A DNA stretch of 64,000 nucleotides, from positions 13,055 to 77,054 of IMG/VR virus record IMGVR_UViG_3300032070_000632; one strand, given 5' to 3'. Positions within the stretch are counted from its first letter, which is position 1. Each line of letters opens with the position of its first letter. The notes under the pieces are model-generated. The model did no database searches. It was not told the origin of the DNA and saw nothing but the letters and a program-made list of their open reading frames with translations. Positions 1 through 64,000 of the stretch are shown here, one piece after another. Made by a program: the position numbers and the translations under genes. Source of the stretch: a virus.

Positions 1-12
1 AATGGTAAAAAT

Positions 13-522
13 ATGACGGAAATATTATCCATAATTTTGGCTTTCCTGTTAATCGGCGGCTCGTCTTTATTTAATGGACCGGCGGATATTGGGGGAATGA
101 CCAAACCGAAGTCATTGCCTAAGTCTTATGAAGTTAGCAACGCTAAAGATGTTGACGCCAATAAAATAATTGATTTAATAAACGAATACCGGACGGGAAA
201 AGGATTAAATAAATTATCAAAAAACGATACGCTTAAATCCAGCAGTAAATTAAAGGTCGCTGACATGGACGCCAATGATTATTTTGGCCATTACAGCCCG
301 AGCGGAGAAAAATGGTCGGTTAATTTTAAGAAAGCCGGTTATAAATATAAAACTTCGGGCGAAGTCCTGGCGATTGGTTATGCCACGCCGGCGGAGATAG
401 TGATTGGCTGGGAAAATTCTCCATCCCATAACAATATTTTAATTTATGCCAATTATAAAGAAATTAATTGTGCGAGCATTAAAACATTGGTGGCTTGCCA
501 TTTCGGCGAACCAACTGATTAA
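13..522 (+). CDS. CAP/SCP domain secreted or membrane-anchored protein
   Basis: N-terminal hydrophobic segment; LINEYR, YFGH, GEVLA and WENSPSHNNIL CAP motifs. Confidence 0.85.
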   Translation: MTEILSIILAFLLIGGSSLFNGPADIGGMTKPKSLPKSYEVSNAKDVDANKIIDLINEYRTGKGLNKLSKNDTLKSSSKLKVADMDANDYFGHYSPSGEKWSVNFKKAGYKYKTSGEVLAIGYATPAEIVIGWENSPSHNNILIYANYKEINCASIKTLVACHFGEPTD

Positions 523-526
523 ACTT

Positions 527-955
527 ATGCTAAACATATTTTTCAACGTCAAAAAGAAAGAGGTAGAACCGAAGATATATTCCATTTTATATCGGATTGA
601 TTTTAACAACCGAAATTTTGTTCAAGCATTATGGACGGGCATCGCTTATTCTTTAGAGGAAGCGGCCGAGTATGCTTTGCAAACTACCAAAAAAGAAAAT
701 CCTAATATTCAAGCGATAAACCATACTGTTTTAGCTCATAACATCATTACCTTGAAAGATTTGCACGCCATGTTATCCGCCGCGGGAGCGATGGAAGTTA
801 TTATGACCGAGGATAAAATTGAGATTGAACTGGATGATAAACAGAAATTAATGAAAACCATAATCAGTAAAAAAGATTCCGAGATGTTAAAACAAAACCA
901 GACTAAATTCTCTAAAGCGGAAGTGAAATATATTGAGGAAGAAATAAAAAAATAA
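527..955 (+). CDS. hypothetical phage protein
   Basis: ORF 446..955; ATG at 527 directly follows the upstream stop. Confidence 0.6.
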   Translation: MLNIFFNVKKKEVEPKIYSILYRIDFNNRNFVQALWTGIAYSLEEAAEYALQTTKKENPNIQAINHTVLAHNIITLKDLHAMLSAAGAMEVIMTEDKIEIELDDKQKLMKTIISKKDSEMLKQNQTKFSKAEVKYIEEEIKK

Positions 956-966
956 TAAATTATCGT

Positions 967-1494
967 ATGATGGAAATGACGGTTGAAGCGCCAATTTGGG
1001 GAGCTGGGTGTCCCAAGATGTTTGGCTGGCAACAACACGGTTTCGGCCGGTTGGGCGTGGGCGTGCGAGAAGATATTTTACGCCAGCATAGCCAGGTGAA
1101 GATTAATTTTAAACAAGGAAGCATTAAGGGAATATTGGTTGATTGCCAAACGGCTTTGAAATACGCCGAGACGTATAAATCTTTTCAATATCTTCGGGGC
1201 GGGATAAAAATAATCATTTTTCCGGTATTGGCGTTTCAAATTATTAAGGAAGAAAAACCAGAGATAGACGAATGGGACTTAAATTCAATTCGTTATCCGG
1301 AACTTGATTATAAGGAAGTTTATTCTTTGCGTTTATTTTTTAAAGGAAAAACCAAAGAAGAAATTATTGCCGTTGGAGAAAAAACAAAAGATGAGTGGTG
1401 GGATGCCTTTTTAGCTAAAAATTTTGAACGAGCCGATAAAATAGCCAAACGACTTAATTATTGGCGGAAACTTTATGAGGAAACATTTTGTTAA
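967..1494 (+). CDS. hypothetical phage protein
   Basis: 175 aa ORF packed in operon. Confidence 0.6.
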   Translation: MMEMTVEAPIWGAGCPKMFGWQQHGFGRLGVGVREDILRQHSQVKINFKQGSIKGILVDCQTALKYAETYKSFQYLRGGIKIIIFPVLAFQIIKEEKPEIDEWDLNSIRYPELDYKEVYSLRLFFKGKTKEEIIAVGEKTKDEWWDAFLAKNFERADKIAKRLNYWRKLYEETFC

Positions 1495-1536
1495 TTGACT
1501 TTTTTTCGTTTTTATTATAAATTAAATACAAGGAGT

Positions 1537-1824
1537 ATGTTTAAATTTAAAGAACCAGTAAAAATAGAGGTCATGGTAACGCCTCGGCTGGGCAAAGATG
1601 CTTTAATTACCACCTCAGTATTTTCTGGAAAAAATGAAGGATTGAATTTAGAAGCAATATTTTTCATTTTTCATTCACTGTACAAATCAATCTTGCACAA
1701 TACTTTTATGAAGAGCAAGGATATAAATTTACAGCAATTTTGCGAAAAAATAAATGAAAAAATTGTCACGGAAGAAGTTAATGTGGAAACATTCAAAGAA
1801 TTAAAAAAATTATTTACTACTTAA
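1537..1824 (+). CDS. hypothetical phage protein
   Basis: AGGAG immediately before ATG 1537; TTGACT at 1495 may be a -35 box. Confidence 0.55.
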   Translation: MFKFKEPVKIEVMVTPRLGKDALITTSVFSGKNEGLNLEAIFFIFHSLYKSILHNTFMKSKDINLQQFCEKINEKIVTEEVNVETFKELKKLFTT

Positions 1825-1831
1825 AAAAAAT

Positions 1832-2302
1832 ATGTATTTTCACAAAACAACCAACAATCAATATCCGCAAGGATTTTATTTAAGCGACATTCGCCTGTTC
1901 GCCATTGGCATAAAACATTTTGCCGCTGGCGGTGGTCAGATTGACATTCTTTATCGCCAGATAAATTGGAATGTTATTTTTTCCCTTCCATTATCCGCTC
2001 CCTCTCGGGAATCAGCGATAACTGTTTTGGCAAAAGTGCAACAGACGTTATTCGGCGTATCGACCAAGAGCAGTGATGCGATGGTTGATATTTTAAAAAG
2101 TAAATTTTCCGAATCGGAAAAGAAAAAAATAGAGGAACCAAGAGATGAAGATGAAGTTGAAACTCATGATTACAAGGAAGCAAAAATAAACGAGGAGGTT
2201 GAAAAGGAAATTTTAGATGATAACGGGGCATCGTCCGGAGAAGCGACAATAGAGGCGGAAAAGAAAGAAGAAACGGAAGACGTCCAAACAGAAAAAGAAT
2301 AA
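1832..2302 (+). CDS. hypothetical protein with acidic C-terminus
   Basis: 156 aa ORF packed in operon. Confidence 0.6.
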   Translation: MYFHKTTNNQYPQGFYLSDIRLFAIGIKHFAAGGGQIDILYRQINWNVIFSLPLSAPSRESAITVLAKVQQTLFGVSTKSSDAMVDILKSKFSESEKKKIEEPRDEDEVETHDYKEAKINEEVEKEILDDNGASSGEATIEAEKKEETEDVQTEKE

Positions 2303-2309
2303 AATAAAT

Positions 2310-2723
2310 ATGAAATTGCATAAGTTTCTTAAAGAAGAGACATTCTTGAAGTATCTTGATAAAAAATCAATTCATTTTTATCAAATTACTCCAAAACAAA
2401 GCAACTTATTAAAAAAGATAAGAAATTTTTTCTTGTCTTTTTTATTTGAAAATCATATTCAACTGCCAATCTTCACCAAAGAAGGCGGAGTTGATAAAAA
2501 TGTTTTGTTGTATGATTGTTTTTTCAGCAATGTTTTTTTAAATTTAATCGTTGCCAAAAAAGAAACTTGCTGGATTTTACTGGGAATGCCGCAAACGCAC
2601 AATGAAAAAGTTTTTGCCGTAAAAATGAAAGCGGAAAGGAATGTTCAAAATAATACAGTACATTGGCATTTCATTCAGACGCCGATAATGAACAAAGATG
2701 AAGTTAAAATAAACAGCAGATAG
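2310..2723 (+). CDS. hypothetical phage protein
   Basis: 137 aa ORF packed in operon. Confidence 0.55.
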   Translation: MKLHKFLKEETFLKYLDKKSIHFYQITPKQSNLLKKIRNFFLSFLFENHIQLPIFTKEGGVDKNVLLYDCFFSNVFLNLIVAKKETCWILLGMPQTHNEKVFAVKMKAERNVQNNTVHWHFIQTPIMNKDEVKINSR

Positions 2724-2746
2724 AAATTAATCGCTGATATTTTTAT

Positions 2747-2762
2747 GAACTGCCGGACAGTC
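2747..2762 (+). promoter_or_regulatory. late-leader motif GAACTGCnnGACAGTC, copy 1
   Basis: GAACTGCCGGACAGTC upstream of terminase; same motif at 9478 and 23798. Confidence 0.65.
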
Positions 2763-2790
2763 TGTTGTGGCTGTCTTTTTTTAAAAAAAT

Positions 2791-5700
2791 ATGCCACGAC
2801 CAAGAAAAAACATAAAGCCAAAGTATAAGACGATTGAAAGCCGAGCGGTTATTTATCCGCCTTTCTCTAAAATAAAAGACTTGACCGAGAAGCAAAAAAA
2901 TCGTTTGAATTTTTTGCGTCAATACGGCCAGTTTTTTGATGAGCCGCCGGTAACGATTGGCGAATTTATCAATTCTCCGGATTATCTTAATTTGGAAGGA
3001 GTTTGCCGCCAGCGTATCCGCAGGGAATTAATAAATATCTTCGGTGATGAAGTTGACCCTTACAGTTTATCAAAAAATTTGTATGCTTTAATCACGGGCG
3101 GAATCGGGTTGGGAAAATGCCATAAAAAAGGCACGCAAATTTTAATGTATGATGGTTCTCTTAAAAAAGTGGAAGACATTAAAATCGGCGATTTATTAAT
3201 GGGAGATGATGGCGATTATCGCACTGTTTTAAATTTAAGTAGGGGCAAGGAAATGATGTATTGGGTAAGACAAAAAAAGGGTATGGATTATTGCGTTAAT
3301 GAATCGCATATTTTAAGTTTAAAAAAACATAATGGAGATATTGTTGATATAGATATAAAAACATACCTGTCTTTGAATAATAGAGAAAAATTACATGGGT
3401 GGAAATCAATTTTATCCGATAAAAAAATAATTTTTACTGATATAAAATTAGAAAAAGACTGTGTTGATAAGTATTATGGATTTGAATTAGATAAAAACCA
3501 TAGATATTTATTAAAAGATTTCACTGTTTGCCATAACAGTTTTGCTGGTGGCATTATATTCTCATATTTGGTTTATCGTTTGCTTTGTATAAAAAATCCT
3601 CAAGCATTTTACGGTTTTGCTCCCAATACCCGCCTTTCTTTCATGAATATGTGTCTTGATGGTGACGAAGAAGTTTATTTATCAGACGGTAGTAGGTTGA
3701 AAATGAAAGATATTGATTTATTAAAAAATAAAAATGTTTTATCAATATCTAATATTGATAAATACAATAAGAATAATGCCGTTATTGATGTTAAAAAAAT
3801 AAAAAAATCTGTATATACCGGATATAAAAAGGCATATAAATTATCTCTAAAAAACGGCACTTCTATAATTGCCACAAATAATCATCCCTTTTTTGTAAAA
3901 AATAAAGGCTGGACCGCATTAAGCGATTTAATTATTGGCGAAGATGAATTAATGACCGTTAATTTTTTACCAATTAATGGCAAAAAAGAAATACCAGAAA
4001 ATGAAGTAAAGATATTAGCCTATTTAATTGGCAACGGTTGTACTAAAAATCCATCCGTTTCATTTAGTTCAAGCAATAAAAAAGTGTTGAAGGAGTATGA
4101 GGAAGCGTGCTTATTATATCCAGATATAAAACACGTCAGAAAAGTATTAAAAAAGAATAAAAAAACTTTTGAACTTATCACGGCAATAAAAAAGATGGGA
4201 AATAGATTTATAAAGAGAGAAAATCCGATAAAAACTCTTTGTATTAAATATGGTTTATATGGCAAAACGGCATTAAAGAAAAGAATACCAGCAAAAATAT
4301 TTCAATTAAATGACAATTTATTAAAAATATTTATTTCTCGGTTATGGGCTACTGATGGATGTATTTATGCTCGTGATAATGAAAGTTGTTGTTTAGTGTA
4401 TTCTACATCATCTCCGGAACTGGCATTAGACGTTAAAAATATAATGATGTATTTTAACATACCAATGAGAATATTAGAAAGAAGAACTGATTATGGATTT
4501 ACTAAAGGAAAAAAAACAAACAAAGGATACCAAGTATATTGCGGGGAACAATGGGCGATAAAAAAATTTATTGAAGAAATAGGAATTTTTGGCAGAGAAG
4601 AAAAATGTCAAAAATTTCTTAAAATGATTAAGATTAAAAAAGAATATAAAAATAAAAAAATTACTTATAGCGGAATTAAATCAATAAAATTTATTGGAAA
4701 AAGGAAGGTATATGATGTTGAAGTAGAAGATACTCATAATTTTATTGTTAATGGCATTGTTTGCCATAATTCAACTAGCAAGAATAATGCCATGGACGTA
4801 CTTTTCGGAGAAGTGAAAGCCCGCATTGAAACATCGCCCTGGTTTATGAAAGGCAAATATTTGCCTGACCCAAGATTCACTAACATTTTAAAATTTCCTA
4901 AAAATGTTTTCGTTATTCCTGGCGACTCTTCGGAAACTACTTTTGAAGGTTATAATATTATTGGCGGAATCCTCGATGAAGCCGATTCGCATAAAATTAC
5001 TTCTCGCAAAGATTACGCCGACCAGGGATTTGATACCATTAAAATTCGCGTTACCTCCCGTTCCAATCCTAAATTTGGCCACATTGGTTTTTTATTGGTA
5101 ATCGGTTCAAAGAAAAAACAAAAAGGATTTATCGCCAGAAAGTACGAGGAGTTTAAAAATATGCCGGATGCTTATGCCGTGCATTTGCCGATTTGGGAAG
5201 CCAGGGATAAATCAGATTTTACCAGAAAGAAAAATTTTTATTTTAACGTCTTAACTAAAGAACCATGCGAATTTAGAGATTGGAACAGCGGAAACAATCC
5301 GATTGTTTTAAAGATACCGATTGAATACGGCCATGATTTTCTTACCAATCCAGACAAAGCCCTGCGTGACTTGGCCGGTTATCCGCCATATGCCAGACAG
5401 CCATTTTTTTCCTTAGTGGAAAAAATACAAACCATTGGTTCTTCCGGCGTAATACAGAATCCGGTCAAACAAGCCGTATCCACGGAAATTGTCTTTCATA
5501 ACTGGTTTATTGGCGGAAATCATAAATATTATGTTCATTTCGATTTAGGTTTGAATAAAGATGGCGGAGATTTCTGCGGCATGGCAATGGGGCATTTGGC
5601 TGATTATCAAAAAGTTGATAATGAAATGAAACCAATCGTGCATATGGATTTGATGTTGCGGATTGAAGCTTCGCCCGCCGGAGAAATAATTATTTCTCAG

Positions 5701-6993
5701 TTGCGAAGGGTAATTTATGATTTAAAAGACAATCATGGATTCAATATTGTTGCCGTTACTTTTGACGGCTGGGAGTCTTCCGAGAGCATCCAGCAACTTA
5801 AAAAGAAAAGAATCAACGCCAAAATAATTTCCATTGACCGGACTAATGAATGTTATGATGATTTGAAAGACGTACTCTATGAAGACCGGTTCGTCAGTTA
5901 TTATTATCAGCCTTTTATTGACGAATGTTTGGAATTAGAACATACTGATAGTGGGAAGATTGACCATCCAGCATTTGGATGTTTTACTGGAGAAACAAGA
6001 GTGGCTTTAGCTGACGGCACTAACCCAACTTTTAAGGAACTTGCGGAAAGAAAAAAAGAATTTTATGTTTATTCTATAAATAAAGAAGGCATTTGCATAA
6101 CTGAAGCCAGAAATGCCAGAATAACAAAAAAGGCGACTGAACTTGCCGAAATAGTATTAGATAATTTTCAAGTCATAAGATGCACGCCTGAACATTTGTT
6201 TATGACTTTAGATGGTGGATGGATACAAGCAAAGAATCTTACTATGGATATTCCAATAATGCCATTATATAGAGCAAGGTGTTATAAAGGCGGTTATGCT
6301 GATTATGAACGGGTATGGTGTCCAATAAAAAGAAAAAGAATTTTAACTCATCATTTAGCAGTCGGCGGATGTTCGAAGGGAATGGTTGTTCATCATAAAG
6401 ATGAAATAAAACACAATAATAACCCTAAAAATTTGCAATTAATGACCATTAGCGAACATTATTATTATCATGGTAATAATAATTGGGATAAAAAAGAAAA
6501 AAAGATGCGGAAAGGACACGAGAAATATCGTAATGATAAAAATGCACAATTAAAACACTCGGAAAGAATGAAAAAAAAATGGCAGGAAGGTGTTTATGGA
6601 GAAAAGGCAAAAAAATGTGCGATTGAAAATTGTGAAAATATTTCTGAGGCAAGAGGATTATGCGATTTACATTATCAGCGTGCGAAACGGGCAAAAATAC
6701 TTCCAGAAACAATAGGAAAAACTAAAAAAAATCATCGTATTTTATCTGTAAAAATAGTTAATGTAAATGAGGATGTTTATGATTTAACCGTTCCTAAAAC
6801 TGAAAATTTTGCTTTAACTTCTGGAGTATTTGTTCATAATTCAAAAGATGTGGCCGATGCCGTGGCATCCGTCACGCACCAGATTGTTTTAAACCGACGC
6901 CGAGCGTCAATGGTTATAAATCAGCCGATTATTTTAGGCGATAACCGGATGGTTATGTCTAATAATAAATTTTATGAAAAAATCAATCGTTAA
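2791..6993 (+). CDS. terL: terminase large subunit precursor with three inteins (600 aa after splicing)
   Basis: Walker A GGIGLGK|S, Walker B ILDEAD, nuclease motifs HFDLG, TFDGW, IDHP..G|SKDVADA; lies upstream of portal. Confidence 0.93.
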   Translation: MPRPRKNIKPKYKTIESRAVIYPPFSKIKDLTEKQKNRLNFLRQYGQFFDEPPVTIGEFINSPDYLNLEGVCRQRIRRELINIFGDEVDPYSLSKNLYALITGGIGLGKCHKKGTQILMYDGSLKKVEDIKIGDLLMGDDGDYRTVLNLSRGKEMMYWVRQKKGMDYCVNESHILSLKKHNGDIVDIDIKTYLSLNNREKLHGWKSILSDKKIIFTDIKLEKDCVDKYYGFELDKNHRYLLKDFTVCHNSFAGGIIFSYLVYRLLCIKNPQAFYGFAPNTRLSFMNMCLDGDEEVYLSDGSRLKMKDIDLLKNKNVLSISNIDKYNKNNAVIDVKKIKKSVYTGYKKAYKLSLKNGTSIIATNNHPFFVKNKGWTALSDLIIGEDELMTVNFLPINGKKEIPENEVKILAYLIGNGCTKNPSVSFSSSNKKVLKEYEEACLLYPDIKHVRKVLKKNKKTFELITAIKKMGNRFIKRENPIKTLCIKYGLYGKTALKKRIPAKIFQLNDNLLKIFISRLWATDGCIYARDNESCCLVYSTSSPELALDVKNIMMYFNIPMRILERRTDYGFTKGKKTNKGYQVYCGEQWAIKKFIEEIGIFGREEKCQKFLKMIKIKKEYKNKKITYSGIKSIKFIGKRKVYDVEVEDTHNFIVNGIVCHNSTSKNNAMDVLFGEVKARIETSPWFMKGKYLPDPRFTNILKFPKNVFVIPGDSSETTFEGYNIIGGILDEADSHKITSRKDYADQGFDTIKIRVTSRSNPKFGHIGFLLVIGSKKKQKGFIARKYEEFKNMPDAYAVHLPIWEARDKSDFTRKKNFYFNVLTKEPCEFRDWNSGNNPIVLKIPIEYGHDFLTNPDKALRDLAGYPPYARQPFFSLVEKIQTIGSSGVIQNPVKQAVSTEIVFHNWFIGGNHKYYVHFDLGLNKDGGDFCGMAMGHLADYQKVDNEMKPIVHMDLMLRIEASPAGEIIISQLRRVIYDLKDNHGFNIVAVTFDGWESSESIQQLKKKRINAKIISIDRTNECYDDLKDVLYEDRFVSYYYQPFIDECLELEHTDSGKIDHPAFGCFTGETRVALADGTNPTFKELAERKKEFYVYSINKEGICITEARNARITKKATELAEIVLDNFQVIRCTPEHLFMTLDGGWIQAKNLTMDIPIMPLYRARCYKGGYADYERVWCPIKRKRILTHHLAVGGCSKGMVVHHKDEIKHNNNPKNLQLMTISEHYYYHGNNNWDKKEKKMRKGHEKYRNDKNAQLKHSERMKKKWQEGVYGEKAKKCAIENCENISEARGLCDLHYQRAKRAKILPETIGKTKKNHRILSVKIVNVNEDVYDLTVPKTENFALTSGVFVHNSKDVADAVASVTHQIVLNRRRASMVINQPIILGDNRMVMSNNKFYEKINR
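3118..3537 (+). mobile_element. mini-intein (140 aa) in terminase Walker A
   Basis: Starts CHKKGTQILMYDG, block B NESHIL, ends VCHN|S; no endonuclease domain. Confidence 0.92.
3652..4770 (+). mobile_element. intein (373 aa) with LAGLIDADG homing endonuclease
   Basis: Starts CLDGDEEV, ATNNHPF, LAYLIGNG and LWATDG motifs, ends VCHN|S. Confidence 0.93.
5980..6840 (+). mobile_element. intein (287 aa) with HNH endonuclease and Cys/His zinc module
   Basis: Starts CFTGETRV, CTPEHLF, VVHHKDEIKHNNNPKNL, CAIENC...GLCDLHY, ends FVHN|S. Confidence 0.92.
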
Positions 6994-9193
6994 AGTTGAA
7001 AAATTTAAAAAAGTTTCAACTAAATCCAGCAAAGAAAAAGCGATAAAAGTCAACGAGGATGTTTCTTTATCGCCTAATGATTCTTTGGAATATTCAGACA
7101 TCCGCTGGAAGTTGCCGGATGGCAGTCCTTTTATCCCCGACACTTCCGGTCTTTCCTTGGCTGATTATTACAAAATGACGAAAGATTATCAGGTATCGGC
7201 CTGCATAAACACGATTGCTTTCACCATTCAACAAATAGACTGGGATATTAAATGCGAAGACCAAAAAGTTAGAGACTTTTTGGTTTTTGCGTTTGGGAAA
7301 ATTTGGAATCAGTTAATCCGCGGCATTTCCCAGGCATACTGGGCCGGATTTTCGCCAATGGTTAAAGTTTTTACGCAGGTGGAAAATGGACCCTATGCCG
7401 GCAAAATAATCATTAAAAAGTTAAAAGATTTGGACCCGACTGAAATTGAAGTGTCTAAAAGCAAAGAAGACGGTTCGTTCGAGGGTATGAAAAAGGGCAC
7501 TGATTTAATTTCAGCCGAATATTGTTTTTGGTACACTTTTTTAATGAAAAACGGCAATTATTACGGCACCTATCTTTTAGAGGCCGCTTACATGCCCTAT
7601 TATTATTCGCAGGTAATTCATTTATTCGCTAACCGTTATTATGAAAGATTCGGCGAACCATTAGTGAAGGGAATGTATCCGGAAGACAAAAAAGTCAATT
7701 ATAATGGGGATGAGGTTGATGCCCATGACTACATGGCGGATATAGTGAAAAAACTCCGCAATCATTCCTCAGTGACGATGCCGTCAACCAGAGACGAAAG
7801 CAACAATCCCGACTGGGTATTGGAATATCTGGAATCAAACATGCGAGGCGTTGATTTTGAAACTTATTTAAAACGTCTGGATATTGAAAAAGCCAGGGCT
7901 ATTTTTGTGCCGGATTTGCTGTTCGGCTCGGGTCGGGTAGGTTCTTATAAATTGGGCGACCGCCATACCAATACTTTTTTAACTTTATTAAATTCTTTGA
8001 TTGGCGACATTAAAGACCATATTGATAAATATATTTTGCCGCAATTGGTTGATTATAATTTTTCTAAAAAAGTTGATGCGTTCTGGTCGCCGGAACAACT
8101 TGGTCGTTCTAATGCGGAAATGCTGGAAACGATTGTTCGGGAAATGATACGCCAGGGAATGGCCACCGTCAATGTGGTGGAACTTGGCCGCCGCATCGGA
8201 CTTGATTTGAAAGTGGTGGAAAAAATTGTCAATGAAGAAACAATTAAAAATGAAACCATTAAAAAAGAAAAAGTAAAAGGCGGAATCAAGCAGACGGCGG
8301 TGCCGGATAAAAAAACAAAAGAAAAACAACCGGTTCCCAAAGAGAAACAGCAAAAAAAAAACTATTTTTTTCGCCAATTCGCTGGCAAGAATCTGACCGA
8401 GCGGGAAGCGTCCGTTAATTTTTCATTGTTGCAGAAAACTTACGATGAAAATGAAAAAGAAATGCGGTCCGCTTTAATAGAAGTCGTTTCTAAACAGCAA
8501 GAACGGGTAGAGGAGACGGTTAAAAAAGCCTATAACGAAGGCAACGGAAAGATAAAACAGATTAAATTGGGTTATCGGGGGGCTTACGAAAAGATTTGGC
8601 AATCAATGGTTTTGGCTCTTTACTTGGTGGGAGCGGAAGAAGAGATAAAACGGTCTGACTTGAAAGTTAAAGACATAATCACTAAAGAGGAGCGAAATTT
8701 TTTAGAAGACAATGCGGCTTTAATCGCTAAAACCCAACTGGATGATTTGGAAAATAAAATCAATGAAAAAATATTGCAGATAAATGACTTAAAGGTGGCA
8801 AAAACGGCCGCTCTGGCGATAATCGCTTCCGTCTTCAATGAATTTTCGGCTGATAACAGTTCGCTGGACAAGTCATTACGCCGGTCAGTCGTCTGGGGAG
8901 TGCGTCAGGGCAAGGTGGCCGTGGCGGAACGTTCCGGCAAAGAAATAATGGCTAAAGTTTGGTCGGCGATATTAGACGACCATGTTTGCCCGTTATGCGA
9001 GAAATTGCACGGTTCATACATTAAAACTGATTCGGAATATTTTTCCGCTCTAGTGCCGCCGGCTCACTACTTTTGCCGATGCGAGGAAATAATAGTTTAC
9101 GAAGGACAGGAAAAAAACAGCGATGAAAAAAAGTTCGTCAAGCCGTCAAAAGAATTAATTAATAAATATGGAGGATTATTGCCTTCAATATAG
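6974..9193 (+). CDS. portal protein (DUF935/Mu gp29-like) fused to MuF-type minor head domain
   Basis: Follows terL; YYERFGEP and GSYKLG portal motifs; C-terminal WSAILDDHVCPLC...PPAHYFCRC. Confidence 0.88.
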   Translation: MKKSIVKVEKFKKVSTKSSKEKAIKVNEDVSLSPNDSLEYSDIRWKLPDGSPFIPDTSGLSLADYYKMTKDYQVSACINTIAFTIQQIDWDIKCEDQKVRDFLVFAFGKIWNQLIRGISQAYWAGFSPMVKVFTQVENGPYAGKIIIKKLKDLDPTEIEVSKSKEDGSFEGMKKGTDLISAEYCFWYTFLMKNGNYYGTYLLEAAYMPYYYSQVIHLFANRYYERFGEPLVKGMYPEDKKVNYNGDEVDAHDYMADIVKKLRNHSSVTMPSTRDESNNPDWVLEYLESNMRGVDFETYLKRLDIEKARAIFVPDLLFGSGRVGSYKLGDRHTNTFLTLLNSLIGDIKDHIDKYILPQLVDYNFSKKVDAFWSPEQLGRSNAEMLETIVREMIRQGMATVNVVELGRRIGLDLKVVEKIVNEETIKNETIKKEKVKGGIKQTAVPDKKTKEKQPVPKEKQQKKNYFFRQFAGKNLTEREASVNFSLLQKTYDENEKEMRSALIEVVSKQQERVEETVKKAYNEGNGKIKQIKLGYRGAYEKIWQSMVLALYLVGAEEEIKRSDLKVKDIITKEERNFLEDNAALIAKTQLDDLENKINEKILQINDLKVAKTAALAIIASVFNEFSADNSSLDKSLRRSVVWGVRQGKVAVAERSGKEIMAKVWSAILDDHVCPLCEKLHGSYIKTDSEYFSALVPPAHYFCRCEEIIVYEGQEKNSDEKKFVKPSKELINKYGGLLPSI

Positions 9194-9202
9194 GATGCTC
9201 AT

Positions 9203-9448
9203 ATGATTGAAGTTCCAAACAAGGAAAAGGTATATGAACATCGCTGTTTTTGCCGACCGCAAGTGTTGCTAGGCATAGTAGGATTAGATTATTACGAATT
9301 TAAGGCTAATAAACCGAAACATTATTTAAAATTTATCGGCGATGGAGTGGTTGAAGTGATGTGCAATAATTGTTTTCGCCTGCATCGTTTTCATTTATCC
9401 GACCTGAGAAAAAAATTGTCAGAGCCGAAAATTGACACAAAAGAATAA
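9203..9448 (+). CDS. small zinc-ribbon protein (Mu Com-like, possible regulator)
   Basis: RCFC...LL and CNNC pairs. Confidence 0.5.
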   Translation: MIEVPNKEKVYEHRCFCRPQVLLGIVGLDYYEFKANKPKHYLKFIGDGVVEVMCNNCFRLHRFHLSDLRKKLSEPKIDTKE

Positions 9449-9493
9449 AACGTTATATAATATATTCATAAGCCCTCGAACTGCATGACAGTC
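9432..9493 (+). promoter_or_regulatory. sigma70-type promoter plus late-leader motif copy 2
   Basis: TTGACA 9432, 18 nt spacer, TATAAT 9456; GAACTGCATGACAGTC 9478-9493. Confidence 0.7.
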
Positions 9494-9540
9494 AAAAAGG
9501 CTATATTCCTATTTTTGATTTATTTATGCAGTTTTTTTAT

Positions 9541-9708
9541 ATGGAAGAATTTTTAAAAGCAGTAGCCAATTTCGGTTTTCCGATTGTGGTAGCCGTCTAT
9601 TTGCTTTTCCGAATGGAAAAAAAAATGGAACAATTGAGCGGCGAAATAGGAAATTTAAGTAAAACTATTATTTCTTTATGCGAAAAGATAGATAGTTTGC
9701 GGAGATAA
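9541..9708 (+). CDS. YvrJ-family small membrane protein (holin-like)
   Basis: ANFGFPIVVAVYLLFRMEKK signature. Confidence 0.75.
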   Translation: MEEFLKAVANFGFPIVVAVYLLFRMEKKMEQLSGEIGNLSKTIISLCEKIDSLRR

Positions 9709-9712
9709 CCAT

Positions 9713-10024
9713 ATGTTTGATGCTTTATTTTCGGTCATGCAAACTCCATATTTCTGGCAATCGCTGGGAATGGTGAGTGCCACTTCTTTGTTCATTTCTC
9801 CGATTTTGTACAATGGCGACTATAAAGCTGCCACCAAGACGGTAATTTGCATAGGTTTATACGGATTTTACATAGCTTTGCTTAGTTTCTTCCATTTATT
9901 GGAGGAAGGGAAAAATATGACTTCATGGATGCAACCGATTGACATTGTTGTCTTTGTGACAGTCGCTTACGTATTTGGATTGTATTTAGGAATTTTTTTA
10001 CAAAGAAAAATACTTAGAAAATAA
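9713..10024 (+). CDS. membrane protein, about 3 TM segments
   Basis: Hydrophobic segments and basic C-terminus. Confidence 0.65.
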   Translation: MFDALFSVMQTPYFWQSLGMVSATSLFISPILYNGDYKAATKTVICIGLYGFYIALLSFFHLLEEGKNMTSWMQPIDIVVFVTVAYVFGLYLGIFLQRKILRK

Positions 10025-10035
10025 CCAATAATTTT

Positions 10036-10284
10036 ATGCCATACCCAGGCGTATCTCCATCTCAAACAGCTAAAGTAGAAAGTTGCGTCAGTGATTTGAT
10101 GGCTGACCCAAAGTTCAAACCACGCAAAAAAGGTCAAACTAAAAAGAGTGCCGCCGTGGCAGTCTGCGTTTCTTCCGTTAAGGGCGATAAAAAGTCCAAG
10201 GATTATCAAGAAGAAATTTTTGATAAATACGTGGCCACGCCCGAAGCGGAAGATTTTGTTAAACGAACGGAAACATATGAATAA
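10036..10284 (+). CDS. small head-module protein
   Basis: 82 aa ORF overlapping protease start; ends AEDFVKRTETYE. Confidence 0.65.
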   Translation: MPYPGVSPSQTAKVESCVSDLMADPKFKPRKKGQTKKSAAVAVCVSSVKGDKKSKDYQEEIFDKYVATPEAEDFVKRTETYE

Positions 10285-12091
10285 AGAAAAAATAATTTAT
10301 CGCTACTTCATGACTGCCGAGGGATTTTCCGCCGGTAAATCATTGAAAAACGTGGAAATTTTTAAAGCCGGAACCTATCGTGGCCGGACGTATGTTGTCA
10401 ATGATTTAAAAAAGATGGTCCGAAATTTCAATTTTTTGAAAAAGAACAATATTTTTCCCAATGTTCCGGTAAGAGTTGACCATTCGGCCTCCGCTTACGA
10501 TGTGGCCGGTTATATTGAGGCAGTCAGGGTGAAAGGAGACAAGTTATTGGCGGACATGGCGATTACGGAAGAAGGCGTCTATAAAAAAATCAAACGGACG
10601 ACTTTACGCAGTCGTTCGATTGAAATAGGAGAATACGAAGATAATAAAGGAAACGTGTATTCTCCGGTTATCTATGGAGTCGCCTGGGTGGACATCCCAC
10701 AGGTCGAAGGATTGGCTCCGGTTCTTGCCGCCGCATACGGCAAGGACACTAAAATAATTAATTTAAACGAACTAACCGATATGTCTAAACTAAATAAAGA
10801 AAAATTTGATAAAAAAGAAGAAATTGAAGAGGATGAAGAAGACGAAGAGGAAGACGACGATAGTAAAGAGGACGCAACCGAAGATGAGGACGAAGAGGAT
10901 GATAAAAAGGAGGATGAGGAGGATAAAGAGGAAGATGAAGAAGAGGATAAGGAAGGCGACGAAAATAAAGACGGCGAAGATGAGGAAGAAAAAGAGGAGG
11001 AGGACGATGACTCTAAAGGAGGAGACGAGGAAGAAGATGACGAAGATGAAGAAGAAGAAAATGAAGATGATAAAAAAGAAGAAGAAGAGGATGACGATAC
11101 TGAATCTTTGGTAAAAGAATTAGATACCAGAATCGCCGGTGGCGAAAAAGGGGATTTTGTCGATGATTCCGATTTTAAGAAAAAATTTCAAAAAGTCATT
11201 AAAATGGCTAACAGCATCAAAGTCGGAGACATTAAAAAATTATTAACCTCTTTAAAGTCAGTGGCAAAAGGATTGATTGATAATGGGAAATATTACTCAG
11301 CGGGAAGAGTGGGTGAATTACTTGCTTCTTTAGAGAGTATTGTTTCCAGTGATAGTCCGACTTTTTCCCAAGAAGAATTGAAAAAGAAAGAAGACTCTGA
11401 AAAATGGACTAAAGATTACGTCAACGACCTTCCCGATTCTTCCTTTGCCGTCATCGAACCTGATTTTACCGCCGGTAAAACTAAAGATAAAAATTGCCGG
11501 CACCTTCCTTATAAAGACAAAGATGGCAAAGTTGATTTGGTCCATCTGCGAAATGCTTTAACCGAATTGGACCAATCAGAACCAGTCACCGATTCAATTT
11601 CCCTTCAAGAATTAAAATTAAAAGCGAAGACTGTATTGACTAAAATGGCAAAACGCTATTTAAAATCAACTCAGTTTGCCAAGACGGTTTCCAACGAGAA
11701 ATCAGGCAAATTTGTGCAGCTTCGCCGTGAAGATTTCGATTCCCTGATAAGGGATTCGGAACTCGCCGACGAATTCCGTCACAAGACGGACGAAGTGAAG
11801 CGTGAAAATAAACGCCTCACTATCCAGCAATTTGCTAAGGATGGCAAAACCACCCCAGCGATGCTGGAGATAGAACAGGAACTTGTTTCTGCTCTTTCCG
11901 ATGAGCAGATGGCTCTTTACCAAAAGGTAAAAGAGGCAACGCCGACAATCGTTCAGCTCAATAAAGAGCACGTTGCCAACCATGATAAAAAGCCGTCAAC
12001 TGAAAAGTCGAACTCAAAAGAAGAAACAGAAAAAGTTGCCGATGATTTTGTAAAACGAACTGACCCAATATCTGCTCCAAGCGAAGAATAA
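10277..12091 (+). CDS. prohead protease / scaffold (Mu gpI-like) with long acidic linker; possible internal scaffold start at 10781
   Basis: VEIFKAGTY, VDH, RSIEI, GVAWVDIPQV; about 95 aa D/E tract; LPDSSFA...RHLPY domain; position before capsid genes. Confidence 0.82.
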   Translation: MNKEKIIYRYFMTAEGFSAGKSLKNVEIFKAGTYRGRTYVVNDLKKMVRNFNFLKKNNIFPNVPVRVDHSASAYDVAGYIEAVRVKGDKLLADMAITEEGVYKKIKRTTLRSRSIEIGEYEDNKGNVYSPVIYGVAWVDIPQVEGLAPVLAAAYGKDTKIINLNELTDMSKLNKEKFDKKEEIEEDEEDEEEDDDSKEDATEDEDEEDDKKEDEEDKEEDEEEDKEGDENKDGEDEEEKEEEDDDSKGGDEEEDDEDEEEENEDDKKEEEEDDDTESLVKELDTRIAGGEKGDFVDDSDFKKKFQKVIKMANSIKVGDIKKLLTSLKSVAKGLIDNGKYYSAGRVGELLASLESIVSSDSPTFSQEELKKKEDSEKWTKDYVNDLPDSSFAVIEPDFTAGKTKDKNCRHLPYKDKDGKVDLVHLRNALTELDQSEPVTDSISLQELKLKAKTVLTKMAKRYLKSTQFAKTVSNEKSGKFVQLRREDFDSLIRDSELADEFRHKTDEVKRENKRLTIQQFAKDGKTTPAMLEIEQELVSALSDEQMALYQKVKEATPTIVQLNKEHVANHDKKPSTEKSNSKEETEKVADDFVKRTDPISAPSEE

Positions 12092-12118
12092 ATCGTTTGA
12101 GGCAGTAAAAGTATTTTT

Positions 12119-12526
12119 ATGCCTATTTACGAAAAAACAACGGGCACAAAAAAATACGAATACCTTAAATCTCAAGAAGGCATCTTTCTGCCAATCACTT
12201 TGGCAGAAGGAGCTGTTTCCGCTGATGCCGATGGCAATAAAATTGTCATCCCTGGAACCGTCTTAGCCATCATTACTTCCGGTACTGATGCCGATAAGTA
12301 CGGGCCTTACAGCACGACAGCGGCCGACGGACGCCAGACAACTAGCAATATCAAGTGTTTGCTTGATACCTATGCTAATTTGAAAGACGGCGACCTTGAG
12401 GTTGGAGGATTGTTTGAGGGCCATGTTGAGACAGCGAAGGTCACTTCTGATGGCGTTAAGGGCACGGTATCTGATGCCGTGAAAAATGCCTTGCGTTCTC
12501 AGACTTCCGACGTTCACTTCCATTAA
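12119..12526 (+). CDS. head decoration protein
   Basis: PGTVLA...KYGPY...ADGRQT motif; directly before capsid gene. Confidence 0.78.
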   Translation: MPIYEKTTGTKKYEYLKSQEGIFLPITLAEGAVSADADGNKIVIPGTVLAIITSGTDADKYGPYSTTAADGRQTTSNIKCLLDTYANLKDGDLEVGGLFEGHVETAKVTSDGVKGTVSDAVKNALRSQTSDVHFH

Positions 12527-12531
12527 TCCTT

Positions 12532-13581
12532 ATGTTTAACAGACAACCGCCTTTATTGCAAAAAGCTACTTTGACCAGAGTGGTGAATAAGATAAAAATC
12601 TCATCTCACCTGGGCGAAGAGTTTTTGCCGTTTAAACCGGTGCCAACTGAGAAAACAATTTGGGATGTCGTGGAAGCGGACATGGGAATGGCGAAATTTG
12701 TGGCTCCTGACGCTGAATCGCCTTTGGTTGATAAACGAAAAATCGACCAGGTGATTGCGACTATCGCTTCCATTCGTGAAAAGGAAAGATTCATCGAATC
12801 CGACCTTCGAGCGATTAGAGAAGCGGGTGAGCTTCCGATAGTGGAGGATTCTCCGACACTAATGAACGCTCTCAAGACCCAAGCCGAACAGCGGCTTCGT
12901 GATTCTCTCACACGGCTTAAAAACAGGGTAGCGAACAGACTAGAGTGGATGCGATGGCAAGCGATGTTAGGTACCGTCAGCTATGACGATGGCGATGTAA
13001 TATTCTCCGTCGATTATGGCATCCCAGCGGCTAATAAAGTTACCTTATCAGGTACGGCCGTCTGGAGCGATACTACCAACGCCGACCCGCTAAAGAATAT
13101 CAATGACTGGATTGATACCTACATTGATAATCAAAGCGGTCTTGCTCCGACCCGCATGGTCATGTCCCGCAAATCATTAGGTTACATTGCTCAAAACGCC
13201 AAAATTCGGGATTTATTGAAGTATAACAACAACATTAATCCGGAAGTTTTTGGTTCGCCGAAGATGGCCCAACAGTTGATTCTCAACTTGACGGACATCG
13301 TTAAAATTCACGTATATGATTCTTTTTATGAAGATGCCTCAGGGACCTCTTTGAGATACCTGGCTCAAAATAAAATTATCATGCTGCCTGAACCAGTAAC
13401 GAACGGCGAAACTTTGGGCGACGTTGCCGATGGTCCTCATCCGCACAACAACTACAAACCAGGTCTTTATACTTGGACTGAAACCAAGAAAGACCCCTAT
13501 ACAACGTTTGTGGGAGTTGGCCGTGAGTGCTTCCCTCGTATTTTCCATCCAGATTGGATTTTTGTGGCAACCGTATATTAA
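12532..13581 (+). CDS. major capsid protein (lambda gpE-like)
   Basis: 349 aa; RLEWMRWQAM, VDYGIP and W...ADPL motifs. Confidence 0.9.
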   Translation: MFNRQPPLLQKATLTRVVNKIKISSHLGEEFLPFKPVPTEKTIWDVVEADMGMAKFVAPDAESPLVDKRKIDQVIATIASIREKERFIESDLRAIREAGELPIVEDSPTLMNALKTQAEQRLRDSLTRLKNRVANRLEWMRWQAMLGTVSYDDGDVIFSVDYGIPAANKVTLSGTAVWSDTTNADPLKNINDWIDTYIDNQSGLAPTRMVMSRKSLGYIAQNAKIRDLLKYNNNINPEVFGSPKMAQQLILNLTDIVKIHVYDSFYEDASGTSLRYLAQNKIIMLPEPVTNGETLGDVADGPHPHNNYKPGLYTWTETKKDPYTTFVGVGRECFPRIFHPDWIFVATVY

Positions 13582-13688
13582 GGAGTGGCGGGACCGGCTC
13601 TTTTACTCAGCGGTCCCAAATGGTTGTTGGATATACTACCCTAAGTGGCATATCCAACACACTTAGGGAATCATTAATTAATAAATTT

Positions 13689-13964
13689 ATGTCTATTAAA
13701 ATTGACATTCATCGCAATTCAAGAATTTGGAAAATAGGAGATAATAAGGGATTATTTTTCGGACAATTTAAAGAAGAGGCTATCGCTGGCTTGTTCGGCA
13801 AAGGAATTATATCGGAAAATCCGGAAAATGATTCCAAAACAACCGCCTCTTTGGGAAAGATTATTGATGCCAGATTTTTCAGCCAGATTCCGGAAATTGC
13901 GAAGGAAATCAGCCGACGGGTTTTAACTTATCCGATTATCGTTGAGACTTTGAATGAGTTATAA
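13689..13964 (+). CDS. hypothetical protein
   Basis: ATG 13689 after AT-rich leader, within ORF 13527..13964. Confidence 0.55.
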   Translation: MSIKIDIHRNSRIWKIGDNKGLFFGQFKEEAIAGLFGKGIISENPENDSKTTASLGKIIDARFFSQIPEIAKEISRRVLTYPIIVETLNEL

Positions 13965-14493
13965 ATTAATAGGCATAGTTAAAGTCAAAGATATGCAACC
14001 AAAAACCGTTCCCGAGGGAACTAAAATTGATTACGATAAAGATAAATTTTCAGAATTTATTTGCGTTAATTGCAACCGAACTTTTATCGCTGATAAAGAT
14101 TCCGGCCGGATATTATGTGGCGAACATGAGTGTATTAAAGAACATGGAAAAATTGTTTTTGCACAGACGATAATGCAAAGAAAAAAAATAAAAGAAATGA
14201 AAAGGCCGCAAACTATAATTTTGGACAAGAAACCTGATAAAAGGTCAGTTAAGGAAAGAAAACGCGAAGTGTTGCTTGCCATTAGAAATTATACGATTAA
14301 AAACAGAAAAGAATTGAAAGGTTCTTATCCAACGATGGCACAATGGATGGCAGACAGGATGACACCGACTCCCAGGGTTATATTGAGAATATTCAGTTCC
14401 TGGGTTGAAGTGATTAAAGAAGTAAAAAAAATGCCCCGACCGTTCGTTTATACGCTGGAAAGAAATAAAGAAATAAAGTTAAGCAATAAATAA
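13954..14493 (+). CDS. zinc-finger protein with C-terminal homing-endonuclease-associated-type repeat
   Basis: CVNC...CGEHEC; YPT...P...I...FSSW. Confidence 0.5.
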   Translation: MSYKLIGIVKVKDMQPKTVPEGTKIDYDKDKFSEFICVNCNRTFIADKDSGRILCGEHECIKEHGKIVFAQTIMQRKKIKEMKRPQTIILDKKPDKRSVKERKREVLLAIRNYTIKNRKELKGSYPTMAQWMADRMTPTPRVILRIFSSWVEVIKEVKKMPRPFVYTLERNKEIKLSNK

Positions 14494-14512
14494 TTAAGCC
14501 AAAGTTAAAGAT

Positions 14513-15583
14513 ATGAACATTTTATTTATAGCGGATGACAAAAAAGGCACCGGCTTCTATCGCATGATGATGCCGGCCAATGAAATCCGCAAAGCCAACA
14601 TGGCCAACGTGAGACTTTGTTTCGCCGTTGACCAAAATGACATTCAATGGGCAGACATCGTGGTAGTCCAGCGGGCACACCATCCGTCAATGTTTGAAAT
14701 GTTTGACTGGGCGAAATCAATCGGCAAAGTAATGGTGTACGAAATTGATGATTACTTGCAGGGAGTTGACCCGACCAATCCGGCCTATCGCAGTTGGACG
14801 CCGGCCGGACCGCACTTACAGCGGGCACTGGCTTTGATGGAAAAAGCGGATGCGATGACGGTGACTACCGACCGGTTGCAGAGAGAATATGCTCCTTGGA
14901 ATAAAAACATTTTCGTCATCCCGAATTTTCTGGATAAAACCTTGTTTCCGCCGGCGAAAAAAGTTTATAAAGATAAATTAATTAGAATTGGTTATACCGG
15001 ATTTTCTTCCCACCAGAAAGACTTGGAATTGATTGATGATATAATGACGAAGATATGCGAGAAGTATCCGGAAGTGAGATTTAAGGTAATGGGAATAATT
15101 CCCGAGCATGCGTTCAAAAGAATACCGCAATATAATTATAAATATCGGGGAGTAAAGATAAAATCGCAGTTGGAATATATTAGCGGAACGGACATTACGG
15201 CTTACTTTTATAAGTTGGCCGACCAAGGATGGGATATTGGATTGGCACCATTGATTGATAATTCATTCAATGCCTGCAAATCAGACCTGAAAATAAAGGA
15301 ATATGGCGCATTGAGCATACCGGTCGTGGCTTCCAACGTCTATCCATACCAGAAAGCGATAAAACAGGGATACAACGGCTTTTTAGCCTCCACGGGCAAG
15401 GAATGGTACGAAGCGATAGAAAAATTGATTCTGGACAAAAAATTGAGACAGGAAATAGGCAATAACAACCTGGTATGGGTGAATGAAAACGGTTGGATTC
15501 AGGATAATGTCGCTGTCTGGATTAATACTTATCAACATATTTATGATAATATGTTAAAAGCGACGGGAATAACGCCGCAATAA
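14513..15583 (+). CDS. glycosyltransferase (GT-B/GT4-like) within head module
   Basis: GTGFYRM, YEIDD, DIGLAPL...FNACKSDLKIKEY, PVVAS. Confidence 0.9.
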   Translation: MNILFIADDKKGTGFYRMMMPANEIRKANMANVRLCFAVDQNDIQWADIVVVQRAHHPSMFEMFDWAKSIGKVMVYEIDDYLQGVDPTNPAYRSWTPAGPHLQRALALMEKADAMTVTTDRLQREYAPWNKNIFVIPNFLDKTLFPPAKKVYKDKLIRIGYTGFSSHQKDLELIDDIMTKICEKYPEVRFKVMGIIPEHAFKRIPQYNYKYRGVKIKSQLEYISGTDITAYFYKLADQGWDIGLAPLIDNSFNACKSDLKIKEYGALSIPVVASNVYPYQKAIKQGYNGFLASTGKEWYEAIEKLILDKKLRQEIGNNNLVWVNENGWIQDNVAVWINTYQHIYDNMLKATGITPQ

Positions 15584-15622
15584 AGGTCGAAAGAATTAAT
15601 AAATAGAAAGGAAATAAATTTT

Positions 15623-16697
15623 ATGGCTGCAACATTTAGTGATTAAGTTTATGAAAAATATAAAACATCATGATGTAGTTGATATAAAAATGGAAAAAAT
15701 ATATCAAGAAATAAAAAAACTTAATCATTAACTAAGTGTTGAATATTTGGCAACAAATATTAAGAAACTCCGTAAATTCAGGGAAAGTCCTCAATAAATT
15801 TAGCCAGAGGATAACCCTGAGCCAAACCCTATTAGGGGAGGTGCAGAGACTATAATCGGAGAATCCTATATTTAGGATTAAGGGATAGTCCGAACTGTAT
15901 AGTAATATACAGAGCTAAACAGAAATGTTTTAGCCCTCTATTAAAGAGAGTAACAAAATGTTAAATGGGCACAAACCAATGGTGCTGGTGTGGTAGTCAC
16001 GGAACTTGGTCCGTCGGGCAATCTTTTCAATTTTAAAAATGCCGACAATGCTGTTCCGTCTGATTACACCAGTTATCCGGTTACTGCCGGTAGAAACTCT
16101 TATCGAGTTTATTTAAGACCAAAGTTTAAAGGTGTAGGTTCATTCAACAAGATAAATTTTTGTGTCTTGTATAAATCTCTTCTGATTAATGGGGAAACTC
16201 TTATCGCTAAGACGAAGACAACCCTCAACAAGCAGATTATGAAAATAATCGTGCAGTTGCAACGACTGAGTGAAGAGACTCTTGTTAAATTAACAAGGGA
16301 AGCGACAGTCTGAACTTTATGGAAACATAGAGAGGCAAGCAGAAATGACTTGTCCATAATTGCATATAGAGTGCAATTATAGTAACAATGTTGTCAAAAT
16401 ATTCAATTTTGGAAATCAGCCGGTGCCTATGGCACGGGTGAAGTAATTAAGTGGGACCCAACTACCCCGACCGCATTTGCGACGCCAATTACTGGTGCGA
16501 TTGCCGGCGGAGCGAATATCCCCACTGCCGACCCTGGTGCGGCCAACGTCTCAATCGGCGGTGCGGCACCTTCGGCGTCAGAATTAACCACGACTGGTTA
16601 TTCCGACTATCTCGTATTGCAATTCCAAACCACGACGGGTGCGGAGGCAGGTGACACTAATACATTCACGTACAGCCTCCAGTATGATGAAAATTAG
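15623..16697 (+). CDS. spliced gene, putative virion structural protein, 169 aa; exons 15623-15635, 15961-16153, 16394-16697
   Basis: Joined exons total 510 nt and read MAATFKWAQTNGAG...GSFNKIQNIQFWKSAG...YSLQYDEN* with no internal stop. Confidence 0.88.
15636..15960 (+). ncRNA. group I self-splicing intron 1 (325 nt)
   Basis: P1 CAACAU/GUGUUG with U-G at splice site; P AAUUCAGGGAA, Q AACCCUGAGC, R GCAGAGACUAUA, S AAGGGAUAGUCC; P3 CUCCG/CGGAG; P9 hairpins; terminal G 15960. Confidence 0.92.
15651..15731 (+). pseudogene. 26-codon relic ORF in intron 1 P1 loop (probable deleted homing endonuclease)
   Basis: MKNIKHHDVVDIKMEKIYQEIKKLNH* enclosed by the TGATTAAGTTT/AAACTTAATCA stem. Confidence 0.5.
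16154..16393 (+). ncRNA. group I self-splicing intron 2 (240 nt, ORF-less)
   Basis: P1 ACAAGAU/GUCUUGU; P3 UCUCUUC/GAAGAGA; R GCAACGACUGAG, S AAGCGACAGUCU; P9 hairpins; terminal G 16393 (16390 is an in-frame alternative). Confidence 0.9.
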
Positions 16698-16826
16698 AAA
16701 ACAATTTGACTAATTAGTCAAGTAATTACTCTTATGCGTAAGCCCAAATACAATTGGCGGTTAAACTGGGAAACGAATACTAAAAATTCGCCCCAGTTTT
16801 TATTTATTTAAGTTAAAGTTAAAGAT

Positions 16827-17276
16827 ATGCAAAATAAATATCATTTCGTTTGGCGGGCACATTTTAAAGATGGTTCCATTCTTAATCAAATTGAGGGCGA
16901 ACAGGAAAAAACTTACAGGGACATAGACCAGCATCCGGAAAAAGTAAAAAAGTTTGAATTAATAAACGTGCAGAATCCGGAAAAAATTTATAGCGTTGAT
17001 TTGGAGACGGGAGACTTTAATTTCAATGGCGTAATTTTTAAAAACAACATTGACGTTTCCGACTGCCAGTTGCGGTGCATCTATTTTCGTCGCCGGCAAA
17101 AAATAATGTTTTCCGCCATTCCCGATATTATTTCCGCTTATCTTCTGGGTTGGCAGACGACTAAAAATAACATTAATATTAAGAAAGAATATATTATTTC
17201 TCCTGATTGCAGTATTAAAGAAATAATACAAAAAGGAAAAAGATTAATCAGTTCTAATATAAAAATAATAAAATAA
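16827..17276 (+). CDS. hypothetical phage protein
   Basis: 149 aa ORF; IYFRR and YLLGWQ motifs. Confidence 0.7.
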   Translation: MQNKYHFVWRAHFKDGSILNQIEGEQEKTYRDIDQHPEKVKKFELINVQNPEKIYSVDLETGDFNFNGVIFKNNIDVSDCQLRCIYFRRRQKIMFSAIPDIISAYLLGWQTTKNNINIKKEYIISPDCSIKEIIQKGKRLISSNIKIIK

Positions 17277-17302
17277 AAGTTTTTATATAATTTGTTAAAT
17301 TT

Positions 17303-19138
17303 ATGGCAAATCCTGGTACAACAGGCGTTAATACGATAGTAGGCACAAAAACTTGGGTTAATACTAACAATGTTAAAGTAAGCGATAATGTTTATGCAAA
17401 TGCTTATACTGGCGCGAATTGGAGTAATATTTTTACCTACACGACTAATGCGACTGCTACTTTAGTAACTGCTTGGATAGGAGCGGCAATTAATACCTCA
17501 CCAACCATTCCAGCTGTGATAAATGGACAAGCAACTATAGTCAATGCCAATTCCACTTTTAGGGCAAATACTGCTTTAACTAATTGTTTTATAAACGCTA
17601 ATGTAGCATTTGTGTCTAATATTATGACAGATGCTTTTAATGCGTGCAGTAATTTAGTAGGCGTAGATGCTATCCCAAACAGTGTGACGAGTATGGATTC
17701 TACTTTCTATTCCTGCACCAATCTTGTCAACGCTCCGACTATCGGTGTGAATGTGACGAGTATGTATTTTACTTTCTATTCCTGCACCAATCTTGTCAAC
17801 GCTCCGACTATTCCTAACAGTGTGACGAATATGGATTTTACTTTCCGGTCCTGCACCAATCTTGTCAACGCTCCGACTATTCCTAACAGTGTGACGAATA
17901 TGGATTCTACTTTCCGGTCCTGCACCAATCTTGTCAACGCTCCGACTATTCCTAACAGTGTGACGAATATGGATTCTACTTTCGCTTCCTGCTCCGGCAT
18001 TGTCAACGCTCCGACTATCGGTGTGAATGTGACGAGTATGACTTATACTTTCTATTCCTGCACCAATCTTGTCAACGCTCCGACTATTCCTAACAGTGTG
18101 ACGAGTATGGATTCTACTTTCTATTCCTGCACCAATCTTGTCAACGCTCCGACTATCGGTGTGAATGTGACGAGTATGACTTATACTTTCTATTCCTGCA
18201 CCAATCTTGTCAACGCTCCGACTATTCCTAACAGTGTGACGAGTATGGATTCTACTTTCTATTCCTGCACCAATCTTGTCAACGCTCCGACTATCGGTGT
18301 GAATGTGACGAGTATGTATTTTACTTTCTATTCCTGCACCAATCTTGTCAACGCTCCGACTATTCCTAACAGTGTGACGAATATGGATTTTACTTTCCGG
18401 TCCTGCACCAATCTTGTCAACGCTCCGACTATTCCTAACAGTGTGACGAATATGGATTCTACTTTCCGGTCCTGCACCAATCTTGTCAACGCTCCGACTA
18501 TTCCTAACAGTGTGACGAATATGGATTCTACTTTCGCTTCCTGCTCCGGCATTGTCAACGCTCCGACTATCGGTGTGAATGTGACGAGTATGACTTATAC
18601 TTTCTATTCCTGCACCAATCTTGTCAACGCTCCGACTATTCCTAACAGTGTGACGAGTATGGATTCTACTTTCTATTCCTGCACCAATCTTGTCAACGCT
18701 CCGACTATCGGTGTGAATGTGACGAGTATGACTTATACTTTCTATTCCTGCACCAATCTTGTCAACGCTCCGACTATTCCTAACAGTGTGACGAGTATGG
18801 CTTATACTTTTAATTCCTGCACCAATCTTGTCAACGCTCCGACTATTCCTAACAGTGTGACGAATATGGCTTATACTTTCGCTTCCTGCTCCGGCATTGT
18901 CAATGCTCCGACTATCGGTGTGAATGTGACGAGTATGGGTTATACTTTCTATTTCTGCACCAACCTCGCTGGTAATATAACCATAGTAAATGCCAATGTA
19001 ACCAATTTTACTGCGTGTTTTACTGGATGTAATGCTTCTATTGCTAAAACATTAAGATGTCCTACTGGTTCAGCAAGTTATAATTTAGCGATAAATGTTT
19101 GCAATGGAATAAACGGCGTTACTGTCGTAGCTTATTAA
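17303..19138 (+). CDS. BspA/DUF285-like leucine-rich repeat protein, putative receptor-binding or adhesin
   Basis: 19 tandem 23-aa repeats CTNLVNAPTIPNSVTxMxxTFxS. Confidence 0.85.
   Translation: MANPGTTGVNTIVGTKTWVNTNNVKVSDNVYANAYTGANWSNIFTYTTNATATLVTAWIGAAINTSPTIPAVINGQATIVNANSTFRANTALTNCFINANVAFVSNIMTDAFNACSNLVGVDAIPNSVTSMDSTFYSCTNLVNAPTIGVNVTSMYFTFYSCTNLVNAPTIPNSVTNMDFTFRSCTNLVNAPTIPNSVTNMDSTFRSCTNLVNAPTIPNSVTNMDSTFASCSGIVNAPTIGVNVTSMTYTFYSCTNLVNAPTIPNSVTSMDSTFYSCTNLVNAPTIGVNVTSMTYTFYSCTNLVNAPTIPNSVTSMDSTFYSCTNLVNAPTIGVNVTSMYFTFYSCTNLVNAPTIPNSVTNMDFTFRSCTNLVNAPTIPNSVTNMDSTFRSCTNLVNAPTIPNSVTNMDSTFASCSGIVNAPTIGVNVTSMTYTFYSCTNLVNAPTIPNSVTSMDSTFYSCTNLVNAPTIGVNVTSMTYTFYSCTNLVNAPTIPNSVTSMAYTFNSCTNLVNAPTIPNSVTNMAYTFASCSGIVNAPTIGVNVTSMGYTFYFCTNLAGNITIVNANVTNFTACFTGCNASIAKTLRCPTGSASYNLAINVCNGINGVTVVAY
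17684..18964 (+). repeat. 69-bp tandem repeat x19 with 552-bp higher-order duplication
   Basis: Units 1-8 recur as units 9-16; identical antisense ORFs at 17776 and 18328 are 552 bp apart. Confidence 0.95.
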
Positions 19139-19161
19139 ATTTAATAATTAACATAAAATTT

Positions 19162-19521
19162 ATGGAATTTAGAATTTTGAATAATGATTTGTGGATTAAC
19201 AAAGAAGGCAACCACGAATTATTCTTACAGATAGAGATAAATGACGGTAAAGAAATCTGGAGAAAAGCCGCCAGACTTCCTGCGGAAGAAGTAGCTTTAG
19301 TCGTGGCTGATGCAAAAGCTATCAACGATATAGCTTTACGAATGGCGAACAGGGCGGTAATAACCAGACCGCAAGAAAAAATAGACGAAGAAAACGAACG
19401 AATTTATAGATTAGAACAAATCAGATTAGAAGCGGCGCAAGAAGAATCTAAAGTGGAACAGATTAAACTTGATACTGCCAAAGAATTGGTTAGATTAGAA
19501 AACTTAAAAGCAACGAAATAA
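19162..19521 (+). CDS. hypothetical protein with coiled-coil C-terminus
   Basis: ATG 19162 within ORF 19099..19521. Confidence 0.6.
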   Translation: MEFRILNNDLWINKEGNHELFLQIEINDGKEIWRKAARLPAEEVALVVADAKAINDIALRMANRAVITRPQEKIDEENERIYRLEQIRLEAAQEESKVEQIKLDTAKELVRLENLKATK

Positions 19522-19522
19522 T

Positions 19523-21088
19523 ATGAATGAAGACAAAAAAGAATTGCCCGATGGTTGGTTTCACGACGGCGATATAAAACAATATCGTTCTTTAGCAGAG
19601 CAAGTGCCTAATAACGGGTCAATTATTGAATTAGGCGTATGGAAAGGCAGAAGTTTATGCTCTATTGCCGACATAATAAATAGAAAAAATTTAAAAGTAT
19701 TCGCGGTAGATACTTTTAAAGGTACGCCGGGCGAAGATAAAGAACATAAAGAAGCCAAAAAAATAGATTTGCGGAAAGTTTTTGAAGAGAATATGAGAAA
19801 ATTTGGCATTGCCGTTCAGATTTACGCAATGACTACGGATGAAGCGGCGGAAAAGATAACAGATAAGTTTGATTTAATTTTTATAGATGCCGACCATTCT
19901 TTTGAAGCTATCACTAAAGATTTAGCTAACTGGGTTCCTAAATGCAAAGGCATTATAGCGGGGCACGATTATGAAAAAGACAGCATTAAAAAAGCAGTTG
20001 ATAAAATATTTCCTAATGTTAATTATTTGCATTGTTTCACCGACCCCGGACGAGGGACAATGTGGTGGAATGATTGTAGAAAAATAACTATGAGCACAAA
20101 AAAGTTAGATGTGATTATTCCCGCGTATAAAGCGCAAAATACCATAGAACGAACTTTGGCTTCTATTGTGATGCAATCCGTGGTGGATAAGATAACTGTT
20201 ACTATCGTGAATGACGCTGACGGGATTGGCTATGACAAGTTTGTCAAGCAGTTTGCCGACTATATGGATATTAAAGAAATAACAATGAAAGTTAATGGCG
20301 GTCCTGGTGTAGCTCGGCAATACGGGATAGACAATACTATCTCGCCATATTTTACCTGCATAGACGCTGACGATACTTTCGCTGGAGCATTTGCTTTAGA
20401 AATACTATTAAGGGGCATAGAAGCTAATCCTGGGTATCATACGGTAGTTGGCAGTTTTGCCGAACAACATAATTTTTTGACTTTTATCAATCATCAGAAT
20501 GATATGGTTTGGATGTTTGGCAAGTTATACACTAGAACTTTTTGCGAGAAATATAAAATTAGATTTAACGACACCAGAGCCAATGAAGATAACGGTTTTA
20601 ACACTATTATCAGATTAGTAAGTTCGCCCGAAGAAAAAGTTATGTTTTTGCCTGACATAGTTTATTTTTGGCATCATAAAGAAGATTCAATTACCAGAAT
20701 AAATAACGCCCAGTATTCATACGACCAAAGTTTTTGCGGATATACCGACAACATGATTTACGCCATTAAGCACGCCAAGAGAATAAAACCGTTTAATAAT
20801 TACATCGATATGTGGGCAATTCAGACTATGGCGCAATTATATAATTATTATTATCAGACTGTTAAAAGAGATCCCAGGTTCACGGAACAAAACTATTCTT
20901 ATTGCGTTAAATATTATCAGGAAGTTTTTAAGGATATGTATGAAAGAATGGACAAGTCAAATTTTGATGACATATTCGCTCAGACTTTATCGGAACAAGC
21001 CATTAACATGAAGGACAATGTGCCTGATAAAACTATTTATCAGTTTATTGAAGAATTAAAAAATTATGGCGGCAGTAACATCATTTAG
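19523..21088 (+). CDS. class I SAM methyltransferase - GT2 glycosyltransferase fusion
   Basis: IELGVWKGRS, IFIDADH, GHDY; then VIIPAYK, GPGVARQYG, IDADD, NED. Confidence 0.9.
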   Translation: MNEDKKELPDGWFHDGDIKQYRSLAEQVPNNGSIIELGVWKGRSLCSIADIINRKNLKVFAVDTFKGTPGEDKEHKEAKKIDLRKVFEENMRKFGIAVQIYAMTTDEAAEKITDKFDLIFIDADHSFEAITKDLANWVPKCKGIIAGHDYEKDSIKKAVDKIFPNVNYLHCFTDPGRGTMWWNDCRKITMSTKKLDVIIPAYKAQNTIERTLASIVMQSVVDKITVTIVNDADGIGYDKFVKQFADYMDIKEITMKVNGGPGVARQYGIDNTISPYFTCIDADDTFAGAFALEILLRGIEANPGYHTVVGSFAEQHNFLTFINHQNDMVWMFGKLYTRTFCEKYKIRFNDTRANEDNGFNTIIRLVSSPEEKVMFLPDIVYFWHHKEDSITRINNAQYSYDQSFCGYTDNMIYAIKHAKRIKPFNNYIDMWAIQTMAQLYNYYYQTVKRDPRFTEQNYSYCVKYYQEVFKDMYERMDKSNFDDIFAQTLSEQAINMKDNVPDKTIYQFIEELKNYGGSNII

Positions 21089-23765
21089 TTCAGTAAAACT
21101 AATAAAAGGCGGGGTAATAAGTGGAGATGAAAAAGCCACGGGAGCGATAACTACTTCCGATGCTTATTATTCGTTTGGTGGTTCTGTAGATTTGTGGAGA
21201 TTAAGTTTGTCTCCCGCGGATATAAATGCTTCTACTTTTGGAGTAGCGGTGTCATTAGTTGGAAGTGATTATGAAGCGGAAAATCTTACGACAAATTATG
21301 TTACGGCCACTAATTTTGGATTCACGATTCCTGTTGGGAGTACGGTAAATGGCGTTCTAGCGGAAGTTGAAGTAAAAGAAACTGCTGGCGTTACCAGTAT
21401 AGACCACATCCGTATTACGGTTTATTATATTACAACTACTTTGAAAACAATTCAGTCAAATATTAATATAAAATCTAAATTAACTAAGTCAATCCAATCA
21501 AAAACCAGCATTTCAATTATCGGAATAACAAAAAGTGTCCAGTCTAAAACAAGGATTGAAAAAATAAATCAAGCGACGGTTTCTAGTAAGACTCGAATAG
21601 AGCAAAATTTACAAAAAAGCATTTCTTCACTCGCTAATGTAAAAAATACTTTTACCAAAACAACATTTTCGTTAGTGAGAATAGAACAAAGTCGAGAGAA
21701 AACAGCATCTTCTAAATTAAATATTAAACAAACTAAAACCAAATCAGTAAATTCCAATGCTGATGTGGTTATTTTAGGTACGCATAAAACGATACAAAGC
21801 ATTGTTAGAATCCAAAAAAATAATGTTTCAAAAAACATTTCTTCATTGGCAAGGATAGAAAAGACATTTTTAAAAATTATCCAGTCGAAAGCAAATTTAA
21901 TTACTTTCATTACCAGAGATAAAACAATATCCTCATTAGTTCGGATTCAAAAAATATTTTTAACTTCATTACAATCTAAAGTTAATATTTTAGCGGCAAA
22001 AGAAAAGCAAATTTCCAGCAAGACCAGAATAAAGATACTTTCAATTACCAAATCAATTTCTTCATTAACTGATATTAAAAACCTGGCAATAACCAAAACT
22101 CTGTCATCGTTAGGTCGTGTTCAGGTTACAACCAACCAATCAATAGAATCTGTTTGCCGTGTTGAAAAAATTGGCATAAATAAATATATCTCAAGCAAGG
22201 CGGATATATTTAAAACTCAACAACGGCAAATAAACAGTTTAGCGAGAATAGAAAATACAAAAAATAAGCAAATTCAAAGCATTATTGACATTGCTAAAAT
22301 CGGCAATAAAACTATTTTATCAAAATTGGATATTGCCAAAACTTCATTAAAACAAATATCTTCAAAGGCAAGGTTGCAGATGCCGGCGGTGAACCAGTCA
22401 ATCAGTTCCAAAGTTGATATTGCCAAACTGCAAACCAAGACTGTTTCTTCTCTTTCTTCAATATTTAAGACTGGAAATAAATTATTGTCTTCTAAGACTA
22501 ATATTTTATTGCATCGGTTAAAAACGGTTTATTCGTTGATTGATATTTTTAAGACTTCAATTAAGAATATCAATGGCATCGCACGGATTCAAACCACGGA
22601 ATTAAAAGAAATAAATTCCAAAGCAAGAATTAATCGCATTGAATCAAGACAAATATTTTCTTTGGCGAATATCAAGGCGACGATAGAAAAAAATATCACT
22701 TCTAAGGCCAGAATAAAAATAATTTCAATCACTAAAATAATTTCTTCCCTGGTTAGAATAGAAAACACGAAGATAAAAAATTTGTCTTCATTATCCAGAA
22801 TACAGACAAATGAAATTAAAAATGTAAGTTCGCTGGCAAGAATGCAAAGAATTGAAAGCGAGACAATTCAATCAAAAGGACGGATAAAAATTGCCGGCGT
22901 GGTTAAAAGCGTCCAATCAAAAACAAACATTAAAGCGATTTTAGATAAAAATATTCAAAGTTTAGCCAGAATAGAAAAAACTGAAAATGTATATATTTCC
23001 TCTTTAGCGAGAATACAACAGGCAAGATTAAAAATTATTGAAAGTTTGGCTAATATTAAGAGTATAATTAGTAAATATATTCAGTCAAAGTTGAATATTT
23101 TAGCAATCAATAATGTACAGATTCAATCTAAGGTTAATATCAGAGCCATTCAAATAAAATCGCTCGATTCAAAAACGATGGTTAAGGTAAGTAAAGAGAA
23201 AAACGTCCAATCAGTGACAAACATTAAGGCGACTGTCAGTCGGCAAATAAACAGTTTAGTTAGAATATTAACGACCGAAAATAAACAGATTGAAAGCAAA
23301 TCCAGAATTAAGATACTCTCCATAACCAAATCAATCGAATCTAAAACGGCAATAAATTTATTACGCACAAAGGCAATTTCATCTCGGGCAAACATTAAAG
23401 AAACTTTTAAAAAGAACATATCTTCTCGGACTTCAATCAGATTAGTTTTCTCTAAATTTATTTCCTCAGTCATTGATATATTTAGAGTGCAGACTAAGCA
23501 AATTACTTCCCAAGGATGCGTAACCAGAGGCAGAACAAAAAATATATCGTCAAAAGCGAGAATAATGTCCATTGGCGTCACCGCCATCATTTCCAGCAAG
23601 GTCAGAATAAATGTCATTAACACCACAACCATCCAGTCCATCTGCAAGATAAAACCTTATTATCGCCGGTTGGTGCCGGATGACATTTTAGCCGAGGACA
23701 GTTATATCTCTAATGACATTTTAGCCGAGGACAGTTATAAACCGGATGAAATATTCGTAGATTGA
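21066..23765 (+). CDS. virion-associated protein: N-terminal beta domain plus long basic Ser/Thr-rich 15-16 aa repeat region
   Basis: ATNFGFTIP...IDHIRITVYY, then recurring KxIxSxxRI/NI. Confidence 0.75.
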   Translation: MAAVTSFSSVKLIKGGVISGDEKATGAITTSDAYYSFGGSVDLWRLSLSPADINASTFGVAVSLVGSDYEAENLTTNYVTATNFGFTIPVGSTVNGVLAEVEVKETAGVTSIDHIRITVYYITTTLKTIQSNINIKSKLTKSIQSKTSISIIGITKSVQSKTRIEKINQATVSSKTRIEQNLQKSISSLANVKNTFTKTTFSLVRIEQSREKTASSKLNIKQTKTKSVNSNADVVILGTHKTIQSIVRIQKNNVSKNISSLARIEKTFLKIIQSKANLITFITRDKTISSLVRIQKIFLTSLQSKVNILAAKEKQISSKTRIKILSITKSISSLTDIKNLAITKTLSSLGRVQVTTNQSIESVCRVEKIGINKYISSKADIFKTQQRQINSLARIENTKNKQIQSIIDIAKIGNKTILSKLDIAKTSLKQISSKARLQMPAVNQSISSKVDIAKLQTKTVSSLSSIFKTGNKLLSSKTNILLHRLKTVYSLIDIFKTSIKNINGIARIQTTELKEINSKARINRIESRQIFSLANIKATIEKNITSKARIKIISITKIISSLVRIENTKIKNLSSLSRIQTNEIKNVSSLARMQRIESETIQSKGRIKIAGVVKSVQSKTNIKAILDKNIQSLARIEKTENVYISSLARIQQARLKIIESLANIKSIISKYIQSKLNILAINNVQIQSKVNIRAIQIKSLDSKTMVKVSKEKNVQSVTNIKATVSRQINSLVRILTTENKQIESKSRIKILSITKSIESKTAINLLRTKAISSRANIKETFKKNISSRTSIRLVFSKFISSVIDIFRVQTKQITSQGCVTRGRTKNISSKARIMSIGVTAIISSKVRINVINTTTIQSICKIKPYYRRLVPDDILAEDSYISNDILAEDSYKPDEIFVD
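23680..23739 (+). repeat. 27-bp direct repeat, 33-bp period (DILAEDSY x2)
   Basis: ATGACATTTTAGCCGAGGACAGTTATA at 23680 and 23713. Confidence 0.9.
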
Positions 23766-23813
23766 CATTAGCCGTTTAAATATCTATAATATAATCAGAA
23801 CTGCTTGACAGTC
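23762..23813 (+). promoter_or_regulatory. consensus sigma70 promoter plus late-leader motif copy 3
   Basis: TTGACA-17-TATAAT (23762-23790); GAACTGCTTGACAGTC 23798-23813. Confidence 0.8.
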
Positions 23814-23842
23814 AAAGATTATATTTAACTGTCAAATTTTTT

Positions 23843-24157
23843 ATGACAGAGGAAAAGAAAAAAGAAAAAGAGGCATTTTCCTTAATTCTAATGAAAGACT
23901 GGGAAAAATGGCTTAATATTAAAGACCCAGACTTAGCGGAAGCATTAGACGATTTCTCCGGCAGTTTGAATATGGAGATGCGGAAGATGACGGCGATAAT
24001 TTGCAAAACATTGGAAGACGCCAGCATTAAAGATTCGCCGAAACAAGAGGTAAAAGATGCCATCAATAAATGCTGGTATGACATTAATTCGCATCAAAAA
24101 GTTGGTAATAGCAAATTATGCTTTATCATAAAAAAATATTTAAAAAATGATATATGA
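23843..24157 (+). CDS. hypothetical protein
   Basis: 104 aa ORF after promoter; ATGA overlap region with next gene. Confidence 0.6.
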   Translation: MTEEKKKEKEAFSLILMKDWEKWLNIKDPDLAEALDDFSGSLNMEMRKMTAIICKTLEDASIKDSPKQEVKDAINKCWYDINSHQKVGNSKLCFIIKKYLKNDI

Positions 24158-24933
24158 TAGACCAAGCACGACAAAATAGTAATGAACGCCTTGAGGTAAT
24201 GTTTAAAGCATTATCCGGCGGCGTTTATACCAACATCACTCCCGACATCTGCACTCTTTTATTAAGAAATTTAGACACTAATTTAATTATTGCTTCCGGC
24301 TTGGCGGTTAATTTAGGCCAGCCTTGCTATTATGACCTAACTCCACTCTTAACTGACGTTTTAGGTCAATACGAGGCTGTCTGGACGGCGGAGATAGGCA
24401 CGCAGGAAATAGAACATGTCCAGTATTATGAAGTGATAAAACGTAAAACCAGATACGCCAACGTGAAAGATGTCATCGAGAGAACGAAAGAAATAGAATT
24501 TCCCTCGGGATTGGACATCACTAGATATATCATCGGAGCCGAAGATGACATTGATTTATATTTAGGCGAAGTTTATTCCGTGCCGATAGATTTAAAAAGC
24601 ACTTCACTCACTAAAAAGGATATTCAAACGATTGAGGATTTGGCGGCGGATTTGTCCACCGGTCGGCTGATAAACGGCTTATCGATGGCGAGCGGTTCCC
24701 GCAACGAAGTAGCGAGTGATATTGAAAAAACCGCTTGGAAAAAATTAATGGACATCAAAGATGGAAAATTGGAATTAGAAAGCGTTACTAAACGTTCAAC
24801 CGCCACCCGTAAAGATTTGCCGAAAGTCAGCGAGGACCATCCTGATTATATTGATAATGAAATTGATGATAATAGTTTTTTCGGTAATACTGATAAAATC
24901 GGGTCGCAGAATATTTGGCGGACGCCATACTAA
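24154..24933 (+). CDS. head-tail adaptor (Mu gp36-like) with N-terminal extension
   Basis: YANVKDV, AEDDIDLYLGEVYSVP, LMDIKDGK. Confidence 0.7.
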   Translation: MIDQARQNSNERLEVMFKALSGGVYTNITPDICTLLLRNLDTNLIIASGLAVNLGQPCYYDLTPLLTDVLGQYEAVWTAEIGTQEIEHVQYYEVIKRKTRYANVKDVIERTKEIEFPSGLDITRYIIGAEDDIDLYLGEVYSVPIDLKSTSLTKKDIQTIEDLAADLSTGRLINGLSMASGSRNEVASDIEKTAWKKLMDIKDGKLELESVTKRSTATRKDLPKVSEDHPDYIDNEIDDNSFFGNTDKIGSQNIWRTPY

Positions 24934-24935
24934 TT

Positions 24936-25460
24936 ATGCCCATCCAAATTGACATAAAAGTTGATGATAGTCAGGTGAGAGGATTGCTGGAGAGAATGGA
25001 AAGCATCACCAGCAAAACGGCAAAGTTTTTATCATCTTCGGCCGCGCCTTACATGCGAGAGAGTTTTCAGAAAAATTTTGAAGCCGAAGGACGACCAAAG
25101 TGGCCGGCATTGGCTCCGGCAACGGCGGAATTTAGGCGTAAGGGCAGAGAACAGGGCTGGTGGGACGCCGGTGATACTTCTCCCATTCTCCACCGCACCG
25201 GAGATTTAATGAAAATGGTTGTTTCCACCGAAGAAAAAATAGAGGAAAATACCGGAGAAATAGTAATGGAAATGAATCCGGAAGATATGCTGGGAAAATT
25301 TATCGGTTCGCCACATGGCGGAGCAACATCATATTTAAAACATCAGTTGGGCGAAGGAAAATTAAAACAGAGACAGATGGTGCTTTTCCAAAACGAAGAC
25401 ATTGAATGGCTAAGCAAACGCTATCAAGATTTTATAACTGAAACAATTCAAAATGATTGA
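24936..25460 (+). CDS. virion morphogenesis / tail completion protein (Mu gpG-like)
   Basis: NFEAEGRPKWPALAPAT, ILHRTGDL, HQLG. Confidence 0.8.
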   Translation: MPIQIDIKVDDSQVRGLLERMESITSKTAKFLSSSAAPYMRESFQKNFEAEGRPKWPALAPATAEFRRKGREQGWWDAGDTSPILHRTGDLMKMVVSTEEKIEENTGEIVMEMNPEDMLGKFIGSPHGGATSYLKHQLGEGKLKQRQMVLFQNEDIEWLSKRYQDFITETIQND

Positions 25461-25929
25461 TAAAATTGTTGACAAATTAATAGAAGTTTTAAATACGGAA
25501 TTGGGTCCAAATTCTTCGGCGTCAATTAAATTAGGATTGGTGACTAATAAATCATTAACCGATTTATCACCGAATAAAACAGTGGCGGTGATTGAGGGAC
25601 AGATAGAACCTCAGATATTTGAGATAGGAATAAAACAACCGGCGACTTGGCTTTATCAGCCGATTGAATTGCAATTATTATGCAAGGGGACGGAAAATGA
25701 AGGCAAATCAGCCAGGCGGGAATTAATTTCTTTAATCAGGCAGACAATTTATAAAGATAGCGTCAACAGTCAGTTATTGGCTTTGGAAGATACTATCGGC
25801 GATGAAAAAGAAAAGGTTTTAAAATATAACATTATAAGAATCCGGACTGATTCCGGATTATTAAAAGGGCAGTTTATCTATATTGCCGTATTTCAATTAT
25901 CTTTTACGACGGAGATAAATGTTATTTAA
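25453..25929 (+). CDS. putative tail terminator
   Basis: Size and synteny before tail tube. Confidence 0.55.
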   Translation: MIDKIVDKLIEVLNTELGPNSSASIKLGLVTNKSLTDLSPNKTVAVIEGQIEPQIFEIGIKQPATWLYQPIELQLLCKGTENEGKSARRELISLIRQTIYKDSVNSQLLALEDTIGDEKEKVLKYNIIRIRTDSGLLKGQFIYIAVFQLSFTTEINVI

Positions 25930-26000
25930 TTGAAGTACGGCAATAGAGAAAAATTAAAAGGTCGTTCTCTAAGCAAATTTAATAAACGAAGATTACAAAT

Positions 26001-26987
26001 ATGTCCTATTCATCACAAACTGGCCATTTTGGGGCCAGAAAACAAGACAGTAAAGGAACTTACAAAACTCCGTTATTCTTCTTCAAGTTGACGGCTGGCG
26101 GTTTGGGTTCTAATTCGGAATTATTGGTTCCGGACCCGGAAATCGGTGGCGGTCGTGATATTGATGAAGCGGCCGTGGGAGCAATTTCTTACGGAGGCAC
26201 GTATGAATTTAATTTTCGTTCCGAAGATATTGGCGTTTTATTGTATGCCGCTTTAGGTGCGGTAACTGTATCCGGTTTGGGAGGCGGTGCTTATAAGCAT
26301 ACTTTCACTCCGGCCAATACTTTACCTTGGTTATCGATTGAGGAAAAAATATCCGATACTTACGATACTTTCCAATATACCGATGCCAGAGTTTCATCTT
26401 TGGAATTAAATTCAGACGCTAACGCTTTCTTGAACGGTTCGTGCGATATGATTGCCATTACGCAATCAGGCAATGCTACTGCATCATCGCCGACGTTTGA
26501 CGCTTCCCCGATTTTAACCGCTCATACCGGTTATATCAGTTTGGAAGGTGCCCAAATTTACGTCCGCAGTGCGAAATTCTCTTTCAATAATAATTTGGAA
26601 GATGACGATTTCCGCGTTGGACGCCGCACGCTGGGAGATATTCCCGAGCATCGCCGTGAGTTATCCGCTACTTTAACTATTCGCCCCGATAGCAACGCCC
26701 TATATCGCAAAGCCGTTTATGGCAATGCTTCGGCTCACGTTCCAACCAATGACGTCTATTCCGGTGAATTGATAATGCAGTGGGATTCCGGTTCAAACGT
26801 GATTGGTTCCACCGCCTATCCTTACAAACTCAAAGTCACTGTTCCTAATGCGTATTTCCGCCCGTTCACCATTGAACCGTCCGGAGACGACATTATTGAA
26901 CACGATTTGGAACTTTTACCAGTTGCTTTGTCAGGGAACATCGTCACAATTGAATTGTGGAATGGAGTGGCGAGTTTTGAGGCATAA
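26001..26987 (+). CDS. major tail tube protein
   Basis: YKHTFTP, LSIEE, FNNNL motifs; precedes chaperone and tape measure. Confidence 0.85.
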   Translation: MSYSSQTGHFGARKQDSKGTYKTPLFFFKLTAGGLGSNSELLVPDPEIGGGRDIDEAAVGAISYGGTYEFNFRSEDIGVLLYAALGAVTVSGLGGGAYKHTFTPANTLPWLSIEEKISDTYDTFQYTDARVSSLELNSDANAFLNGSCDMIAITQSGNATASSPTFDASPILTAHTGYISLEGAQIYVRSAKFSFNNNLEDDDFRVGRRTLGDIPEHRRELSATLTIRPDSNALYRKAVYGNASAHVPTNDVYSGELIMQWDSGSNVIGSTAYPYKLKVTVPNAYFRPFTIEPSGDDIIEHDLELLPVALSGNIVTIELWNGVASFEA

Positions 26988-27039
26988 TAAGTTGTAATCT
27001 TCTCAACTTCAAACCCTTAAATAATCTAAAGATAAATAT

Positions 27040-27510
27040 ATGGGAGAAGAAAGTGTGAAAGATTCGCAGACACCAGAAAATAAACCGGCGGAAAAAACTC
27101 CGAAGGTTTATTTTGGTGTTCATCAAACAAACGTATTTCGTTTTCCGGAAGATGAAAATCAATTCATCGAGTTCAAAAAACTGAACGAAGGAGAACGCCA
27201 ACTCTACGAAGACCGCACTGGCCGCCAATTGTCAATGGATAAAAATTCCGATAACGTCAAAATGGATTTATCCGCCGGCAAGGACCGTGCGGTTTTGTTT
27301 TCCTTGGTGATGACAAAATACAGTTTTTATATCATGGAAAATGACAAGCCGGTATTAAAACAAGGAGACAGCAAAAACAGAGCCGAGTGGGAACAATTGG
27401 TTAAAGAGATGGACGGAGAATTAGCCCAGTCATTTTTTGAAGAAGTAAAAAGATTAAACGTCTGGATTAAAGCCAATGAAACCGAGGTAAAGGTTGAGCA
27501 AAAAAAATAG
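27040..27510 (+). CDS. tail assembly chaperone (gpG-like)
   Basis: Between tube and TMP; ends CAA AAA AAA TAG. Confidence 0.8.
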   Translation: MGEESVKDSQTPENKPAEKTPKVYFGVHQTNVFRFPEDENQFIEFKKLNEGERQLYEDRTGRQLSMDKNSDNVKMDLSAGKDRAVLFSLVMTKYSFYIMENDKPVLKQGDSKNRAEWEQLVKEMDGELAQSFFEEVKRLNVWIKANETEVKVEQKK

Positions 27511-27764
27511 TTGAACTCAGGAGACAGGCTAACTATTGGGCGAAGGGAATAAAAATTTCCAATCCCGACCCAGTGTTATCGCTTTATTCTTTGTGTAAAG
27601 AGTTTAATATTCTTCCCAATGCGGGAGGATTATATGAACAGTCTCCTGAGGTGGTATTCTATTTTTCCGTTATCGCCGGAGAAGTCAATAAGGTTGAATC
27701 GGAAAAAGCCAAAGAAATGGAACGAAAAAATAAGTTTTCAGGCAGAGGGATACGCCACAGGTAA
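27507..27764 (+). CDS. -1 frameshift extension of tail chaperone (gpGT-like, about 241 aa total)
   Basis: A AAA AAA at 27501-27507; -1 frame open from there to 27764 with LPNAGGLYEQ. Confidence 0.8.
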   Translation: MVELRRQANYWAKGIKISNPDPVLSLYSLCKEFNILPNAGGLYEQSPEVVFYFSVIAGEVNKVESEKAKEMERKNKFSGRGIRHR

Positions 27765-27792
27765 AGCCTAAAAAATTTAGGTTGATTTAATT

Positions 27793-30700
27793 ATGGCTGA
27801 CACACAAGCCACCTTGGTATTAAAAGTTAATATTGCCGAAATTGCCAAATTAAAAGAAGTGGCAAAGAATTTAGATACCATAAAAGAAAAAGCCAAGGCG
27901 TTTAATTCCGTTAGCCGAGAGGCATCCACGGCTAAAACATCAATCAAAGAAATGACCACGGCGGTTTCCACCGCCCAAAGTGCCATGGGAAAATTAGAGA
28001 GAGGAATGGCATCGGCGAATACCAGCATCGCCACTTGGCGGCAAGGATTATTTTCCTGGTCGGAACGGATGATAGACGTTAATAAAAAACTATTGGGATT
28101 TGGCAAAAATATCCAATGGACCGGCCGTCAGCTTACTTATGGTTTTTCTCTGCCGATTGCTCTTGCCGGATTTTTAGCGGTCAAGACCGCTATGGGTATA
28201 GAAAGTTCATGGATTAGAGTTAAAAAAGTTTATGGCGATACGGCGACGGAAGCCACTTCTTTTGCGGAAGTGCAGGAAAAAATATTAAGTCCGGCGGTTG
28301 ACCGGCTTTCTTTAGTTTTTGCCCAAAGCAAAAATGACATAGTAGATATTATGGCTAGTTGGGCGGCGATGGGAGTTACTGGAAAAGATTTGGCGAATAT
28401 CACACAAGAGACAATGAGTTATATGGTCGCCGGCGACATTGATGCGGCGAAGGCGACGGAATATCTGTCTTCTGCCGTAGCAATTTTTAATTTAAACACG
28501 GAACAAGCCCACACATCTATGGCTCAGCTTAACGCCGTAGAAAATGCCACAAAAGCGACGATGGTTGATTTAGGCGAGGCAATTATGCGTGTCGGCGAAT
28601 CAGCCAGCCAAGCTGGATTAAGCATCGCTGATACGGCGGCTTATGTCGCTCAATTGCGTTCCTCGGGTGCGACTGCCACGGTATCCGGCCGTGCGTTGCG
28701 AAGCGTCATTGGCAGTTTGGCTAAACCAACCTCTGAGGCGATAAAATTAGTAAGCGCATTATCGCAAAAATATTTAGGAGTAGGTTTGAATATGAACAGT
28801 GCCGCTTTTCAATCAATGTCATTTAAAAAAAGAATGGAGGAACTAGGCAGAGTTTATGAAAAATTATCCGAGGCTCAAAAAAATCAATTAGCATTGGTCG
28901 TCGCCGGCAAAGACCAGTTTGCCAGGTTTTCATCTTTATTAAAAGGCGTGGTTGATGAAACGTCCGCTTATCATATCACTTTGGCGGCCGCTTTGGACCC
29001 GTCAGTAGTCGCTAACTATGAAAAAGAAGTAGTGACCGTATTGGAATCAGCTCCAATGATGTGGCAGGGATTAAAAGTGGCGGTGGAAAATATGGCGGCT
29101 TCATGGGGAGGGATTATTTCTCAGACATTAATGCCGTTAGTTCAGTGGCTGATTGGTTTGGCATCGGCTTTTAGAAAAATATCTCCCGAAGTGCAAAGAA
29201 ACATTACTATTTTTTTAGCATTGGCGGCAGTACTCGGACCGGTCTTGATGTATATTGGTTTCATCGCCCAAGGTTTGGCTGTATTAAAAATAGCCTTCTT
29301 TTCTTTGACGAAAATGATTGGATTGAGTACTGGTTCATTTCTTATTTTTTTATCAGTATTAATGGCTTTATGCGCCGCCTTCAAATTAAACATCGGCGGT
29401 ATGGGCGATTGGGTAAAAGGATTGATGAATAACATTAAAGAGTTGACTTATAGTATTGGTGATATTGGCAAAGTGGTGGATGAAAGTGCCACCGGCTTAA
29501 AATCTTTAGGCGGAGTAATGAATAAGACTGGCGAAGACATGGCGGATGGTATCGGCGAGGGTTTAGGTGAAGGATTATCCAGTCTGACTAATTCCAATAT
29601 TAGAAATCAAATGGAAACGTTTGGTATGGCTTTGCAGAAAAATTTTTTAAAAGGATTTTCCGAAGTTGACACTGGCATGTTAAGCACCGCCATTAGTTTG
29701 ATAAAAGATTATTATAATGATTTGATTCAATCAAACGAAATGTCGGTTGAAAACGCTTTGAGCGGAATAAAATCATCAATTAATTCCGTCGCCGAAGCGA
29801 TTGCCAACAGCAACGCCACTAAATCAGTGCTTAATATTTACGACGCCTTAAAAGATAAAATCGGTGCGGTCAACGCTGAGATGTTAAACAGCGTTTTGGC
29901 CGCCCAGCAAAAAGTGGGAAAACTTGACGCTGAATTGGAAGCTCATAAAAAAATATATGAGGCGGCTAAAAGCGAATACGAAGCACAAAAAGAGTATGTT
30001 GATTTTTTAACTCAAAGCAACAAAGACATCAGTATCGAAGTAACAACCAGTGAAAAAAATAGAATGTGGGAAATCAAGGCAAAAATAAAAGAAGTCTCTA
30101 AAGCTAATTTAGAGGAATTGCAGGCGGAAAAAAGAAAAGCATTAATATTGGCTAAAGGAATGAAAGACCAGGAAAAAGATATTAAAAAACGAGAGGAAGA
30201 ATTAAACGCGGCTAAAGATTTGCTAAAAATAGAACAAGAACTAATGCAAATTAGAAGAAGCATGCTGGATATGGTTCAAGTTACGTCAACTGCCGGCGGA
30301 TTAACTGCGACGACTGGTTTAACCGATGTTGCCGCTACCATGCCCGATTTAGGCGGGACGTTGGGTGGATTAAGTGAATTTGGTGCGGTTAGCGGTGAAT
30401 TTGATAAGAATGTTGACGGCATGATGGATAAGTTAAAAGATTTAGGCAAAGTAGCCGAAGTAGTCGGTCTAGCATTATTAGGCGGTGCTCTTAATAGGGC
30501 GGTTAAAACAATATTCGGCGTAAGTATGGTCGAATATGCCAAGAGCATTTTAGGTTTGACTTCCGCCTTGAAAATACTTGCCGGTTTGGGAGTGGCGGCG
30601 GCGACTATTTATACGATTAGCGTAATTTTTAAATTTTGGAAAGGAACGGAAGAAATAAAAACAAATATAGAGGATGCTTTGAGCGGCACTTTACAATTAA

Positions 30701-31836
30701 TGGATAATTTAAGAAAACAAGGAAATTATCAGGCGGCGATTGAAATCGGTGTTAAATTCAGTTTGGATATGCAAAATTTAGATAAAATGCTGGCGGGTGC
30801 TCAAGAAAAAATAATAACGTCTTTTGGTTTATTATTAGGCGGGGCGGTCATTGCTTTATTAGGTCTGGGCACTGGCGGTGCGGCTCCATTAATTGCTTTA
30901 ACTTTAGGAACATTGATGGCCACAATTCCGTTTGTCTTTGATATGAAAGACGTGACGGTAAAAGATTGGTCGAAAGAATTTGTTAATTTGGCGTGGGATT
31001 TAATAAAAAGTCTTGGTAATTTTAATCCTTTTGACGTCATCTTTGATACTGGAAAATTGCGAGAACAAATAACCGAAGCTATAAGAAATTTACCGTCAAC
31101 TATCAGCAGTGCTTTCAGCAGTATAAAGCCAGTGATTGACAATGTCGTAAATTGGTTTGCTGAATTGCCAGGACGAATATGGAACGCTACAGATGATATT
31201 TTAACTTCATGGAAAAAACTTCCTCAAAATTTAAGAGAAGTTTGGAGTGATATAAAAACTAAATTTTCTACATGGATTTCCGAGATGAGTATTGGAGCAA
31301 ATTTTTCAAGTATAGTTAATAATATTTTAACATCATTTAAAAATCTTCCCCAAAATTTAGCAGAAATTTGGGACAAAATAAAAAGTGGTTTTTTAGGCAT
31401 ATTTAGTAATGCTAATTTTAGTATTAATTTAGAACCATTAAAAACTAAATTTAATGAGTTAGTTACTTTTTTTAAAGAAATACCAAATAGAATAAAAAAT
31501 ACATTAAGAACTTATGGCGGTTGGCTTGGAACTTTTATTGCTGACCATTTTCAAACTGGAGGTTTGGTATCAGGTAATTTTTCTCAGGCGGTTCCGGTTA
31601 TAGCCCATGGAGGAGAAATGATTTTAAACAGGCATCAACAATCGGAATTATTTAATCAATTAAATAATCCATCGCCGATGTCTTATGAAAAAAATAATGG
31701 TAATAATCAAATTAATTATACCATTGAGTTTAATGTGGGGAATATGATTTGTAGTGAAGCGGAAAAGAGAGAATTTGCTAGGTCAATACAACGTAGTCTT
31801 CAACAGGATGTCAGAAGAATCGGCCCGGCGTTATAG
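27793..31836 (+). CDS. tape measure protein
   Basis: 1347 aa, helical and Ala-rich, central hydrophobic segments, C-terminal AHGGEMIL. Confidence 0.92.
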   Translation: MADTQATLVLKVNIAEIAKLKEVAKNLDTIKEKAKAFNSVSREASTAKTSIKEMTTAVSTAQSAMGKLERGMASANTSIATWRQGLFSWSERMIDVNKKLLGFGKNIQWTGRQLTYGFSLPIALAGFLAVKTAMGIESSWIRVKKVYGDTATEATSFAEVQEKILSPAVDRLSLVFAQSKNDIVDIMASWAAMGVTGKDLANITQETMSYMVAGDIDAAKATEYLSSAVAIFNLNTEQAHTSMAQLNAVENATKATMVDLGEAIMRVGESASQAGLSIADTAAYVAQLRSSGATATVSGRALRSVIGSLAKPTSEAIKLVSALSQKYLGVGLNMNSAAFQSMSFKKRMEELGRVYEKLSEAQKNQLALVVAGKDQFARFSSLLKGVVDETSAYHITLAAALDPSVVANYEKEVVTVLESAPMMWQGLKVAVENMAASWGGIISQTLMPLVQWLIGLASAFRKISPEVQRNITIFLALAAVLGPVLMYIGFIAQGLAVLKIAFFSLTKMIGLSTGSFLIFLSVLMALCAAFKLNIGGMGDWVKGLMNNIKELTYSIGDIGKVVDESATGLKSLGGVMNKTGEDMADGIGEGLGEGLSSLTNSNIRNQMETFGMALQKNFLKGFSEVDTGMLSTAISLIKDYYNDLIQSNEMSVENALSGIKSSINSVAEAIANSNATKSVLNIYDALKDKIGAVNAEMLNSVLAAQQKVGKLDAELEAHKKIYEAAKSEYEAQKEYVDFLTQSNKDISIEVTTSEKNRMWEIKAKIKEVSKANLEELQAEKRKALILAKGMKDQEKDIKKREEELNAAKDLLKIEQELMQIRRSMLDMVQVTSTAGGLTATTGLTDVAATMPDLGGTLGGLSEFGAVSGEFDKNVDGMMDKLKDLGKVAEVVGLALLGGALNRAVKTIFGVSMVEYAKSILGLTSALKILAGLGVAAATIYTISVIFKFWKGTEEIKTNIEDALSGTLQLMDNLRKQGNYQAAIEIGVKFSLDMQNLDKMLAGAQEKIITSFGLLLGGAVIALLGLGTGGAAPLIALTLGTLMATIPFVFDMKDVTVKDWSKEFVNLAWDLIKSLGNFNPFDVIFDTGKLREQITEAIRNLPSTISSAFSSIKPVIDNVVNWFAELPGRIWNATDDILTSWKKLPQNLREVWSDIKTKFSTWISEMSIGANFSSIVNNILTSFKNLPQNLAEIWDKIKSGFLGIFSNANFSINLEPLKTKFNELVTFFKEIPNRIKNTLRTYGGWLGTFIADHFQTGGLVSGNFSQAVPVIAHGGEMILNRHQQSELFNQLNNPSPMSYEKNNGNNQINYTIEFNVGNMICSEAEKREFARSIQRSLQQDVRRIGPAL

Positions 31837-31966
31837 TTTATTATTAAATTAATAAGAATAAAGCATAAAAAACGATTAACCAATAAACCAATTCTTTTAA
31901 ATTTTTACGAGGATTCAAATCTAATTTCATATATATAAATTAATAATATAATTATATCATAAAAAT

Positions 31967-32314
31967 ATGTCTTGGGCAACACTTGGAAGCGTACAACTTG
32001 ATAATCCAAATAGTTTAAGAGAGAGTAATATCGTGCACGGAGCGGATACGACTACTCTAAACGGCACTACTCGCCGTGCCATTCGGGCAATAAAAAAAGC
32101 CTGGACGTTTTCTTATAATTATTTAAGCGTATCAAAATATGACGAAATTTACGCCTTAGTCTCCGCCGGCGATGCCGTTATTTTTTCTATCATTGATACG
32201 AGTGTTGTTAATATACAAAATAAAACTGTTTTTATTAATATGGACGCCAGAGAATTTGTCGCCGGCAATCCCAGTTATTTAGCCGGAGTCACTATCACTT
32301 TGACGGAAGAATAA
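31967..32314 (+). CDS. putative distal tail protein
   Basis: Follows TMP; WTFSY and ITLTE pattern. Confidence 0.6.
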   Translation: MSWATLGSVQLDNPNSLRESNIVHGADTTTLNGTTRRAIRAIKKAWTFSYNYLSVSKYDEIYALVSAGDAVIFSIIDTSVVNIQNKTVFINMDAREFVAGNPSYLAGVTITLTEE

Positions 32315-32316
32315 TA

Positions 32317-34293
32317 ATGCCTACCAATAATTCAACAATTAATTCCAAGGCGCGGATAAACGTTTCTTACGCCAAAGCCATTGAAGCACCCACCCGTTTT
32401 CCGAGTGCTAAAATTTTTTTTTCCTGGGATAGGTCGCGTAATTTGACGGCTGATGGCTGGCAATTTTTAAACGAAAGCGAACACTTATCGGGCGTGGAAG
32501 TTTTTGACGAATTAGAAGGTTCAGTCGGGGAATCGGTGATTACCGAAGCTGATATTTCTTTGGATAATATAGATGAGAGATTCTTGCCAGGCGATTTTAA
32601 AAATAAATTAAAAAATCCTTCTTTTGAATTAAACGCCACGGCGACTTACTGGACGACAATCTCCGGCGGCGGAGCGATAAACACCAGTGAAGTAAAAACA
32701 CGTTTGCGAAGTTATAAAATACAGACCGTGGCGGCAAAGTTGTTATCCGACAATATGTTCATCGCTTCCGGTTTGGGGGAAGAGTATATTAATCAGGACG
32801 AAAATTGGGTGTTTTCTTTATACATGAAAGGAAGTGGCAATGCCGCCTTGCGATTGTATGCGTTTGACGTCACTAATTCCGGCGGGACTGATTATGCAAC
32901 CGGCTTATTAGCGTCCGCTTCGACTACTGGAATCGCCCTAACCGGCAGTTTTGCCAGGTCAAACGTGTCTTTAGTGGTTCCATCAGGTACCGCTTCTTTG
33001 CGGGCACTATTTGAACTTGAATCCGGCGTTAATTTATACGCCGATGACGGCATGGTGGAACGGGGAAGCGTAGCGACTGATTTTTTTGACATTGACGAAT
33101 ATATCCGGCACTTAATTTTGCCTAACCGACCAGTGGTTGTTGATATTGGTTTTTCCACCCAAGGAATTACCGCCTCAGGTACCGGCATTACTTATAAAAG
33201 AGTTTTTAACGGATTGACTGATTCGCTAAAACCAAATCTAAAAGAAGAAACCATCGCTATTCATTGTCTTGATTGGGCGTCAAAATTAGAGGAGATGCAA
33301 GCCCCGTCAATCATGTATGAAAATAAAAGGACGGATGAATTATTAGAATATCTCGCTTTAGCGGCCGGGCTGACTATCACTGAATATGATTTTGAAGTCG
33401 GAGTATTAACCATTCCTTTCTGTTGGTTCAGCGATGAGGAAGACCAAAGTATTTGGTGGTGGATGAAAAAAATAGCGGAGGCGGAAAACGGCCGGATATT
33501 TTTTGACACGGATGGCATTTTAAAATTTTGGAACAGAAACCATTATAAAAATAATAAAACATCTCAATATGTTTATAATTTTGACAGTAATACTGATGAC
33601 ATAAATTTTGAAGTTTCACCGGAAAAAATAATCAATCACGTTAAAGTCATCGCCAAGCCTCGGGCGGTCCAGCCAAATCAAATTATTTGGATTTTACAAA
33701 GTTATGAAACCATACCGGCTGGAGAATCACTGGATTACGAAATAACAGTTGACGACCCTTGCTATGCCATGAGTACGCCGGTCGCCAGCATTGATTATTT
33801 GGGAAACAGCGAAAGCGATGGCAGTGGCACTGATTTAACCGCTTATCTGACTATTACTGATTTCGTCGTCAAAGCAAAAAAAGCGACGATGAAGATAAAT
33901 AATATTCATCCGACTGATATTGTTTATCTGACGTTTTTTCAAGTCAAAGGAGAACCGGCTACTATTTTGCAGGAAATGGAAGTGGAGGTAAAAGATACGG
34001 AATCAATTTCTTTATATCGTGATAAATATTTGGAAATTGAAAATGAGTATATTCAGGATTTGGATGAAGCGGAGGCGTTGGCAAAAAGAATTATTATTGA
34101 ACGCCGCAATCCCTTGACTTTTATTGAAATTGAAGCGGTCGGCAATCCGGAAATAAACGTGGGCGACGTAGTCACCGTGCAGGATAATTATGACGGCACT
34201 ACTAAAGATTTATTTGTGGTAGGCAACAGATTAAGTTTTTCCGGCGATGTCATTCAAAATTTAAGATTAGAATCAAAAATTTTAGATTATTAA
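32317..34293 (+). CDS. tail tip / baseplate hub protein with inserted carbohydrate-binding-like domain
   Basis: LKNPSFE...VERGSVAT insert; GRIFFDTDG; GNPEINVGDVV. Confidence 0.7.
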   Translation: MPTNNSTINSKARINVSYAKAIEAPTRFPSAKIFFSWDRSRNLTADGWQFLNESEHLSGVEVFDELEGSVGESVITEADISLDNIDERFLPGDFKNKLKNPSFELNATATYWTTISGGGAINTSEVKTRLRSYKIQTVAAKLLSDNMFIASGLGEEYINQDENWVFSLYMKGSGNAALRLYAFDVTNSGGTDYATGLLASASTTGIALTGSFARSNVSLVVPSGTASLRALFELESGVNLYADDGMVERGSVATDFFDIDEYIRHLILPNRPVVVDIGFSTQGITASGTGITYKRVFNGLTDSLKPNLKEETIAIHCLDWASKLEEMQAPSIMYENKRTDELLEYLALAAGLTITEYDFEVGVLTIPFCWFSDEEDQSIWWWMKKIAEAENGRIFFDTDGILKFWNRNHYKNNKTSQYVYNFDSNTDDINFEVSPEKIINHVKVIAKPRAVQPNQIIWILQSYETIPAGESLDYEITVDDPCYAMSTPVASIDYLGNSESDGSGTDLTAYLTITDFVVKAKKATMKINNIHPTDIVYLTFFQVKGEPATILQEMEVEVKDTESISLYRDKYLEIENEYIQDLDEAEALAKRIIIERRNPLTFIEIEAVGNPEINVGDVVTVQDNYDGTTKDLFVVGNRLSFSGDVIQNLRLESKILDY

Positions 34294-34294
34294 T

Positions 34295-36202
34295 ATGGCG
34301 GATGAGACAACAATTGAAACTAATACCAAACGGCATGATGGAGCCGTCTGGATTAATGGTGGTCGGTTGTATGCCACGACGGCGGCCGGAATTTTAGCTA
34401 TTCGTGCCGGCGAAATTTTAGGTTCGGGAATCGCTTTAAAAACAATCAGTGAAAGCAATATCGCCGACCGAGCGATAACGACCGTTAAAGTGGCTTTAGG
34501 AGCCATTCAAGAGTCATTAATCGCCGCTGGAGCGGTTACGGAGACTAAAATTGATGATGATGCCATTACTTCCCCTAAAATCTTCGCTGGGGCGGTGGTA
34601 GCGGGCAAGATAGGGGCAAATGCCGTCTATGCCAATAATATCATCGCTGGGGCCGTCACAACCGTTAAAATAGCCGTCTCAGGTGTGGCGGCGGACCGGA
34701 TTGCGGCCAATGCTATTGTTTCATCTAAAATCGCCGCCAACGCCATCCAGTCAATTCATATCGCCGCTTATCAAGTGATAGCGGAAAAAATCGGTTCCGG
34801 GACTATTGATACGCAAAAAATAACTCTATCCGGCACCGGAGCGAATGGCATTATTGAAATAGATGCCCAGACGTCAAATAACAGACCAACAATTAGAGTT
34901 GCTAAACAAGGAGTTAATTTGGCTTTGTTTGGAAATTTAAAAGAGGAGACTGGCGTGGAAGAATATGGTTTATGGGTAAAATCGGGAGCGGCCTATATCG
35001 GCGGTTATCGTTTATACGAAGCGGTGGTTGACGCCGGCGGAGATGGCGATTACACGACAATCAAAGATGCGGTTGATGCCGGCAAGACTAGAATTTTTGT
35101 CCGAAACGGAACATATACTCTCGCCGCCGACATAACCATCAGCAATAATGACGTGACGATTATCGGAGAAAGCAGGGACGGAGTAATCATAAATTCCGGC
35201 GCGACTTCAACAAAATATAAAATATTAGTCACTGGACATCGATGCACTCTCAGTAATTTTACAAAAGACCGGGGACCAAGCAGTGAATGGAGTATTAAAG
35301 CCAGCGGAGACGATTGCCATATTTATAACGTAAAAATAGAAGACAGTGATTCTCATTCACGAGGAATTTATTTTGCCGTTGGCGCTGATAACGGCATTGT
35401 TAATAATTGCATTATAAAAGTGGCCGTCTGGGGGATTTATTGCGCTGGAGATTTTACAAAAATTACCGATAATTATTTTGACAGCGGTGACGGCGGAGAA
35501 TTGATGATTTCAGGAGATAATAATGTATTTTCCAGAAATACCTGCAAGAGAACTGGTTCGACTAACACTGCCGGCATTGATATAACCGGAATTAATAATA
35601 TTTGTGCGGATAATTACGTTTATCATTCGTCAACCACTAATGTTGGAATTTACGTTAACGGCAATTACAATAAAATTTCCAATAATTATATTGAAAATTT
35701 TGAGAAGGGAATATACGTCGGCGGGGATATTGGCATTACCATAACCAATAATACGATTTATAATAGTGCCGTTACTGGAATATACGTCATTTCTTCCAGC
35801 ACCGCCGGAGAAGGATTTTATACTATCTCAAACAATGTGGTTTATAGTTCTGGAACCACCGGCATTAAACTTTCTTATGGATTTAGAATAGTTTGCACTT
35901 CCAACGCGGTATATGGTTCGGGAGGAAATGGAATTGAACGTGAAGATGTGACTTTTAGAGAAGCGATTATTTCAAATAATATGGTGCAAGGATGCGCTGG
36001 GGCTGGATTTTCATTCCGAGGGACATATCAGGCAATCAGATGTTCATTTGTCGGCAATATGTCGCTTGACAATGGCACTTACGGATTTGACATAAAGGAT
36101 TACGAGTGCGTTATCGGCAATAATTTAGCTAACGGAAACGGAACGGCTAATTATAATGTCGATGCCGATGCTTCTACTATTTATGCTCACAACTATGGTT
36201 AA
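34295..36202 (+). CDS. tail fibre/spike with right-handed beta-helix (pectate-lyase-like) domain
   Basis: 10-aa AVxxxKI repeats; GDYTTIKDAV, IFVRNGTY, IIGES; parallel beta-helix repeats. Confidence 0.85.
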   Translation: MADETTIETNTKRHDGAVWINGGRLYATTAAGILAIRAGEILGSGIALKTISESNIADRAITTVKVALGAIQESLIAAGAVTETKIDDDAITSPKIFAGAVVAGKIGANAVYANNIIAGAVTTVKIAVSGVAADRIAANAIVSSKIAANAIQSIHIAAYQVIAEKIGSGTIDTQKITLSGTGANGIIEIDAQTSNNRPTIRVAKQGVNLALFGNLKEETGVEEYGLWVKSGAAYIGGYRLYEAVVDAGGDGDYTTIKDAVDAGKTRIFVRNGTYTLAADITISNNDVTIIGESRDGVIINSGATSTKYKILVTGHRCTLSNFTKDRGPSSEWSIKASGDDCHIYNVKIEDSDSHSRGIYFAVGADNGIVNNCIIKVAVWGIYCAGDFTKITDNYFDSGDGGELMISGDNNVFSRNTCKRTGSTNTAGIDITGINNICADNYVYHSSTTNVGIYVNGNYNKISNNYIENFEKGIYVGGDIGITITNNTIYNSAVTGIYVISSSTAGEGFYTISNNVVYSSGTTGIKLSYGFRIVCTSNAVYGSGGNGIEREDVTFREAIISNNMVQGCAGAGFSFRGTYQAIRCSFVGNMSLDNGTYGFDIKDYECVIGNNLANGNGTANYNVDADASTIYAHNYG

Positions 36203-36228
36203 AAATTTATTTAATAATTTTAGAATAT

Positions 36229-36438
36229 ATGAAAAAATATCTTAAACAAGACGGCAAATATTATACCATTTCCCAAGAGGTTAAAGAAATTGACGAGGTT
36301 AAAAAAATCAATGACCAGCTTATTTTTTTAAAAAAACGGCATGATGAAGAAATTAATAGAATCGAAACAAAATATCAAGAACAAATCAATGAATTAAAAC
36401 AAAATTTAATAGAATTAAATAATTTAGAATTAACTTAA
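36229..36438 (+). CDS. small coiled-coil protein
   Basis: 69 aa ORF after fibre. Confidence 0.55.
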   Translation: MKKYLKQDGKYYTISQEVKEIDEVKKINDQLIFLKKRHDEEINRIETKYQEQINELKQNLIELNNLELT

Positions 36439-36442
36439 ATAT

Positions 36443-37183
36443 ATGCCAAATTTTCAATTAAAAAAACCGCTTGATTATTGCGTAGTCACACAGCCTTTTG
36501 GCGTCAACTATGTAGATTTTTATCAGAAAAATTTTAATCCGCCAATGAACGGCCATAACGGAACTGATTTTCGCACAAATGGAGATAAAGTCTATGCTTG
36601 TTTTGATGGTTTTGCTATTTTTGCCGGCACATACAGCGACGGTGGAATCGGAGTAGAGATGGTCAGCGACCACATTGAAGAAGAAAAAAGGTATAAGGCA
36701 ATATATTATCATTTAAAATCAGTAAACGTTAAAATAGACGACTGGATAAAAGCCGGAGATTTGATAGGAATTTCCGATAACACTGGTCTTATGACTACCG
36801 GTTCTCATTTGCATTTAGGATTAAAAATTTGCGATGCCTATACGCCATTTGCCACTCTGAATAAAGACAACGGATATTATGGCTGTATTGACCTTGTGCC
36901 TTTAATGGAAGAAGGTTGGGATAAGTTGCCGGTTGATTTATATTACGGCAAACAAAGAAATTGGTATGCCGAATGGCTGTTAAGATTTAAAAATGCGTGG
37001 GTCCATCGCCGGCTGATTCAGGTTTATCATCGTGGTCCGTTATCGTTGACAAACCGAGAAATGTCGGCCATAGTTTATGGTAGTTGGGGATTTGATGAAG
37101 TATTAAATCCTGCCTTATGGCCAATTTGGGCAATGGTTACAAAATCAGATTGGGAAATAAATAAAAAAGTTCCCTATTGTTAA
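36443..37183 (+). CDS. M23 family peptidase (endolysin)
   Basis: HNGTD, YYHL, SDNTG, HLHLG zinc motifs. Confidence 0.9.
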   Translation: MPNFQLKKPLDYCVVTQPFGVNYVDFYQKNFNPPMNGHNGTDFRTNGDKVYACFDGFAIFAGTYSDGGIGVEMVSDHIEEEKRYKAIYYHLKSVNVKIDDWIKAGDLIGISDNTGLMTTGSHLHLGLKICDAYTPFATLNKDNGYYGCIDLVPLMEEGWDKLPVDLYYGKQRNWYAEWLLRFKNAWVHRRLIQVYHRGPLSLTNREMSAIVYGSWGFDEVLNPALWPIWAMVTKSDWEINKKVPYC

Positions 37184-37592
37184 TTCTATCAATAGAGGTA
37201 TTATCTTTTCCAAATTGTTCACAATGTTTTGAATAACTTTTGTACATATCATTCTTAAAATCATTAAAATTTTTCCATAAACATTTTATCCCACGAGCAC
37301 CATAATATTTATAAGAAATATCATTTTTATTATAACATCTTTTTATTATTAAATAATAAATATTATAAAATTGCGTGCCGGACATTTTATGAATAATATG
37401 TTTTTGTGCACTGTTATAAATTGAACAATCACGACAATTTTTTTTAAATTTCAAAACATCACCTCTAGCAGAAAATTTTTTACCACATTTGCATTCACAA
37501 AGCCAATATATATGACCATTTTTTTTAAAATTAATTTTTTTAACAATAATCTTACCAAATTTTTTATTAGTTAAATCAATTATTTTTTTCAT
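37137..37592 (-). pseudogene. HNH-type homing endonuclease, C-terminally truncated
   Basis: DLTNKKFG, WLCECKCG, YGARGI, SIDRINN, then no NY..NCRW motif; runs into the endolysin 3' end. Confidence 0.65.
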
Positions 37593-38407
37593 ATATAATT
37601 TTTAAGAAAATTTATCGCTTCATAAAATGGCATTTCGTATTTATCCATCACAAATCTAATCGCCCCTCCGCCCCGTCCGCAACCATAACAATAAAATCCT
37701 TTTCCCTCGTTGTAAATGGCACAAGACGGGGTTTTTTCATTATGGAAAGGACAGTCTATTTTTTCTCCTCCGGAAAAAGGAAATTTTTTATGGTATTCGT
37801 TAAAGAAAGACAGAATATAAACCGCATCGCAGTCATCAATTACTGATTGGTCTATCTCTTTATTTTTAAAACCGAATAACTGTCCTTCCAATCTTATCAG
37901 TTCATTTTCATATTTTGGATAATCATTAAAATCATTAAAAATATCCAATAACCATTGGGGACAATTTGAATTTTTTAATTTTTTATAAGATTCTTTTATT
38001 TGATTAGTTTGCAATTTTAAAAAGTTTATTCTGTCAATCAAATATTCCGACTTTCTGGCGGACGACCATTCTTGGTCTATTTCCAATTCCAATTCGGCTA
38101 AATAATTTTTTATTTTAGGAATTTCAATTTTCTCATACCACTTTTCTATTTCCAATTCCAAACCATTGCCGTCGGCATAATTTAAATCAAATTGGCAGAT
38201 TATATCGGAGAAACTTTTTGCTAATTCTTGCCATCCATTGGCATCAGCCATTCCCCAAAAGCGATAAGCAGTCTGGACTAAAGTATATCTGTCTGCCCAA
38301 CGAATAAAATATTTGTCGGCGTCGCGTTCATTATAAAAATATATCTTATCCCAGTCTTTTTTTCTTTTGTTATAAACATAAAAACTTTGGAGAAATTGGT
38401 TGGTCAT
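37589..38407 (-). CDS. protein with C-terminal CHC2 primase zinc finger
   Basis: CPFHNEKTPS...FYCYGCG. Confidence 0.85.
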   Translation of the reverse strand: MTNQFLQSFYVYNKRKKDWDKIYFYNERDADKYFIRWADRYTLVQTAYRFWGMADANGWQELAKSFSDIICQFDLNYADGNGLELEIEKWYEKIEIPKIKNYLAELELEIDQEWSSARKSEYLIDRINFLKLQTNQIKESYKKLKNSNCPQWLLDIFNDFNDYPKYENELIRLEGQLFGFKNKEIDQSVIDDCDAVYILSFFNEYHKKFPFSGGEKIDCPFHNEKTPSCAIYNEGKGFYCYGCGRGGGAIRFVMDKYEMPFYEAINFLKNYI

Positions 38408-38410
38408 AAA

Positions 38411-39883
38411 TTATCCAAGGCTATTAACAAAATCAATCGCCTCTTCTTCCGGTATTTCTCGGTCTATTTTCCAGAGATACCTGTTTCTTGTTTTAGTGCA
38501 ATGATGCGTAAAAAATTCAAATATGGCCACTCCTGGCCTGGCATGCCTAACTTTATTGACATAGGCGGTTATAAACTCGTCGTCATCACGCTCTAGGAAG
38601 CCACTGGAGCCATCAGGATTCTTTCTCATGGCAAAAAGGGGATTCTCTATGTTACTGCCGAATTTCTCGCTGTACTTGTCTCGTATGCGTGGGGATATGC
38701 CCTTCTGGAGCCAGATACCGACGTCAGTGATGTTCTTTATTTCACCCGCTCCCTTAAATGACATCATTTTGTCTCCAGTCTCCCGTGATTCGTTATCAGA
38801 CAGCTGGGAAACGTTTATCAGACTAATGTCGTTGCTTAAGGCACATTGTTGCAAAGCCATGGCAACTTTGCTCATTTGCGTAAAAATATCTTTTTCCCAA
38901 CTATTAAGATTTTGCATGTAATCTATTAAAACAATATCGCACTCATTTCGCAGTTTGTGCATGGAAATTAAAGAAATTATTTGATTGGCGTCAAAAATTT
39001 TATCGTAGATAATCAACGGGCAATCTTCCAAGTCATGAAAGTGCATATCCACGTTCGCTTTTTGTTCTTCGTTTAAATTATTGGTTTTGATGTCAATAAA
39101 ATCATAACCGGTTCTTGCTCCCACCAAACGATAAAGATTATCTAAGGCACTATTTTCAGTGGAAAATATTACTGCCTTTAATCTTGGTTTTCCATCATCG
39201 CCAATGCTGTTGGTGAGCAAATCGCTCAATAATTGCAAAGCAAAAAAACTTTTTCCCGTGCCGGAATGTCCGCCAATAGTCCAGATGTGATGAGGAAAAA
39301 TGCCTTTGGTTATTTCGCCTAAATTGCTAAAAGAAGACGGTAATAGTATTTTTTTCTTGTTTAAAGAAAAATCATTCATTTCCTTTATCGCCAGCGGAAC
39401 CAAGTATTTAACCGAGGCGTTTGTTTTCTCGTCTATTTGGCTGTTGATTAAGTTTAATTCCGATTGCAGATGGTTTATCATCATTTCCGAATCGGAACTT
39501 AATGCTTTTCTTTTTGATTTCTTCAACAAGACTGATATTTTACGCCGGAGATAATTTTCTTTTACTTTCAAGGCGACATCTTTAATGGTCGAACCACTGG
39601 AAGCGACCAATGTTTTGGCATGCTGGATTATTGTCCGGTCGATAATTCCGATGGTAAGTTCATCCGTGTTGGGAGCTTTTTTCAATAATGCTTCGTAAAT
39701 CAGTCTAAATTTGTCATATTCAAAATATTCCGGTTTGACAATTTCAATTATTTCCAGCAATCTTTCACGGTTATCAATCAGCAAAGATACGAGTTCAAGC
39801 TCTTTAGTGCTGTGTTTTTGCATGCTTTCTTTCTCAACCTCTTCGTCGCTTTTTCTTTTTTCTTCTAAATTAGTTTGAATCAT
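38411..39883 (-). CDS. DnaB-like replicative helicase
   Basis: GGHSGTGKS, FSTEN, LIDYMQ, SQL, KVRH; ATG at 39883 preferred. Confidence 0.9.
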   Translation of the reverse strand: MIQTNLEEKRKSDEEVEKESMQKHSTKELELVSLLIDNRERLLEIIEIVKPEYFEYDKFRLIYEALLKKAPNTDELTIGIIDRTIIQHAKTLVASSGSTIKDVALKVKENYLRRKISVLLKKSKRKALSSDSEMMINHLQSELNLINSQIDEKTNASVKYLVPLAIKEMNDFSLNKKKILLPSSFSNLGEITKGIFPHHIWTIGGHSGTGKSFFALQLLSDLLTNSIGDDGKPRLKAVIFSTENSALDNLYRLVGARTGYDFIDIKTNNLNEEQKANVDMHFHDLEDCPLIIYDKIFDANQIISLISMHKLRNECDIVLIDYMQNLNSWEKDIFTQMSKVAMALQQCALSNDISLINVSQLSDNESRETGDKMMSFKGAGEIKNITDVGIWLQKGISPRIRDKYSEKFGSNIENPLFAMRKNPDGSSGFLERDDDEFITAYVNKVRHARPGVAIFEFFTHHCTKTRNRYLWKIDREIPEEEAIDFVNSLG

Positions 39884-39947
39884 ATTTTCGGCGGAATTAA
39901 TAAAAAAATACTTTTCAACAATAAAAAATAAGGGGATAGATAATATA

Positions 39948-40093
39948 CTTGACAAAAACGTCTAAAAGTGTTTGTTCGTCTACACGAACAAATGATATTA
40001 ATATAATTAATAATTATATAATTAATAATATATATATATATATATAATATGTTCGTCTACACGAACAAACACTTTTTTGACAATTCCGTCAAG
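39948..40093. other. putative replication origin: nested inverted repeats around a pure A/T core
   Basis: TGTTCGTCTACACGAACAAA at 39973 and 40050; 56 nt A/T-only 39995-40050; outer ~32 bp inverted arms; between initiator and helicase. Confidence 0.7.
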
Positions 40094-40156
40094 TTTGTGT
40101 TTTAATATATGATTTTTTAAATAAACAATTAATTGACAATTTATAAAGTTTATATT

Positions 40157-40546
40157 CTAATAATCAATTCCAACTACTTTTAATTTTTTTCCGGTAAAAT
40201 TTTCATACCCAAATCCTTTAACATAACGCAATTTATCCACCTTCTCTGTCAACTTGACAAAAATTGTTTGATGTTGTTTTTTAATAATTTTTATAAAACC
40301 AGATTGTTCAATTTTTTTAATTCTTGGCGTGATTGAACTTTTTGTTTTTATTCCTAATAATGGCAATGATTGCATTAAATTTTCATAATCAATCCAGGTA
40401 AAACCATTTATTCTTTTATTGATAATATATTTATTTTGTGACGTGCAAATATCAATAATATAATCCAAAATACTTAGGTCTTTAAAATCAAGTTTTGTCT
40501 TTAATTTTAAGACCGCAAACTGATTGATGATGATGTTATATTTCAT
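40157..40546 (-). CDS. replication initiator-like winged-helix protein
   Basis: MKYNIIINQ...LD..D..I.DY, WIDY..L...LPLL..K pattern of phage initiator N-termini. Confidence 0.65.
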   Translation of the reverse strand: MKYNIIINQFAVLKLKTKLDFKDLSILDYIIDICTSQNKYIINKRINGFTWIDYENLMQSLPLLGIKTKSSITPRIKKIEQSGFIKIIKKQHQTIFVKLTEKVDKLRYVKGFGYENFTGKKLKVVGIDY

Positions 40547-40572
40547 AATTTTGTCTTAGTGAATAAAAATAA

Positions 40573-40664
40573 ATAACCTTCATTAATTTTTGGCGGGGGC
40601 AATTTGGCATCACTCACAGACACCAACACGACAAGCGTGTCCGCCAAAAATTAATAAAGGTTAT
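40573..40664 (-). ncRNA. cloverleaf RNA, C4/CI-like antisense candidate
   Basis: 24-bp closing stem with one U-G pair on the minus strand and two inner hairpins; loops complementary to the initiator leader. Confidence 0.6.
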
Positions 40665-40687
40665 GGTGAGTATTATTTTATTGCCAC

Positions 40688-41140
40688 TTAAATATTACCA
40701 GTTTTTTTAGAAATAATCAACGGTCTGTCGCTGTAATCAAATTTGAAAGGGCGACCTTGCTTTAGTTTTTTTATTGTCTTTCCTTCTTTTTTTGCCAGAT
40801 AAATTTTACTGCCGCGTTCTTTCCACCACTTTTTTTTTCTAGCCGATACTATTTCTTTATTTTTTTGATAATATTTTTTCATGGCCTTATTAGACCTTTC
40901 GTTCAGTATTTTTCTTCTTTCTGGATTATTTGATACTTCATCGTGATATTTTGTCCGATATTTTTTTCTGATTTCTTCTCGATGCTTATGATAAAATTTG
41001 GCATTGTATTTTCTGTTTCTGATTTTACGGCAATTAGAAGAACACCATCGTCTGGTTCGTTCGGGATTTTTTCCTTTTTTTGCCAGGAACGTCTTTCCGC
41101 AGATAACGCATCGTTGCTTTATTTTAGCGATATATTTCAT
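40688..41140 (-). CDS. basic zinc-finger protein
   Basis: CVICGKTF...WCSSNC, then K/R-rich helix. Confidence 0.65.
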   Translation of the reverse strand: MKYIAKIKQRCVICGKTFLAKKGKNPERTRRWCSSNCRKIRNRKYNAKFYHKHREEIRKKYRTKYHDEVSNNPERRKILNERSNKAMKKYYQKNKEIVSARKKKWWKERGSKIYLAKKEGKTIKKLKQGRPFKFDYSDRPLIISKKTGNI

Positions 41141-41160
41141 ATTTGAGACAGTTTATTGCC

Positions 41161-41967
41161 TCAAAATGGTATTTTGGGTCCGTCTTCTTTACCTTCAACT
41201 TCGCCTTCATTGTCAATTTCTATGGTTGGCAATTCTTCTTGAGTATTTTCTGTTTCTTCTTTTTTATTTTTTTCTTCCGGTTCAAATTCACTGTCTTCTT
41301 GGACTTTAGCTTTGCTGGTGAAATCTTGTTTATATACTGAAAATTCTTCAATTTCTTCCACTGTGGCTTCCCGCACTGTATTTAAAATATAAATATAATA
41401 TTTTCCTTTGCCGCCGATAACTAATTCCGGCACCAACTTAATAATATAATTATATAAAGGTTTTTTCGTCCTGACGCATTTATTGATTAATAATTTTGCC
41501 TGTTTGAAAGATGCCCCTCCAACCGACATTAAAAATGGCTGGCGAGTTTCCATTACTATTCCCAGAAAATTATATTTTAAATTGCACTCCGGCTTGCTAC
41601 TGCCATTCCACATGGCATAAGGGCAGACGGAACAATCTCCGCCAGGATTGCCTTGGCCATTGCGGGAATCATTTGACCGGCAAACTGGCGGTTCTTTTAA
41701 ATTAACGGTGCCATCGTCATTAATCAGCCATCTCACTCGGCTTTTGTGGACGGCTAAAAATACTATTTCCAGTTCTTTAAATTCCTCTCCGGTGGCTACA
41801 TTGTAAATTGTGCCGGCGGTCGCTCCCATTTGTGAAGTTGGCTGTACTATTTGCAGACGGGGGATAATTAAATCGCTGGCGTCAATATCTTCCAACCCGT
41901 CTAATCCGCTGATTGGGTTAGCTATCGATTGGTTGTTTTGCACAGCTACGGCTTTTTGTTCTTCCAT
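41161..41967 (-). CDS. putative ssDNA-binding/recombination protein with acidic tail
   Basis: IIPRLQIVQPTS, C..CP..W...C, acidic C-terminus ending IPF. Confidence 0.65.
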   Translation of the reverse strand: MEEQKAVAVQNNQSIANPISGLDGLEDIDASDLIIPRLQIVQPTSQMGATAGTIYNVATGEEFKELEIVFLAVHKSRVRWLINDDGTVNLKEPPVCRSNDSRNGQGNPGGDCSVCPYAMWNGSSKPECNLKYNFLGIVMETRQPFLMSVGGASFKQAKLLINKCVRTKKPLYNYIIKLVPELVIGGKGKYYIYILNTVREATVEEIEEFSVYKQDFTSKAKVQEDSEFEPEEKNKKEETENTQEELPTIEIDNEGEVEGKEDGPKIPF

Positions 41968-41994
41968 AGAAAAAAAATTAATTGTTATAATACC

Positions 41995-42023
41995 ATTATA
42001 CAGTATCTTTGAAAAAAAGTCAA
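41995..42023 (-). promoter_or_regulatory. sigma70 promoter of replication operon
   Basis: TTGACT-17-TATAAT on minus strand; spacer nearly identical to promoter at 42439. Confidence 0.75.
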
Positions 42024-42028
42024 TACAC

Positions 42029-42057
42029 AACAAAGACCGCTATTAACGGTCTTTGTT
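42029..42057. terminator. hairpin terminator
   Basis: AACAAAGACCG / CGGTCTTTGTT stem downstream of the 42078..42371 gene. Confidence 0.6.
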
Positions 42058-42077
42058 TAAATCTTTAGTTCAAGTTA

Positions 42078-42371
42078 TCAACTTGCCTGCGTGTCAGCGG
42101 TTTCTGATTTCTTTGCTTTTATTTTTCCTTCCCAGTAATAAACATATACCGCTTGCGACACGGTGGCCGTAGCGGTGACTGTGGCGATAACCTGGGAAAC
42201 GCTTTCAAAAGCGGTTGCCAGCATAACTAAGATGCCGGCCGCTATTGAAGTCGCTAAGGCGATAGTATAGCGTTTCTTTTTGTCCGCTACTTTGGCATTG
42301 ACATATGCAATCGCCGGAGGTAAAATAATTCCAAGTAGAGATGAAATGCTGACTGGTATTAATTCATTCAT
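42078..42371 (-). CDS. holin-like membrane protein
   Basis: 2-3 TM segments, SQAVY motif, basic tail. Confidence 0.6.
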   Translation of the reverse strand: MNELIPVSISSLLGIILPPAIAYVNAKVADKKKRYTIALATSIAAGILVMLATAFESVSQVIATVTATATVSQAVYVYYWEGKIKAKKSETADTQAS

Positions 42372-42438
42372 ATTTTTATTAAATTAAAAGAACTGACCCT
42401 GATTTAATTCTATTCCCATCAGCCGGTTCATGTCAATA

Positions 42439-42467
42439 TTGACTTTTTTTAAAAGATGGTGTATAAT
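42439..42467 (+). promoter_or_regulatory. sigma70 promoter; likely leaderless transcript
   Basis: TTGACT-17-TATAAT; ATG 42474 lies 7 nt after the -10 box. Confidence 0.75.
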
Positions 42468-42473
42468 GACAAT

Positions 42474-43409
42474 ATGGTATCAGGCAAAGCAAAAGCAAAA
42501 GATAAAATAGATTTCAACGACAAGAAGCTTATCAGTTATACCCGCTTCTCGTCGTTTATGAATTGTCCCTATAAATTCAGTCTAAAATATAAAAAAGGGA
42601 TAAGACCGGAAAAAGAATCTGTTAAATATTCTTTTGGAAAAGCCATGCACGCCGCATTGGCTTATTTTTATGAAACGAAATGCACGGAAGAAATGGCGAT
42701 TGAATATTTTTCTTTAATTTGGGAGGAGATGACTAAAAGCGAAGCGATTGATTATGGCACTAAAAAAGTGACTAAGGCGATGGTTAAAGAAGACCCAGGA
42801 CTAGCTGATGAAGAGCATGTGGCTATCACGCCAGCTTATTATCTTGATTTGGGGGCAAGGATGCTGATGAGTTATTTTGAAACTTATCGGGGAGAAAAAA
42901 TAGAGGTTGTCGGGGTGGAACAATCATTTACTTGTCCGTTTAAAAATCCGGACACTAATTATAAAAACAGAAGATGGGAATTAACCGGCGTGATTGATTT
43001 ATTGTTAAAAAATGAAGATGGAACTTATGAATTTTGGGACCATAAAATGATGGGGAAAAAAGTCAGTGCCGGCGTATTTCAACTTTCTCATCAGGTTCCG
43101 GCTTATATTTTAGGGGCCGCTTTTTTGCTTCAAATTCCCATTGATAAAATTAAAAGATGCGTTTTTAATATTATTTATAAAACCGGAGATTTAGAATGTG
43201 AACGGATAGAGGTGACGAGGACTAAGGAAGAAATGACCATGTTTTTTAAACAATTGACGCATGTCGCTAAGGCGATTGATAATGATAAAATTTTTCAAAA
43301 TTTTAGTTTTGCCTGTGCTTCTTGCGAATATCTTAATTATTGTTTGGGGAAAAAGGATAAATATCTCGATACGATATTTTCCGATGCCGAAGACCCCGAT
43401 GAATTATAA
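42474..43409 (+). CDS. PD-(D/E)XK RecB/Cas4-like exonuclease
   Basis: ISYT...CP, GKAMH, GVIDL...DHK, Q..AY, CASCEY..YC. Confidence 0.88.
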   Translation: MVSGKAKAKDKIDFNDKKLISYTRFSSFMNCPYKFSLKYKKGIRPEKESVKYSFGKAMHAALAYFYETKCTEEMAIEYFSLIWEEMTKSEAIDYGTKKVTKAMVKEDPGLADEEHVAITPAYYLDLGARMLMSYFETYRGEKIEVVGVEQSFTCPFKNPDTNYKNRRWELTGVIDLLLKNEDGTYEFWDHKMMGKKVSAGVFQLSHQVPAYILGAAFLLQIPIDKIKRCVFNIIYKTGDLECERIEVTRTKEEMTMFFKQLTHVAKAIDNDKIFQNFSFACASCEYLNYCLGKKDKYLDTIFSDAEDPDEL

Positions 43410-43411
43410 AT

Positions 43412-43702
43412 ATGTTATATTATACCCCGCCAACAAACGAACAATTTAATGAGGTTAAAGAAAAATCTATTCAACTTTGGAAAGAGATTGATACTGATAA
43501 TGACAAATATGGATATGCCAGCAGTAAAATAAACAGAATCAAAGACCTTGAAAATATTAGTGATAATTTTATGGTTATGGTGGCGATGTTTAGTATTAAT
43601 AATCAAGCCACACTTGCCAGTAAATTAAAAGAAGAAACAAGGACGGCAATAAAAGAAAGAATGATTGAAGACAGAAATTTTGGTAAAGAATTTGTTTTTT
43701 AA
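43412..43702 (+). CDS. hypothetical phage protein
   Basis: 96 aa ORF in operon. Confidence 0.65.
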   Translation: MLYYTPPTNEQFNEVKEKSIQLWKEIDTDNDKYGYASSKINRIKDLENISDNFMVMVAMFSINNQATLASKLKEETRTAIKERMIEDRNFGKEFVF

Positions 43703-43710
43703 TTTTTTAT

Positions 43711-44115
43711 ATGGAAAGAATAACTTTAAATTCAGTATCAGTCGGCAAACAGGTCAGAAGAGTTCCTCATAACAATAGCAATATGCGGATGCACTGGACT
43801 GTAAAAAATCAATGGAAACACGCCTGGCAGAAAGAAATTGAAATGCAGATAATGATTAATCGCAAGAAATTAGGAAAGTTACCCTTGATAAAACCGGAAA
43901 TAAAATTTATATTTTATATGTGCAAACCATATGACTTGGATGGGGCATATAATGCGGCCAAACCGTTGTTGGACAGTTTAAAAATTTGGAAAAGCAAAAA
44001 TAATCCTGGTATGGGAATAATTACGGATGATGATGATAAAAATTTATCTTATTGCGTTTTGACAAAGAAAGTTTATAGCGTAAAAGAGGAGCGAGTAGAA
44101 TTAATCATTAATTAA
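43711..44115 (+). CDS. RusA-like Holliday junction resolvase
   Basis: DLDG...KPLLDSL...GIITDDD. Confidence 0.75.
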   Translation: MERITLNSVSVGKQVRRVPHNNSNMRMHWTVKNQWKHAWQKEIEMQIMINRKKLGKLPLIKPEIKFIFYMCKPYDLDGAYNAAKPLLDSLKIWKSKNNPGMGIITDDDDKNLSYCVLTKKVYSVKEERVELIIN

Positions 44116-44121
44116 ATAATT

Positions 44122-44925
44122 ATGCCAAGCGAAACTGTTAAACAGTCAGTGGGAATAATCGGTATGGGTGTATTAGGCCGTGCGATTAAGAATTATTATA
44201 AAAATGCTCTCGTATTTGACATCAATCCGGAAATCGATTCCAATGATTTTAATTTGGTCGCCCAACGAGACTGGGTTTTTGTTTGCGTCCCCACTCCATC
44301 AACCGCAGATGGAAAAATTGATTTATCGGCGATAGAGGAAACGATAGAAAGATTGAGCAAGACGGCTATTTATGAAAAAACTAAAATAGTCATTAAATCA
44401 ACCGTCGTTCCTGGCACCGCCCAACGATTGCAGGACCAGTATCCGCATTTACAGATTATTTCCTGTCCGGAATTTTTAACGGAGAACACGGCTTGTGAAG
44501 ATTTTGCTTATCCGGACAAAAATATAATCGGTACTACCAGGCAATACCCGCGGCTCGGAGCAGACCTGGCCAGAATATTGCCGGTGGCACCGGTTTTAAT
44601 TATGACTTCAACGGAAGCGGAAATGGTTAAGTATGCCATTAATTCTTATTACGCCATGAAAGTTATTTTTGCGAATGAATTGTATGATTTATGCGAGGCA
44701 TTGGATGCAAATTATAATGCCGTGCATCGAGGATTGGTGGCTGATAAGAGAATTAATGATTCTCATTTTTCTATCTTTCACGGCACGCATCGTGGTTTCG
44801 GCGGAAAATGTTTAACAAAAGATACTATGGCTATTGTTGAAAAGGGCAAAGAGCTTGGAATTGATATGGGTCTGTTAAAACAGGTTTTAGAATTAAATAA
44901 AAAATTTATTAAGATAACTTTTTAA
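44122..44925 (+). CDS. ugd: UDP-glucose/GDP-mannose 6-dehydrogenase family, lacking C-terminal domain
   Basis: GMGVLG, CVPTP, KSTVVPGT, PEFL, GFGGKCLTKD. Confidence 0.9.
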   Translation: MPSETVKQSVGIIGMGVLGRAIKNYYKNALVFDINPEIDSNDFNLVAQRDWVFVCVPTPSTADGKIDLSAIEETIERLSKTAIYEKTKIVIKSTVVPGTAQRLQDQYPHLQIISCPEFLTENTACEDFAYPDKNIIGTTRQYPRLGADLARILPVAPVLIMTSTEAEMVKYAINSYYAMKVIFANELYDLCEALDANYNAVHRGLVADKRINDSHFSIFHGTHRGFGGKCLTKDTMAIVEKGKELGIDMGLLKQVLELNKKFIKITF

Positions 44926-44941
44926 ATATTAATAAAAATAT

Positions 44942-45184
44942 ATGGGAATACCATCGATTAAAATAGTGGAGAGTGAAGAAAATGAGAAAGAAAAAATACT
45001 TTCTCATGGCAACATTCACTCTATCAGAAAAGATATTGACGGAATAATCAAGAGAGTGAAAGAAATACAATTATCAACTCCCGATTCACGCCAGAATGAC
45101 CTTGCTTATCAGCGGACGATAGAACACGCCATTGTCGGGCTGATTGAAGCTAAAATGTGGCTCGGCGAATATATAGTGTTATGA
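44942..45184 (+). CDS. small helical protein resembling Acb2/Tad1 nucleotide-sponge hairpin
   Basis: IRKDID..I.RVKE...R...AI..L.EAKMWLG. Confidence 0.5.
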   Translation: MGIPSIKIVESEENEKEKILSHGNIHSIRKDIDGIIKRVKEIQLSTPDSRQNDLAYQRTIEHAIVGLIEAKMWLGEYIVL

Positions 45185-45855
45185 TTGAAGTATGCTTCTG
45201 CGTTTATAAAAGATGGCAGCGTGTGCCGGATATTTTGCAAAATTTATTAAACCAAACAAATCAAGATTTTAAAGTTAATATTTGGAATAACAGCGGTCAG
45301 AATCTGGATGTCAGCAAATTTCCCGCCGGTCGGATTCAAGTGATTGATTTGGGATGCAATCTTGGTTCGGCCGCCAGATTTAAAATAGTGCCACGGACAA
45401 TGGGAAATCCAATAATATTTTTTGATGATGATGAAATTTTAGATAATGATTTTGTTGATTATTATTGGAAACAATATCAGAAATTCGGACCAGATTATAT
45501 TTTAGGATGGTTCACGAGAATTTTTAACCAAGAACATTATTGGCACTCAATTCCTTATTCTATTTATGGCACGGAGGTTGATTATGTCGGTACTGGCGGA
45601 ATGATATTAGACCGGAAAATTTTTGACCAGGAACAGTCTTTAGCGGATATACCGGAAGAGTTTAGCCGAGTCGAAGATTTGTATTTAGGTTATATTGCCA
45701 GAATGAAATATGGCATGAAATTATCGGCGATTGAGAAAAAATGTTCTATTATGGTAGATGTCCATGACCAATTCCGGTCGTTGACTGATTATAAACAAAA
45801 AACCTTTTTATTCATGCGACAGAAAGGGTGGAAAATTTTAAAAGATAAAATATGA
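45181..45855 (+). CDS. glycosyltransferase, GT-A fold
   Basis: IWNN, IFFDDD, VGTGGM, VEDL. Confidence 0.8.
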   Translation: MIEVCFCVYKRWQRVPDILQNLLNQTNQDFKVNIWNNSGQNLDVSKFPAGRIQVIDLGCNLGSAARFKIVPRTMGNPIIFFDDDEILDNDFVDYYWKQYQKFGPDYILGWFTRIFNQEHYWHSIPYSIYGTEVDYVGTGGMILDRKIFDQEQSLADIPEEFSRVEDLYLGYIARMKYGMKLSAIEKKCSIMVDVHDQFRSLTDYKQKTFLFMRQKGWKILKDKI

Positions 45856-46439
45856 ATATTGAAAAAGAAAAAGAATATTGGAATAAAAGATACGCCAGCA
45901 ATAAAACCAGTGGTGGCGGTTCATATGGAGAAGAGGCTGAATTTAAGTTAAAATCAATTAATGAATTTATTATCGATAAAGAAAAAATAAGAACAATAGT
46001 TGATGTTGGTTGCGGGGACTTCAATATTGGTTCGCAATTCATTAAATTTTTTCCCAACGCCAAATATTTAGGATTGGATGTTTCTAACGAGATAATCAAA
46101 AGACATCAAAAAAAATACATATCAGATAATTTACGGTTTGACGTAATTAACGAAAATAGAGGATTGATTTTCTTCTGTCCGGATATTCTTATTTGTTTTG
46201 ATATGTTGTTTCATGTGATGGATGACGAAACTTATAATAATATTTTAGAAAATTTAAAAAAATCATGGAGAAACTATCTTTTAATTGCTACCTATAACGA
46301 TACCAGATTGGATATGCCGTATGATTTGAATTATATAAAAAAGAGAAAATTTGACCCTAAATTTTTTGCTGAGGAATGGAAAGAAATTTTAATCCCTTTC
46401 TACGATGGAAATAAATCATTATATTTTTTCACTAAATAA
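45852..46439 (+). CDS. class I SAM methyltransferase
   Basis: SGGGS, VDVGCGD, LGLDVS, DMLFH. Confidence 0.9.
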   Translation: MNIEKEKEYWNKRYASNKTSGGGSYGEEAEFKLKSINEFIIDKEKIRTIVDVGCGDFNIGSQFIKFFPNAKYLGLDVSNEIIKRHQKKYISDNLRFDVINENRGLIFFCPDILICFDMLFHVMDDETYNNILENLKKSWRNYLLIATYNDTRLDMPYDLNYIKKRKFDPKFFAEEWKEILIPFYDGNKSLYFFTK

Positions 46440-46442
46440 TTT

Positions 46443-47036
46443 ATGCCCATAGCCAGACCAGATGTGATACCGTTCGTTTGCGAATGGTTTAGCCAAAAAA
46501 GCATTAAAGAAATAAAAAGCGTTTTGGATGTGGGGAGCGGTTTTGGCTTGTGGGGATTTTTAGCCAGGCAATATATTCAGATTTGGCAGCCAGGAATAAA
46601 AGAAGATGACTACATAAATTTTAAAAATAAGATGAGAGTTGATGCGATTGAGATAGTTGATTTTTACGTTACCGACATCCAGCGTCAAATTTACAATAAC
46701 ATTTATTGTGCCGACATGCGGATAAACTTGCCATCGTTAAGCTGGTATGACCTTATAATCTGCGGCGATATTTTAGAACATATCAATTTTACTGACGGAC
46801 TAAAACTTTTAGAGGAAATGAGAAGGCGGTCAAGATGGGTAATAATAACTATGCCTGATTATTTTGCCAGAGGAAATGAGATAATGGGGCAGATAAGCGA
46901 TTTGCACGAATATGTCTGGAAAGACAATGATTTCCCCGACCGGCCAGTTGTTACCCATATTAACAAACAAAAAGTAATTATTTACGAAGATTCTAATTAT
47001 GCCGACAAAAGAAAACTCTTTGAAAAATCTCGTTGA
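46443..47036 (+). CDS. class I SAM methyltransferase
   Basis: VLDVGSGFGLWG, GDILEH. Confidence 0.88.
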   Translation: MPIARPDVIPFVCEWFSQKSIKEIKSVLDVGSGFGLWGFLARQYIQIWQPGIKEDDYINFKNKMRVDAIEIVDFYVTDIQRQIYNNIYCADMRINLPSLSWYDLIICGDILEHINFTDGLKLLEEMRRRSRWVIITMPDYFARGNEIMGQISDLHEYVWKDNDFPDRPVVTHINKQKVIIYEDSNYADKRKLFEKSR

Positions 47037-47619
47037 TTTTAAAAAAGTAATGGACGAACTAAAGATATTTTTTTGGTTAGATTCCGGCACTTTACTCGGG
47101 GCTTATCGTGATAAAAATATTATTACCGGCGACGAGGATGACAGCGATATTTGCATGTGGAAAGACAATGCGGTCCGCAGTCCTGAATTTCTAAAAAAAT
47201 TAAGAGAAGCCGGATTTTCCATTCTGCATGATTGGCGGTTTGTCAATGCCACTTCCGAAGGAATTGGCATTAAAAGGGATGGCAATAAGATTGATATTGT
47301 CATGATGCACCGCAAGAAAAACGAACATGGCGATGTGGCGTTTTATTTGTCCAGAAATTTTAGCGGACAAATGGGTTCAATGCCCTATTATGCCTTTGTC
47401 TTCCCTGGAAAACTGTATGATGAATTTAATGAAATAGAATTAGGCGGAGTTAAATATAATTGTCCTAAAGATGTTGAGGGATATTTAGTGGCTCGCTACG
47501 GCCAAAATTGGAATATTCCAATTTTACGTGGACAGGGTTGGAATCCTATCGACCCGTCTAATAATCCTTGTCATCGCACTAACTGGAAATATGACGACCC
47601 AAAAGCAATGCTCTACTAG
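46999..47619 (+). CDS. LicD-family phospho(no)transferase
   Basis: FWLDSGTLLGAYRD...DDSDI, YLVARYG.NW..P. Confidence 0.88.
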   Translation: MPTKENSLKNLVDFKKVMDELKIFFWLDSGTLLGAYRDKNIITGDEDDSDICMWKDNAVRSPEFLKKLREAGFSILHDWRFVNATSEGIGIKRDGNKIDIVMMHRKKNEHGDVAFYLSRNFSGQMGSMPYYAFVFPGKLYDEFNEIELGGVKYNCPKDVEGYLVARYGQNWNIPILRGQGWNPIDPSNNPCHRTNWKYDDPKAMLY

Positions 47620-48460
47620 GGTTGATTCCCTTTATGAGCTTTTACAAAAAAATAAATTTGTCAGAGTGCTTGAGGCCCATAATGGCTTGTCTGGTTTAAT
47701 TGTGGAAAATTCAGACTTTGATGCCATTTGGGAGAGTTCATTGACTGATTCGGCTTCTAAGGGCTTGCCGGACATCGAACTGGTTAGTATGGATTCCAGG
47801 ATGGAAACTATCAGGCAGATTATTGACGTGACCACCAAGCCGATTATTGTTGATGGCGACACCGGCGGCCAGATTGACCATTTTCCGTATTGGGTAAATA
47901 AAATGGAGAAGGCTGGCGTATCAGCCGTGATTATTGAAGATAAAGCATTTCCTAAAAGGAATAGTCTGGATGAAAGTGCCCAACATCAGTTAGAAGAAGT
48001 GGATATTTTTGCTAAAAAGATTGAAGCCGGAGTAAAAGCGAAGATGAACGATAAATTTATGATTATCGCCCGTTTGGAAAGTTTGATTGCCCAGCATTCA
48101 GTTTATGAAGCGTTAATCAGAGCCGAGGCATTTTTGAAAGCTGGCGTGGACGGGATTATGATTCATTCTAAAGAAAAAATTTCTGCCACGGAAGTTTTTG
48201 AGTTTGCAAGAAGATTTAAAATGATGTCAAAAAAACCATTGGTTTGCGTACCTACCACTTATAATGATATTTTTGAACAACAATTACAGGAGGCGGGATT
48301 TAATATAGTTATTCATGCCAACCACTTATTGCGGGCATCTTTTAAAGCAATGGAGAAAGCAGCGGAAAAAATTTCCGTCAATCACCGCAGTAAGGAATTG
48401 GATGATGATATTTCTTCGGTGAAAGAAATATTTAACATTGTCGGTTATGATAAATTATAA
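47591..48460 (+). CDS. pepM: phosphoenolpyruvate mutase
   Basis: EAHNGLSG, DSASKGLPDIE, DGDTG, diagnostic EDKAFPKRNS (EDKx5NS), ARLESLI. Confidence 0.95.
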   Translation: MTTQKQCSTRVDSLYELLQKNKFVRVLEAHNGLSGLIVENSDFDAIWESSLTDSASKGLPDIELVSMDSRMETIRQIIDVTTKPIIVDGDTGGQIDHFPYWVNKMEKAGVSAVIIEDKAFPKRNSLDESAQHQLEEVDIFAKKIEAGVKAKMNDKFMIIARLESLIAQHSVYEALIRAEAFLKAGVDGIMIHSKEKISATEVFEFARRFKMMSKKPLVCVPTTYNDIFEQQLQEAGFNIVIHANHLLRASFKAMEKAAEKISVNHRSKELDDDISSVKEIFNIVGYDKL

Positions 48461-49628
48461 AAAAATTATTGAGTGTTTAAAGGAAAATGAAATTAAATTT
48501 ATTACTGGCGTTCCAGACAGTACGCTTAAGCACATAATCTGTGCTATCGCCGACGATAAAGATTTTCAACACGTTCCAGCCACTAATGAAGGAGAGGCCG
48601 TGGCCTTGGCAGCCGGATATTTTTTTGCCACAGGAAAAGTTCCCATGGTATATATGCAAAATGATGGATTATTTAATGCTGCTAATGCTTTAGCTTCGTT
48701 ATGCAGTTTTAATGTTTATGACGTCCCGATGCTTTTAATGATTGGCAAACGTGGCATTGAAGGCGATGAGCCACAACATTTAATGGCAGGAGAAATGTTG
48801 GAAGATTTTTTAAAATTATTACATATCCCCTGTAATTATCAACATATAGAAAATAATGAAAATATTGAAGATGAAATTTTGGAAGACCTTAGTTCAGCAA
48901 TAATTTACGCTCGCCGAGAAATACGTCCGGCAGCCATTATTTTTCAAAAAGGAAGTATCTATGATTTAGAAGAAAAAAATAAAATTGGAACGACGGAACC
49001 ATCAATGCGGGAGAAGTGCCTTGATATTTTATTGAACTATATCGGTATAGGTATAGTTGTTTCCACTACTGGTTTAACTTCTCGTGAATTGTATGAATTG
49101 AGGAAAAAAAGAGGTGAAAAAACAGATGATATTTTAATGGTTGGTTCTATGGGATGTGCTTCGGCGATTGGTTTAGGCGTAGCACTTCAAGAAAATAACG
49201 ATTATCAGCACGATAAGTCGAGTTACCGCAATGTTTATGTTCTGGATGGTGATGGAGCGGCTTTAATGATGTTGGGAAATATGGCTACTATCGGTTATTA
49301 TCTGCCGGAAAATTTAGTGCATATTATTTTTGACAATGGCGGTTATGTCAGCACGGGCAAACAACAACGGATAGGTGATAGAATTAATTGGCAAATGCTC
49401 GCCCAGGGATTGGGATATTATACTTTTAAAGAGGTTGACGGCCGAAGCATGGCTGAAACTAAATGTTTCGGTAAATTGGGTGAAATATTGGATTTTCATA
49501 AAATGCCTATGCCGGCATTGATAGTGATTAAAATTGACCAGTCGGTCCGTGGTGATTTAGGCAGACCAAAAGATTTAAAGGAAATCAGAAAAAATTTTAT
49601 GATTAAAATTTTTAACAAAGACATATGA
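48447..49628 (+). CDS. ppd: phosphonopyruvate decarboxylase
   Basis: GVPDS, NEGEAV, YMQNDG, DEPQH, STTG..SREL, VGSMG, DGDGA TPP motif, LGRP. Confidence 0.95.
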   Translation: MINYKKIIECLKENEIKFITGVPDSTLKHIICAIADDKDFQHVPATNEGEAVALAAGYFFATGKVPMVYMQNDGLFNAANALASLCSFNVYDVPMLLMIGKRGIEGDEPQHLMAGEMLEDFLKLLHIPCNYQHIENNENIEDEILEDLSSAIIYARREIRPAAIIFQKGSIYDLEEKNKIGTTEPSMREKCLDILLNYIGIGIVVSTTGLTSRELYELRKKRGEKTDDILMVGSMGCASAIGLGVALQENNDYQHDKSSYRNVYVLDGDGAALMMLGNMATIGYYLPENLVHIIFDNGGYVSTGKQQRIGDRINWQMLAQGLGYYTFKEVDGRSMAETKCFGKLGEILDFHKMPMPALIVIKIDQSVRGDLGRPKDLKEIRKNFMIKIFNKDI

Positions 49629-50620
49629 TTCTATACGGAGATTTCAAAGAAAAAATTAAAAAAATAACAAAGAGAGAATTTGGCGTGGAAATGCTGGTTT
49701 TAACTAATGATGTTTTTAAAGAATTTATTTTGGAAAATCCTAATGGGTTGACAGTGCCTGCCAATCCGACTGATAAATTTTTAGATAAAGCCAGAAGTTT
49801 CGCCAGCGACCGATTTTATAAAGGACCATTCAAATTTATTGTTTCCATCGGCGGCGGGTCGGTAATTGACGTGGGAAAAATATTATCAGTATTATTTGAA
49901 ATTCCGCACATTGTCGTGCCTACCACCTGCGGAAGCGGAAGCGAAGCAACTTCCTATGCGGTGATAATAGAAAAAGAAAAAAAGGAAACAATAACTAATA
50001 AAGAGTTTTTGCCTAAATATGTGGTTTATGATGAATATTTTTTAAAAGAAATTGACCATAATAAAGAGGCAATAGCATTAATAGCTGGAGTATTTGATGT
50101 ATTATGCCATTGCGTTGAATCTTATCTTTCGCCAAAATCAACTCCAGTAAGTGAAAAATATGTCCATAAGGCGATAAATTTATGGAAAAGATTTTCTTGG
50201 CAATGGTTGGATGGACAAAAAAAAGCATCATTGGAAATGTTTGAAGCGGCATTTTATGCCGGCAAAGCGATTGATATTACGCAGACTGGAATTTGCCATG
50301 CTGTTTCTTATCCACTAACAACAAAATATGGCATACCACATGGCTTGGCGGCCGCATCCATGCTGGCAACTTTAATTTTTTATATCGACCAATTAGATAA
50401 AAAAGCGGAAGAAAGATTCTATCAGTTATTTTCCAAAAAAGAAAGATACGGATTGCTCGGGTTGATAAGTATTTACTGCAAAATGGAAGAAATGAAAAAA
50501 CTTTTTAAAAAAATTGATATTGAATATGTTATGAAAGAGGCAAAAAAATCTTCCAGATTTAAGAATAGTATTTTAAAATTGCCACCTAAATTTATTTATT
50601 TTTTCAATTATGTTAAATAG
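49625..50620 (+). CDS. Fe-containing alcohol dehydrogenase, putative phosphonoacetaldehyde reductase
   Basis: GGGSVIDVGK, PTTCGSGSEAT, D..CH..ES, CHAVSYPLT, PHG; follows ppd. Confidence 0.88.
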   Translation: MILYGDFKEKIKKITKREFGVEMLVLTNDVFKEFILENPNGLTVPANPTDKFLDKARSFASDRFYKGPFKFIVSIGGGSVIDVGKILSVLFEIPHIVVPTTCGSGSEATSYAVIIEKEKKETITNKEFLPKYVVYDEYFLKEIDHNKEAIALIAGVFDVLCHCVESYLSPKSTPVSEKYVHKAINLWKRFSWQWLDGQKKASLEMFEAAFYAGKAIDITQTGICHAVSYPLTTKYGIPHGLAAASMLATLIFYIDQLDKKAEERFYQLFSKKERYGLLGLISIYCKMEEMKKLFKKIDIEYVMKEAKKSSRFKNSILKLPPKFIYFFNYVK

Positions 50621-51047
50621 AATAGGTTATCTCCCAATGACGGCTGATTTGTTGCATGTCGGGCACATTCACGCCATTTCTCAAAGTCTTGTTTTTTGCC
50701 GTCATTTAATAATTGGCTTATTAAACGACAAAGCGATTGAAGATTATAAAGAAAAACCGCCAGTAATACCATTTAAAGAAAGAAAAGCGATGTTGGAATA
50801 TGTTTTGCCGTTTTTTTCAAAACATACCGGTCAGACTACCCAAATTGTTGAACAAGATAATATTGATTTTACCGAAAATTTAAAAAAATATAAACCGGAT
50901 TGCGTATTGAGCGGGGATGGCTGGCAAGAAGAAGAAAGAAAATCTGCGGAAAAACATAAATGCAAATTAATTAATTTTAAATATTATCCGCATCAAAGCA
51001 CAACAATGATAAAAAACAGAGTAAGAGAACTTTATGCCGATATTTGA
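50610..51047 (+). CDS. HxGH cytidylyltransferase
   Basis: MTADLLHVGH, IGLL.D, ERK, GDGW, QSTT. Confidence 0.9.
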   Translation: MLNRIGYLPMTADLLHVGHIHAISQSLVFCRHLIIGLLNDKAIEDYKEKPPVIPFKERKAMLEYVLPFFSKHTGQTTQIVEQDNIDFTENLKKYKPDCVLSGDGWQEEERKSAEKHKCKLINFKYYPHQSTTMIKNRVRELYADI

Positions 51048-51693
51048 ATCTAATGGCAAGAAATTTTTTTATAACGATGATAACGACAGTCCACGGATGG
51101 CCGGCGGAGAGATGAATAATTTATACCGCCTGCCGAAAGATTTGAAGATAGTAATTGACATTGGTGCTCATATGGGAGGCACGGCGGTTTATGGAGCTAC
51201 GCTGGGAGCCGAGGTATATGCTTACGAGCCGGACAGAATTATATTTGATTTATTTAAAAAAACGATTGCTGAAAATTTACTGGAAAAAAAGATACACGCT
51301 TTCAATTTAGCCGTTTGCGATGTCAGTAAGGGAAGATTTAGAAAATTATATCAGCATCCGGTTTATTCGGTTTATAATTCAATTTGCGAACCATATCTGA
51401 ATACTAGAAATTTTCAAAACAAATCTTATTATTATGTTAAAACAATTTCTTTAGCCGAAATATTCAGTGAAAATAAAATTGACGTCTGCGATGTTTTAAA
51501 AATTGATTGCGAGGGCAGTGAAGAAGAGATATTATTTTCCGCTGATAAAGAATTATTTAGCAGAATAAAACAAATATCAGTGGAAATAGACGGCGATGAC
51601 AACCAAAAGAATAAAATAGTTGATTTTTTAAAAAAGTTTTACCCTCGTATGGAAACAATAAAAAATGAGATATTTTTCTTTTATCAAGTATGA
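51034..51693 (+). CDS. FkbM family methyltransferase
   Basis: IDIGAHMG, AYEP, LKIDCEGSE. Confidence 0.9.
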   Translation: MPIFESNGKKFFYNDDNDSPRMAGGEMNNLYRLPKDLKIVIDIGAHMGGTAVYGATLGAEVYAYEPDRIIFDLFKKTIAENLLEKKIHAFNLAVCDVSKGRFRKLYQHPVYSVYNSICEPYLNTRNFQNKSYYYVKTISLAEIFSENKIDVCDVLKIDCEGSEEEILFSADKELFSRIKQISVEIDGDDNQKNKIVDFLKKFYPRMETIKNEIFFFYQV

Positions 51694-52262
51694 AATTATT
51701 AATTGTTGCCCACTTAGATGACGAAATATTATGGTTTAATACCGTTGAGTTTGATTTAATAATCATTGTTTTTTTAGGTAGGATTGACCGGCCGGATATT
51801 GAAAAAGGAAGATATAAAGTATTGGAAAATCATCCTTTTAAAGATAAAATTTTATGTCTTGGTTATACCGAAACTAATTATTGGCGGGACCGGAGCAAAC
51901 GGGAATTGTACGAATCTCAATTAATGTCTTTGGTAAATTATTTAACTGAATGGAAAAAGACAAACAAACCTAACCAGATATTTACGCATAATCCTTGGGG
52001 AGAATACGGGCATTCTGACCATGTTTTAGTCCATAAGGCGGTAATGAAAGCATTTCCAGAAATTAATAAATTTGGCTTGGCTAAAGGAATTTTATCAGCT
52101 GAGGGCAGAGAATCGGAAATCGACCCGTCATTGACTTTTACTGGCATTATGGACATACCGCAATTTATTAGGATAAGAGATTTATATTTGAAATGCGGTG
52201 CCTGGACGTGGAGTTTAGATTACTATCCGGAATTAAAGACAACTTATTATTTAATGAAATAA
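51690..52262 (+). CDS. PIG-L/LmbE-like de-N-acetylase
   Basis: VAHLDDE, THNPWGEYGHSDH. Confidence 0.85.
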   Translation: MKLLIVAHLDDEILWFNTVEFDLIIIVFLGRIDRPDIEKGRYKVLENHPFKDKILCLGYTETNYWRDRSKRELYESQLMSLVNYLTEWKKTNKPNQIFTHNPWGEYGHSDHVLVHKAVMKAFPEINKFGLAKGILSAEGRESEIDPSLTFTGIMDIPQFIRIRDLYLKCGAWTWSLDYYPELKTTYYLMK

Positions 52263-52264
52263 TT

Positions 52265-52477
52265 ATGTTTACGGCGATTACAATGTTAGTTTGGGCGATT
52301 TTATGGAAGATATTAAATATTTATCCTCCGCAAGATTTAAGCGATGTTGTTTTGATAGCGGTTGGGATAATGAGCACGTTATGGGCAATGAGCGAAGATA
52401 TTTCTATAATTACTTTTTTAAATAAAAAATATGGCAAAGAAGAAAAAAATTGGCAAAAAACATCCATCCAGGAATAA
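52265..52477 (+). CDS. small membrane protein
   Basis: Two hydrophobic segments from ATG 52265. Confidence 0.45.
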   Translation: MFTAITMLVWAILWKILNIYPPQDLSDVVLIAVGIMSTLWAMSEDISIITFLNKKYGKEEKNWQKTSIQE

Positions 52478-52633
52478 GAGAAACAAAGTTTTTGTCGGTC
52501 ATAAAAAAATAGTTCCTGACTATGGAGATAATGATGAATAATTGGCAGACTGATTGGCTAGCATTAATTGGTGCCATAATAATAACGGCAATTATTGTAA
52601 TTTTTTTGATAACATGTTTATTAGAATAATTTT

Positions 52634-53323
52634 ATGAAAAATAAAAATCCATTAATCAGCGTCGTCAATGCCACCTATAACCAGAGAGAATGGGTTGACC
52701 AATTATTAATTTCCTTGAAAGAACAAACTTACCGGCCGTTGGAAATTTTGATTGTCGGCGACGGATGCACTGATTATACCCAAGAGATAACGGAAAAATT
52801 CGTCAAGGAAAATAATACTAAAGATTTTACTGTCCGGTTTATTGTCAAAGAACATACCGGCGTACAGGAGACACGCAATCGCGGACTGGATGAAGCTAAA
52901 GGTAAATATATAATTTTTCCTGATTCCGATTGTTTCTTATATCCGACTTGCTTGGAAAAAATGTGCAATGTTTTAGAGGTGGTGCCGTCCATTGGTTATG
53001 TTTATTGCGATATGGAAAATTTAGGATTTTATAATAACATTCATCGTAGCGGAGAATTTGATGAAGAACGGTTGCGGCGTGGAAATTATATCCCCGTGGT
53101 GGCTTTAATGCGGTTAATAGACCAGACTCCGCATTGGGACCCGCAGATTAAGCGGCATCAGGATTATGACGTCTGGCTTTCTTGGCTGGATAAAGGATTT
53201 CCTGGTTATTGGATAAATGAAGTTTTATTTAGACATCATACTCGCAATAATAGTTTAACCTTTACCAGTGTTTCTATCGCCGAAGCCAACGCCAGCGTTT
53301 GGCGAAAACATGGAATAATTTAA
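52634..53323 (+). CDS. GT2 glycosyltransferase
   Basis: ISVVNATYN, GDGCTD, RNRG, DSD, QDYD. Confidence 0.9.
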   Translation: MKNKNPLISVVNATYNQREWVDQLLISLKEQTYRPLEILIVGDGCTDYTQEITEKFVKENNTKDFTVRFIVKEHTGVQETRNRGLDEAKGKYIIFPDSDCFLYPTCLEKMCNVLEVVPSIGYVYCDMENLGFYNNIHRSGEFDEERLRRGNYIPVVALMRLIDQTPHWDPQIKRHQDYDVWLSWLDKGFPGYWINEVLFRHHTRNNSLTFTSVSIAEANASVWRKHGII

Positions 53324-53333
53324 TATAAAAAAT

Positions 53334-53516
53334 ATGAAAAAAACACATCGGTATTTATTAAAATTAATTAAGGGGAAGAAAACCAAACAAATAGAATTAG
53401 AATTTCCCAATACTGATACGCCAGTGGCTTATCTGGATAATTCAATAATAACCTTACGGCAAGCCGGTTATGAAATTAAAGCGGTTTATAAAGATATTGA
53501 TTGGTTTAATTTATGA
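53334..53516 (+). CDS. hypothetical protein
   Basis: 60 aa ORF with ATGA overlap. Confidence 0.5.
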   Translation: MKKTHRYLLKLIKGKKTKQIELEFPNTDTPVAYLDNSIITLRQAGYEIKAVYKDIDWFNL

Positions 53517-54235
53517 AAATAGCAACATTCACTTTAACCAGAGAACGACTTGATTATACGCAACGGACGTTCGCCGAAATCAAAGGCACGGCCGGCATTG
53601 AATTTGACCATTTTGTGCTGGACAACGGCTCAAGGGACGGAACTCCCGAATGGCTGGAAAAAAATAAAGATTTATTTAAGAAAGTGATTTTATCTCCCGA
53701 CAATAAAGGATTATGGGGAGGAATTAATATTATTTTAAAAGAAACTAATTTTTTTGAGGGATATAATTATGTGCTTAAATTAGACAACGACGTGGAATTT
53801 ATCACTGATTGTTGGTTGAGAAGGTTGGCTTTAATGTCTGCTGAGATGGGAAATAAAGTAGTTTTATCTCCTTATGTTGATGGTCTCGGGTCCGGTCTCG
53901 GCGGTGCCCCTCGTTATTCGCATGAACTTATCGCCGGCAATAAAATTAGTTACAGTCATCATGTCGGCGGAATATGTTTATTTACCAGTCAAGACGCTTA
54001 TAAAGCTAGCGGATATTTCCCTGGTTGTCTGGGAAAGGCACAGGGTTGGGATGTTTTTTTCTGCGGACGGGCAAAAAATATGGGATATAAAATCGCTTAT
54101 TTGGAAGACGTAAAAATAAAACATATGGATACGACCGTGGAACAGGAAAAAATCAGACCGGATTATTATAACCGAAAAGTCTTAGAAGCGAGGATTCCAT
54201 ATCGAGGAAATATTGATGATTATAAAATATTATGA
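53513..54235 (+). CDS. GT2 glycosyltransferase
   Basis: LDNGSRDGT, NKG, KLDND. Confidence 0.9.
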   Translation: MKIATFTLTRERLDYTQRTFAEIKGTAGIEFDHFVLDNGSRDGTPEWLEKNKDLFKKVILSPDNKGLWGGINIILKETNFFEGYNYVLKLDNDVEFITDCWLRRLALMSAEMGNKVVLSPYVDGLGSGLGGAPRYSHELIAGNKISYSHHVGGICLFTSQDAYKASGYFPGCLGKAQGWDVFFCGRAKNMGYKIAYLEDVKIKHMDTTVEQEKIRPDYYNRKVLEARIPYRGNIDDYKIL

Positions 54236-54906
54236 CAGTTTCAATAATTTTAATCACTTATAATTCCTGGCACGTCTTGCCGATGTTTTTTAAAGGATTG
54301 GAATTGGCGGATTATCCTTTTAGTTTATATGTGGTTGATAATTTTTCCCAACATCAACCAGATTTAGACAGAGTGGTTAGTGTTGGCGTAATGAATAATA
54401 ATAATTGCCGGCAAATTTCATTGATAAAAAATAAAGAAAATTTAATGTATACTAAGGCGGCCAACCAAGGGATGATAGTGGCCGATGGTGAGTTGTTTCT
54501 TTTAATGAATCCGGATTGTTATGGCGTTGATAGTGGCTGGCTTAAAAAAATGATTGAATATTGGGAACAATATCGACCAGATGTGGCCGGCTATAAATTA
54601 GTGCGACCTGACTTACGGGAGATAGAACATGCCGGAGCTCATGCTCCTGGCGTGCATGAGGGCAAGGGCGAACAGGACAACGGACAATATGATGAGCCAA
54701 GAGAATTAATGAGAGCCGACCAGTACGTAACCGGTGCTTGCTGGATGATTGCTAAAACCACTATTGATAAATATGGATTATTGCCGGAAGAGCATGTTCA
54801 TTATGCTTCGGACAGGGAATATTGTTTTAATGTTAGGAATAATGGCGGACATATCTGGTATTTTCCTACAAAAATGGTTCATATGTTTGGAAAAAGTTGT
54901 CTATAA
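54232..54906 (+). CDS. GT2 glycosyltransferase
   Basis: ITYN, VVDN, AANQG, MNPD, VTGAC, SDREYC. Confidence 0.9.
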   Translation: MTVSIILITYNSWHVLPMFFKGLELADYPFSLYVVDNFSQHQPDLDRVVSVGVMNNNNCRQISLIKNKENLMYTKAANQGMIVADGELFLLMNPDCYGVDSGWLKKMIEYWEQYRPDVAGYKLVRPDLREIEHAGAHAPGVHEGKGEQDNGQYDEPRELMRADQYVTGACWMIAKTTIDKYGLLPEEHVHYASDREYCFNVRNNGGHIWYFPTKMVHMFGKSCL

Positions 54907-54927
54907 AAATAATTAATAATTTATTAT

Positions 54928-55836
54928 ATGAACAAACTAAAAATATTTTTTCCAGTTGATACTTCATGGGGTTTAGTCATGCACCGGATAACTTATGACA
55001 TTCAGCGATTCGCACCGCATGATAAGTTCGAATTTGTGGACACCTATGAAAAATGCGACATTGCTTTCTGGCATTTAATCGGACCAAACAAAGTGCAAAA
55101 AGAAAAACCTTACGTAATACTCTTCCATTGTTTTGGCCGAGACCGAGGAGAGATAGCCATGCGGGAAATTTGGCTGGAAAATTTCAAACAAGCGGAAATG
55201 GTTTATGGTTATTATCCGCTCCATAAATTTATTGGCGAAGATGACATGAAAGAAATAAATTATGTTCGCCAGCCATGGGGGGTTGATAATACTATTTTTT
55301 ATCGGATGCCGGAAGTGAAAAAGCAATTTACCTGCGTGGCCACTGGTTATGTGGCTCAAACTGAGGCATTATTGGAATTATATCGTGCCTGCAAGGCAGT
55401 TGGCGGGAAATTGCTTCATATCGGCGGTTCGTTGGATAGAGAAGTCGGTCTGTTAAATCCGATGTATTACGAACGTATCTGTAATGTCAGTGATGATGAT
55501 ATGCGGCGAGCGTACAATTCCGCCTACTGGGTTTCCGGATTGCGGCGAGTTGAAGGTTATGAAATTCCGGCTTTGGAAGGATTTGTCTGTGGCGCCCAGC
55601 CTATTTGTTTTAATATTGAAGACTTTTATCCGTATTGGTTTGGCGATTTTGCTAATTTTATTCCCCAAGGGAGTGTTGATGATACAACGGAGGCATTGGC
55701 AAAATTATTTTCCGTTCAGCCGTTGATAAACAGCAAAAAGATAGAGGAAATAAAGAATAAATTTGATACGGAAAAATTATCTCGGGGATTTTGGGATGTT
55801 TTAATACAATCATTAACTAATAAAAAAATTATATGA
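54928..55836 (+). CDS. GT-B (GT4-like) glycosyltransferase
   Basis: WGVD..IF, YNSA, EGYEIPALE (Ex7E). Confidence 0.82.
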   Translation: MNKLKIFFPVDTSWGLVMHRITYDIQRFAPHDKFEFVDTYEKCDIAFWHLIGPNKVQKEKPYVILFHCFGRDRGEIAMREIWLENFKQAEMVYGYYPLHKFIGEDDMKEINYVRQPWGVDNTIFYRMPEVKKQFTCVATGYVAQTEALLELYRACKAVGGKLLHIGGSLDREVGLLNPMYYERICNVSDDDMRRAYNSAYWVSGLRRVEGYEIPALEGFVCGAQPICFNIEDFYPYWFGDFANFIPQGSVDDTTEALAKLFSVQPLINSKKIEEIKNKFDTEKLSRGFWDVLIQSLTNKKII

Positions 55837-57209
55837 AAAAGCCAACCGCAAAATCTATAATTTCTCGACAACTTGACCGACGGGGGCGGGAGATGGGAAA
55901 TAAAAAAATTAAAATTTTATGTTACTGCGATACGCCAACGGCCATCACCGGCTTTGCCACCGTTTCTAAAAATATTTTAAAACAGCTTTATAATACCGAA
56001 AAATATGAAATCGTGGTCTGGGGCATAAACTATTACGGCTTGCCGTACGACCATAATGAATTTCCCTATGAAATTTATCCGGCTTCTTATGCCGACCACA
56101 ATGATTTATACGGACGGAACGCTTTTGTCAATTTTATGAGCCAGATTGATTTTGATATTTTATGGACGCTTAATGACCCATCGGTAGTGGATACTTTCTT
56201 GCCGGAAGCAGTTGTGGAATTACGTCGGCAAGCACCGAATAAAATTTTTCAATGGATTTTTTATTTTCCGATTGACAGCGAGTTTATCCGCCGGTCTTGG
56301 TTCACGCCAATTATGACCGCTGATTTTCCGGTCTGTTATAATCAATGGACTTACGACCAATTGACGGCCGCCGCTCCCGAATTAAAACGTGATTTACGGG
56401 TAATACCGCACGGCATTGACGCCAATGATTTCTTCCCTATTTCCAATGAAGAAAAATTAGCGTTTCGCAAAGATTATTGGAAAGGAATGATAAATGACGA
56501 TACTTTCTTAGTAATTAACGTCAACCGCAACCAGCAGCGAAAAGATTTTTACCGTACGCTGAAAGCGTTTAAACTGTTTAAAGACAAATATCCTAATTCT
56601 CATTTATACATTCATTGCAAGGTTGATGACGTCGGCGGCAATTTAATGGAAATAGCTGCTCAAGTCGGCTTAATCCCCAAACAGGATTTTTCTTATCCCC
56701 ATCCCGATAAATTTCATCCCGCCACCGGCATGCTGATTGACGTGCTGAATAAGATTTATAATGTCGCCGACATTGTAATGTCAACGACGCTGGGAGAAGG
56801 TTGCGGACTTTCTTCTCACGAAGCGTTTGCCACAAAAACTCCGATTGTAATGCCTAACCATACCGCTTTGATTGAAACGCTAAAAGACGGCAGGGGATTT
56901 GCCGTCAAAGCGGGTGGCGATAATAATTTGTGGGAAGTTATGCCAATGGATAATTCAATTATCCGGCCATTGACTGATGTTGACGATATGGCAAAAAAAC
57001 TCGGCGAAGCATACAACAACCGCCGAGAGCTTAAAGCAATGGGAGAGCGTGGCTATAATTGGGTGATGAACCGGACTTGGAGCAAGGTTTGCCGAGAATG
57101 GAATGACTTGTTTGAGCAAGCCGCCGAGAAAACTTTATTATTGCGTCAGGGGAAGATTATGAATTTTGGTGGTGCTGTTGGTAAAGATGTTGGAGCTGTC
57201 CGTCAGTAA
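55833..57209 (+). CDS. GT4 glycosyltransferase
   Basis: TGFA, PHGID, NRNQQRK, EGCGLSSHE (Ex7E). Confidence 0.9.
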   Translation: MKKPTAKSIISRQLDRRGREMGNKKIKILCYCDTPTAITGFATVSKNILKQLYNTEKYEIVVWGINYYGLPYDHNEFPYEIYPASYADHNDLYGRNAFVNFMSQIDFDILWTLNDPSVVDTFLPEAVVELRRQAPNKIFQWIFYFPIDSEFIRRSWFTPIMTADFPVCYNQWTYDQLTAAAPELKRDLRVIPHGIDANDFFPISNEEKLAFRKDYWKGMINDDTFLVINVNRNQQRKDFYRTLKAFKLFKDKYPNSHLYIHCKVDDVGGNLMEIAAQVGLIPKQDFSYPHPDKFHPATGMLIDVLNKIYNVADIVMSTTLGEGCGLSSHEAFATKTPIVMPNHTALIETLKDGRGFAVKAGGDNNLWEVMPMDNSIIRPLTDVDDMAKKLGEAYNNRRELKAMGERGYNWVMNRTWSKVCREWNDLFEQAAEKTLLLRQGKIMNFGGAVGKDVGAVRQ

Positions 57210-57978
57210 AGTGAGTATAACGCTGGGTAGTGAGTATGGAAGTATGCCCCAGCATTTCCTGCACTGCCCTAATATCCAGTCCCGTATTCATTAAGTTAGT
57301 GGCGAATGAATGCCGCAGGGTATGGGGAGTGATTTGTTTAAAAGGCACGCCGATTTTAGCGGCGGCCTTTTTAATTATTTTTTGAATGGTGCGGGGAGTG
57401 GTCGGATTTTGTCCGCCAAAAAGAAACGGGCTGGACGCTATCCGCAAGAGCAGGTCTTTGGTGCGGTCGGTAAAGAAAACCAGCCGAGCTTTTCCCCGCT
57501 TGCCGATTATGGTTATTTTTTTATCGGCAAAGTCAATTTTTTCCGTGCGGATATTCGTCATTTCCGACACTCGCAAGCCCGTATCGTAGAGCAGGGAAAT
57601 AACCGCCCTGTCCCTGTCGGTATCGCAGGAATTAAAAAGTCGTCCGATTTCCTGCGGGTCTAAAAAAGAAATATATTTATCCGCCATTTTCGGCAGGACG
57701 ACCGCCTCACTGCCGATTATTTCTTGGCAGTGTTTGTTTTGGTATTTAAGAAAACTTTTCAAAGCGACTAAATAATGACGCTGGGTAATGGACTGGTATT
57801 TGTTTGCCAGATATTGCGTATAATCCATTAAGTCTTTTTCCGTGATTAGTTTTAATTCTTTGTCGCCGCACCAGCCGCTAAACGCGGACAGGCGTATGCC
57901 GTATGCTTTGGCGGTCAAGGGCGAGGAGCGTAGCACCCCGCTTAAATAGGCGATAAAATTATCAATGTCTTTTTTCAT
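57157..57978 (-). CDS. XerC/D-like tyrosine recombinase
   Basis: TGLRVSE, GKRGK, HTLRHSFAT, LGH, TQRY. Confidence 0.93.
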   Translation of the reverse strand: MKKDIDNFIAYLSGVLRSSPLTAKAYGIRLSAFSGWCGDKELKLITEKDLMDYTQYLANKYQSITQRHYLVALKSFLKYQNKHCQEIIGSEAVVLPKMADKYISFLDPQEIGRLFNSCDTDRDRAVISLLYDTGLRVSEMTNIRTEKIDFADKKITIIGKRGKARLVFFTDRTKDLLLRIASSPFLFGGQNPTTPRTIQKIIKKAAAKIGVPFKQITPHTLRHSFATNLMNTGLDIRAVQEMLGHTSILTTQRYTHFTDGQLQHLYQQHHQNS

Positions 57979-58202
57979 AATAAAATTAAAATAATCAGGA
58001 GTATTATTATTATCCCCGTCAAAATAAAATCCTGTTTGTAGTCCTGCGTGGAAATTGGGTGATAATTTTCTATAACAAACAGGAATTTTTCTTTTTGTTT
58101 TTCTTCGCCGGCAATGACCTGCTGGATTTGCTGTTTTATCTTGGCGTTGGTATTGGGATTATCCAGCAGGCGTTGCAAGTCTTGGTCGGTTAAAGTTGCC
58201 AT
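57975..58202 (-). CDS. small protein with C-terminal TM segment
   Basis: ORF coupled to recombinase start. Confidence 0.55.
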   Translation of the reverse strand: MATLTDQDLQRLLDNPNTNAKIKQQIQQVIAGEEKQKEKFLFVIENYHPISTQDYKQDFILTGIIIILLIILILL

Positions 58203-58435
58203 TTATATATGCGATAGTTTTTTATGTCCTCCAAATAAAATTTTTGCAGGCGGCGGCAGGTCGGGCAGGAAAGGGAAATGGCGTTTTGATAATTGCGGTT
58301 GCTGGCTAAAAAAAATTCCTGCCCGCAGGGTTTGCAGATGAGATGATATGTTTTTTTCCCCGACTTAAAGAGGTTGAGAGCTTCCTCTCTGGTCAATACT
58401 TTTATGCTCAACATACGCTTACTTGGCCAAGACAT
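58190..58435 (-). CDS. zinc-ribbon protein
   Basis: CKPC...CPTC. Confidence 0.55.
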   Translation of the reverse strand: MSWPSKRMLSIKVLTREEALNLFKSGKKTYHLICKPCGQEFFLASNRNYQNAISLSCPTCRRLQKFYLEDIKNYRIYKWQL

Positions 58436-58796
58436 AACGCTCCAAAGCCGCCTCTAACGCTTCCCAGTAGCCCTCCTGCAAGATGTCGCCCATTTTAGAG
58501 GCGATATTTTCCATTGTTGCGTCATCAATTTTTTTAATTTTCTTTGCCGGCAGTTGGTCTTTCAAGTCCACGCGACAGACGGACGATACGACAAATGACT
58601 TATTCATTTTGTCAGAGTAGTTATAGGTGGCAAACCTGTTCCAGCCCTCGCATAAACGGCGGGCGAATTTTGGGTGCATTTCGGCGATTAACACTTCTTT
58701 GCCGTTGCGGTCGTAATAATATACGCCCACTTTGTCGCCGTGCTTGGTCATTGAGATTACTTTGTCGCAATGGAGTTCTTGGTTGGTGAATGGCAT
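58419..58796 (-). CDS. hypothetical early protein
   Basis: 125 aa ORF in leftward operon. Confidence 0.6.
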   Translation of the reverse strand: MPFTNQELHCDKVISMTKHGDKVGVYYYDRNGKEVLIAEMHPKFARRLCEGWNRFATYNYSDKMNKSFVVSSVCRVDLKDQLPAKKIKKIDDATMENIASKMGDILQEGYWEALEAALERYVLAK

Positions 58797-58981
58797 AGTT
58801 TTTTTTGTTAGGTTTATAAATTATTTGTTTTCTCTTAAAATTTTATTAAATAAGCGATAGGCACTCCCCTCAAAGGTGCTTTCGTCATCATCAATACCTA
58901 CATTGCTGGGAAAAGATTTTTTAAAATCCTTAATCCAGCTTTTTATTTCTTTTTTTGTTTGTGGCGTAAGCATATATTTTA

Positions 58982-59278
58982 TTAGTTATTTTTAAATGGA
59001 AATTGAATTATTTTTTTTATTCTATGGATAATCTCCGAGCCGTCTTGCAGAGGCAGGTTTTTGCCTATTTTAATTTTAGTTAAATCAACCATTTTCCCAT
59101 TCCAAACAAACGCCTGTAAATTACCGTGCAAGACTTCGCCTCTTTTATCAACAAACCATTCTAAAAAATCTTGTCCGTCATCTTCAAAAATGATTTTAAT
59201 TTCCGTTTTTTGTTTTAACCAGTTGTTAAATTCTTGCTCGCTTTTGAATTTTTTATTTTTATATTTTGGTGTAAGCAT
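58982..59278 (-). CDS. hypothetical early protein
   Basis: 98 aa; FEDDGQDFLEW motif. Confidence 0.65.
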   Translation of the reverse strand: MLTPKYKNKKFKSEQEFNNWLKQKTEIKIIFEDDGQDFLEWFVDKRGEVLHGNLQAFVWNGKMVDLTKIKIGKNLPLQDGSEIIHRIKKIIQFPFKNN

Positions 59279-59295
59279 AAATTAAAATAAGTAAA

Positions 59296-59505
59296 TTAAA
59301 TTTTTTCCAATTCCCATTCAAAGTCAGCTAATCTATCCCAGCACTCGTCAATTTTGCCGGCGTTAAGCAACGCCTGCTCTTCGTCCATTTCACAGTCAAC
59401 GGAGTGATAAGAGATTATTTGCTCGCACGCCTCTTTTTTGGTTTTAAATGTTTCCCCGTCCGCAAAGTATCGGTCAATTTGCAGGTCTTTTATTTTGTAG
59501 GCCAT
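59296..59505 (-). CDS. hypothetical early protein
   Basis: 69 aa acidic ORF. Confidence 0.6.
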   Translation of the reverse strand: MAYKIKDLQIDRYFADGETFKTKKEACEQIISYHSVDCEMDEEQALLNAGKIDECWDRLADFEWELEKI

Positions 59506-59507
59506 AG

Positions 59508-60005
59508 TTAATTTTTTACTAATAAATTTTGTTTGCCAAATTGCAATGCCTCGGCTATTTGGTCGGCGGGAAAAGCAATGTCAACTCTGTTTTGGTAGCG
59601 GCTGTTCATTCTATCTCGTACTACACACTTGCCCCAACCCTCAATATAAATAACAGTTTCAAGTGGCACAAAGTTGGCGGCACATATTTGGTTGCCTTGT
59701 GCCAGCTCCTCGCATAAATCGCTCCCCGTTGCCCCTATGCACGGACTTTGGTCATTTTGTGCGACTACACCCACATTATAGGCGGTTATCTCCCGCACAG
59801 TGCCTTTTAACGCTTCATTCTTGCCGTCTGGCTTGCCCGTGGGCATTGGTTGGGATAGCAGAGCCATATAAACCGCTCCCACGCCGTTTAAAACGCTCAC
59901 AAGGCGAAAATAGGCGGCGTAGCACATCACTATCACTAAAAGAGAGATAGCCAGTAGGGAATACAGCCATAATATTAAATTTGTTTTAGCGTCCGTTTTT
60001 ATCAT
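59508..60005 (-). CDS. membrane-anchored 3D-domain (MltA-like) protein
   Basis: N-terminal TM; ITAYN, D.SPC, AANFVP, V.DR, VDI. Confidence 0.8.
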   Translation of the reverse strand: MIKTDAKTNLILWLYSLLAISLLVIVMCYAAYFRLVSVLNGVGAVYMALLSQPMPTGKPDGKNEALKGTVREITAYNVGVVAQNDQSPCIGATGSDLCEELAQGNQICAANFVPLETVIYIEGWGKCVVRDRMNSRYQNRVDIAFPADQIAEALQFGKQNLLVKN

Positions 60006-60322
60006 ACAATGGTTTTAAATGCCCGATAAAAGCCGCGATTAAAAGCGTCATTGCTGTCCATTCGGTCAACATCAAGATAATCCCAGTTGCCGACATCGCA
60101 CTGTCTTTCTATTTTTTGTATTTCTCGGCGGCAAGCGTTTTTTAATTTTACCAATGCTTGCTGGTCGTTGAACGCCTTGGTTAGGGCGGCGGTTATCGTA
60201 ATTTTTTCTTGGCGGTATTCTCTCGCCGTTTTATTGTTGCCGTTGGCTTCCTGTTCGGCTATCAATTTGTCGTAGTTTTCTATCAGGCAGTAAGTAATAA
60301 CGCCTAATTGTTTGGTGCTCAT
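60002..60322 (-). CDS. hypothetical early protein
   Basis: 106 aa ORF with ATGA overlap. Confidence 0.55.
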   Translation of the reverse strand: MSTKQLGVITYCLIENYDKLIAEQEANGNNKTAREYRQEKITITAALTKAFNDQQALVKLKNACRREIQKIERQCDVGNWDYLDVDRMDSNDAFNRGFYRAFKTIV

Positions 60323-60734
60323 AATTTTTAAGTTATATTTTGCAAAATAAGTTCGGCGAATTGTGCCGCTCCCTGCTCGTATGCTTCGGCGGGAGTTAAA
60401 TTTTTTGTGTCAGTATTTAATACTGGCTTTGCCACCCCCTCCACAACTGCTCCACAAACAGTTTTAATCGCTTCAATTTTTTCATTCATAGATTTTAAGA
60501 TAAAATAATTTTTCTAAATTCTTTTTCGTTGATTAAAGTTTTTGTTTTTTCAATAATGCTTCGCAGGGCTAAACAGGTTTCTTTGTCCATATAAAAAGAA
60601 TAAGTAAATTAAAACAGGGGAAGAGGCATTTTTTTATCAGGTTTAATGTTTAAAATGATAGGGTTGATTTTAACGCCGTTTTAATCGGCGGGAACGGACG
60701 GCCGTTCGGGCTTCCCTTGTGCCACCTCTTAATT

Positions 60735-60971
60735 TCAATGAGCGTGAAACTTTTTAAATATCAGCCCGTTGTCATTCATTGACAAGTCGCACAAGTCGGC
60801 AATTAAAGGCGTTATATTGCATTGTTCGGGAGATGTCAATACTTTCATTCGGCGGCTTAATCCGCTTTGCGATACGCTTTTAATAACAATCAAAAGTTTG
60901 GTTTTTTTATTGATATAATCCCGTAAGAGTATTTTTTTAGCTTCATCTCGCAGTTGTTCTTTTTTAGTCAT
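60735..60971 (-). CDS. hypothetical early protein, possibly truncated
   Basis: SVSQSGLSR motif; GGGGG before ATG. Confidence 0.55.
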   Translation of the reverse strand: MTKKEQLRDEAKKILLRDYINKKTKLLIVIKSVSQSGLSRRMKVLTSPEQCNITPLIADLCDLSMNDNGLIFKKFHAH

Positions 60972-61329
60972 AAAGCCCCCCCTCGTTGCCCGCTGGTATT
61001 TAATAAGTTTTATTTAATTTTTAATGTACGATGATAGTATTGTCAGTCAGGCAGTCAATCAAAGCCCTGTTTTATAAAAATTATTTTGGCCATTGACCGC
61101 CTTGCTCGCAATGCTAACCGCCGTATATGGTGGCGTATCTTAACGCCCCGATATATGCCGCCCCAATATATAGCAAAGTTATCAACGAAAGGAAAAAAAA
61201 GGTATTTATCACTTGCCGTTTCTTGTCAGCCGTCTTTTGCCGCGCGTGCGTCAGGTAGCAGTTTTTATGCGTGAGTGTTTTTTTAAAGTTCATATCTTGT
61301 TGTTAGTTTTTCTTTATGCTTATACTATT

Positions 61330-61358
61330 ATTATATACTTAAAAATAAGTCAAGTCAA
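61330..61358 (-). promoter_or_regulatory. sigma70 promoter for leftward early operon
   Basis: TTGACT-17-TATAAT on minus strand. Confidence 0.7.
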
Positions 61359-61373
61359 TAGCCAGTCAAGCAT

Positions 61374-62410
61374 TAAGATATGCGAAACTATGCTAACATT
61401 AGTTATTATTAAAATATAAAAGTATCAATTAGTCAATATGTGTATAAAGTAGCAGTTTTTTGTTTTGCAGTAGTGTTATTTTTTTGTTGCAGGGTGCAGT
61501 TATCCACAAGGGCATTATAGCGGGCAGTCAATCAAAGGTATAAAACTAAAAAAAAGGATAAAATAGCAAGGGCATTTTTTCGCTCGCAGGCGTTGCTTAT
61601 TAGCTCACTCGCAGTAGTTTGCCGCACTACCTCGCTTCCTCGCCTCCGCTCATTCGCTCTCGTTCTCGCTCGCCTCGGCTTGCGGCGTAAAACTCCAAAA
61701 GATAAGAGAGAGAAAGAAAGAGAGAAGACAGAGAGAAGATAGAGAGAAGATAGAGAGAAGATAGAGAGTAAAGAAAGAAAACAAAAAAAAAGAAAGTTAT
61801 TTTTTTTATTTTTTATCAATAATTACAATACAAAAGAAAGAAAGAGAAAAAAAGAAAGAGAAAGAAAGGGAAAGGAAAGAATAAAAAACAGGGTAAGAGA
61901 TAGAGAATAGGGCAAGGACAAGAGGCAGGGCAAGCGGAAGAGAAAAGAGAAAAGAGAAAGAAAGAGAGACAGGAACAGGCGGGGTTGGCAGGGTAGTAAG
62001 CGATAGACAAAGGCGGGGTGTTGATGTAGTTGACGCAGGGCAAGAGAAACAATGAAGGCGGGGGCGGGGTCAAAAATTGATAAATATCAAACATTTTGCG
62101 ATTATTAGCTTATAGCTTGTACTCTCTTTTTATTCTAACATTAGCTTTATTTTGTAGCGTTCGCATATCATAAGATATGCGAACAGTTAAAAGCTATGCT
62201 AACATTAGCATTTAAAAAGCATATAATTTTTCACGGGGGGAGGGGGTCGGAAATTCGTCTTATGTGATTTGGCGTATGAACGAAAACTCTCATAACCCCG
62301 CCCTCGTATTCCTCGCCCGTCCTCGCCGTGTCTCATACTCGCCTACTTCGTATTCCTCGCCCGTCCTACCCCGCCCTCGCAATATTATATATTTCACATT
62401 CCTCGCCCTT
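61374..62410. repeat. non-coding control region with direct repeats, DnaA-box matches, polypurine tract and CCTCGCCC repeats
   Basis: TAAGATATGCGAA and CTATGCTAACATTAG at 61374/61388 and 62171/62194; TTATCCACA 61500; TGTGTATAA 61439; CGTATTCCTCGCCCGTCCT at 62305 and 62349. Confidence 0.7.
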
Positions 62411-62823
62411 TATCGCATATATCGAAGGCGAGGCATATGCTAATACTGTCAACCCTGTCTTCTCATTCTCCGTAACCTAATTAAGAATCCAAAAAAAACA
62501 TACGACAGAACGGCATACCATTCTATTGATGCCAACAACATGGTTAATGACAGTGAAGATTGCAGAAAGCATATGTCTGGGCTCCCCTTGGCAATGAGAT
62601 GGAGACTGCGTCTAAGTTACGCTTATGATTTGACAAAAATGGTGTTTTGTGGCATTGTATATTGTTGACAATTTTTAGATTTATGGTATGATGGTGGAAA
62701 GAATTAATATTGTTCCTTTGTTGAGGTGAAAGGGGTATCCAGGGATGAAGTCTGATGACTATGTTCGCCGCCGTGCGAACTACATTCCTAAAAGAGCTGG
62801 CTCTGCCCCCTCTTCTTTTTTTT

Positions 62824-63069
62824 ATGGTAAGAAAGTGCGATAATTGTGATTGCCGATATAATGACGAGACCGTTTCAAGGTGTCCTTTTTGTTTTCCGGA
62901 AAAGAGCAAGGCATATAACAGAAAGTGGCGGCGGAGACGGCTTAAAAGCCGGGAGCGGGCAGGTAAGTTTATCGGGAGCGTCTCGGGATTTATTGATGAG
63001 GAGATTCGGGATTTGCGTAGAGGCGTGAGCGGGGCTAGGCATCGGGTTAAGACTGGGGGCGGGTATTGA
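62824..63069 (+). CDS. small zinc-ribbon protein
   Basis: CDNC...CPFC; promoter-like TTGACA/TATGAT at 62665-62692. Confidence 0.5.
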   Translation: MVRKCDNCDCRYNDETVSRCPFCFPEKSKAYNRKWRRRRLKSRERAGKFIGSVSGFIDEEIRDLRRGVSGARHRVKTGGGY

Positions 63070-63218
63070 CTTTTTTAGCAGATGTGATATAATGGCTGTG
63101 TCTGGTTTTATTTCATAGTTTTGCCAGGCTGTCTTAGGCCAAGACATTTTTTGCATAGTCCTCCTTAAGGACAATAACCAGCTTTAATGTTTAGCTGGCT
63201 GTTGTTTTATAAAATATT

Positions 63219-63683
63219 ATGTTTAGACATTTGGATTTATTTTCCGGCATCGGAGGATTTGCTTACGCCGTTGACTGCGTGTGGCCGGAAACGGAACATA
63301 TCTTTTGCGATAATAATAAATTCTGCCAGCAAGTTTTAAAAAAGCATTGGCCTAATTCTAAAATATATGGAGACATCCGAGAAATTATTGCCAACTCCCA
63401 CGGGACAGGAAGTGGAACATCCGCAAGCAAGGTTGACAAAGACAGGGAGTAGATTGACAAAAGACGGAAAGAACAGCCACAGTTTGGGTTTGGCGGACAG
63501 ATTAATTTACTCACGGGCGGATTCCCTTGCCAGCCTTTTTCCCAAGCAGGGAAAAGACGAGGCACGGAAGATGACCGCTATCTCTGGCCGGAAATGCTAC
63601 GAGTTATTCAATTTGCGAAACCGCAATGGGTCATCGCTGAAAATGTGCGTGGCTTACTTACTCAACAAGTGTTTTTTGATTGA
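63219..63683 (+). pseudogene. dcm: C5 cytosine DNA methyltransferase, in-frame TAG at 63450 and truncated after motif VI
   Basis: DLFSGIGG; same frame past the TAG gives GGFPCQPFS and ENVRG, then stop at 63683. Confidence 0.85.
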
Positions 63684-63717
63684 TGTTCGAACTTTTTTTG
63701 AGCAAAACCCCCAATAA
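63367..63717 (+). CDS. overlapping +1 frame ORF (beta-subunit-like frame of split C5 MTase) with foreign C-terminus
   Basis: [21 protein letters not shown]; ends [13 protein letters not shown]. Confidence 0.55.
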
Positions 63718-64000
63718 GGAAGCCAGCACCGCCGTCGCTCGGAAACCTCGCCACCCCGCAAAAAAGTTTTCTTCACATTTTTTAATTTGCGCGCGCCGAT
63801 TTTTTTCTTCTAAAAGGAAAAGAAAACTATTTTGCGGGGTTCTGCTCTTAACGAGCAGGACGGCGGGGCTGTCCGCTTTTTGTATTCGCTCGGGCGTGGC
63901 GGAATTCCCCCCAAACCCCCCTTCCGCCACGCCCTCGCTGGGACGATTCTTTTTTTCGGCGGAATTTGAGGCTGTATTTTGCAAAGCAAAATGCGCCACC
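63670..64000. mobile_element. probable end of a second integrative element interrupting the methyltransferase
   Basis: MTase similarity stops abruptly; GTTCGAAC core 63685-63692; GC-rich hairpins such as 63892-63934. Confidence 0.45.

Follow-up and report, generated by a model that had tools for sequence, protein, structure and literature searches.

A phosphonate and glycan operon in a sediment phage as a candidate kit for decorating virion proteins

In mycobacteriophage Corndog, genes for an O-methyltransferase and glycosyltransferases (gp35–38) lie between those for the portal and the protease (PMC4351075), and glycans on the capsid and tail-tube subunits of mycobacteriophages are described by Freeman et al. 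(2023), as summarized in PMC12619734. In bacteria, cell-surface phosphonoglycans are made by Pnt pathways comprising Ppm, Ppd, AEPT and PntC with a LicD-like transferase (Rice et al. 2019, PMC6697681), and the proportions among surface-tailoring clusters are 56% for AEP and 8.5% for HEP (PMC8942020).

The locus analysed here lies in a complete phage genome of 77,054 bp (77 kb) with low GC, obtained from sediment; the window is a stretch of 64,000 nucleotides of this genome, from the first letter of which coordinates are counted. The sequence is best explained if the operon at 44122–57209 is a cytoplasmic kit complete in itself that acts together with two transferase genes of the head module. 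Its product would be an oligosaccharide bearing O-methyl groups, partly freed of N-acetyl groups and carrying a 2-hydroxyethylphosphonate (2-HEP) cap, and would most likely be attached to proteins of the virion ahead of or in the course of assembly, a reading to which we assign a probability of about 0.55.

Organization and enzymes of the operon

Positions 44122–57209 form one tightly coupled operon, with all genes on the + strand and overlaps of 4–38 nt at most junctions. The gene content of the original prediction (Ugd, six glycosyltransferases, PIG-L and a phosphonate module, on one strand and mostly overlapping) was confirmed by Pfam and motif searches: the operon encodes a Ugd-family dehydrogenase, four GT2 and two GT4-like glycosyltransferases, a PIG-L deacetylase, two clear and one probable SAM-type methyltransferase, and the full 2-HEP route of PepM, Ppd, Fe-ADH, Fom1-type cytidylyltransferase and LicD. 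Its real start is probably upstream, at the gene for a PD-(D/E)XK/Cas4-like nuclease (42456..43409, + strand; Pfam PF12705, E = 1.9e-24), which opens the rightward transcription unit that leads into the operon. A promoter scan placed strong sigma70-like promoters just 5′ of this gene (42298–42326 and 42439–42467), in a divergent promoter region common to the replication genes. At the opposite end, the convergent gene of a short tyrosine recombinase/integrase of 273 aa (57157..57978, − strand; phrog_1, E = 1.3e-50, catalytic part only) overlaps the end of the operon. The order of nuclease, operon and integrase recurs in the relative L107, with the integrase in the same place and the operon again outside the late module; the counterpart operon is 56–68% identical, with a cassette swap, which indicates that the operon is a maintained trait of the lineage.

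The Ugd-family NAD dehydrogenase (44122..44925) is a short form of 267 aa with the N-terminal (UDPG_MGDP_dh_N) and central domains (Pfam PF03721 and PF00984), the GxGxxG motif and the region of the catalytic Cys, and lacks the C-terminal nucleotide-sugar-binding domain; UDP-glucose dehydrogenases in the PDB align to it at residues 45–260 only, and PF03720 was not found anywhere in the genome. The short form is kept in L107 (272 aa, 68% identity) and in L091. This corrects the original Ugd call, and the uronic-acid part of the predicted glycan is weak because it depends on this protein.

GT2a (45157..45855), a GT2 enzyme with a DxD motif (PF00535, E = 7e-8), has homologues of 45–53% identity beside LicD and PepM in the viral contigs L085, L086, L088, L089 and L097. 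Two of the three methyltransferases named originally are clear, a class I SAM enzyme (45852..46439; 30 bits, above the Pfam cut-off) and an FkbM-family enzyme (51034..51693; PF05050, E = 1e-13); the third, a probable class I SAM enzyme (46443..47036), scores 17.9 bits, under the cut-off, and shows the class I motif I VLDVGSGFG in an alignment with the L107 methyltransferase. The FkbM gene is followed by that of a PIG-L/LmbE-family de-N-acetylase (51690..52262; PF02585, E = 4e-8; AHLDDE and HSDH motifs), and this pair also lies 3′ of the cytidylyltransferase in L085 and L114. Three further GT2 genes (52634..53323, 53513..54235 and 54232..54906; PF00535, E = 1.5e-24, 1.6e-8 and 6.4e-13), among which a 60-aa ORF is found (53335..53517), are 56–65% identical in L107. 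The product of orf302 (54928..55836) has no Pfam match; its AF2 model (pLDDT 94.7), with GT4 enzymes BA1558 and BshA as the top Foldseek matches (E about 4e-11), points to a GT-B/GT4 fold, and 13 of 61 homologues matched Glycos_transf_1 in a family scan. GT4b (55833..57209; PF00534) and orf302 are each 65–66% identical in L107.

The phosphonate module comprises five genes. Phosphoenolpyruvate mutase (PepM/Ppm; 47591..48460; PF13714, E = 6e-55), 289 aa in the form on record, carries at residue 116 the motif EDKAFPKRNS, which matches the EDKxxxxxNS criterion for true Ppm (PMC6697681), and would convert PEP to phosphonopyruvate. Phosphonopyruvate decarboxylase Ppd, a TPP enzyme (48438..49628; PF02776 and PF02775) that is syntenic with PepM in every related locus, would yield phosphonoacetaldehyde, which the Fe-dependent alcohol dehydrogenase of PhpC/FomC type (49625..50620; PF00465 and PF25137) is predicted to reduce to 2-HEP; Fe-ADHs have been described at the HEP branch point of phosphonate pathways (PMC8942020). 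No aminotransferase family appeared among the Pfam calls for any operon ORF. The cytidylyltransferase (50610..51047; PF01467; HVGH motif) has as its best PDB match, over its full length, 5x3d (E = 3.2e-15), a 160-residue chain deposited under the name 'phosphoenolpyruvate phosphomutase', which we take to be the cytidylyltransferase domain of Fom1. Its proposed product is CMP-2-HEP, and cytidylylation of HEP by Fom1 has been described (PMC6697681). Finally, the LicD-family phosphotransferase (46999..47619; PF04991, E = 1.3e-8; DEDDSD motif), the Pfam match of which covers only the N-terminal motif of ~35 residues, is next to PepM in many loci of both viruses and bacteria and is proposed to move the phosphonyl group of 2-HEP from CMP-HEP onto a sugar hydroxyl. 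Families and catalytic motifs, which are observed directly, are intact for every pathway step; from these we infer the substrates and the order of steps.

The chain itself would grow directly on the acceptor, with nucleotide sugars of the host as the source, through the action of about nine glycosyltransferase domains, all soluble (six encoded by the operon together with GT4a and the MT–GT2 fusion of the head module), after which PIG-L may remove an N-acetyl group and the methyltransferases may cap hydroxyls. A Kyte–Doolittle 19-residue scan found no convincing transmembrane segment in any operon enzyme, in agreement with the soluble enzymes originally predicted, although two small hydrophobic ORFs recognized from sequence and hydropathy had been missed, one of 70 aa with two predicted TM segments (52265..52477) and one of 32 aa with one (52533..52628). 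The former has a counterpart of 40% identity at the same position in L107, a hint at a membrane connection.

Six-frame HMM searches of the whole 77,054-bp genome detected none of PF01943 (Wzx), PF04932 (Wzy_C), PF01061 (ABC-2), PF04138 (GtrA), PF00953 (WecA/MraY) and PF02397 (Bac_transf), models that were each detected in 10–14 of 14 control genomes; the claim that flippase, polymerase, ABC exporter and undecaprenyl-phosphate initiating transferase are lacking is thus borne out. This absence does not by itself establish a cytoplasmic final acceptor, since the host may export lipid-linked wall precursors on which soluble transferases have acted.

Capsid-linked genes in this and other phages

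Two transferases of the set are encoded in the head module of the phage itself. GT4a (14513..15583, + strand; phrog_7162, E = 8e-46; PF00534) lies three genes 3′ of the major capsid gene (12532–13581) and is kept at the same position in the relative L105 (68.5% identity), which supports a role at the virion. In ten PepM-bearing viral contigs homologues of GT4a accompany the phosphonate kit; the best homologue in GenBank, in the complete podovirus genome MW202801.1, is beside the capsid gene, within a block of glycosyltransferase, methyltransferase and deacetylase genes 3′ of it, and Streptomyces phage Zuko has a homologue that forms a pair with a Ugd gene and adjoins the terminase. The second, in which a TylF-like O-methyltransferase is fused to a GT2 domain (19523..21088, + strand; PF13578, E = 7e-16; PF00535, E = 2e-17), lies inside the head-to-tail module between the genes of a BspA-type LRR protein (17303–19138) and an 899-aa repetitive protein (21066–23765). 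Candidate acceptors are the capsid protein or several proteins rich in Ser and Thr whose genes surround GT4a, namely a 169-aa protein from an intron-split gene, the LRR protein and the repetitive protein of 899 aa.

Among 18 IMG/VR contigs retrieved with PepM, 15 carry the kit directly 3′ of the major capsid gene, the gene order being terminase–portal–capsid; these form clusters c8 and c12, and the capsid call was tested on one member of each (phrog_267, E = 7e-33 and 3e-23; TerL, phrog_2, E = 1e-43). In 13 of the 15, the first conserved gene past the kit encodes a protein with the fold of a podovirus head-to-tail adaptor, the top Foldseek matches being the portal–tail complexes of cyanophage A4, GP4 and VP1 (E = 2e-6 to 1e-5). 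The kit between capsid and adaptor, in a separate podovirus-like lineage, consists of LicD–PepM–Ppd–FeADH–cytidylyltransferase with homologous GT2, GT4 and PIG-L genes. The nearest viral PepM relatives are those of L085, L086 and L089 (67–70% identity): GT2a, LicD, PepM, Ppd and the cytidylyltransferase are ordered in L085 and L086 as in the present phage, followed by PIG-L in both and accompanied by FkbM in L085 only, and L089 keeps the same order until the contig ends inside PepM. Because related phages hold the same kit between capsid and tail-adaptor genes, the chain is most likely carried on the virus particle.

Where the glycan is attached

The original prediction of a cytoplasmic acceptor, plausibly virion proteins, is supported in part, indirectly, by the capsid-linked kits and by GT4a in the head module. 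Solubility, the absence of export genes and the synteny in other phages are direct observations, and the acceptor is what we infer. Several observations run against the virion: the operon follows an early-looking nuclease, abuts the integrase and lies outside the late module, the conserved 2-TM ORF sits mid-operon, the LicD match is short, a C-terminal tail rich in Ser and Thr is absent from the capsid protein, and tblastn of the GenBank phage collection returned no mycobacteriophage record with GT4a or the MT–GT2 fusion.

The position after the nuclease and against the integrase, which is typical of lysogenic-conversion cargo, keeps remodelling of a host wall polymer a live rival, as the original prediction had allowed, and we regard it as possible while giving it well under even odds. 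The soluble transferases, LicD and CMP-2-HEP would then act at the cytoplasmic face on undecaprenyl-linked host precursors of wall teichoic acid, capsule or O-antigen, to be moved out by a host flippase or ABC exporter, and the altered surface, formed in the lysogen or during infection, might for example block superinfection. The usual substrates of LicD enzymes are lipid-linked precursors of teichoic acids, as in the Lic pathway of S. pneumoniae, and some prophages encode cytoplasmic glycosyltransferases for which no export gene is required, such as TarP of S. aureus. In the present phage, as in L107, the operon lies at one genome end apart from the late genes, and it probably has its own sigma70-like promoters among the early genes. 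The bacterial loci L047, L062, L069 and L078 carry the same cytidylyltransferase–PepM–Ppd–FeADH–LicD module, and clusters of this type have been assigned to cell-surface phosphonoglycans (PMC6697681, PMC8942020), the bacterial phosphonate–LicD module being predicted to serve cell-wall glycans (PMC6697681). However, conversion makes little sense for the nearest viral kits, between capsid and adaptor genes, or for the two transferases inside the head module; a de novo glycan made with about nine glycosyltransferases far exceeds the additions by known conversion modules, and neither an initiating transferase nor a GtrA or GtrB-type membrane enzyme was found. Lysogeny itself is putative, since the recombinase is short and catalytic-domain-only and no repressor was identified.

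Every enzyme being soluble, the product may instead be a non-virion one, either a phosphonylated glycoside or small molecule acting as inhibitor or signal, or a glycosylated host or non-structural phage protein serving takeover or anti-defence. HEP and CMP-HEP are intermediates on the way to the phosphonate antibiotics fosfomycin and phosphinothricin (PMC6697681), some of the related viral kits include, in addition, a B12/radical-SAM enzyme of Fom3-like architecture, and the promoter scan suggests co-transcription with the early-type nuclease. We consider this improbable, because the LicD-type transferase and the many glycosyltransferase domains point to a polymer or glycoconjugate, Pfam scans gave no HEPD, epoxidase, peptide ligase or phosphonate-antibiotic resistance gene, and other phages have the kit in synteny with their capsid genes.

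In a further reading, the transferases and LicD would place the phosphonoglycan on hydroxymethylated bases of the phage DNA to evade restriction. DNA is a frequent target of phage glycosyltransferases (reviewed in PMC12619734), the enzymes here are cytoplasmic, and several DNA methyltransferase genes show that the phage invests in DNA protection. Such hypermodification, also raised originally, is very unlikely: no thymidylate-synthase-family hydroxymethylase was detected by a six-frame search of the complete genome, Pfam scans gave no gene for a dNMP kinase, a DNA polymerase or any other base-modification function, and the scale of the kit and its capsid-side placement elsewhere are unlike known DNA-glycosylation modules.

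Comparison with known systems

If attachment to the virion is true, a phosphonate-tagged methylated glycan would add a new type to the known decorations of virions. Like mycobacteriophages Che8, Corndog and Myrna (Freeman et al. 2023, as cited in PMC12619734), the phage encodes soluble glycosyltransferases and O-methyltransferases without export machinery, and as with Corndog gp35–38 in the structural operon, GT4a and the MT–GT2 fusion lie between capsid and tail genes. Capsid or tail proteins modified in the cytoplasm are the proposed acceptors in this phage as in the mycobacteriophages. Its kit is larger, with about nine glycosyltransferase domains against two to four, and adds synthesis, activation and transfer of a phosphonate, a de-N-acetylase and a Ugd-family enzyme, while its genome is of low GC and its main operon lies beside the integrase, outside the late module.

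With the bacterial Pnt pathways it shares a true Ppm and Ppd, a cytidylyltransferase gene at a distance of two genes from that of Ppm, a transferase of the LicD family with glycosyltransferases at its side and nucleotidyl activation of the phosphonate before transfer, the cytidylyltransferase being of the PF01467/Fom1 type known from fosfomycin. Unlike these pathways, the kit is virus-encoded, has an Fe-ADH (2-HEP) as branch enzyme rather than an AEP transaminase, lacks export and lipid-carrier genes, and in related phages lies between capsid and adaptor genes. The serotype-converting Gtr modules of temperate enterobacterial phages (GtrA, GtrB and a Gtr-type transferase) are likewise glycan-modifying cargo by the integrase, in this case of a probably temperate phage; whereas their three membrane proteins add one sugar in the periplasm, the present kit has neither GtrA nor a membrane-bound transferase and would build a whole decorated glycan. 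As in the LicC and LicD steps of the S. pneumoniae Lic pathway, a CMP- or CDP-activated head group would be transferred by LicD to a glycopolymer sugar at the cytoplasmic face; the cytidylyltransferase belongs to PF01467 and not to the LicC family PF12804, and in place of phosphocholine on teichoic acids the head group would be a C–P compound of the phage's own making.

Gene content and predicted phosphonate route of the operon

As judged from Pfam matches, motifs and folds, every element on the gene list of the original prediction was found in the operon (44122–57209, + strand), and the genes overlap or abut throughout, in keeping with the tight one-unit arrangement ascribed to them. Pfam searches assigned a Ugd-family protein, four GT2 and one GT4 glycosyltransferases, Methyltransf_25, FkbM, LicD, a PEP mutase (PepM), a TPP decarboxylase (Ppd), an Fe-ADH, a PF01467 cytidylyltransferase and a PIG-L protein. 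Two of the three methyltransferases that had been counted, Methyltransf_25 and FkbM, are clear, whereas the third is sub-threshold in Pfam, with a visible SAM motif I. The sole ORF without a Pfam hit, orf302 (54928–55836), is one of a family with about 400 representatives, and Glycos_transf_1 was matched by 13 of the 61 members scanned; its predicted fold is GT-B (pLDDT 94.7) and its best PDB structure matches are GT4 enzymes, so that the count of six glycosyltransferases is right, with orf302 as the sixth. Sequence searches of the PDB gave no match for LicD, orf302, the operon methyltransferase MT2, the 168-residue head-module protein or two gene clusters that follow the phosphonate genes in podovirus-type contigs (c4 and c21), and the identities of orf302 and c4 therefore rest on predicted folds. 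Two homologues of orf302, P0265 (1458 residues) and P0251 (1076 residues), carry the orf302-like part as their C-terminal domain and contain several GT-B domains as read by eye; an intein-like insertion was also read by eye in the sequence of P0265.

A terminator scan detected no strong terminator inside the operon, and the most likely start of the transcription unit is the PD-(D/E)XK nuclease gene at 42456, behind predicted near-consensus divergent promoters at 42298–42467. The rightward unit ends against the gene for a short tyrosine recombinase (57157–57978, minus strand). Two small hydrophobic ORFs that were absent from the predicted list (52265–52477 and 52533–52628) lie between PIG-L and the next GT2 gene, and the first of these is conserved in L107, a 14.8 kb metagenome contig that is genuinely related to the operon region.

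The catalytic motifs of the operon enzymes are intact (EDKAFPKRNS in PepM, HVGH in the cytidylyltransferase, AHLDDE and HSDH in PIG-L, DEDDSD in LicD and DxD in the GT2 proteins). PepM (PF13714, E = 6e-55) carries its motif at residue 116, where it is invariant across 22 relatives, and the pattern EDKxxxxxNS is the criterion that parts true phosphoenolpyruvate mutase (Ppm) from isocitrate-lyase relatives. The gene for Ppd (TPP_enzyme_N and TPP_enzyme_C) overlaps the PepM stop; a Ppd beside Ppm pulls the unfavourable mutase equilibrium. The branch-point enzyme, which decides the identity of the phosphonate and can be either an AEP transaminase or a PhpC-type Fe-ADH, has Fe-ADH domains here, and no aminotransferase family was found in the Pfam scan of the operon ORFs. 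From this combination of PepM, Ppd and Fe-ADH without an aminotransferase, the product is predicted to be 2-hydroxyethylphosphonate (2-HEP) rather than 2-aminoethylphosphonate, the commoner of the two (PMC8942020). The cytidylyltransferase, of the PF01467 type with an HVGH motif, is encoded within a few genes of Ppm. Its best PDB match, over the full length, is 5x3d (E = 3.2e-15), a 160-residue chain deposited as 'phosphoenolpyruvate phosphomutase', which we take to be the cytidylyltransferase domain of Fom1. Fom1 makes CMP-HEP (PMC6697681). LicD (PF04991, E = 1.3e-8, above the cut-off, with the match confined to the N-terminal motif) shares the cluster with six glycosyltransferases, and it is LicD-like phosphotransferases that are expected to carry out the transfer in phosphonoglycan clusters (PMC6697681). 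Since PepM, Ppd, Fe-ADH, a Fom1-type cytidylyltransferase and LicD are all present, every step from PEP to a sugar phosphonylated with HEP is accounted for on paper. PEP would be converted to 2-HEP by PepM, Ppd and Fe-ADH, 2-HEP would be activated to CMP-HEP by the cytidylyltransferase, and LicD would yield the HEP-phosphonylated sugar, with substrates and products as predicted from sequence. It is conceivable that the phosphonate ends in a soluble product, but this fits poorly with the presence of LicD and nine glycosyltransferase domains.

A second PF01467 cytidylyltransferase-like gene lies outside the window, in the early region of the phage's own genome (L001:10894–11322); its best PDB match is not Fom1 but 3glv, an LPS-core-biosynthesis-type nucleotidyltransferase (E = 1e-12).

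The Ugd-like protein (44122–44925, 267 residues) can be aligned with residues about 75–315 of UDP-glucose dehydrogenases of known structure, and both its Rossmann motif and its catalytic cysteine region are kept. The C-terminal nucleotide-sugar-binding domain is absent from it and is encoded nowhere else in the genome (PF03720, six frames, whole genome). Because the short form is kept in L107 (L107:1688–2506, 272 residues, 68% identity) and also occurs next to PepM in the viral contig L091 (L091:9147–9995), the short Ugd is probably functional. For the proposed uronic acid a Ugd-family gene is present, but UDP-glucuronate as its product is unjustified, as the nucleotide-sugar-binding domain is missing. 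An 80-residue ORF (44942–45184) was considered as a detached Ugd C-domain and was rejected, with no Pfam hit and no PF03720 signal in six frames; a pseudogene was likewise set aside, given the occurrence of the short form in both contigs. Ugd-family dehydrogenases without the C-domain (267–282 residues) adjoin phosphonate genes in three viral contexts.

Phage genome and absence of export functions

The contig is 77,054 bp long with identical first and last 127 bases, the window covering bases 13055–77054; it is classed in IMG/VR as having direct terminal repeats, and its CheckV completeness is 100%. PHROG and Pfam searches gave a siphovirus layout, with portal (6974–9193), protease/scaffold (10148–12091), HK97-type major capsid protein (12532–13581, phrog_29), tape measure (27793–31836) and beta-helix fibre (34295–36202) genes, and a leftward replication block with DnaB (38411–39955) and a primase-like gene (37589–38407). 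Relatives of the capsid protein (29% identity) are scattered across Gram-positive phages, a search for portal homologues returned metagenome proteins only, and no tRNA genes were found in the phage. The phage is uncultured and its DNA originates from sediment metagenomes; read mapping recovered the operon in identical form in the run from which the contig probably derives, while a second sediment run gave identical fragments and a third gave diverged ones. The read-mapping joints, all with short sides, were treated as spurious, and no RNA run is listed as containing the operon.

Several other genes were observed in passing. Outside the window, bases 505–8941 of the complete genome (L001) encode RadC, an N6/N4 DNA methylase, a C5-methylase/ResIII fragment, a peptide deformylase and a HerA/Zot-like ATPase, and a CAP-domain protein is encoded at 13–522 of the window. 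A 1400-residue ORF directly upstream of the portal gene (2791–6993) contains HNH-endonuclease-like segments at residues about 1170–1310, and at its C-terminal end it matches the ORF that precedes the portal gene in the contigs L105 and L106; a large terminase with intein or HNH insertions is its probable identity.

The enzymes had been described as looking soluble, and a hydropathy scan detected no membrane segment in any operon enzyme. The stated lack of export genes was borne out by six-frame HMM searches of the whole genome, in which no Wzx, Wzy, ABC-2 permease, GtrA, WecA/MraY-type or Bac_transf signal was found; all six models gave signal in control genomes. Serotype conversion of the Gtr type uses a GtrA flippase, a membrane-anchored GtrB and a polytopic type-specific transferase; here GtrA (PF04138) was absent in six frames and no transferase has a TM segment. 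Soluble glycosyltransferases of its own, with neither lipid-carrier nor export genes beside them, are a trait that the phage has in common with virion glycosylation of the mycobacteriophage type. Hypermodification of DNA by the same enzymes is unlikely: no thymidylate-synthase-family hydroxymethylase, which would supply hydroxymethyl-pyrimidine as the glycosyl acceptor, was found in six frames (PF00303), and no other base- or nucleotide-modification family appeared in the Pfam scans.

The kit in other viruses and the transferases of the head module

No megablast match to the operon was found among GenBank phages, and no cultured phage has a close PepM homologue; the closest homologues in about 185,000 species genomes have no more than 57% identity and come from scattered taxa. 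Pattern scans with the single PepM protein gave no match in either viral or genome collections, and an alignment-based scan of IMG/VR with PepM gave 18 viral contigs. LicD, PepM, Ppd, Fe-ADH and the cytidylyltransferase are shared among them (tblastn and clustering), and homologues of GT2a (45157–45855), GT2b, GT2c, PIG-L, FkbM and the head-module transferase GT4a (14513–15583) are variably present. This set of genes, here called the kit, lies directly downstream of the major capsid gene in 15 of the 18 contigs, in the order terminase–portal–(scaffold)–capsid; a single contig from each cluster was checked (TerL phrog_2, E = 1e-43; capsid phrog_267, E = 7e-33 and 3e-23; weak portal match). The first conserved gene after the kit in 13 contigs has a predicted podovirus head-to-tail adaptor fold, the top Foldseek matches all being portal–tail complexes (E = 2e-6 and weaker). 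With a capsid gene before it and this predicted adaptor after it, the whole kit therefore lies between two core virion genes in a podovirus-type lineage, the capsid family of which differs from that of the present phage.

Upstream of LicD–PepM, podovirus-type kits (L087, L092, L098 and L099, for example L099:4756–6306 and neighbours) carry additional genes. These encode a B12-binding radical-SAM enzyme built like Fom3, the CMP-HEP C-methyltransferase, together with a NeuB-family nonulosonic acid synthase, a CTP_transf_3 CMP-sugar synthetase and a DUF4910/M28 protein. The added radical-SAM, NeuB and CMP-sugar synthetase genes suggest hydroxypropylphosphonate and sialic-acid-like sugars in the podovirus-type glycans.

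In L107, the gene order is nuclease, short Ugd, a swapped cassette (GT4, methyltransferase and NDP-sugar epimerase/dehydratase), LicD, PepM, Ppd, Fe-ADH, cytidylyltransferase, small TM ORF, three GT2, orf302, GT4 and integrase, without FkbM and PIG-L. Identities are 56–68% for most shared genes and lower for Ppd, Fe-ADH, the cytidylyltransferase and the small TM ORF. Because L107 keeps the operon with a cassette swap, the operon is a maintained, modularly varying trait of the lineage.

Whereas the 13 kb operon of the present phage lies outside the structural block, two further transferases lie within or next to it, as does the whole kit in the 15 related viral contigs. Three genes past the capsid gene lies GT4a, and further along the head-to-tail block a TylF-like methyltransferase–GT2 fusion (19523–21088) is encoded. 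GT4a occupies the same place in L105, a related 10 kb viral contig (68.5% identity); its best GenBank homologue stands last in a block of glycosyltransferase, methyltransferase and NodB genes that follows the capsid gene of a complete podovirus, and in Streptomyces phage Zuko a homologue is paired with a Ugd gene beside the terminase. The capsid protein has no Ser/Thr-rich tail, and we speculate that likelier acceptors are three proteins encoded around GT4a. Just after GT4a lies the gene for a 169-residue Thr/Ala/Gly/Pro-rich protein (15623–16697), split by two group I introns (15720–15912, Rfam RF00028, 92 bits; 16144–16332, RF00028, 43 bits, below the gathering score); its exons match an intron-less 168-residue viral protein (L105:9019–9525), and its Atlas placement is in viral clusters only. 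The other two, a BspA-type LRR protein (17303–19138) with near-identical 23-residue units, a pI of 4.4 and 27% Ser+Thr, and a very basic 899-residue protein (21066–23765) with Ser-rich repeats of about 20 residues, flank the fusion and are candidate fibre or decoration proteins.

Destination of the glycan and relation to known systems

The strongest available argument that the product may end on the particle is the recurrence of the kit among capsid and adaptor genes, together with the two transferases in the head module of the present phage. We propose, with a probability of roughly 0.45, that tailed phages of sediments and other environments coat their particles with a glycan bearing a C–P head group (2-HEP, possibly C-methylated and accompanied by nonulosonic acids in some relatives), encoded by a mobile kit of ~8–13 kb that in one lineage is inserted between the genes for capsid and adaptor and in another is divided between the head module and an operon close to the integrase. 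Alternatively, the soluble transferases could act on host lipid-linked precursors, which the host then exports, and the phage would remodel the envelope of its host. The operon lies beside an integrase both here and in L107, it stands behind promoters that are common with the replication genes and are taken to be early, a small membrane ORF within it is conserved, and in bacteria the corresponding modules are attributed to cell-wall glycans. However, an initiating or Gtr-type enzyme is lacking, the kit is very large for this role and in other phages it occupies a head-module position; moreover, lysogeny is unproven, as the recombinase consists of the catalytic domain only and a repressor was not found.

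If the particle is indeed the destination, the virion surface is predicted to be chemically new, hydrolysis-resistant, charged and methyl-capped, with possible effects on how the virion adsorbs, on its stability, on its recognition by immune systems or grazers and on its resistance to the enzymes of the host. A decoration of this kind, resistant to phosphatases, would shield the virion or retarget it. Biogenic phosphonate would in that case have an unrecognized carrier and source in virus particles, and viruses would be added to the producers of environmental phosphonates. The compact soluble enzyme sets, in which LicD would be paired with a defined CMP-phosphonate donor, may be useful for glycoengineering, and the system is directly testable because the enzymes can be expressed with neighbouring structural proteins in E. 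coli.

To our knowledge, virion glycosylation by phage enzymes is documented mainly in actinobacteriophages and with simple glycans, and phosphonate decoration is known for cellular surfaces only. Both fields would be extended by a complete, motif-intact route for phosphonate synthesis, activation and transfer, and by the way it recurs, in at least 15 independent viral contigs, between the genes for capsid and adaptor. In a phosphonate inventory that covered 364 huge phages the sole viral case was one giant-virus MAG (PMC8942020), Borgs being the only other extrachromosomal elements mentioned, and full-text literature searches gave no account of phage-encoded phosphonoglycan synthesis or of virion phosphonate. 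The arrangement resembles that of phage Corndog, in which an O-methyltransferase and glycosyltransferases between the genes for portal and protease are suspected capsid modifiers (PMC4351075). According to the summary in PMC12619734, glycans are reported on the capsid and tail-tube subunits of mycobacteriophages, in parallel with the virion coat proposed here; tblastn with GT4a and the methyltransferase–GT2 fusion as the two queries gave no mycobacteriophage record at E ≤ 1e-3. The parts, namely virion glycosylation, Pnt/Lic-type tailoring and Fom1-type activation, are all of known kinds, and it is their combination in a virus and their position in structural modules, which we infer throughout, that is new.

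Follow-up and report, generated by a model that had tools for sequence, protein, structure and literature searches.

The genome of a sediment bacteriophage carries five consecutive genes, all on the plus strand at positions 46999-51047 of the window (the whole 64,000-nucleotide stretch analysed), that probably form a working phage-borne pathway for making and activating a phosphonate, with which a LicD-family transferase would decorate a glycan. In the proposed scheme, PEP mutase (PepM) would convert PEP to phosphonopyruvate, which phosphonopyruvate decarboxylase (Ppd) would turn into phosphonoacetaldehyde, pulling the unfavourable equilibrium of the mutase. The Fe-dependent alcohol dehydrogenase (Fe-ADH) is the predicted phosphonoacetaldehyde reductase yielding 2-hydroxyethylphosphonate (HEP), the stand-alone, Fom1-type cytidylyltransferase (CTase) is predicted to convert HEP to CMP-HEP as a "split Fom1", and LicD is predicted to take HEP from CMP-HEP and attach it to a hydroxyl group of a sugar. 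The surrounding soluble enzymes would assemble a short glycan in the cytoplasm, methylate it and partly de-N-acetylate it. From sequence and model comparisons, we infer both these enzyme activities and HEP as the product.

Profile searches matched each of the five genes to its expected family, bearing out the run of overlapping genes proposed in the initial annotation. Overlaps between adjacent genes range from 4 to 38 nt, with 29 nt shared by LicD and PEP mutase, or 92 nt if the latter begins at its GTG codon. PEP mutase scores 347.7 bits on TIGR02320 (cut-off 319.55), and the diagnostic EDKx5NS motif noted at the outset is read directly from its sequence as EDKAFPKRNS. A grouping of the mutase with methylisocitrate lyases had been raised as a possible objection; that identity was rejected, as the mutase reaches 132 bits on the prpB model, whose cut-off is 354. 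Ppd is intact, with its GDG...DN ThDP motif and the NEGEA region of the catalytic Glu, as is Fe-ADH, with a GGGS motif and all four D/H/H/H metal ligands in alignment to 1vhd. The best PDB match of the CTase is the CyTase domain of Fom1 (5x3d, E 3.2e-15), compared with 5e-6 for ethanolamine-P and glycerol-3-P cytidylyltransferases, and over its full length it can be aligned, at 30-36% identity, with the CyTase domain of proteins in which CyTase is fused to PepM. LicD retains an invariant GDExDxD block and also matches NF045866 (cholinephosphotransferase Mf1; 50 bits). The best fold match of its AF2 model (pLDDT 84) is FKRP (6kal, E 2.4e-7), a CDP-ribitol phosphotransferase of the LicD family.

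The extent first given, 46999-51047, holds for the core genes, but the functional unit is larger: a 13-kb glycan operon of 17 genes at 44122-57209, whose content beyond the core includes six glycosyltransferases, three methyltransferases, a PIG-L deacetylase and a sugar dehydrogenase (Table 1). The initial annotation had overlooked this export-less operon, as well as the phage-specific PepM clade and the virion as a possible acceptor. No multi-TM protein is encoded in the operon, hence no flippase, polymerase, priming transferase or ABC exporter, and GtrA/GtrC are likewise absent from it. A C-terminal UDP-binding domain was not found in the dehydrogenase-like protein at 44122..44925. The GT2a protein shares 50-53% identity with the N-terminal half of GT2a-LicD fusion ORFs (424-428 aa) in phage sequences L002, L003 and L010.

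The 77-kb genome is complete, with a 127-bp terminal repeat and a CheckV completeness of 100%, and Pfam and PHROG matches identify its portal, protease, major capsid, tape measure, tail fibre and DnaB genes. The claim that phage genes flank the core was upheld by Pfam matches for the exonuclease upstream and the tyrosine recombinase downstream. The accompanying RusA call, for the ORF at 43711-44115, was not, as none of the Pfam, PHROG or RusA models matches this ORF. Promoter-like, early-looking sites lie at 42298-42467, ahead of the unit formed by the exonuclease and the glycan operon.

Table 1. Features of the phage window bearing on phosphonate and glycan synthesis.
Feature	Position	Strand	Evidence and remarks
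Major capsid protein, lambda gpE type; candidate glycan acceptor	12532..13581	+	phrog_29 6.7e-66, PF03864
GT4 glycosyltransferase inside head module	14513..15583	+	phrog_7162 8e-46, PF00534; ~0.9 kb downstream of capsid gene
O-methyltransferase (TylF/Methyltransf_24)-GT2 fusion	19523..21088	+	PF13578 6.6e-16, PF00535 2.1e-17; between head and tail genes
PD-(D/E)XK exonuclease	42456..43409	+	PF12705 1.9e-24; opens + strand unit continuing into glycan operon
Short UDP-glucose/GDP-mannose dehydrogenase-like protein, 267 aa	44122..44925	+	PF00984 1.8e-23, PF03721 2.4e-20, phrog_9148 4e-45; first operon gene
GT2 glycosyltransferase GT2a	45157..45855	+	PF00535
Class I SAM methyltransferase MT1	45852..46439	+	PF13649 + PF13847; homolog in L048 44% identical
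Probable methyltransferase MT2 (weak call)	46443..47036	+	Sub-threshold Methyltransf_23/25; homolog in L048 45% identical
LicD-family phosphotransferase	46999..47619	+	PF04991 35.7 bits (cut-off 22.6), N-terminal part only
PEP mutase	47591..48460	+	PF13714 6e-55; ATG at 47591 likelier start, alternative GTG start 47528
Phosphonopyruvate decarboxylase, single chain, 396 aa	48438..49628	+	TIGR03297 313 bits (cut-off 312.5)
Fe-dependent alcohol dehydrogenase, group III	49625..50620	+	PF00465 + PF25137
HxGH cytidylyltransferase	50610..51047	+	PF01467, HVGH motif
FkbM-family methyltransferase	51034..51693	+	TIGR01444 78.8 bits; conserved in L002, L010
PIG-L/LmbE-family de-N-acetylase	51690..52262	+	PF02585; conserved in L002, L003, L006, L010, L048
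GT2 glycosyltransferase GT2b, soluble	52634..53323	+	PF00535 1.5e-24; no TM segment
GT2 glycosyltransferase GT2c	53513..54235	+	PF00535; homologs in L006, L048 51-55% identical
GT2 glycosyltransferase GT2d	54232..54906	+	PF00535 6e-13
GT-B fold (GT1/GT4-like) glycosyltransferase	54928..55836	+	Atlas: nearest clusters viral "glycosyl transferase group 1", TM 0.86; no Pfam match
GT4 glycosyltransferase	55833..57209	+	PF00534, phrog_2170 7e-44; last operon gene
Xer-like tyrosine recombinase	57157..57978	-	PF00589 7e-39, phrog_1 1.3e-50; convergent with end of glycan operon

Other phages, of at least three further lineages, carry the same cassette. In L010, L011, L003, L008, L002 and L004, and in one 40.6-kb record with terminal repeats, it neighbours genes for TerL, capsid and adaptor. 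In lineage B, the whole cassette has the capsid gene on one side and an SU10-type head-tail adaptor gene on the other. The nine phage PEP mutases form one phage-only clade (SH-aLRT 99). Spread across several unrelated tailed-phage lineages and with a PepM clade confined to phages, the cassette is a phage trait of long standing.

On the question of the acceptor, the phage's own virion proteins, the capsid protein first, are favoured at roughly even odds, and the host envelope is the main, less likely rival. This preference follows from the position of the lineage B cassette within the head genes, the capsid-adjacent GT4 gene, the methyltransferase-GT2 fusion and the lack of export genes in the operon. 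The capsid-adjacent GT4 is found at the same position in the sister phages L107 and L108 (68.5% identity), and a more distant relative has no capsid-adjacent glycosyltransferase block. A point against it is that the capsid protein shows no obvious Ser/Thr-rich tail. In mycobacteriophages, the subunits of capsid and tail tube are known to carry glycans built by soluble, phage-encoded glycosyltransferases and methyltransferases (Freeman et al., 2023, as cited in PMC12619734). The capsid-side glycosyltransferase genes here and in lineage B fit this model, though the hosts and lineages differ, no phosphonate is known from mycobacteriophages in that account, and attachment to the virion is here a prediction.

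The main operon of this phage lies outside the head module, after the recombination genes and behind early-looking promoters, with the tyrosine recombinase beside its end, which speaks against a virion acceptor. The recombinase-side, early region is the classical site of lysogenic-conversion genes that alter the host surface. It is possible, if tentative, that the same chemistry is directed at the envelope of the host, which is probably Gram-positive; the acceptor would be a lipid-linked precursor of its teichoic acid, capsule or S-layer glycan. The benefit would then be a block to superinfection, progeny not lost on cell debris, or an altered lysogen surface. The tyrosine recombinase directly at the operon end, together with the single XRE-type HTH gene of the genome, is in keeping with a host target, as are the early/recombination unit to which the operon belongs, the relatives of the capsid protein among prokaryote genomes (13/13 in Bacillota) and the cassette of lineage C (L006), likewise outside the structural module. 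LicD enzymes whose function is known modify lipid-linked precursors of teichoic acid or LPS on the cytoplasmic side of the membrane, so the lack of export genes is compatible with a host target. Additionally, LicD-like transferases have been tied to cell-wall glycans (PMC6697681). However, the lineage B cassette is fixed within the late head module, where remodelling of the surface would come too late, and glycosyltransferases are kept beside the capsid gene in the present lineage. The operon also lacks GtrA/GtrC, a flippase, a polymerase and a priming transferase, and lysogeny is unproven because no S24 repressor was found in the genome.

Turning to the head group, HEP rather than 2-aminoethylphosphonate (AEP) is predicted because a six-frame search of the complete genome revealed no class V (Aminotran_5), class III (Aminotran_3) or DegT aminotransferase, which extends to the whole genome the argument of the initial annotation. 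Its further suggestion, that the phage makes CMP-HEP and places a phosphonate on a glycan, is supported by PepM, Ppd, Fe-ADH, CTase and LicD matches that are each consistent with it. The reduced product is not certain, since Fe-ADH scores 96 bits on the phosphonate Fe-ADH equivalog TIGR03405, far under the cut-off of 423.7, and is absent from the L002 and L003 cassettes. Both points would suit a different head group, arising if a host transaminase made AEP or if the methyltransferases modified the phosphonate before its cytidylylation and transfer. AEP is by far the commonest surface phosphonate (56% of gene neighbourhoods; PMC8942020), the three methyltransferases of the operon have no assigned substrate, and L004 encodes a Fom3-like B12-radical SAM enzyme. 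Even so, such a head group is unlikely given the absence of aminotransferase genes, the intact Fe-ADH placed between Ppd and CTase, and the membership of the CTase in PF01467, nearest to the HEP-specific Fom1 domain, whereas characterised AEP-activating PntC enzymes belong to PF12804.

A role in DNA modification, through a base hypermodified with a glycan or phosphonate, or in a diffusible phosphonate antibiotic is very improbable. Phage glycosyltransferases frequently target DNA, as cited in PMC12619734, and fosfomycin biosynthesis includes Fom1-type activation (PMC6697681). Against these roles, the genome encodes neither a thymidylate-synthase-type hydroxymethylase nor TGT/DpdA, and no Fom3, Fom4 or HppE-type tailoring enzyme; LicD and the eight glycosyltransferases of the whole genome suggest a glycoconjugate, and both roles sit poorly with the head-module placement in lineage B.

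That the cluster is bacterial DNA mis-assembled onto a phage, or the contig a non-viral cellular island, is scarcely credible: contiguity of the operon with the phage genes comes from a metagenome assembly, and an independent sediment sample of another study offers short Logan contigs (<1 kb), none bridging the operon boundaries, but these cover the whole 40-60 kb region at ≥99% identity and even depth, the genome is closed, the operon is similar to the remaining genome in GC content and uniform with it in strand, additional glycosyltransferases lie within the structural module, and in three or more other phage lineages homologous cassettes adjoin genes for TerL, capsid and adaptor.

No published description of a phage-borne pathway for phosphonate synthesis, activation and transfer was found in the literature searched, so that, for phages, the earlier statement that no characterised full viral pathway was known stands. 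Bacterial precedent exists for the chemistry, and the phage setting is new to the searched literature. The early fosfomycin pathway of Streptomyces wedmorensis follows the same logic with the same four activities, encoded by Fom1 (CyTase-PepM), Fom2 (Ppd) and FomC (Fe-ADH), and Fom1 is reported to make CMP-HEP (PMC6697681; PDB 5x3d). The phage pathway differs in its carrier, in encoding the CTase as a separate gene and in lacking Fom3, Fom4 and HppE, and it adds LicD and many glycosyltransferases. Because these follow in the phage, CMP-HEP would be a glycoconjugate donor rather than an antibiotic intermediate. The bacterial Pnt pathway (Ppm, Ppd, AEP transaminase and PntC) likewise passes a CMP-phosphonate to a LicD-type transferase and on to a glycan, and its ppm is tightly linked to a nucleotidyltransferase gene, a likeness to the phage core (Rice et al., 2019; PMC6697681). 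Unlike Pnt, the viral cassette has no AEP transaminase and its CTase is of PF01467, not the LicC/PntC family PF12804; HEP is predicted in place of AEP because the phage has an Fe-ADH.

In a 2022 inventory (Li and Horsman, 2022; PMC8942020), Ppm was absent from RefSeq viruses and from 364 huge phages, and the only one recorded came from a giant-virus MAG. A metagenome contig of a giant virus (NCLDV; GCF 881 of that inventory) bears a Ppm-Ppd core beside sugar genes, for which a phosphonoglycan was proposed. However, that case is a single contig from a giant virus of eukaryotes, has Ppm fused to Ppd and takes the AEP branch, whereas the present cassette belongs to tailed phages, follows the predicted HEP branch, includes CTase and LicD, and recurs in several phage lineages.

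For the predicted end product, the exopolysaccharides of Glycomyces and Stackebrandtia, which carry HEP as a glycan substituent, provide a chemical precedent (Yu et al., 2014, as cited in PMC8942020). Those polymers, according to that citation, are secreted and come from cellular loci, in contrast to the export-less phage operon. If the virion is the acceptor, the phage would wear a hydrolase-resistant glycan coat capped with phosphonate.

The five tightly packed plus-strand genes that the initial annotation had read as a phosphonate synthesis, activation and transfer module are present exactly where it placed them, and they lie within an operon, conserved among phages, whose predicted product is a glycan tagged with phosphonate. 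The PEP mutase (PepM) scores 347.7 bits against the TIGR02320 equivalog model (cut-off 319.55), and the models of its sister families score far lower, at 172.9 bits for phosphonopyruvate hydrolase and 132.4 bits for prpB, both far under their own cut-offs; the enzyme thus keeps the mutase identity proposed for it and does not score as a methylisocitrate lyase. The EDKx5NS motif reported earlier is read as EDKAFPKRNS, and residues E116, D117, K118, N124 and S125 are invariant among 25 homologs. On this basis, PepM is predicted to turn PEP into phosphonopyruvate. The gene for the adjacent phosphonopyruvate-consuming enzyme, the decarboxylase Ppd, shares 23 nt with the 3' end of pepM, and its product passes the TIGR03297 cut-off marginally (313 bits against 312.5), with a NEGEA catalytic Glu region, a GDG...DN thiamine-diphosphate motif and both the N- and C-terminal ThDP domains. 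The Fe-dependent alcohol dehydrogenase (Fe-ADH) has a GGGS dinucleotide (NAD(P)-binding) motif and, in alignment to 1vhd, all four Asp/His/His/His metal ligands. It falls outside the curated phosphonate-cluster equivalog TIGR03405 (96 bits against a cut-off of 423.7), and is read as a phosphonoacetaldehyde reductase because its gene sits between those for Ppd and the cytidylyltransferase (CTase).

Core cassette genes and other features of the phage genome (window coordinates)
Feature	Position	Strand	Remarks
ORF in terminase position	2791-6993	+	1400 aa; directly upstream of portal gene
Major capsid gene	12532-13581	+	lambda gpE type
GT4 glycosyltransferase near capsid gene	14513-15583	+	
Leucine-rich-repeat (LRR) protein	17303-19138	+	611 aa; BspA type; PF13306, six stretches
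O-methyltransferase-GT2 fusion	19523-21088		
899-aa protein	21066-23765	+	no Pfam or PHROGs match
ORF called RusA in the initial annotation	43711-44115		no HMM match (Pfam, PHROG, RusA model)
UDP-glucose/GDP-mannose dehydrogenase-like	44122-44925	+	267 aa; no C-terminal UDP-binding domain
80-aa ORF	44942-45184	+	other frame; no match
LicD	46999-47619	+	core gene
PEP mutase	47591-48460	+	alternative GTG start 47528; TIGR02320; EDKx5NS
Phosphonopyruvate decarboxylase (Ppd)	48438-49628	+	TIGR03297; PF02776 + PF02775
Fe-dependent alcohol dehydrogenase	49625-50620	+	PF00465 + PF25137
HxGH cytidylyltransferase	50610-51047	+	PF01467; HVGH
94-aa ORF	52193-52477	+	two hydrophobic segments

In described pathways, Ppm and Ppd yield phosphonoacetaldehyde, which PhpC-like Fe-ADHs reduce to 2-hydroxyethylphosphonate (HEP), and the PF01467 CyTase domain of Fom1, a CyTase-PepM fusion of the fosfomycin pathway, makes CMP-HEP (PMC8942020; PMC6697681). 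Phosphonate pathways directed to the cell surface are accompanied by LicD-like phosphotransferases, and the exopolysaccharide of actinomycetes has yielded purified HEP conjugates (PMC8942020; PMC6697681). In a PDB sequence search, the closest solved relative of the phage CTase is the Fom1 CyTase domain (5x3d, E 3.2e-15), ahead of the ethanolamine-phosphate and glycerol-3-phosphate cytidylyltransferases (4.6e-6 and 5.7e-6). It also aligns over its full length, at 30-36% identity, with the N-terminal CyTase domain of CyTase-PepM fusion proteins, the PepM halves of which are 58-60% identical to the PepM of this phage. This end-to-end alignment makes the phage CTase a "split Fom1", with a predicted preference for HEP and CTP. 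The LicD protein matches PF04991 at 35.7 bits (gathering score 22.6) over residues 22-56 only; G44, D45, D48 and D50, in the acidic DxD block of the nucleotidyltransferase fold, are invariant in ten phage homologs. A PDB sequence search with LicD gave no match, and only a fold search gave one: an AlphaFold (AF2) model built on the ten phage homologs (pLDDT 84.3) found as its best Foldseek matches FKRP (6kal, 6kam; E 2e-7, TM 0.54), a LicD-family CDP-ribitol phosphotransferase. The phage LicD is a divergent member of its family.

A six-frame search of the closed genome gave no Aminotran_5 (class V), Aminotran_3 (class III) or DegT match, in agreement with the earlier remark that no aminotransferase is visible, and HEP rather than 2-aminoethylphosphonate (AEP) is therefore the predicted product of the phage's own genes. 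The wider proposal, that the phage makes CMP-HEP and installs a phosphonate on a glycan, is likewise supported by the proximity of the CTase to the Fom1 domain and by the missing aminotransferase. The module works like the bacterial AEP tailoring pathway Pnt, yet it is not that pathway, which uses an AEP transaminase (PF00266) and the LicC-family enzyme PntC (PF12804); neither is found here, and the only cytidylyltransferase is of the PF01467 type. A less likely alternative is that a host transaminase makes AEP instead, a reading that gains from two sister cassettes, on contigs L002 and L003, in which Fe-ADH is missing. In those two phages, the step falls to a reductase or transaminase of the host, unless a different compound is activated.

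The functional unit exceeds the five-gene span first described. Positions 44122-57209 hold 17 genes of known or probable function that overlap or are separated by tiny gaps, with small unannotated ORFs between some of them and a single sizeable gap of 156 nt. A UDP-sugar dehydrogenase-like gene is followed by a family 2 glycosyltransferase (GT2a), two class I methyltransferases, the five core genes and an FkbM methyltransferase; the 3' part encodes a PIG-L de-N-acetylase, three further GT2 enzymes, a GT-B enzyme recognisable by structure and features alone, and a GT4. Since GT2a, PIG-L and FkbM are the conserved partners of the core, we infer an order of steps, suggested by their presence, in which a HexNAc residue would be added, de-N-acetylated, phosphonylated and then methylated. 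Promoter-like sites lie at 42298-42467, ahead of the exonuclease gene, and no convincing terminator was found before about 57.3-57.7 kb. A hydropathy scan of 44122-57209 revealed no multi-span membrane protein, and no flippase, polymerase, priming phosphoglycosyltransferase or ABC exporter is encoded there; the only membrane-like protein inside the operon is the 94-aa ORF, after which the 156-nt gap follows. The operon thus differs from the lysogenic-conversion O-antigen system Gtr, which comprises a membrane GtrB with C-terminal TM helices, a GtrA flippase and GtrC; its GT2b has only a weak phrog_841 match (1.5e-6) and no TM segment.

Profile matches bear out the exonuclease and the Xer-like recombinase named as flanks of the cluster; the RusA call upstream was not upheld. 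Reading the ORF so named as a dehydrogenase N-terminus split off by an in-frame stop was also rejected, since the dehydrogenase ORF itself opens with a Rossmann GxGxxG motif. Equally short dehydrogenase-like homologs occur in four other phage or virus contigs (L005, L007, L010 and L006), so the 267-aa protein may be a genuine compact form rather than a broken gene. The 80-aa ORF comes directly after it.

The window is part of a single 77,054-bp virus record (bases 13055-77054), the ends of which repeat over 127 bases and for which CheckV gives 100% completeness; it is a closed phage genome. Portal, prohead protease, a lambda-gpE-type major capsid protein, tape measure, tail fibres, an M23 peptidase, DnaB helicase and primase are all encoded, and the GC content of the operon (0.33-0.37) falls among the values seen elsewhere in the genome. 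The record comes from a sediment metagenome, and a second run, from another sample and another study, contains 68% of sampled words. Contigs from that run cover 30 of 30 bins of 40-60 kb with at least 99% identity and even low depth; as they reach at most 961 nt and none crosses an operon boundary, they are evidence of co-occurrence, not of physical linkage. Two apparent "joints" in the contig placement were disregarded as 21-22-nt side matches of unrelated high-depth contigs.

Several other features of this genome were recorded. The ORF in the terminase position contains two Intein_splicing stretches, Hom_end_hint, LAGLIDADG_3, HNH_3 and a further Hint module, and appears to be a large terminase subunit carrying two or three inteins. 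The first 13,054 nt of the source genome, ahead of the window, encode an XRE-type HTH protein (323-490), a RadC-like JAB protein (505-1179), an N6/N4 DNA methylase (1187-2875) and a small C5-methylase/ResIII-like ORF (2887-3456), which together resemble an early or anti-restriction block. A search for a cI-type S24 repressor gave none, no tRNA genes were found in the window, and ten small ORFs at 57.9-63.2 kb have no Pfam match.

The cassette is not confined to this phage. An IMG/VR scan with the single PepM protein gave no matches; a scan with an alignment of close PepM homologs returned 7 contigs, plus many metagenome contigs. Using all genes of this genome in tblastn, a conserved cassette was found in contigs L002, L003, L008, L010, L011, L009, L006, L048 and L004, in the order GT2a-LicD (mostly fused), PepM, Ppd as two small ORFs, Fe-ADH, CTase, FkbM and PIG-L. 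In L002 (4490-5786) and L003 (9195-10446), the split Ppd is directly followed by CTase. Five of these contigs (L010, L011, L003, L008 and L002) form a lineage, lineage B, with structural proteins 53-89% identical, and share the order TerL (phrog_2, 2.5e-40), a 575-aa portal-sized protein, capsid (PF25209), GT, cassette and SU10-type head-tail adaptor (PF24175). The complete phosphonate cassette of lineage B is thus fixed inside the head-morphogenesis module, with the capsid gene on one side and the adaptor gene on the other. L004 is a more distant relative, with a TerL 49% and an adaptor 42% identical to the L010 proteins; its genes are laid out alike, but the glycan block is larger. The cassette lies beside TerL, capsid and adaptor genes in L004 as in the lineage B contigs, the kind of co-location for which the initial annotation proposed to search viral databases.

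The glycan block in the L004 head module has two LicD copies alongside the phosphonate genes, and encodes a B12-binding radical SAM protein of Fom3-like architecture (3926-5431), a CMP-sugar synthetase-like protein (6775-7314) and the nonulosonic-acid synthase NeuB (7945-8979), a gene content that suggests a methyl-branched phosphonate and a sialic-acid-like sugar. L006 belongs to a record of 40.6 kb that has terminal repeats and a TerL-like region, and here the cassette is placed outside the structural module; the terminase-like match in this record (L090, G003:32234-33778) contains ten stop codons (5 TGA, 1 TAG and 4 TAA), and may be spread over several frames or broken by an insertion. Two IMG/VR predicted viral contigs, L005 (144.5 kb) and L007 (137.8 kb), encode Ppd, Fe-ADH, CTase, PepM and a UGDH-like protein in another order, without a phage-type LicD and with PepMs outside the phage clade; a weak terminase match was found in only one of them.

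In a quick maximum-likelihood IQ-TREE phylogeny of 86 PepM sequences, with SH-aLRT as the only support measure, the PepM of this phage and those of L002, L003, L010, L011, L009, L004, L048 and L006 form a clade (SH-aLRT 99) on a long stem (0.41), separate from the other 77 sequences. An IMG/VR scan with the alignment of phage LicD proteins brought up five contigs, all of them found before. The phosphonate trait is old in phages and rare in current virus collections.

As acceptor of the glycan, the virion is the favoured candidate, held with evenly balanced confidence. In lineage B (e.g., L010) the cassette stands between capsid and adaptor genes, and in the present genome a GT4 gene follows the capsid gene at a distance of about 0.9 kb, with a counterpart of 68.5% identity in the same place in two sister phages from other samples (L107 and L108). 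An O-methyltransferase-GT2 fusion is encoded between the head and tail genes, and in a more distant relative (L109) the capsid genes run straight into the tail genes, so this glycosylation block is a lineage-specific insertion downstream of the capsid gene. Moreover, all operon enzymes are soluble and export genes are absent. The capsid and tail-tube subunits of mycobacteriophages carry glycans (Freeman et al., 2023, as cited in PMC12619734), and virion glycosylation of that type involves soluble phage GTs linked to structural genes, an arrangement also found in this phage. On this reading, the glycan would be attached covalently to capsid or tail subunits; no Ser/Thr-rich tail hinting at glycosylation sites was seen in the capsid and tail proteins. 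The inserted block also contains the LRR protein and the 899-aa protein, which may be decoration or fibre proteins carrying or binding the glycan. More broadly, we tentatively propose, at somewhat less than even confidence, that several lineages of tailed phages cover their capsids in a methylated glycan with a HEP cap.

A glycan of the host envelope is the main rival acceptor, judged somewhat less likely than the virion. In this phage the main operon comes after recombination genes and has a tyrosine recombinase at its end, which is where conversion genes are usually found, and the genome encodes an XRE-type regulator. Known LicD enzymes use lipid-linked precursors on the cytoplasmic side of the membrane. 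All 13 capsid-protein relatives found in prokaryote genomes (25-32% identity) belong to Bacillota, which carry teichoic acids; these matches suggest Bacillota or Clostridia of sediments as hosts. An acceptor other than the virion or the host envelope is improbable. A free phosphonate antibiotic is unlikely because LicD and eight GTs are encoded in the genome and the late fosfomycin genes are absent, and hypermodification of the phage DNA is also unlikely, with no thymidylate-synthase-type or TGT-type enzyme found.

Phosphonate biosynthesis is regarded as a cellular trait. The initial annotation knew of no characterised full viral pathway, and the literature searched likewise contained no description of phosphonate biosynthesis in a bacteriophage. 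Li and Horsman (2022) reported that neither the RefSeq viral genomes nor 364 huge phages yielded a Ppm, and described a single giant-virus contig carrying an AEP core (PMC8942020); in addition, Borg elements are reported to have a possible PepM fusion. Five GenBank phage records have a PepM match by tblastn. Two are short and unverified contigs of human-faecal origin, named "Bacteriophage sp." (48-52% identity); two come from Acinetobacter phages, where an annotated methylisocitrate lyase is matched (26% identity); and the fifth is the cultured Vibrio phage Va2 (MW073017). The annotated "PEP mutase" of Va2, on which no paper was found, is an atypical protein of 434 aa with the motif EDKNPSAKINS (EDKx6NS), in which six residues rather than five separate EDK from NS. 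In Va2 (L092), the "PEP mutase" and a nearby ThDP-binding protein (1089-2189 and 5890-7194) flank ribonucleotide reductase genes.

The enzymology is of a known kind, and what is new is the viral carrier, the phage-only clade and the position in the head module. A conserved phage-only PepM clade accompanied by its own activation and transfer enzymes means that phages have long retained C-P chemistry, which in one lineage is built into the head-gene module. If phages do coat their capsids in this way, the C-P head group would be a charged shield resisting phosphatases and hydrolases, and phages would be a direct and so far uncounted source of phosphonoglycans in sediments and waters. A glycan on the virion would make this the first phosphonate-modified virus particle and a new chemical class of particle modification, with bearing on phage stability, recognition by hosts and grazers, and the immunology of phage therapy, and a glycan on the host would represent a new kind of phage-driven surface conversion. 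With either acceptor, the operon offers a compact five-gene set to make CMP-HEP, plus a LicD with a findable acceptor, and ties viruses to the environmental phosphonate pool.
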